Assembly: GCA_963733195.1 (NCBI GenBank)
Contig: CAVTCR010000051.1
Span: forward strand, 1 to 20,759
Reading direction: 5' to 3'
Source: an uncultured delta proteobacterium
Lineage (GTDB): Bacteria > Desulfobacterota > Binatia > Bin18
Length of the DNA stretch: 20,759 nucleotides
Part shown: positions 1-20,759 of the stretch, piece by piece
How positions within the stretch are numbered: position 1 is the stretch's first letter
Layout of the letters: the number at the start of each line of letters is the position of its first letter
Program-made: the position numbers and the translations under genes
The notes under the pieces: model-generated
The model's database searches: none
What the model was told of the DNA's origin: nothing
Seen by the model: only the letters and a program-made list of their open reading frames with translations

Positions 1-1
1 T

Positions 2-274
2 AAAAACATGGAGTTACTCGGCGAGGCGATTTACTCTGAACACTTACTGCTCGCCTTGATTCGTAAAGGCATCTCACGTGAGGAAGCCTACCGCTGGGTC
101 CAACGCAACGCCATGCAAGTCTGGGAAAACGGTGCCACCTTTGCCGCTGAAGTACGTCGCGATCCAGATATCACAAAACTTTTAACCTCGGCAGAAATCG
201 ATCAGTTGTTTGATGCGCGTCACGCACTCAGACATACGGATACGATCATGCGCCGAGTGCTCACTAAACGATGA
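2..274 (+). CDS. purB: Adenylosuccinate lyase, C-terminal part (5' end outside window)
   Basis: Translation ...SEHLLLALIRKGISREEAYRWVQRNAM... matches the PurB C-terminal domain (SREEAY..VQ..AM); frame is open from base 2; lies directly upstream of purS-purQ-purL. Confidence 0.93.
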   Translation, partial: KNMELLGEAIYSEHLLLALIRKGISREEAYRWVQRNAMQVWENGATFAAEVRRDPDITKLLTSAEIDQLFDARHALRHTDTIMRRVLTKR

Positions 275-284
275 CGCACCTATC

Positions 285-530
285 ATGTTGGCACGAGTAT
301 ACGTTACACCAAAGAAAGCCATTCTCGATCCGCAGGGCAAAGCCATCGCGCATTCGTTGCACGCCCTCGACTATGCTGAGGTCGCCGATGTACGCATGGG
401 CAAATACTTAGAAGTTCGCCTGCAGGGATTGTCACGACCACAAGCCGAGCAGCGCATTGAAGAGATGTGTCGCCGGTTGTTAGCAAATCTGGTCATTGAA
501 GATTTCCGCTTTGAACTCGTTGAGGAGTAG
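285..530 (+). CDS. purS: Phosphoribosylformylglycinamidine synthase subunit PurS
   Basis: 81 aa from ATG 285: MLARVYVTPKKAILDPQGKAI...VRMGKYLE...LLANLVIEDF; DPQG and LLAN.VIE are PurS motifs. The ORF-track start at 210 overlaps purB and is unlikely. Confidence 0.95.
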   Translation: MLARVYVTPKKAILDPQGKAIAHSLHALDYAEVADVRMGKYLEVRLQGLSRPQAEQRIEEMCRRLLANLVIEDFRFELVEE

Positions 531-536
531 CACGCG

Positions 537-1220
537 GTGAAATGGGGAGTAGTCACATTTCCAGGCTCGAACGATGATCATGATGCCCTCTATTGCCTCG
601 AAACTGTTCTCGGCCAACAAGCAGTGAGCTTGTGGCATAAAGATCGCGACCTCAAAGGAGTCGAGGCGATCGTCCTCCCTGGCGGTTTCTCCTATGGCGA
701 TTACTTGCGGTGTGGCGCATTGGCAAGGTTCTCGCCAGTAATGCAAAGTGTGATCGACTTCGCCAACGCAGGCGGTTCAGTCCTTGGTATGTGCAATGGC
801 TTCCAGATTCTCTGTGAGTCTGGGCTGCTGCCTGGCGCACTTGTTCGTAACCGTTCCCTCTCCTTCGTCTGTGAGTGGACGCGGATTCGTGTGGAAACTA
901 CGCGTACCCGCTTTACCGCAGGTTGCACGGTCGGCGAAACCCTGCGCATTCCGATTAAGCATGGCGAGGGTTGTTATGTTGCCGATGAAACCACCCTCAA
1001 AGCATTGGAAGAGAACGGCCAGATTGTCTTTCGCTATGTCAACGAGGCGGGAGATATAACTGATGCCGTCAATCCGAATGGCACGCTTCACAACATTGCC
1101 GGTGTAACAAATGCAAAGGGAAACGTTGTGGGTCTCATGCCTCATCCTGAGCATGCCGTTGAGGCACTGCTCGGCAGTGAGGACGGACGCAAGCTTTTCC
1201 TTTCAGTTCTCACTCGCTAA
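537..1220 (+). CDS. purQ: FGAM synthase glutaminase subunit PurQ
   Basis: GTG start after GAGGAG; motifs FPGSN, PGGFSYGDYLR, GMCNGFQIL (catalytic Cys), GLMPHPE (His-Glu). Confidence 0.97.
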   Translation: MKWGVVTFPGSNDDHDALYCLETVLGQQAVSLWHKDRDLKGVEAIVLPGGFSYGDYLRCGALARFSPVMQSVIDFANAGGSVLGMCNGFQILCESGLLPGALVRNRSLSFVCEWTRIRVETTRTRFTAGCTVGETLRIPIKHGEGCYVADETTLKALEENGQIVFRYVNEAGDITDAVNPNGTLHNIAGVTNAKGNVVGLMPHPEHAVEALLGSEDGRKLFLSVLTR

Positions 1221-1229
1221 GACGCACTC

Positions 1230-3452
1230 ATGCAAAAAACGCCTACGGTTACGCTCCAACTTGCACTCGACCACGGTCTCACTGCGGATGAATACCAGCG
1301 CATCTTGAAGCACTTGGGCCGCACACCGACGTTTGAAGAACTCGGGGTGTTTTCTGTGATGTGGTCAGAGCATTGCAGCTACAAAAGCTCGCGCCGTTTC
1401 CTGCGTCAACTTCCAACGACTGGTCCGGAAATTCTCCAAGGCCCAGGCGAAAATGCTGGTATCGTCGATGTCGGTGACGGTCTCGCAGTAGTCTTCAAGA
1501 TTGAGAGCCATAATCATCCGTCGTTTATCGAGCCCTATCATGGCGCAGCAACTGGTGTGGGTGGCATTCTGCGTGATGTGTTCACTATGGGAGCGCGCCC
1601 GATTGCGTCGCTGAACTCTCTTCGTTTTGGCGCTGTTGATCATCCGCGCACGCCCCATCTTATCAAAGGCGTGGTCGCTGGCATCGGGGGATATGGGAAT
1701 TGCGTCGGGTGTCCTACCGTCGGCGGCGAAGTCTATTTCGACTCGGGGTATAACGGCAACATTCTGGTTAATGCGTTTACGCTAGGCACGGTTCGTACTG
1801 ACCGTATCTTCCGTGCCCGCGCTGCCGGTGTTGGTAACCCTGTGATTTATGTCGGATCACGTACAGGTCGTGACGGAATTCATGGTGCAAGCCTTTTGGC
1901 TTCACGCGAGTTCGATGCCAAATCCGAAGAGCTGCGCCCTGCCGTGCAAGTGGGCGACCCGTTCACCGAGAAACTGTTGATCGAAGCATGCTTGGAACTC
2001 ATGCAACGTGATCTGATTGTTGCTATTCAAGATATGGGCGCTGCCGGACTCACGAGTTCCTCAGTTGAGATGGCAGGTCGTGGAGGCATGGGAATTCTTC
2101 TCAACTTGGACAGCATCCCAACCCGAGAAGCAAACATCATTCCCTACGAACTCCTCCTTTCGGAATCGCAAGAGCGTATGTTGATCGTTGCTAAAGCCGG
2201 TCATGAAGAGGACGTGAAAGCGATTTTTGCACGTTGGGACCTGCAAGCTGAAGTAGTCGGACAGGTGACTGACGACGGCCTCTTCCGCACGCAGTGGCAC
2301 GGCGAAGAAGTGGTGCGTATTCCGGTTTCGGCCTTGACCGACGATGCTCCAGCCTATGAACGTCCAACTGCCCCACCCGCAAACTTGGCAGAACGGCAAC
2401 AGCTTGACATAACCACCCTACCGTTACCATCCGATTATGGACAAGTGTTGCTACGCTTGCTGTCCTCGCCGAACCTCGCTAGCAAAGAGTGGGTCTATCG
2501 TCAGTACGATTCGTTTGTCTGTGGGAACACTGTTGTTCAACCTGGCTCAGATGCAGCGGTTATCCGGTTGAAAGGCACCACCAAAGGTATTGCTATCAGT
2601 GTTGACTGTAACAGTCGGTATTGCCTATTAGATCCCTATCGTGGCGGGCAGATTGCCGTTGCCGAAGGTGCACGCAATCTGGCGGTAAGTGGCGCTCGCC
2701 CAGTCGCGCTTTCTGATTGCCTCAATTTCGGCAATCCAGAGAAACCCGAAGTGATGTGGCAGTTTCAGCAAGCCATTGCTGGCATGCGCGAGGCGTGTCT
2801 CGCCTTAGGCATCGCCGTTGTGAGTGGCAACGTTAGCTTCTACAACGAGACCGAAGGCAAAGCGATTCCACCTACCCCGACCATCGCAACGGTCGGTATT
2901 CTCCAAGATGTCACGCAGCATATGACGCAGTGGTTCAAACAATCGGGTGATCTCATTATCCTCTTAGGAGAAACGCAGAACGAACTCGGCGCGAGCGAAT
3001 ATCTTGCCACCATTCACGGCATGACAGCAGGCATGCCGCCACGGTTAGATCTTGATCGTGAAAAGCGGTTACAGCAGCTTTGCCTCCAGGCTGCACAGGC
3101 ACGTCTCTTCTCTTCTGCGCATGATGTCGCTGAAGGTGGCGTCGCGGTCGCACTGGCTGAAGCGTGTATCACCCGCCCTGACGGACCCCTGGGCGCACGG
3201 GTCACACTACCAGGGAATCTTCGGCCTGATGTCACGTTATTTGGCGAGAGTCAGTCGCGAGTGATTGTATCCCTCTCTCCCGACAAACTTTTACGATTGC
3301 AGCAACTGGCGGATGCCCAACAAGTGTCGTACACTACTTTGGGTGAAGTTGGTGGAACTGACCTCGTGATCACGAATTATTTACAGCTACCAACAAGCAC
3401 CTTACAGCAGGGATGGCGCACTGCGTTAGCACGACAACTTTCTGGCTTATAG
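1230..3452 (+). CDS. purL: FGAM synthase synthetase subunit PurL (small type)
   Basis: 740 aa; [58 protein letters not shown] motifs. Confidence 0.98.
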
Positions 3453-3455
3453 CTT

Positions 3456-3484
3456 CTGACTTCTGGCAAGGGCTATCATAAAAT
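3456..3484 (+). promoter_or_regulatory. Possible sigma70-type internal promoter for purF
   Basis: CTGACT (3456-3461), 17-nt spacer, TAAAAT (3479-3484) in the 89-bp purL-purF gap; motif match only. Confidence 0.3.
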
Positions 3485-3541
3485 GAACGCAGTACGAGCC
3501 ATAGGCCATTTGCCATAAAGCGAACGGAGAGAGCGAGCCTT

Positions 3542-4996
3542 ATGCCATACGAACAGGGAGACGACGAACGGTTCGACCGCTTTCACGAAGAATGCGGCGT
3601 GGTCGGCATTTACGGCCATCCTGAGGCGGCAAATCTTGCCTATCTCTCACTGTATGCCCTGCAACACCGCGGGCAGGAATCAGCAGGTATTGCATCGTCA
3701 AATGGACAGACATTGCTCGTACACCGCGGCATGGGGCTGGTAGCCGATATTTTTGACGAAAAAATTATTCGTCGCCTCGAAGGAACTAGCGCCATTGGTC
3801 ACAATCGCTACTCCACTACTGGCACTACATTACTGAAAAATAGCCAACCGCTCGTGGTCAAATATACGCACGGTTCGCTCGCAATCGCTCACAACGGGAA
3901 CTTAGTGAATGCCGAAGAATTGCGGACACGACTCGAAGCTCGTGGTTCGATCTTTCAGTCGGGAGTGGATACCGAAGTCATTCTTCACCTCATCGCGGCC
4001 TCACGAAGAGAGCGACTCGTCGATCGCATCGTCGAAGCCCTGTGGCAAGTACGTGGAGCGTACTCTCTTGTCTTTCTCTCTGAAGACGAAATGGTTGCCG
4101 TTCGTGATCCGTATGGGTTTCGTCCCTTAGTATTGGGCCGTCTGCACGAAGGCGGAAGAGACACCGCTGTCGTGACTTCAGAAACGTGTGCGTTAGATCT
4201 CATCGGTGCAGAATATGAGCGTGAGGTCGCTCCCGGAGAAGTGTTATTATTCACGCCGCAGGGCATGACTTCGCTTGCACCGTTTCCTCACGAACCGTTA
4301 TCACGCTGTGTGTTTGAACACATCTATTTTTCGCGACCAGACAGTCTCTTGTACGGACGCAGTGTCTATGAGACGCGCAAAGAATTCGGTCGTCAACTTG
4401 CGCGAGAAGCAGGAGTACCAGCCGATATTGTCATTCCGGTGCCAGACTCCGGTGTCCCGGCGGCGTTAGGATATGCGGAAGAAGCAAAACTTCCCTTTGA
4501 AATGGGGCTCATCCGTAACCATTATGTCGGTCGCACGTTCATTGAACCGTTGGAGTCAATTCGTCACTTCGGTGTCAAAGTGAAGCTCAATGCCCAACCC
4601 GAAGTGTTGCGTGGGAAACGCGTCGTCGTGGTTGATGATTCGATCGTCCGCGGAACAACCAGCCGCAAAATCGTCTCGATGATTCGGAGCGCAGGAGCAA
4701 CGGAAATCCACCTACGCATTAGTTCCCCGCCAACGATCGGCCCATGTTTCTACGGTGTCGATACACCAACTCGCCGCGAACTTATTGCCTCTTCTCATAC
4801 AGTCGAAGAAATTTGTCGCTACGTCACAGCGGATTCTCTAGCGTACCTGGATGAGGCAGCGATGTATGCTGCGCTGAAGGAAAAAGGAGAGGCTAGAGGA
4901 TTTTGCGACGCATGTTTCACAGGGCGTTACCCTGTCCCGCTCGGCGAGCGACCACGCGGCAGTCAGCTTCCATTGTTTCAGGAATTGGAGCGGTAG
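3542..4996 (+). CDS. purF: Amidophosphoribosyltransferase
   Basis: Short propeptide then EECGVVG (N-terminal nucleophile Cys), QHRGQE, HNRYST, PRPP motif [19 protein letters not shown] and CDACF cysteines typical of the 4Fe-4S type. Confidence 0.98.
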
Positions 4997-5011
4997 TTTC
5001 AATCAAGTAAG

Positions 5012-5036
5012 AAAACAGGGGTCTACCATCTGTTTT
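5012..5036. terminator. Candidate bidirectional terminator between convergent purF and nadB
   Basis: AAAACAG (5012-5018) / CTGTTTT (5030-5036) inverted repeat in the 43-bp gap; weak, AT-rich stem. Confidence 0.35.
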
Positions 5037-5039
5037 GAT

Positions 5040-6632
5040 TTAAGGTTGTTCGAGTTGCACGACCGTATCATGCCGCCAACTCGTATCATCAGTCTGGGGA
5101 TAATCAAGCGTACAATGCAATCCGCGACTCTCTCGCCGTAGACGTGCGCAACGGATGATCAATTCGGCAACTGTGGCCAAGTTGCGCAGTTCTAGGAGAT
5201 CCCCAGTGACAATGAAGTTCCAGTAGTAGTAGCGAATCTCCTCTTGAATGAGTTCGATGCGGTGCTGAGCACGAGCGAGACGGCGATCGCTACGCACGAT
5301 ACCAACATAGTTCCACATCAAGCGACGAATCTCTTCCCATGTGTGCGTGATCACAACCATCTCATCACTGTTAACCGCTTCTCCTGGGTTCCACACTGGG
5401 AACGTTGGGGCATTGCGCTGGTCGGCGCGTAGCAGAGTATCAGCGTGCAGGAATACACGATGAGCAAAAACGACAGCCTCAAGAAGAGAGTTTGATGCGA
5501 GCCGATTCGCTCCATGCAAACCGGTCATGGCCACCTCACCGGCAGCATAAAGACGAGAAATCGCAGTCGCACCATGCAGATCCGTTACTACGCCCCCGCA
5601 TAGATAGTGCGCGGCGGGAACCACCGGAATCGGCTCTTTGGTCAGATCAATGCCAAATTCTAAGCACCGTTGTGAAATCGAGGGAAACCGTTTGCGTAAA
5701 AAGTCGGCTTCCCGGTGACTGATATCAAGCAGCACGTTCGTAAAACCGTGCGTCTTCATTTCCTGGTCAATCGCACGAGCCACAATGTCACGTGGTGCGA
5801 GTTCTGCGCTGGGATGATACTTCTTCATAAATGGAGCGCCGTCAGGCTGGCGGAGGATTGCCCCTTCCCCACGTAATGCTTCCGAAATTAAAAATGACTT
5901 TGCTCGTGGATGAAACAAACAAGTCGGATGAAATTGGAAAAATTCTAAATTGCCGACTGGCACCCCAGCGCGATACGCCATCGCTAATCCATCGCCGGTC
6001 GCGACATCAGGGTTACTCGTGTACAGATAGACTTTCCCAGCGCCACCGCTGCACAGCACCGTGATTTTCGCGGTCAAAGTTTTCACATCGTTAGTTTCGA
6101 GGTCGAGCACATACGCACCCCAGCATTCTTGCCTGCTCAATTCCTCGGTCGTGAGCAGATCAATAGCGAGATGTTTCTCATAGATGCGGATATTGGGTTG
6201 CTGTCGCACAGCAGCAATGAGTGCGCGAATAATTTCTTGCCCGGTTGCATCTGCAGCATGCAGAATGCGGCGATAGGAATGGCCACCTTCCAAGCCCAGG
6301 TCGTACTCTGCCTCTTCCCCTCCGGGTTTGCGAGAGAAATTGGTCCCTAGTGCGATCAACTCCCGGATACGGTCAGGGCCTTCTGTCACTACCGCCTCAA
6401 CAACATCGCGATGACAGAGTCCGGCTCCGGCGGTTAGCGTATCTTGGATGTGATCGGCGAAGGAATCCTCTTCACTCCAGACAGAAGCGATCCCACCTTG
6501 TGCATACGCAGAGTTACTCTCTGGCAAACGATCCTTGGTGACGATCGTGACGGAACCACGCATCGCCGCTTTCAGAGCCAGGCTGAGCCCCGCGAGTCCG
6601 CTGCCAATAATAAGAAAATCACTGTTACTCAT
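5040..6632 (-). CDS. nadB: L-aspartate oxidase
   Basis: 530 aa; FAD motif IIGSGLAGL, SAYAQGGIA, EGGHS.RRILHA.DATG, QFHPT, LISEALRGEG, ELAPRDIVARAI, HGANRLASNSLLE, ESRGLH. Confidence 0.97.
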   Translation of the reverse strand: MSNSDFLIIGSGLAGLSLALKAAMRGSVTIVTKDRLPESNSAYAQGGIASVWSEEDSFADHIQDTLTAGAGLCHRDVVEAVVTEGPDRIRELIALGTNFSRKPGGEEAEYDLGLEGGHSYRRILHAADATGQEIIRALIAAVRQQPNIRIYEKHLAIDLLTTEELSRQECWGAYVLDLETNDVKTLTAKITVLCSGGAGKVYLYTSNPDVATGDGLAMAYRAGVPVGNLEFFQFHPTCLFHPRAKSFLISEALRGEGAILRQPDGAPFMKKYHPSAELAPRDIVARAIDQEMKTHGFTNVLLDISHREADFLRKRFPSISQRCLEFGIDLTKEPIPVVPAAHYLCGGVVTDLHGATAISRLYAAGEVAMTGLHGANRLASNSLLEAVVFAHRVFLHADTLLRADQRNAPTFPVWNPGEAVNSDEMVVITHTWEEIRRLMWNYVGIVRSDRRLARAQHRIELIQEEIRYYYWNFIVTGDLLELRNLATVAELIIRCARLRRESRGLHCTLDYPQTDDTSWRHDTVVQLEQP

Positions 6633-6736
6633 AACTTCGCTTCATGATAGGCATAGCTGGCATGTCAGAGGGGTCAGAGTCAAGGACGGAGAGGGATTTG
6701 ACCAAACAGGAAAAAATCGTTTATCCTAAAGTTCTC

Positions 6737-7630
6737 ATGTGGAGACATATAGAGAAAGGGGTCGCAAGCCTATTCGGAGTGCTGATAGCTATCGGAACTC
6801 CCATCGTAGGAAGCGATGTCGCTACAGCAGAAATCCGCGTGTATCGCGATAGCAAAGGGGTGTTGTATATCACCAATAAATCCGCACGACCGGTAAAAAA
6901 CGCTGGAACGGCCAAACCGCGCTACAAATGGGGCGCCGATTCGACACGCGGCTCGCGTACAAAGGGCATAGCTCATAAGCAAGACCTGCTTACCAACAAC
7001 TCGCCGGCGTTTGGAGGGCGGATCATCGATGTCCGGAAAGACCTTTCAGACCGCTGGGGAACGAAGCAGTACGTCCACGATTCTCGTACCACTGCACCGA
7101 TTCACGTTTACCGTAATAAACAGGGGTCACTCCAATTTACGAACATTCCCAATCAACCTGGCTATCGTCCATTCTTATTCCTTCAGCCATATATGCGCGG
7201 CATGTCGAGCAAAGAAAGTGCGGACTTTGATCGACTGATTCGTAAGGCATGTATACGCTATGGAGTTGAATTTGAACTGGTCAAGGCTGTTATCAAGGCA
7301 GAATCGGCGTTTAATCCCTGGGCAATTTCTCGCGCCGGAGCACGTGGCTTGATGCAGCTGATGCCCGAGACTGCCGCCGACCACGGGGTTGCCGATATTC
7401 ACTCACCACGTCAGAACATTGAAGGTGGAGTTCGCCACTTACGCCTCCTTTTGGCACGGTTTGAGGGGAACGTCACGTTAGCACTGGCTGCCTATAATGC
7501 CGGCGCCGGTGCGGTAGATAAATACAATGGCATTCCACCGTATCAAGAAACCCAACAATATGTTCGCAAGGTACTCCGTTTTCGTGAGTCGTATCGCGAA
7601 CGAAGCGTCCTCGTGCGCCCACCGGCGTAA
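6737..7630 (+). CDS. Soluble lytic transglycosylase (SLT domain) with signal-like N terminus and two DUF4124-like segments
   Basis: C-terminal VKAVIKAESAFNP, GARGLMQLMP, ALAAYNAG, PPYQETQQYV. ATG 6737 is followed by a hydrophobic stretch ending ATA-E and leaves room for divergent promoters; the ORF track start is 6644, so the start is uncertain. Confidence 0.88.
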   Translation: MWRHIEKGVASLFGVLIAIGTPIVGSDVATAEIRVYRDSKGVLYITNKSARPVKNAGTAKPRYKWGADSTRGSRTKGIAHKQDLLTNNSPAFGGRIIDVRKDLSDRWGTKQYVHDSRTTAPIHVYRNKQGSLQFTNIPNQPGYRPFLFLQPYMRGMSSKESADFDRLIRKACIRYGVEFELVKAVIKAESAFNPWAISRAGARGLMQLMPETAADHGVADIHSPRQNIEGGVRHLRLLLARFEGNVTLALAAYNAGAGAVDKYNGIPPYQETQQYVRKVLRFRESYRERSVLVRPPA

Positions 7631-7662
7631 CCGAGAACCGCGCGCACCTCAGGACTCCACTG

Positions 7663-8271
7663 GTGGCGACCCTGCCTAACCTGTTGAGTTTATTTCGGAT
7701 CGCGTTGATTCCGATCCTTGTCTATTTTTTGACTGACCCAGGCAAACAATCCGGCATCTTCGCGGCCATCACCTTCTTTATCGCGAGCCTCACGGACTTC
7801 TTCGACGGGTACTTAGCCCGACGCCAAGGGTCGACCACAACCCTTGGTAAGTTTCTTGATCCTCTTGCCGATAAGCTGCTTGTTACCGCGGCACTCATCA
7901 TGTTGGCTGCCATTGACCGTACGCCCCGAGTACCAGCCACACTAGTTGTTCTGCTCGTCGCAAGAGAGTTCGCGGTCACCGGCCTCCGCGCCATCGCTTC
8001 TGGTGAGGGGCTCATTCTAGCGGCAGAAGAATTAGGAAAGTATAAAATGCTTTCTCAGATATTTGCGGTACACGGATTACTACTTCACTATCAATATGGC
8101 TTCATCGACTTCTATATTTTTGGCATGTATTTTTTATGGATCGCGTTAGTTCTCAGCCTCTGGTCAGGGATAGATTATCATCTCAAAGTTTTCCACCAAG
8201 TGAGGGCTAAGCATTCCCTTCCCACCTCCTCTGTTGTCCCCCCTCCCAATCAGGCAGAAGTACGCGGATAG
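7663..8271 (+). CDS. pgsA: CDP-diacylglycerol--glycerol-3-phosphate 3-phosphatidyltransferase
   Basis: LPNLLSLFRI start and CDP-alcohol phosphatidyltransferase motif TDFFDGYLARR...GKFLDPLADK; REFAVTGLR, GKYKM. Confidence 0.95.
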   Translation: MATLPNLLSLFRIALIPILVYFLTDPGKQSGIFAAITFFIASLTDFFDGYLARRQGSTTTLGKFLDPLADKLLVTAALIMLAAIDRTPRVPATLVVLLVAREFAVTGLRAIASGEGLILAAEELGKYKMLSQIFAVHGLLLHYQYGFIDFYIFGMYFLWIALVLSLWSGIDYHLKVFHQVRAKHSLPTSSVVPPPNQAEVRG

Positions 8272-8301
8272 TCGGTGTCGTTACTCACGAAGGAGCGCAA
8301 C

Positions 8302-9309
8302 ATGCATGTTCTTGTCACCGGAGCCGCAGGTTTTATCGGTTTTTACGTCACCCAGCGCCTTCTAGCACGCGGGGATACTGTGGTGGGAATAGACAACCTT
8401 AACGCCTACTACGACGTTCGTCTGAAACACGATCGCCTCGCCCGACTACAAGAGCACCCGAGTTTTCACTTTCAACAACTAGATTTAGCCGATCACCCAA
8501 GCATGGCCACTCTCTTCTCCAGCCACCGCCCAGAACGTGTCGTGCATCTCGCTGCCCAAGCCGGAGTACGGTACTCACTGACCAACCCTCATTCCTATGT
8601 CGAAAGTAATCTCGTCGGCTTCATAAACATTCTCGAAGGATGTCGCCATAACCAAGTCCAGCACCTCGTGTACGCATCCAGCAGTTCGGTTTACGGAGCG
8701 AATACAAAGATGCCCTTTTCCGTGCATGATAACGTTGACCATCCAGTGTCGTTGTATGCGGCCTCGAAGAAGGCCAATGAGTTAATGGCCCATACGTACA
8801 GTCACCTCTACCAGTTGCCGACGACCGGCCTGCGGTTCTTCACCGTCTACGGTCCGTGGGGGCGACCAGACATGGCGTTGTTTCTTTTCACCAAGGCGAT
8901 TTTGAACGGTCAACCGATTGAGGTCTTCAATCAGGGCAAGATGCGACGGGACTTTACGTATATTGATGACATCGTCGAGGGTGTTGTACGGGTGACCGAT
9001 ACCATCCCGAAATCCAACCCAGCGTGGTCTAGTATGAGACCTGATCCCGGCACCAGCAAGGCACCGTATCGGATCTACAACATCGGCAATAACCAGCCGG
9101 TTGAGCTACTAGAATTCATTCGCGTATTAGAAAACTGCCTCGAACGAAAAGCGGAAAAACGCCTGCTGCCCATGCAGCCGGGGGACGTACCAGAAACCTA
9201 TGCTGATGTGGACGATTTAATGCGCGACGTTGGCTTCCGACCGGCAACTCCGATCACCGTAGGCATTGCCCGCTTTGTTGAGTGGTATCGGTCCTATTAC
9301 AAAGTGTGA
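8302..9309 (+). CDS. NAD-dependent epimerase, UDP-glucuronate 4-epimerase-like (CapI/LpsL type)
   Basis: ATG 8302 follows AAGGAG (8290-8295); [55 protein letters not shown]. Confidence 0.93.
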
Positions 9310-9490
9310 CATAGAGAGTTGCGAGTTTCTGATTTCGCATTTCTAAAACTCACCTCTACCTCCTGAACAGAGAGCAGGCTAGGATACGGGCGAGAGCGTT
9401 CGCTACACGCTGTATGTGGACAGAGGAGAAGTTTGTGGCTACGGTCTACTTACAGCGGTTGATATTTGTCTGAAGAGATCATTCTTGGAT

Positions 9491-9555
9491 TCTCTCTCCC
9501 CATGAGGGAGAGAGACAGAGTGAGGGGGAAGAAGAGAAAGGTTCTCTTCTTCCCC
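9491..9555. repeat. Two adjacent perfect hairpins (REP-like, possible terminator)
   Basis: TCTCTCTCCC (9491-9500) / GGGAGAGAGA (9506-9515), 10-bp stem; GGGGAAGAAGAGAA (9525-9538) / TTCTCTTCTTCCCC (9542-9555), 14-bp stem with 3-nt loop. Confidence 0.7.
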
Positions 9556-9654
9556 ACATAAAAAGTAGAGTAACACGTGCGACACATCCCAGAGTGTAGC
9601 TATGAAGGGAAACTATTGAGTTACGGTTAACGGTTACCGGTCACGAGAGAAGCG

Positions 9655-9882
9655 ATGAGAACAATAGAAACGACAGCAATAGTAACGCACGACGGCAAAA
9701 TGACTATACCCTACCCTCGGATATTCCACCAGGAGAGCATCAGGTCGTCATGGTCATTGAGGAGCAAGCTTCCGCAAAAGGTGATCGCCCACCTTTGGAC
9801 TTACCTGTCCGAGATTATGGCCCGTGGCCTGAAGAATCTCTCCCTCAGCCGTGAGGATATGTATGATGAATGGGGACGCTAA
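9655..9882 (+). CDS. Small putative antitoxin upstream of PIN toxin; middle part apparently out of frame through two compensating indels
   Basis: 75 codons overlapping the PIN gene start. The -1 frame from about 9711 to 9833 reads LPSDIPPGEHQVVMVIEEQASAKGDRPPLDLPVRDYGPWPE, which joins plausibly to MRTIETTAIVTHDGKMTI and NLSLSREDMYDEWGR. Antitoxin role is inferred from size, position and the REDMY-type tail. Confidence 0.7.
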   Translation: MRTIETTAIVTHDGKMTIPYPRIFHQESIRSSWSLRSKLPQKVIAHLWTYLSEIMARGLKNLSLSREDMYDEWGR

Positions 9883-10408
9883 GAAAATCTTTCTGGACAC
9901 GAATGTACTTGTGTTTTCCAAGGCGGTTCGGGCTCCCCTCCATGAAATTGCCCGGCAAGCGATCGAGGAACAATATGCTGCTGGAGCGGAGGTATGGGTC
10001 AGCCGGCAGGTGTTGCGAGAATATCTGGCTACTCTCAGTCGTCCGCAAACTTTCAGCAATCCGCAGCCTCCAGATATTCTGGTCGCGGATGTTCGTTACT
10101 TTAAAAGTCATTTCTTTATTGCTGAGGATACCTCTCAGGTAACAGAACGGCTTCTCGATCTGATTCAGCGAGTTCCTATCGGTGGCAAACAAATCCACGA
10201 TGCCAACATCGTGGCGACAATGCTCACCTACGACATTCCCACCTTGCTCACCAACAACACCGACGACTTCAAGCGTTTCTCCCACCTCATCACCGTGCTG
10301 CCGTTGGACGCTGTTTTCTCGTCATCCTCTGAGGAATCCAGTTTCTGCTTCTCCAAGATCTCTTCGCGGAGTTTATCCTGCCTGCGCCAGTGCCGCAGGC
10401 ACAGGTGA
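9863..10408 (+). CDS. PIN-domain (VapC-like) ribonuclease toxin
   Basis: IFLDTNVLV, QVLREY, IHDANIVATML, LLTNNTDDF carry the conserved acidic PIN residues; ATG at 9863 or 9866 after GAGGA. The last ~30 codons run through a REP-like region. Confidence 0.9.
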   Translation: MMNGDAKKIFLDTNVLVFSKAVRAPLHEIARQAIEEQYAAGAEVWVSRQVLREYLATLSRPQTFSNPQPPDILVADVRYFKSHFFIAEDTSQVTERLLDLIQRVPIGGKQIHDANIVATMLTYDIPTLLTNNTDDFKRFSHLITVLPLDAVFSSSSEESSFCFSKISSRSLSCLRQCRRHR

Positions 10409-10434
10409 GCGGAGTCGAAGGACTGCTCAGAAAC
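10321..10434. repeat. Nested REP-like palindromic element
   Basis: Outer GTTTCTG (10341-10347) / CAGAAAC (10428-10434); inner hairpin TGCCTGCG (10379-10386) / CGCAGGCA (10394-10401) interrupting GAGTTTATCC|TGAGCGGAGTCGAAGGAC. Confidence 0.55.
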
Positions 10435-10493
10435 AAAATTTTCGACCTGTATCGGACACTCGTCCCGGTAGAACCTGGGACAAGTGGCAGCTC

Positions 10494-10534
10494 GTCATTC
10501 CGGGCAAGGCTGCAGGCCGCGACCCGGAATCCAG
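10494..10534. repeat. REP-like palindrome GTCATTCCGGG...CCCGGAATCCAG
   Basis: ATTCCGGG (10497-10504) / CCCGGAAT (10523-10530) inverted repeat with GTC and CCAG ends, as in GTCATTCC..GGAATCC-type REPs. Confidence 0.7.
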
Positions 10535-10719
10535 GAGCATCCGGTTTCTGCTGTCATGCTCTTCGGTTTAAGGTTCACCTCACACGGGCTCCTCATCAAT
10601 TTGCGGATCGCTCACCACAAGTGTTAAAGTGGGCATTGGGGAAACGTACACCGAGTTGCACAGCCAGAGAGATCAACCTCTTCCATTCACCTCATCAGCA
10701 ACTCTCTTCTGCGCAGCTC

Positions 10720-10738
10720 TGTGAGCGTCACGCTCACA
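10720..10738. promoter_or_regulatory. Perfect 19-bp palindrome, candidate operator upstream of cas3
   Basis: TGTGAGCGT-C-ACGCTCACA, 138 bp upstream of the cas3 ATG; function is inference. Confidence 0.4.
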
Positions 10739-10876
10739 ACGAGTAGACGTCTTGGACAGAAGGACCTAGGTGCCCAGCGTCGAATTTCGACCGCGAGGCA
10801 CTCTCACGGCCAATCGGCGGAGCTTTGCCCACGAAAAACACCCTGAGGCAGAAACGAACGTATTTAAGGAATTGCT

Positions 10877-13361
10877 ATGGTTATTGCTCACCAACGGAAG
10901 CATGACAAAGCCACACAAAGTCTTGAAGAGCATTTGTTCGGCGTTGCGAGCGAAGCTAAATCATTCGCCACAAAAATTCATTTGGAGGAACAAGGGGAGC
11001 TGATCGGATTGCTGCACGACTTGGGTAAGTACAGCAAGGAGTTTCAAAATTACATCCGATCTGCAGTCGGCCTGCTGAATCCAGACGAGGATGAGGAGTT
11101 CGTCGAGGCGAAGGAACTCAAAGGTAAAGTAGACCACTCAACCGCAGGTGCCCAACTTGTTTGGGAGGCGTTGTCCAAACAAGGTCAAATAGGACAAGTC
11201 GCAGGACAGATCCTCGCCTTATGTATTGCGTCCCATCATTCTGGCCTGATCGATTGCTTATCCTCAAATGCCAAAGGGCTTGGCGAAGATATTTTTACTA
11301 AGCGAATGCTGAAGCTCGATGAGCGGACGCACCTTCAGGAAGCTGTGGTAAACATGGACGCGCGGATCACTGCGCGGTTTCGCGAACTTACGAACAATCC
11401 AGCCCTGCTTGATGGTCTAAAAAATTCAATCGGCCAAGTTATGCGGGGTGACTTGGAATTGATTAAAACAGCCTCAGACCGAAATGCGGTAACACAGTTC
11501 AAGATCGGGTTATTGGTGCGGTTGTTATTCAGTTGTTTGATCGACGCAGACCGTATCAATACTGCCGACTTTGAGAACCCCGAAGCTGCGGCACAGCGAC
11601 CGAAGGGGAAGTACTCGGAATGGGACCTGTTAATCGATCGCCTAGAAAAGGATCTGCAAGGAAAGAGTATCGTACATCCGATAGACGAAATCCGGCGCCG
11701 CATTTCGGATCAGTGCTTTAAAAGTGCCTCTCGAAGCAAAGGTATCTATACCCTGACGGTTCCAACTGGTGGTGGCAAGACACTCGCGAGTCTGCGCTTT
11801 GCGCTGCATCACGCGAAAGCACACGGTATGGATCGAGTGATTTACGCTATTCCTTTTACTTCTATCATCGACCAAAACGCCGATGTCGTGCGAAAAATCC
11901 TTGAGCCAGCAGGTGTAGTGTCAGGGAGCGTGGTGCTTGAACACCACTCGAATCTAACCCCAGAAGAACAGACATGGAAAAGTAAAATTCTATCCGAAAA
12001 CTGGGACGCTCCAGTTGTGTACACCACGAATGTGCAGCTTCTGGAGACACTCTTTGGTGCCGGCACTCGTGGTGCACGGCGAATGCACCAATTAGCCAAT
12101 GCCGTCCTGGTCTTTGATGAAATCCAGACATTACCACTCAATTGTATCCATTTGTTCTGCAATGCAATCAATTTTTTGGTTGAGCACTGCGGCAGTACGG
12201 TCCTGCTCTGTACGGCGACACAACCCTTACTGAATCGTGTAGAACCATCGAAGGGTGCACTACGCATAACTGCTGAAAGTGAACTCATGCCGGACGTCAC
12301 AAGGCTTTTCGCCGATCTAAAGCGTGTTGAGGTACTCAATCGGAGAAAGCCAGGTGGTTGGAGCAACGAAGAGATTGCTCGTCTCGCCCTAGAAGAAGTC
12401 GACCAACACAAGAGTTGTCTGGTGATTGTGAATACTAAACGATCGGCTCGGGAGATTTTCCAGCTCTGCCGCAACGAAACAGACATCCCAATTTACCACT
12501 TGAGCACGAGTATGTGTGCTGCGCATCGGAGAAAGGTGCTCAGTGACATTCGCAATCATCTTGATCACAAGGAGCACATTTTGTGTATCAGTACCCAGCT
12601 TATCGAAGCGGGAGTCGATATCGATTTTGGCTCGGTCATTCGCTTTCTCGCAGGCCTAGACTCTATCGCGCAAGCGGCTGGGCGGTGCAATCGCAACGGA
12701 CGTTCACAGTTGGGTCGAGTGCACGTTATCAACCCAAGCGACGAAAGCGTTGAGAGGCTTACAGACATAAGCAGCGGCAAGAACACCACAGCACGACTCC
12801 TTGAAGAGTATGAGAAGCACGCCACCATGTTTGTGAATGATCTCGTCGGACCTGAGGCAATGGAGTGGTATTTCCATTACTACTTTTTCGATCGACGCAA
12901 AGACATGGACTATCCAGTTTCGGCTGGAACGCTGGGACATAACGACACTTTGCTCAACTTGCTCTCCGTCAATCCCCACGCAAGCGGAAGAATTTCGTCG
13001 TTGCCACAGTAAGCTTCCGAATTTGTATCTTCGTCAATCTTTTATGTCTGCGGCTAAAGCATTTAAGTCAATCGATGCGCCGACGAGAGGTGTGATTGTT
13101 CCATATGGCGAGAGTGGCAAGGCAATCATCAATGACCTGTGCTCTGCATTTATGGTTGAAAAACAATGGAAGCTTTTACGAAAAGCGCAGCAATACACGG
13201 TCAATGTGTTTTCGGATGATCTGCGGCGTCTTCGGGAAGTCTACGCCGTGCTTCCAGTCCAGGAAGATACAGACATCCTTTATCTCGATGCTCGCTATTA
13301 TAGCCCAGAGTTTGGCTTGAGCCTGACACCTGTCGGGGAAATGGAGATGTTGCATGTCTGA
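10877..13361 (+). CDS. cas3: CRISPR-associated HD nuclease/helicase Cas3, split by one +1 frameshift near 12974-12983
   Basis: HD domain (EEHL, LLHDLGK, DHS, SHHSGL, SCLIDADR); helicase motifs VPTGGGKT, DEIQ, CTATQP, STQLIEAGVDIDF, QAAGRCNR. ORF stops at 13012 but the C-terminal domain (LRQSFMSAAKAFKSID..VIVPY..LRKAQQYTVNVF..YYSPEFGL) continues in the next frame to 13361. Confidence 0.93.
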
Positions 13362-14076
13362 GTTGACTCGCAGCAATATCGAATTCCGTGTGTGGGGGCG
13401 ATTCGCTCTCTTCTCCGATCCTTTAACCAAGATCGGTGGAGAAAAGTGTTCCTATCACATCCCCACTTACGAAGCACTCAAAGGCATCACCAAATCTATT
13501 TATTGGAAACCCACACTCATCTGGGTCATTGACGAGGTGCGCATCATGAAGCGCATCCGTACGCAGACGAAAGGTACAAAACCGTTGGAGTACGGTGGCG
13601 GGAATACATTAGCCATCTACACTTTTCTGGCAGATGTCGAATATCAGGTGAAGGCACACTTTGAATGGAATCTGCACCGTCCAGAACTCGCGGATGACCG
13701 TAATGAGGCAAAGCATCACATCATTGCCCAACGCATGCTAGAGCGCGGTGGACGGCAGGATATTTTCCTCGGCACTCGTGATTGCCAGGGATATGTCGAA
13801 CCCTGTGTATTTGGCTCTGAGCAAAGTTATCACAACAATTCAGGAGAACTTGCGTTCGGCGTAATGTTTCACGGGTTTGATTACCCTGATGAAATAGGGG
13901 AAGCCAAGCTGCACGCACGCTTTTGGCGACCAACGATGGTCGATGGTGTGATTCGTTTCGTACGACCGGAAGACTGTACGATCAGAAAGTTCATTCGAGA
14001 GATGGGTGTAAAGAAATTCGAGAAAGACCGGAACTTCCGGTACGCGGAACTGGAAGTGAACGAACTGGAAGGTTGA
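13354..14076 (+). CDS. cas5: Type I-C Cas5 (Cas5c/Cas5d), pre-crRNA processing endoribonuclease
   Basis: FRVWGRFALFSDP..KIGGEKCSYHIPTYEALKG..IYWKP, DVEYQVKAHF, IFLGTRDC; overlaps the cas3 end; no cas6 in the operon. Confidence 0.96.
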   Translation: MSELTRSNIEFRVWGRFALFSDPLTKIGGEKCSYHIPTYEALKGITKSIYWKPTLIWVIDEVRIMKRIRTQTKGTKPLEYGGGNTLAIYTFLADVEYQVKAHFEWNLHRPELADDRNEAKHHIIAQRMLERGGRQDIFLGTRDCQGYVEPCVFGSEQSYHNNSGELAFGVMFHGFDYPDEIGEAKLHARFWRPTMVDGVIRFVRPEDCTIRKFIREMGVKKFEKDRNFRYAELEVNELEG

Positions 14077-14077
14077 T

Positions 14078-15973
14078 ATGGGCTGGATGCAAAAACTTTA
14101 CGAGACGTACGAACAAGGTGCAGGCAATCTACAGTTTGCCCAAGAAAGCAAACCGTTGTTACCCATCAGTCATGTAACACAACAAGCACATATCGAGATC
14201 ACTATAGATGAGGAAGGAAATTTTCGTCGGGCAACGGTTATTCCCAAAGTGGAAACAATTCTACCAGCAACAGAAAAGTCGGCTGGTCGTTCCAGTGGCG
14301 AAGCGCCGCATCCCCTATGTGACAAAATTCATTACTGCGCAGCCGATTATCCTATGTACGGTGGCCAAAAGCCTCATTACTACCCTGGCTATGCTGAACA
14401 GTTATCCCAATGGAATATGTCCACGTTCTCTCATCAGAAAGCCCGGGCTGTCCTCAACTATGTCAGGAAAGGAACGATAGTTGCTGACCTTGTGCGCGAG
14501 AAAATCTTACACGTTGGGCAAAATGGAAAATTGCTCACATCCTGGGAATCCGATGCTCCTGAGCCAGACATCTTCAAGTACCTCACGCCGAAAAAAGAAG
14601 CAGGGGTAGCTGTTCGTGATCAAGGGGATGCCTTAGTGCGCTGGCGTGTTGAAATACTCCACGATCCTCTATCCGCAACGTGGGAGGATCAAGACCTTAT
14701 GCGCGCGTGGGTGAGCTACTATGCAAGTCGGAAAGCGAATCCTGGACTTTGCTTAGTCACCGGGGAAGACATGATGCTAGCAGATCAGCATCCTGCCAGA
14801 CTCCGACACGGTGGAGATAAAGCAAAGTTAATTTCCTCGAATGACACCAGTGGCTTTACCTTTCGTGGTCGCTTTGTCGACGCTGACCAAGCCTGTGGTG
14901 TCGGATTTGATGTCACACAAAAAGCTCATAATGCCCTGCGTTGGTTGATCGGACGGCAAGCATATCAAAACGGTGATCAGGCAATTGTCGCATGGGCGGT
15001 ATCGGGAAAATCGATTCCTGACCCGTTTGCAAATTCTCACGAACTGTTTGACATTGAGATTGACCAGCCTGAAGGAGCCTCTCAAGTACAAGGAGATGTA
15101 GGCCAAGCGTTTGGCAAGAGATTAGCGAAGTTGATAGCAGGCTACCGCGCAGACCTTGGTTCAACCAACGAAATCGTCGTCATGAGCTTGGATTCCGCCA
15201 CTCCAGGCCGAATGGCAATGACCTTCTACCGCGAATTGACGGGGTCCGAGTTTCTTGAACGCGTCCAGTCTTGGCACGAGAACGTTGTCTGGCATCAACA
15301 CTATTCCAAAGACTTACGGTTTATCGGGGCCCCGTCTCCCAAGGACATCGCGGAAGCAGCTTTTGGCCATCGGCTGGACGACAAACTTCGTAAGGCAACA
15401 GTGGAGCGTTTACTTCCTTGCATCATCGATGGACAAACAATTCCCCGTGACCTGGTGGAATCGGCTATACGTCGCTCATGCAACCGAGCAAGTCTGGAGC
15501 ACTGGGAGTGGGAAAAGAATCTTGGCATCTCCTGCGCCCTGTTCCGCGGGTACCACAAGCAAAGGAGTTATCACATGGCATTAGAATCCAATCGAACCAC
15601 CCGCGATTACCTTTATGGACGCCTGTTGGCAATTGCGGAGCATATTGAAAACCGCGCACTGTACGTCGCCGGGGAAAAGCGGGAGACGAGTGCTACCAGG
15701 CTCATGCAACGGTTTGCCGATCGACCGTACTCAACCTGGAGAACTATCGAGCTTTCGCTCACTCCCTACAAATCACGCCTGCGCACGAAGCGTTCTTCAT
15801 TTTTGAATGAAATGGAAAAGCAAATTGATGCAGTGGTTGGCGCATTTCAAGCGCAAGACTTTACCGACGAAAAGCGGCTTTCTGGAGAGTTTCTGCTGGG
15901 ATATCACTGCCAGAGACAAGTACTGTGGAACAAGCCAGAACCAGACACTGATGAGGACGATAACGATAACTAA
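14078..15973 (+). CDS. cas8c: Type I-C Cascade large subunit Cas8c (Csd1)
   Basis: 631 aa; MGWMQKLYETYE, APHPLCDK, CLVTG, AKLISSND, ATPGRMA, YLYGRLLA, FLLGYHCQR; position between cas5 and cas7. Confidence 0.96.
   Translation: MGWMQKLYETYEQGAGNLQFAQESKPLLPISHVTQQAHIEITIDEEGNFRRATVIPKVETILPATEKSAGRSSGEAPHPLCDKIHYCAADYPMYGGQKPHYYPGYAEQLSQWNMSTFSHQKARAVLNYVRKGTIVADLVREKILHVGQNGKLLTSWESDAPEPDIFKYLTPKKEAGVAVRDQGDALVRWRVEILHDPLSATWEDQDLMRAWVSYYASRKANPGLCLVTGEDMMLADQHPARLRHGGDKAKLISSNDTSGFTFRGRFVDADQACGVGFDVTQKAHNALRWLIGRQAYQNGDQAIVAWAVSGKSIPDPFANSHELFDIEIDQPEGASQVQGDVGQAFGKRLAKLIAGYRADLGSTNEIVVMSLDSATPGRMAMTFYRELTGSEFLERVQSWHENVVWHQHYSKDLRFIGAPSPKDIAEAAFGHRLDDKLRKATVERLLPCIIDGQTIPRDLVESAIRRSCNRASLEHWEWEKNLGISCALFRGYHKQRSYHMALESNRTTRDYLYGRLLAIAEHIENRALYVAGEKRETSATRLMQRFADRPYSTWRTIELSLTPYKSRLRTKRSSFLNEMEKQIDAVVGAFQAQDFTDEKRLSGEFLLGYHCQRQVLWNKPEPDTDEDDNDN
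15575..15973 (+). CDS. cas11: Cas11c small subunit from an internal in-frame start within cas8c
   Basis: AAAGGAG (15561-15567), 7 nt, then in-frame ATG 15575 giving 132 aa MALESNRTTRDYLYGRLLAIAE...; internal translation of Cas11 from cas8c is established for type I-C. Confidence 0.85.
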   Translation: MALESNRTTRDYLYGRLLAIAEHIENRALYVAGEKRETSATRLMQRFADRPYSTWRTIELSLTPYKSRLRTKRSSFLNEMEKQIDAVVGAFQAQDFTDEKRLSGEFLLGYHCQRQVLWNKPEPDTDEDDNDN

Positions 15974-15991
15974 CCTGATGAAGGAGCAACG

Positions 15992-16840
15992 ATGCCAACA
16001 TTACAACAGAAGATCGACTTCGCCATTATTCTACGTGTGAAGAATGCCAACCCAAACGGTGACCCGCTCAACGGGAACCGACCCCGCACGGATTATGAGG
16101 GGCTCGGCGAAATCACCGATGTCTGTATTAAGCGGAAAATCAGAGACCGCCTGCTAGAAAAGGGTACGGCAATTTTTGTGCAGTCAGACGACCGGAGGGT
16201 AGATGGCGCCAAAAGCCTACGAGCAAGAGCCGAAGCTACTCTTGGCAATAAGTTGGGGTCCATCGATACCGCAAAACTGGCGTGTGAAAAATGGTTCGAT
16301 GTACGAGCCTTCGGTCAGCTTTTCGCATTTAAGGCCGACAAGAAAGGGAAGAAAAAGGAAGAGGGGGATGATGGAGATACCGGTGTTTCCATTGGTATAC
16401 GTGGACCTGTCTCTGTGCAATCTGCCTTCAGCGTGGAACCTGTCAGTGTTACGAGCACTCAGATTACCAAAAGTGTCAGTGGTGAAGGAGATGGGACAAA
16501 GCGCAGTTCAGATACCATGGGCATGAAGCATCGTGTGGATCGTGGTGTGTATGCCTTTTTCGGTAGCATGAACCCACAGTTGGCAGAAAGAACAGGATTT
16601 AGCGACGCAGATGCAGAAGCCATCAAGCAAATATTGCCACGGTTGTTCGAAAATGATGCTTCGTCTGCCAGACCGGAAGGAAGCATGGAAGTGAGCAAAG
16701 TCTTCTGGTGGCAGCACAATTGTAAAGCAGGACAGTATTCCTCCGCCAAGGTTCATCGCACCTTGTCCGTTAAACCTGACGGAAGCTATGAGCTGGCTAA
16801 CCTCAGTGGCCTTGTCCCCGAAGAAATCAATGGTTTTTGA
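15992..16840 (+). CDS. cas7: Type I-C Cascade backbone Cas7 (Csd2)
   Basis: NANPNGDPLNGNRPR, TDVCIKRKIR, DVRAFG, IRGPVS, TMGMKH, FENDASSARPEG; AAGGAG ribosome-binding site. Confidence 0.97.
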   Translation: MPTLQQKIDFAIILRVKNANPNGDPLNGNRPRTDYEGLGEITDVCIKRKIRDRLLEKGTAIFVQSDDRRVDGAKSLRARAEATLGNKLGSIDTAKLACEKWFDVRAFGQLFAFKADKKGKKKEEGDDGDTGVSIGIRGPVSVQSAFSVEPVSVTSTQITKSVSGEGDGTKRSSDTMGMKHRVDRGVYAFFGSMNPQLAERTGFSDADAEAIKQILPRLFENDASSARPEGSMEVSKVFWWQHNCKAGQYSSAKVHRTLSVKPDGSYELANLSGLVPEEINGF

Positions 16841-16878
16841 GAGACGCCCTATTACTCACTCGGAAAGAGGGTGAACTC

Positions 16879-17508
16879 GTGATTGATAGAGACAATGACG
16901 ATCCCATTATGCTCTCCGCCCTGGAGCACTACAGCTACTGTCCACGGCAGTGTGCGTTGATTCATGTGGAGCAATCCTTTGACGAGAACGTCTTACACGC
17001 TGCGGGGCGCGCGGTGCATGAACAAGTCGATCAACCGGAATGGGTTGTTGAGAAAGGCGTGCGTGTCGAACGGGCCTTGCCGCTATGGTCCCATCGCCTC
17101 GGATTGGTCGGCAAAGCCGATGTCGTCGAGTTCCACGGTGATACCCCCTACCCGGTCGAATACAAACATGGCCCGCGCCGACAAAAGGAACACGATGATC
17201 TCCAACTCTGTGCACAAGCGCTCTGTCTGGAAGAAATGACTGGTCAAGCCGTGCCGAAAGGTGCGATCTTCCATCACAGCTCGCGTCGTCGACGAGAGGT
17301 CGAGTTCACGCCAGCCTTGCGTGAGAAAGTTGAACAGACGGCGAACCAAATTCGGCTCATGCTCGCCGAGCGCACGCTGCCGCCAGCAGTCAATGACGCC
17401 CGCTGTAAGCACTGTTCGTTACAGGATTCGTGTTTGCCGTCGGTTACGAATGAGAAAAAGCGGCTGCAACGTCTTGCCAGTGAGTTGTTCACAGTTGTAG
17501 AGACGTAG
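16879..17508 (+). CDS. cas4: Cas4 exonuclease
   Basis: GTG after GAGGG; SALEHYSYCPRQCALIH, GKADVVEF, PVEYKHG, QLCAQALCLEEM, CKHCSLQDSC (four Fe-S cysteines). Likely compensating indel pair at about 16993-17007 (neighbouring frame reads YTLRG). Confidence 0.95.
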   Translation: MIDRDNDDPIMLSALEHYSYCPRQCALIHVEQSFDENVLHAAGRAVHEQVDQPEWVVEKGVRVERALPLWSHRLGLVGKADVVEFHGDTPYPVEYKHGPRRQKEHDDLQLCAQALCLEEMTGQAVPKGAIFHHSSRRRREVEFTPALREKVEQTANQIRLMLAERTLPPAVNDARCKHCSLQDSCLPSVTNEKKRLQRLASELFTVVET

Positions 17509-17532
17509 CATGCTGACATCAAATAGGACACG

Positions 17533-17612
17533 TGGATTCCCGCCGAAAGCGCTAGTCTAGACACTGCAACCAGCGCCGTAGGCACAGGGAGCGCAGCCAA
17601 CGCGGGAATGAC
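17533..17612. repeat. REP-like element TGGATTCCCGC...GCGGGAATGAC with enlarged internal segment
   Basis: ATTCCCGC (17536-17543) / GCGGGAAT (17602-17609) inverted repeat separated by 58 bp, in the cas4-cas1 gap. Confidence 0.65.
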
Positions 17613-17656
17613 GAAATTGAGCCGACTCAAATAAATGTGGAGAATGCTGAGGCCTT

Positions 17657-18686
17657 ATGCACCAACTCTCAATACCCTCTATGTCACTACCCCGGAAGCC
17701 TATGTTCGCCTCGATCACGAGACATTACGCGTCCAGGTGGAGAGGGAAACGAAACTCCAGGTGCCACTCCACCATCTCGGTGCTCTCGTGTGTTTTGGCG
17801 ATGTGCTGATCAGTCCAGCCTTGTTCCACCGCTGCGCCGATGATGGGCGATCTGTAGTGTTGTTAGATCGCAATGGCCGGTTCAAGGGACGACTCGAAGG
17901 ACCAGTGTCCGGAAACGTCCTGTTACGCAAAGCGCAGCACGAAGCGGTCAATTCACCACAGCAAACGCTCGCCATTGCCCGTAACATGGTTGCCGGAAAA
18001 ATGCAGAATGTTCGACAAATCGTTCTGCGTGCGGCGCGTGAAACGGATGACACCGACGATGCAACCCATCTTAAAGAGACGGTCAAACGTTAGCAATCGC
18101 ACTGGAACGTACCGCTACTGCCGAGGATCTCGATCAATTGCGTGGGTTCGAGGGCGAGGCTGCGCGGCAGTACTTCAGCACGTTTACCTGCATGGTACGA
18201 GAGGATCGGGAAACCTTTCAGCTCAACGGACGCAATCGCCGCCCTCCCCGCGATCGGATCAATGCCTTGTTGTCTTTCTTGTATGCACTACTGCTGGGCG
18301 ATTGTGTTTCAGCAGCAGAAGGAGTTGGGCTTGATCCACAGATGGGCTTTCTGCACGCGCTCCGGCCGGGACGACCAGCCCTTGGGCTCGATCTCATGGA
18401 GGAATTGCGCTCGGTCATCGCTGAGCGGCTTGCGCTGACGCTGATCAATCGTCGCCAGATCAATGCCGCACATTTTGTCGATCGTCCTGGTGGCGCGGTC
18501 TATTTGGGCGATGAAGGCCGCAAAGAAGTGATTGTCGCCTATCAGAAGCGCAAACAAGAGGAAATCCAACATCCGGTGTTAGAACAAAAAATGCCGATCG
18601 GCCTCATTCCGCACGTCCAGGCACGCCTATTGGCGCGGGTGTTGCGTGGGGACATGGAAACATATCTACCCTATTTCTATCGATAA
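17657..18686 (+). CDS. cas1: Type I-C Cas1 integrase, interrupted by apparent -1 frameshifts near 17667 and 18090
   Basis: ATG 17657 after GAGG gives MHQL, then LNTLYVTT in the adjacent frame; GPVSGNVLLRKAQ; after CGTTAG (18088-18093) the other frame reads LAIALERTATAEDLDQLRGFEGEAA..RNRRPPRDRINALLSFLY..GFLH..DLMEELR. Alternative in-frame starts exist at 17635/17644. Confidence 0.92.
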
Positions 18687-18697
18687 GAGGAGATGCG

Positions 18698-18987
18698 ATG
18701 CAGGTCTTAGTGGCCTATGACGTAGCGACTGAAAAAGACGATGGCAAAAGACGCCTGCGCAAAGTCGCCCAGGTATGTAAGAACTTCGGCCAGCGTGTAC
18801 AGAAATCGGTCTTCGAGTGCCTGGTCGATCAAGCGCAGTACGAACAACTGATTCGCGACCTCGTCAAATGCATTGATGAAAAGGAGGATAACTTACGTGT
18901 GTATCGTTTGCGAGAACCCAAAGAGCAGTTCTGTCGCCACTTTGGCGTCAACCATCAGTGAACTTTGATGACCCGTTGCTCGTATAG
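18698..18987 (+). CDS. cas2: Cas2, with an apparent -1 frameshift near 18950
   Basis: MQVLVAYDV..GKRRLRKVAQVCKNFGQRVQKSVFEC..DNLRVY; ORF stops at 18961, but adding one A at 18950 gives the type I-C-like tail FGVKPSVNFDDPLLV ending TAG 18985-18987. Confidence 0.92.
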
Positions 18988-19093
18988 TATCTAAACTCTG
19001 ACAAGGATAAAGATTGGAACAAACGATGACCTGGTAGCAATCTGATAGTCACGTGAGTAGCGCCCACCCTTTGAGTTGGGTAAAAGGTAAAAC
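18984..19093 (+). CRISPR. Degenerate mini-array (pseudo-repeat, 36-nt spacer, pseudo-repeat); candidate crRNA-like RNA
   Basis: R1 18984-19020 ATAGTATCTAAACTCTGACAAGGATAAAGATTGGAAC; spacer 19021-19056; R2 19057-19093 GTAGCGCCCACCCTTTGAGTTGGGTAAAAGGTAAAAC; both align end to end with the 38-nt array repeat. Confidence 0.72.
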
Positions 19094-19119
19094 AACCGGC
19101 AAGAGAAAAAGAAGCGATT

Positions 19120-19325
19120 ATGCGATACAAAATTGTCCTGCAGAAATCTGAAGAAGGCTACAGTGTGTCTTGCCCGGGTTGCCTGGTTGTTGGTCGCAGG
19201 GGGCCACTGAAACAGAAGCGATGGAAAATATTCAAGATGCCATTCGAGAGTATCTCGCTGCTGTTAATGACTTACTCCAAGAGACGCCCGAGGCCGAGGT
19301 GCGAGAAGTGGATGTCGTGGTATAG
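19120..19325 (+). CDS. hicB: HicB-family antitoxin (short form), apparent -1 frameshift near 19176-19180
   Basis: MRYKIVLQKSEEGYSVSCPG then, one base shifted, LPGCWSQGATETEAMENIQDAIREYL...EVDVVV-stop: the HicB signature P.LPGC.SQG.T..EA..NI.DAI..YL. Confidence 0.88.
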
Positions 19326-19326
19326 C

Positions 19327-19526
19327 CTGCCGAAGCTGAGTATCAACGTAAACGCTGTCGGTTCTGGGAAGGTAATTCGATTGTACGACAAGGAAAACAC
19401 ATAGTGATGTCAGACGGTATGTGTATTCTCACTATCCCACGACACAATCCGATCAATGCCATTACGATGGAAGGAATCGTACGGGATGCAGGGTTAAGTC
19501 TGGAAGAATTTCGCGAGCTGCTCTGA
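19327..19526 (+). pseudogene. hicA: HicA-family toxin with damaged 5' end
   Basis: 19380-19526 reads IVRQGKHIVMSDGMCILTIPRHNPINAITMEGIVRDAGLSLEEFRELL-stop (RQG.H, IPRH, I.RDAGL motifs); upstream residues PKL..IN..NAV are in another frame and there is no canonical start codon. Confidence 0.8.
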
Positions 19527-19736
19527 CAGCCCCGTTTGGCGACAGGAGGACAGGCGTCGCGCGAACCTAGAGCGACAGCACAAACCCAGGGAGGATCGCG
19601 TTGGCTCTAAGATACTTATTTTTAACAACTTTCTCGTTCCGCGATTTCGAGGCTTGTCCGCTTTTGTCCTTCGACAATTCGGATCGCGCAAAAGAGAGAA
19701 AAACCCCAGACCTCACAAGGGTTTGGGAGGTCGGCG
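19527..19736 (+). promoter_or_regulatory. CRISPR leader
   Basis: Non-coding 210 bp before the first repeat, with an AT-rich patch (about 19608-19635), GCGCGAACC near 19559 and GGATCGCG twice (about 19593 and 19681), resembling type I-C leader motifs. Confidence 0.75.
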
Positions 19737-20759
19737 GTAGCACCCAACCTCACTGGTTGGGTGAGGATTGAAACAGAGATGAGGCTTGCCCCTATGTTCC
19801 GGGACACGCGTAGCACCCAACCTCACTGGTTGGGTGAGGATTGAAACGTCACGCTACATTGACATTGACGTGGTAAAGGAGTAGCACCCAACCTCACTGG
19901 TTGGGTGAGGATTGAAACAAGCTGTAATGTAAGAAATGTGTAACGGAAATTCGTGTAGCACCCAACCTCACTGGTTGGGTGAGGATTGAAACAGCGCCTA
20001 GCCGCGAAGGGCGGAGCGAAGCCTGTTGGTAGCACCCAACCTCACTGGTTGGGTGAGGATTGAAACCGTTGTCCCGTATCAGGTCGGGGCGCTAGACCGT
20101 GTAGCACCCAACCTCACTGGTTGGGTGAGGATTGAAACGACCATAAGGACTTATGGGCGCTGATGAATAAGGCGGTAGCACCCAACCTCACTGGTTGGGT
20201 GAGGATTGAAACCTTTGATAATAGTGCCGAAGCCGCCAAGAGCGATTGCCGTAGCACCCAACCTCACTGGTTGGGTGAGGATTGAAACTTCCACACGGTT
20301 TTGCCGTTGCTCTGTCGCGTCAGTAGCACCCAACCTCACTGGTTGGGTGAGGATTGAAACATTAGCTCACACTACAAGCGTACAGCTTGAGGCTGTAGCA
20401 CCCAACCTCACTGGTTGGGTGAGGATTGAAAACTTTACCCGGCCCCTCCTGCTAGCGCCGATCTTAGTAGCACCCAACCTCACTGGTTGGGTGAGGATTG
20501 AAACCCATAGAGCCGCGAACGTCGCTAAGCGCTTTTGTAGCACCCAACCTCACTGGTTGGGTGAGGATTGAAACTTTACCGACGGGCGCAGGCAAAAGCC
20601 TGTGTCTTGGTAGCACCCAACCTCACTGGTTGGGTGAGGATTGAAACTTCATAATATGTTCTCCTTAATCGCTCGCCCTGGCTTGTAGCACCCAACCTCA
20701 CTGGTTGGGTGAGGATTGAAACTTGTTCGCCAGTGAGTTCTGACACGGCATCACACCGT
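19737..20759 (+). CRISPR. Type I-C CRISPR array, 14 complete repeats, truncated by the window end
   Basis: Repeat GTAGCACCCAACCTCACTGGTTGGGTGAGGATTGAAAC (38 nt; stem CACCCAACC/GGTTGGGTG, 11-nt 3' tail) starting at 19737, 19810, 19881, 19955, 20029, 20101, 20175, 20251, 20323, 20395, 20467, 20537, 20610, 20685; 13 complete unique spacers of 32-38 nt; repeat 10 has one extra A; final GT may begin repeat 15. Confidence 0.99.

Follow-up and report, generated by a model that had tools for sequence, protein, structure and literature searches.

The analyzed window is a stretch of 20,759 nt from an uncultured delta proteobacterium (contig CAVTCR010000051.1), which carries a type I-C CRISPR-Cas locus. 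According to the Pfam analysis, the gene set of this type, cas3-cas5c-cas8c-cas7c-cas4-cas1-cas2 with an adjoining array, is complete. All elements of the locus were found on the + strand at the coordinates given in Table 1. In the downstream part of the locus, cas2 is followed by a unit of two pseudo-repeats (R1 and R2) with a spacer-like stretch between them, then by hicB, a hicA remnant, the leader, and the array; this is the order on one strand that an earlier note on this DNA had described. The related locus L001 served as the main reference in the alignments.

Table 1. Features of the type I-C locus and of the hicBA region in the window.
Feature	Coordinates	Strand	Basis or remark
cas3 (HD nuclease-helicase), frameshifted	10877..13361	+	Pfam Cas3_HD, DEAD, Cas3-like_C_2
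cas5c, intact	13354..14076	+	Pfam Cas_Cas5d, E 7e-44; single full-length L001 match, 92% identity
cas8c (Csd1), intact	14078..15973	+	Pfam Cas_Csd1, E 1.7e-128
cas7c (Csd2), intact	15992..16840	+	Pfam Cas_Cas7, E 5e-71; full-length L001 match, 90% identity
cas4, intact	16837..17508	+	Pfam Cas_Cas4; single L001 match, 86% identity
cas1, split by a frameshift near 18081-18090	17635..18686	+	Pfam Cas1, two ORFs
cas2, 1-nt deletion near 18951/18952	18698..18987	+	Pfam CRISPR_Cas2; alignments with L001, L002, L007
Pseudo-repeat R1	18984..19020	+	24/37 to best family repeat; last 11 nt (19010-19020) similar to crRNA 5' handle
Spacer-like stretch, 36 nt	19021..19056	+	Length inside the range of array spacers
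Pseudo-repeat R2	19057..19093	+	27/37 to repeats of L004, L025, L013
hicB 5' untranslated stretch, 26 nt	19094..19119	+	Aligns with L001 stretch from cas2 stop to hicB ATG
hicB pseudogene (short-form antitoxin), 1-nt deletion near 19175/19176	19120..19325	+	L001 alignment, Pfam HicB_lk_antitox
hicA pseudogene (toxin)	19326..19526	+	Start codon lost, several further indels in first third
CRISPR leader	19527..19736	+	Homology to leaders of L001, L002, L007
CRISPR array, 14 repeats of 38 nt, running to window end	19737..20722	+	Repeat family D1

The interference and adaptation genes are not all intact: compared with L001, cas3, cas1, and cas2 are frameshifted, and cas5c, cas8c, cas7c, and cas4 are intact. 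The alignment of the L001 Cas3 protein (842 aa) with the window runs in frame 2 to approximately position 12985 and then in frame 3 from 12975; the frameshift is caused by an extra base near 12984. The two cas1 ORFs (17635-18093 and 18138-18686) correspond to positions 1-129 and 151-283 of the Pfam Cas1 model, respectively, and the alignment of L001 Cas1 with the window switches from frame 1 to frame 3. As it reads in the window, the cas2 ORF occupies positions 18698-18961, and the ancestral frame ends at a TAG codon at 18985-18987. Since the 1-nt deletion shifts the cas2 frame, R1 begins on the old cas2 stop codon. As for cas8c, a single match was obtained with residues 1-627 of the L001 protein (639 aa; 71% identity). 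From approximately position 19555, the leader is homologous to that of L001 and to the leaders located directly after cas2 in L002 and L007. The array contains spacers of 32-38 nt, and its true repeat forms a hairpin of -17.1 kcal/mol (z -3.3). A search of the whole window against Rfam gave no family at the gathering score.

To locate pseudo-repeats, each 37-mer outside the array was scored against a set of 49 distinct repeats collected from 56 related loci. The best two forward-strand 37-mers in the whole window were R2 and R1 (27/37 and 24/37), followed by a 37-mer with a score of 23; the maximum for the reverse strand was 24. R1 and R2 are identical to each other at 20 of 37 positions, a level reached by none of 5000 shuffles. 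The handle-like end of R1 matches the window's own handle at 9 of 11 positions and the GGAAC variant found in L037, L047, L053, and L061 at 10 of 11, and the probability of encountering an 11-nt handle with no more than two mismatches 30-40 nt ahead of R2 is approximately 0.0014. Two repeat-like sequences are thus placed at spacer distance (36 nt) with the 5'-handle part kept, which is one of the features by which a regulatory mini-array is recognized. The likeness is beyond chance, and the R1-R2 unit is real.

The similarity to repeats is distributed unevenly within the unit. Relative to the repeats of L004, L025, and L013, the 5' part of R2 is repeat-like (21/24) and its 3' part is degenerate (6/13). 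The parts that would be retained in a mature crRNA, namely, the last 11 nt of R1 together with the first 26 nt of R2, agree with the family consensus at 28 of 37 positions, whereas the parts that a mature crRNA would discard agree at 15 of 37 (Fisher p 0.004). Such an asymmetry would be expected from selection on a working crRNA-like RNA, and also from a truncated repeat combined with a terminal one. The terminal repeats of the relatives share the shape of R2, their 5' part being kept and approximately the last 3-17 nt being lost. In addition, because R1 resembles R2, ectopic spacer integration at a pseudo-repeat was considered as a candidate origin of the unit. Structurally, R1 does not form a stable hairpin (-2.3 kcal/mol, z +0.28), and the hairpin of R2 is weak (-7.0 kcal/mol, z -0.16). 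Cleavage of the pseudo-repeats by Cas5c, proposed in the earlier note, is doubtful, since R1 offers no stable hairpin 5' of the handle and R2 only a weak one.

The hicB start codon (ATG at 19120) follows R2 after 26 nt; the close spacing described before stood, and its exact figure of 27 bp did not. The purine-rich stretch just ahead of the hicB ATG in L001 is altered in the window. The hicB reading frame is interrupted: residues 1-20 of the L001 HicB protein (68 aa) align in frame 1 and residues 19-57 in frame 3, the second piece matching the Pfam family HicB_lk_antitox (PF15919) at 27.9 bits with a cut-off of 27. The lesions of hicA are more extensive. Only residues 20-70 of the L001 HicA protein find a counterpart (86% identity), the ATG has lost its A, and there are several more deletions, some of them multi-base, which two alignments place differently. 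In the C-terminal frame, no start codon precedes a GTG at 19404, and the match with HicA_toxin (PF07927) reaches 17.1 bits, below the cut-off of 27. Damage to hicA had been suspected from the outset, and hicB proved to be frameshifted as well. Judged from its reading frames, the hicBA module is dead in the window. With hicB, hicA, cas1, cas2, and cas3 all broken, the addiction or abortive response envisaged earlier is impossible from this copy.

The intact HicB orthologue has 68 aa, and its match with the Pfam HicB model is limited to positions 1-56 of 123. It lacks the C-terminal DNA-binding domain (RHH or HTH) of the long autoregulating form, in agreement with the previous description of a short HicB. 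The scan for terminators yielded one weak terminator-like site, located inside hicB, with 1.2 such sites expected by chance, and no sigma-70-like promoter was found in the region 18500-19800. Both results accord with the earlier view that the region has no obvious terminator and, outside the mini-array, no room for a separate hicB promoter.

Comparison with related loci separates the cassette from the pseudo-repeats. L001 contains an intact hicB-hicA pair at the same site (HicB 36.9 bits, HicA 34.1 bits, Pfam cut-offs 27), where the cas2 stop codon is followed by a short untranslated stretch and the hicB ATG, with no pseudo-repeats. The mini-array and hicBA are therefore not inseparable, and this is the kind of independence that the earlier note had named as evidence against its own proposal. 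In this comparison of two sequences, 92 nt of the window (18988-19079) represent an insertion in the window or a deletion in L001. As for the other loci, the gap between cas2 and the array is 142-217 nt, i.e., the leader only, in 64 of 68 relatives. L001 alone among the 68 has hicBA between cas2 and the array, and a mini-array or pseudo-repeats ahead of the leader were found in none of these comparable relatives. No repeat was found upstream of the distant hicB of L019.

A different picture emerges from the N-termini of HicB homologues. Among the closest HicB homologues obtained, three proteins with 94-96% identity (P0001, P0006, and P0007) carry N-terminal extensions that begin with MRIET or MRIEI. 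These peptides correspond to the translation of the final 14 nt of the repeat in the single frame that is open, and they lie 8 or 6 codons ahead of the HicB methionine, i.e., at the position of R2. The repeat-end scores of the three extensions are 14, 14, and 13 of 14, respectively, and those of the other 50 extensions are 7-12; a repeat end is thus present in 3 of the 53 visible N-terminal extensions. Because three close HicB homologues translate the canonical repeat end at the R2 position, the repeat-then-hicB order appears, as read from protein N-termini alone, to be an inherited arrangement in the lineage and no accident of the window. The spacing kept in the three homologues could also reflect function instead of inheritance. 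A cluster look-up for seven HicB homologues returned singletons on short contigs in every case, and a tblastn search of plasmids with the intact HicB detected only relatives of less than 60% identity.

A target of the spacer-like stretch was sought in the window, in related loci, in phages, and in plasmids. In the 20.7-kb window, no target with a TTN PAM exceeded the shuffled controls, the best site (10/15) being equal to the mode of 200 shuffles, and start offsets of the spacer from 19017 to 19027 gave no match with a usable PAM. Exact words shared by positions 19012-19062 and the rest of the window were chance 9- and 10-mers, with no word of 11 nt or longer from the spacer. Repression of a toxin or cas promoter by the guide, as suggested earlier, consequently finds no target in the window; a partial seed-anchored promoter match with the PAM of the subtype, which is a further mark of regulatory mini-arrays, is absent there. 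The best seed match is located at 16054-16066 in the cas7c coding sequence; positions 6 and 12 are its only mismatches, and its PAM is CCC. This level was reached by 23 of 2000 shuffles. The site consists of codons of a conserved motif and recurs at the corresponding place in cas7 of L001; L016 and L075 also contain similar seed matches. Comparison of the spacer with 80 related loci revealed nothing beyond chance, only the repeat-like ends matching arrays. The search of the spacer region against phages gave nothing convincing (two 21-nt matches at E = 3, which is the chance level), and the whole unit had no match in plasmids. R2 was also considered as a solitary repeat unit with the untranslated stretch of hicB as its "spacer"; this candidate was ruled out, as no target was found.

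The preferred reading, to which a probability of about 55% is assigned, is that a decayed hicB-hicA type II toxin-antitoxin cassette lies between cas2 and the leader of the type I-C locus, preceded by a one-spacer array remnant. Physical linkage of repeat and hicB is supported and functional coupling is unsupported; the CRISPR-coupled toxin-antitoxin module originally proposed is thus partly supported. A cassette encoding HicB of 68 aa and HicA of 70 aa would have become established between cas2 and the leader; the remnant ahead of it would comprise the 3' end of a repeat, a 36-nt spacer, and a repeat with a degenerated 3' end. Since the region lacks a terminator and leaves hardly any space for a promoter, hicBA of the intact ancestors may have shared one transcript with cas2 and the small upstream array. 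Cas5c would have processed the ancestral pre-crRNA at this place in the same way as RNA from an ordinary array. Such an arrangement would be a shared-transcript neighborhood and not a guide-and-target circuit of the CreTA type, and the window copy is probably a non-functional relic.

It is less probable that the unit encodes a functional crRNA-like regulator similar to CreA, CreR, or the type I-C crlRNAs, which would be incorporated into Cascade and repress a promoter; the target would then be located outside the window, or, prior to decay, it would have been the promoter of hicBA or of the cas genes. This possibility draws on the better agreement of the retained repeat parts with the consensus and on the state of the locus, where disruption affects cas3, cas1, and cas2 but not the Cascade genes (those of Cas5c, Cas8c, and Cas7c). 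It also has precedents in type I-C crlRNAs documented to repress cargo defense genes (10.1101/2024.12.27.630466) and in type I-D mini-arrays described upstream of cargo toxin-antitoxin genes (PMC10120712). The rarity of the cas7c seed match among shuffles counts in the same direction, but its CCC PAM, its position in codons of a conserved motif, and its recurrence in cas7 of L001 argue against a guide target, as does the failure of any TTN-PAM site to exceed shuffles. Moreover, R1 has no hairpin directly 5' of the handle, unlike crlRNAs processed by Cas5c, the unit is present in none of the 68 genome relatives, and the L001 cassette does without it.

Intact relatives might instead represent a type I-C counterpart of the HicAB-Cas13a system CCTA, in which array RNA and HicAB interact, the window copy being dead. 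For this reading, which we regard as unlikely, two routes are conceivable: a Cas5c cut at the last repeat would set the 5' end of the hicBA mRNA, or HicA would bind or cut repeat RNA. The canonical repeat end 6-8 codons ahead of the HicB start in three close homologues and the array following hicA past the leader are consistent with it, and hicA-CRISPR-hicB-cas13a loci in which crRNA neutralizes HicA have been reported (PMC13448076). However, the window contains no Cas13a and has another gene order, HicB lacks the C-terminal RHH domain that CCTA HicB possesses, the L001 cassette has no repeat, and the repeat end occurs in only a small share of the visible extensions. A related and similarly doubtful proposal is that short-form hicBA is wired into type I-C array transcripts in intact relatives, with a canonical repeat approximately 25 nt ahead of the hicB start. 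A Cas5c cut with Cascade on the 11-nt handle would then set the 5' end of the hicBA mRNA and could cover the ribosome-binding site; alternatively, repeat RNA might act on HicA as in the Cas13a CCTA. The output of the toxin-antitoxin pair would report the state of the CRISPR machinery, and the window would hold a fossil of a type I counterpart of CCTA.

Least probable of all is that the frameshifts are assembly or sequencing errors and that the organism itself has an undamaged locus with intact hicB, cas1, cas2, and cas3. Four lesions are indeed single-base indels. Nevertheless, the loss of the hicA start together with several separate deletions, multi-base ones included, is untypical of an error pattern, R2 and the purine-rich stretch ahead of the hicB ATG are degenerate too, and none of the seven upstream housekeeping ORFs with Pfam domain matches (537-9309) is split. 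What the window mainly illustrates is the joint decay of a whole island, in which the genes for adaptation, for the interference nuclease, and for the toxin-antitoxin pair are lost and the Cascade genes remain open. This is ordinary turnover of a defense island.

Versions of the general idea of CRISPR-coupled toxin-antitoxin or other cargo genes have already appeared in three reports (PMC10120712, 10.1101/2024.12.27.630466, PMC13448076). In the survey by Shmakov et al. (2023, PMC10120712), mini-arrays are given for 7% of 1206 type I-C loci, and addiction and anti-anti-CRISPR roles are proposed for the toxin-antitoxin genes linked to them. The window resembles the mini-arrays described there in that two repeat-like sequences flank a spacer-length insert in a type I locus, with toxin-antitoxin genes directly downstream. 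In contrast, those mini-arrays have a partial spacer match of at least 10 bp with a PAM in a cargo or cas promoter, for which there is no equivalent in the window, and they are conserved in related loci, whereas the unit of the window recurs in 0/68 relatives. The type I-D cargo of that report is located upstream of cas10d, and the unit and cargo of the window lie between cas2 and the leader.

With the type I-C crlRNAs of "CRISIS" genes, as presented by Shu et al. (2024, 10.1101/2024.12.27.630466), the unit shares the subtype and an 11-nt handle-like segment (9/11), and in both cases cargo genes are inside the cas locus. The solitary repeat units described by these authors are situated between cargo and cas5c, whereas the unit of the window comes after cas2 and ahead of the cargo. 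In the crlRNA units, the handle is immediately preceded by a hairpin, which is missing from R1. In addition, these units match a promoter site of the cargo that is flanked by TTC or TTA (for Nezha, 16 bp with one mismatch at position 6), whereas the unit of the window has no target in the window. Haloarchaeal type I-B CreTA (Li et al. 2021, as cited in PMC10120712) is likewise a degenerate two-repeat unit in a cas locus, and the repeat parts retained in the mature RNA are again the better conserved ones. The toxin CreT, however, is a small RNA whose promoter is targeted by CreA, and the neighbor of the unit in the window is a protein toxin-antitoxin pair with a dead toxin gene, no target having been found in the window. 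If the repeat-hicB junction were functional in intact relatives, it would provide a bacterial protein toxin-antitoxin counterpart to CreTA.

Another comparable system is CCTA, for which Chen et al. (2026, PMC13448076) describe that crRNA neutralizes HicA and that HicA processes pre-crRNA. In both cases, hicA and hicB are directly beside repeats, with a repeat just upstream of hicB and an array downstream of hicA. CCTA is a type VI-A system arranged as hicA-CRISPR-hicB-cas13a, whereas the window contains a type I-C locus arranged as repeat unit-hicB-hicA-leader-array, and the CCTA HicB is described with a C-terminal RHH domain, whereas HicB at the locus of the window is the 68-aa short form. 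A functional junction in intact relatives would extend direct CRISPR-HicAB integration from type VI-A to type I.

The cassette also has much in common with ordinary chromosomal HicAB: Pfam assigns the intact orthologues to HicB_lk_antitox and HicA_toxin, and there are thousands of nearly identical homologues of 68 and 70 aa. It differs from ordinary HicAB in its gene order (hicB ahead of hicA), in the missing DNA-binding domain, and in its place within a CRISPR locus in this lineage, where a repeat closely precedes it. Members of the hicBA family are very abundant (6310 HicB and 5768 HicA matches, mostly of 68 and 70 aa), and most HicB homologues among the 120 matches listed are 68 aa long. 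This abundance agrees with a promiscuous cassette. As the window shows, the boundary between cas2 and the leader can take up a common cassette of this toxin-antitoxin type. At the structural level, weak matches were obtained with the HicB N-domain (2dsy, 6hpb, 6g1c, and 4p78) and with the HicA-like structure 1whz.

The mini-array, which consists of two degenerate CRISPR repeat copies (pseudo-repeats R1 and R2) and the spacer-like stretch flanked by them, and the hicB and hicA genes are present between cas2 and the leader on one strand, as the earlier note had described. Its remark that hicB closely follows R2 holds as well, the exact gap being 26 nt and not 27 bp. Thirteen of the 14 array repeats are identical, and the copy at 20395-20432 ends in A instead of C. 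An Rfam search of the whole window gave no match.

Features of the analyzed region in map order
Feature	Position	Description
Housekeeping genes	537-9309	Purine synthesis genes, SLT transglycosylase, CDP-alcohol transferase, epimerase, FAD-dependent oxidoreductase (oxidoreductase on minus strand)
PIN-domain gene		After housekeeping genes, before type I-C locus
Type I-C CRISPR-Cas locus	10877-18987	cas3, cas5c, cas8c, cas7c, cas4, cas1, cas2 (Pfam)
R1 pseudo-repeat	18984-19020	Same strand as cas2 and array
Spacer-like stretch	19021-19056	36 nt; same strand as cas2 and array
R2 pseudo-repeat	19057-19093	Same strand as cas2 and array
Gap R2 to hicB		26 nt; same strand
hicB	19120-19325	Same strand as cas2 and array
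hicA remnant	ends at 19526	Same strand as cas2 and array
Leader		About 210 nt, between hicA remnant and array; same strand
CRISPR array	from 19737	14 copies of a 38-nt repeat

All 37-mers located outside the array were scored against 49 distinct repeats from 56 related loci. R2 (27/37) and R1 (24/37) were the two highest-scoring forward-strand 37-mers of the window, the third scoring 23 and the reverse-strand maximum being 24. The identity of R1 and R2 (20/37) was matched by none of 5000 shuffles, and the probability of an 11-mer with at most two mismatches to the handle (the crRNA 5' end from the last bases of the repeat) lying 30-40 nt before R2 was about 0.0014. The mini-array is more than chance.

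R2 keeps the first 24 nt of the repeat (21/24) and has lost the last 13 (6/13), a shape shared with the terminal repeats of related arrays, in which the 5' part is kept and roughly the last 3-17 nt are lost. In R1, mainly the last 11 nt are kept, with 9/11 matches to the window's own handle and 10/11 to the GGAAC variant of the L037, L047, L053 and L061 arrays. In these four related type I-C loci and in L075, the repeat ends in GGAAC, as R1 does, and not in GAAAC. Against the majority consensus, the parts that a mature crRNA would keep match at 28 of 37 positions and those that would be discarded at 15 of 37 (Fisher p 0.004). Folding of both pseudo-repeats is poor: −7.0 kcal/mol for R2 (z −0.16) and −2.3 for R1 (z +0.28) versus −17.1 for the true repeat (z −3.3). 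Positions 19033-19038 of the spacer-like stretch equal the first six repeat bases, which may be coincidence or a vestige of an earlier rearrangement of repeat fragments.

L001, a locus of a Binatia metagenome-assembled genome with 88% identity in the C-terminal part of Cas1, is the best relative found. Its hicB and hicA, in the same place, are both intact, and the encoded proteins of 68 aa and 70 aa exceed the Pfam cut-offs (HicB_lk_antitox, 36.9 bits; HicA_toxin, 34.1 bits). Relative to L001, hicB of the window lacks one nucleotide near 19175/19176, and hicA, already suspected of being damaged, is missing the A of its ATG and has several further deletions, some of them multi-base, in its first third. 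A 1-nt deletion near 18951/18952 also affects cas2, because of which the old stop TAG (18985-18987) overlaps the R1 start; cas1 is split near 18081-18090, and cas3 contains one additional base near 12984. The uninterrupted cas5c, cas8c, cas7c and cas4 leave a Cascade-only coding state, which may reflect either recent decay or assembly error; the seven housekeeping ORFs have Pfam domain matches and no splits, as judged from ORF calls and Pfam only. The hicA deletions of more than one base speak for genuine decay and against sequencing error; the single-base lesions may be either. With hicB, hicA, the adaptation genes and cas3 disrupted in the window, its arrangement appears to be a relic.

Eighty loci were fetched using the Cas1 C-terminal part; cas2 followed by an array is present in 68 of them. 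The leader alone makes up the cas2-array gap (142-217 nt) in 64 of these. Longer gaps were found in L001 (684 nt, containing hicBA), L043, L073 and L077; L043 and L077 have no pseudo-repeat ahead of the leader, and the extra length in L073 comes from two variant repeats at the start of the array proper. Among the 80 loci, hicBA of the window type occurs only in L001, where only a short untranslated stretch separates the cas2 stop codon from the hicB ATG; the window's 92 nt at 18988-19079 have no counterpart there. In L001, hicBA thus occurs without the mini-array, an outcome that the earlier note had listed as refuting the proposed CRISPR-coupled module, and a mini-array ahead of the leader was found in none of the 68 loci. 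A distant hicB located elsewhere in L019 has no repeat upstream. In two Nitrospira loci, L008 (about 11025-11130) and L029 (about 11025-11125), a minimal array follows a normal leader, its single spacer at the normal array position being flanked by one canonical and one degenerate repeat.

The HicB and HicA families are very common (6310 and 5768 matches, respectively), with sizes of mostly 68 aa and 70 aa among the 120 matches listed for each. A predicted N-terminal extension of at least 5 residues before the conserved HicB start was noted in 53 of the 360 homologues examined. Three extensions (P0001, P0006 and P0007) begin with MRIET or MRIEI, the translation of the last 14 nt of the repeat in the sole frame without a stop; this reading also appears in spurious ORFs across the array of the window. 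These proteins are among the four examined HicB homologues most similar to that of the window (94-96% identity), and are known here from proteins alone, as singletons on contigs of 904-1032 nt. Their back-translation scores were 14, 14 and 13 of 14, and those of the other 50 extensions 7-12, the best being P0266 with LGIET. The distance from this peptide to the HicB methionine, 8 or 6 codons, corresponds to the position of R2; a canonical repeat end of type I-C immediately upstream of hicB was thus apparently inherited in the closest lineage, R2 being its putative worn version. Five other homologues (P0244, P0114, P0246, P0250 and P0119) share a conserved translated upstream stretch ending in QPEKGSV or PKKGSV; the preceding peptide of P0244 is suggestive of a translated repeat hairpin, with a back-translation score within noise.

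According to these data, a promiscuous short-form hicBA cassette most likely became lodged at the cas2-leader junction of a type I-C locus and, in the window's lineage, sits just after a small array unit. In intact ancestors, hicBA probably lay on a transcript continuing from cas2 and the small array, because no terminator-like site was found between cas2 and hicB (the scan's sole site lies inside hicB, 1.2 being expected by chance) and no sigma-70-like promoter was found either, in agreement with the earlier note. A working crRNA-like regulator with a target unseen in the window would fit the preserved mature crRNA parts and is improbable. Exact matches between the spacer and other parts of the window are all shorter than 11 nt, and the suggested guide repressing a toxin or cas promoter found no TTN-PAM target above shuffles there (best seed score 10/15, the commonest maximum of 200 shuffled spacers). 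The best seed run covers 13 positions at 16054-16066 inside cas7c, with mismatches only at 6 and 12, and was matched by only 23 of 2000 shuffles. The site was taken as chance: its PAM is CCC, it covers codons of a conserved Cas7 motif, and L001 has the same match at its equivalent cas7 position, with similar matches somewhere in L016 and L075. A reading of R2 as a solitary repeat unit whose guide would be the untranslated stretch before hicB was rejected, as no target was found. The spacer region had only two phage matches (E = 3, i.e., chance), the whole repeat-spacer-repeat unit had none in plasmids, and the spacer had none in the 80 related loci. There is no sign of a CreTA-like guide-and-target circuit.

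Phage crlRNAs (crRNA-like RNAs) are reportedly the subject of one preprint (10.1101/2024.10.29.618823). As described by Shmakov et al. (PMC10120712), mini-arrays occur in 7% of 1206 type I-C loci, and in type I-D cargo toxin-antitoxin genes lie downstream of mini-arrays with spacer targets in cargo promoters; addiction and anti-anti-CRISPR roles were proposed. The type I-C crlRNAs reported by Shu et al. (bioRxiv 10.1101/2024.12.27.630466) have an 11-nt handle with a hairpin just 5' of it, and the Nezha crlRNA has a 16-bp match with a TTC PAM. In the hicA-CRISPR-hicB-cas13a loci reported by Chen et al. (PMC13448076), HicA is neutralised by crRNA. Direct coupling of RNA to HicAB in intact relatives has this precedent, and is doubtful given the intact hicBA of L001 beside no mini-array. 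The window shares the anatomy of all these systems and of CreTA but fails the functional hallmarks that were tested, namely, a PAM-flanked target, a 5' hairpin, conservation in genome relatives and intact genes. Of the CRISPR-coupled module proposed earlier, the physical linkage of the repeat unit and hicBA is real, the coupling mechanism is not supported, and the window copy appears dead. The case is a further example of already described mini-array/toxin-antitoxin arrangements.

Upstream of cas3, the stretch between 10409 and the start of cas3 at 10877 has no assigned gene. Pfam gave no match for two overlapping ORFs of 129 and 118 aa (10182-10746) that lie between the PIN gene and cas3. A small gene and the PIN-domain gene (9655-10408), the latter with a long ORF of 185 aa, are likely a VapBC-type pair. 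A homologue of the small gene lies upstream of cas3 in L001 (490-717 of that locus); relative to it, the window copy carries two indels, the second of which restores the frame shifted by the first.
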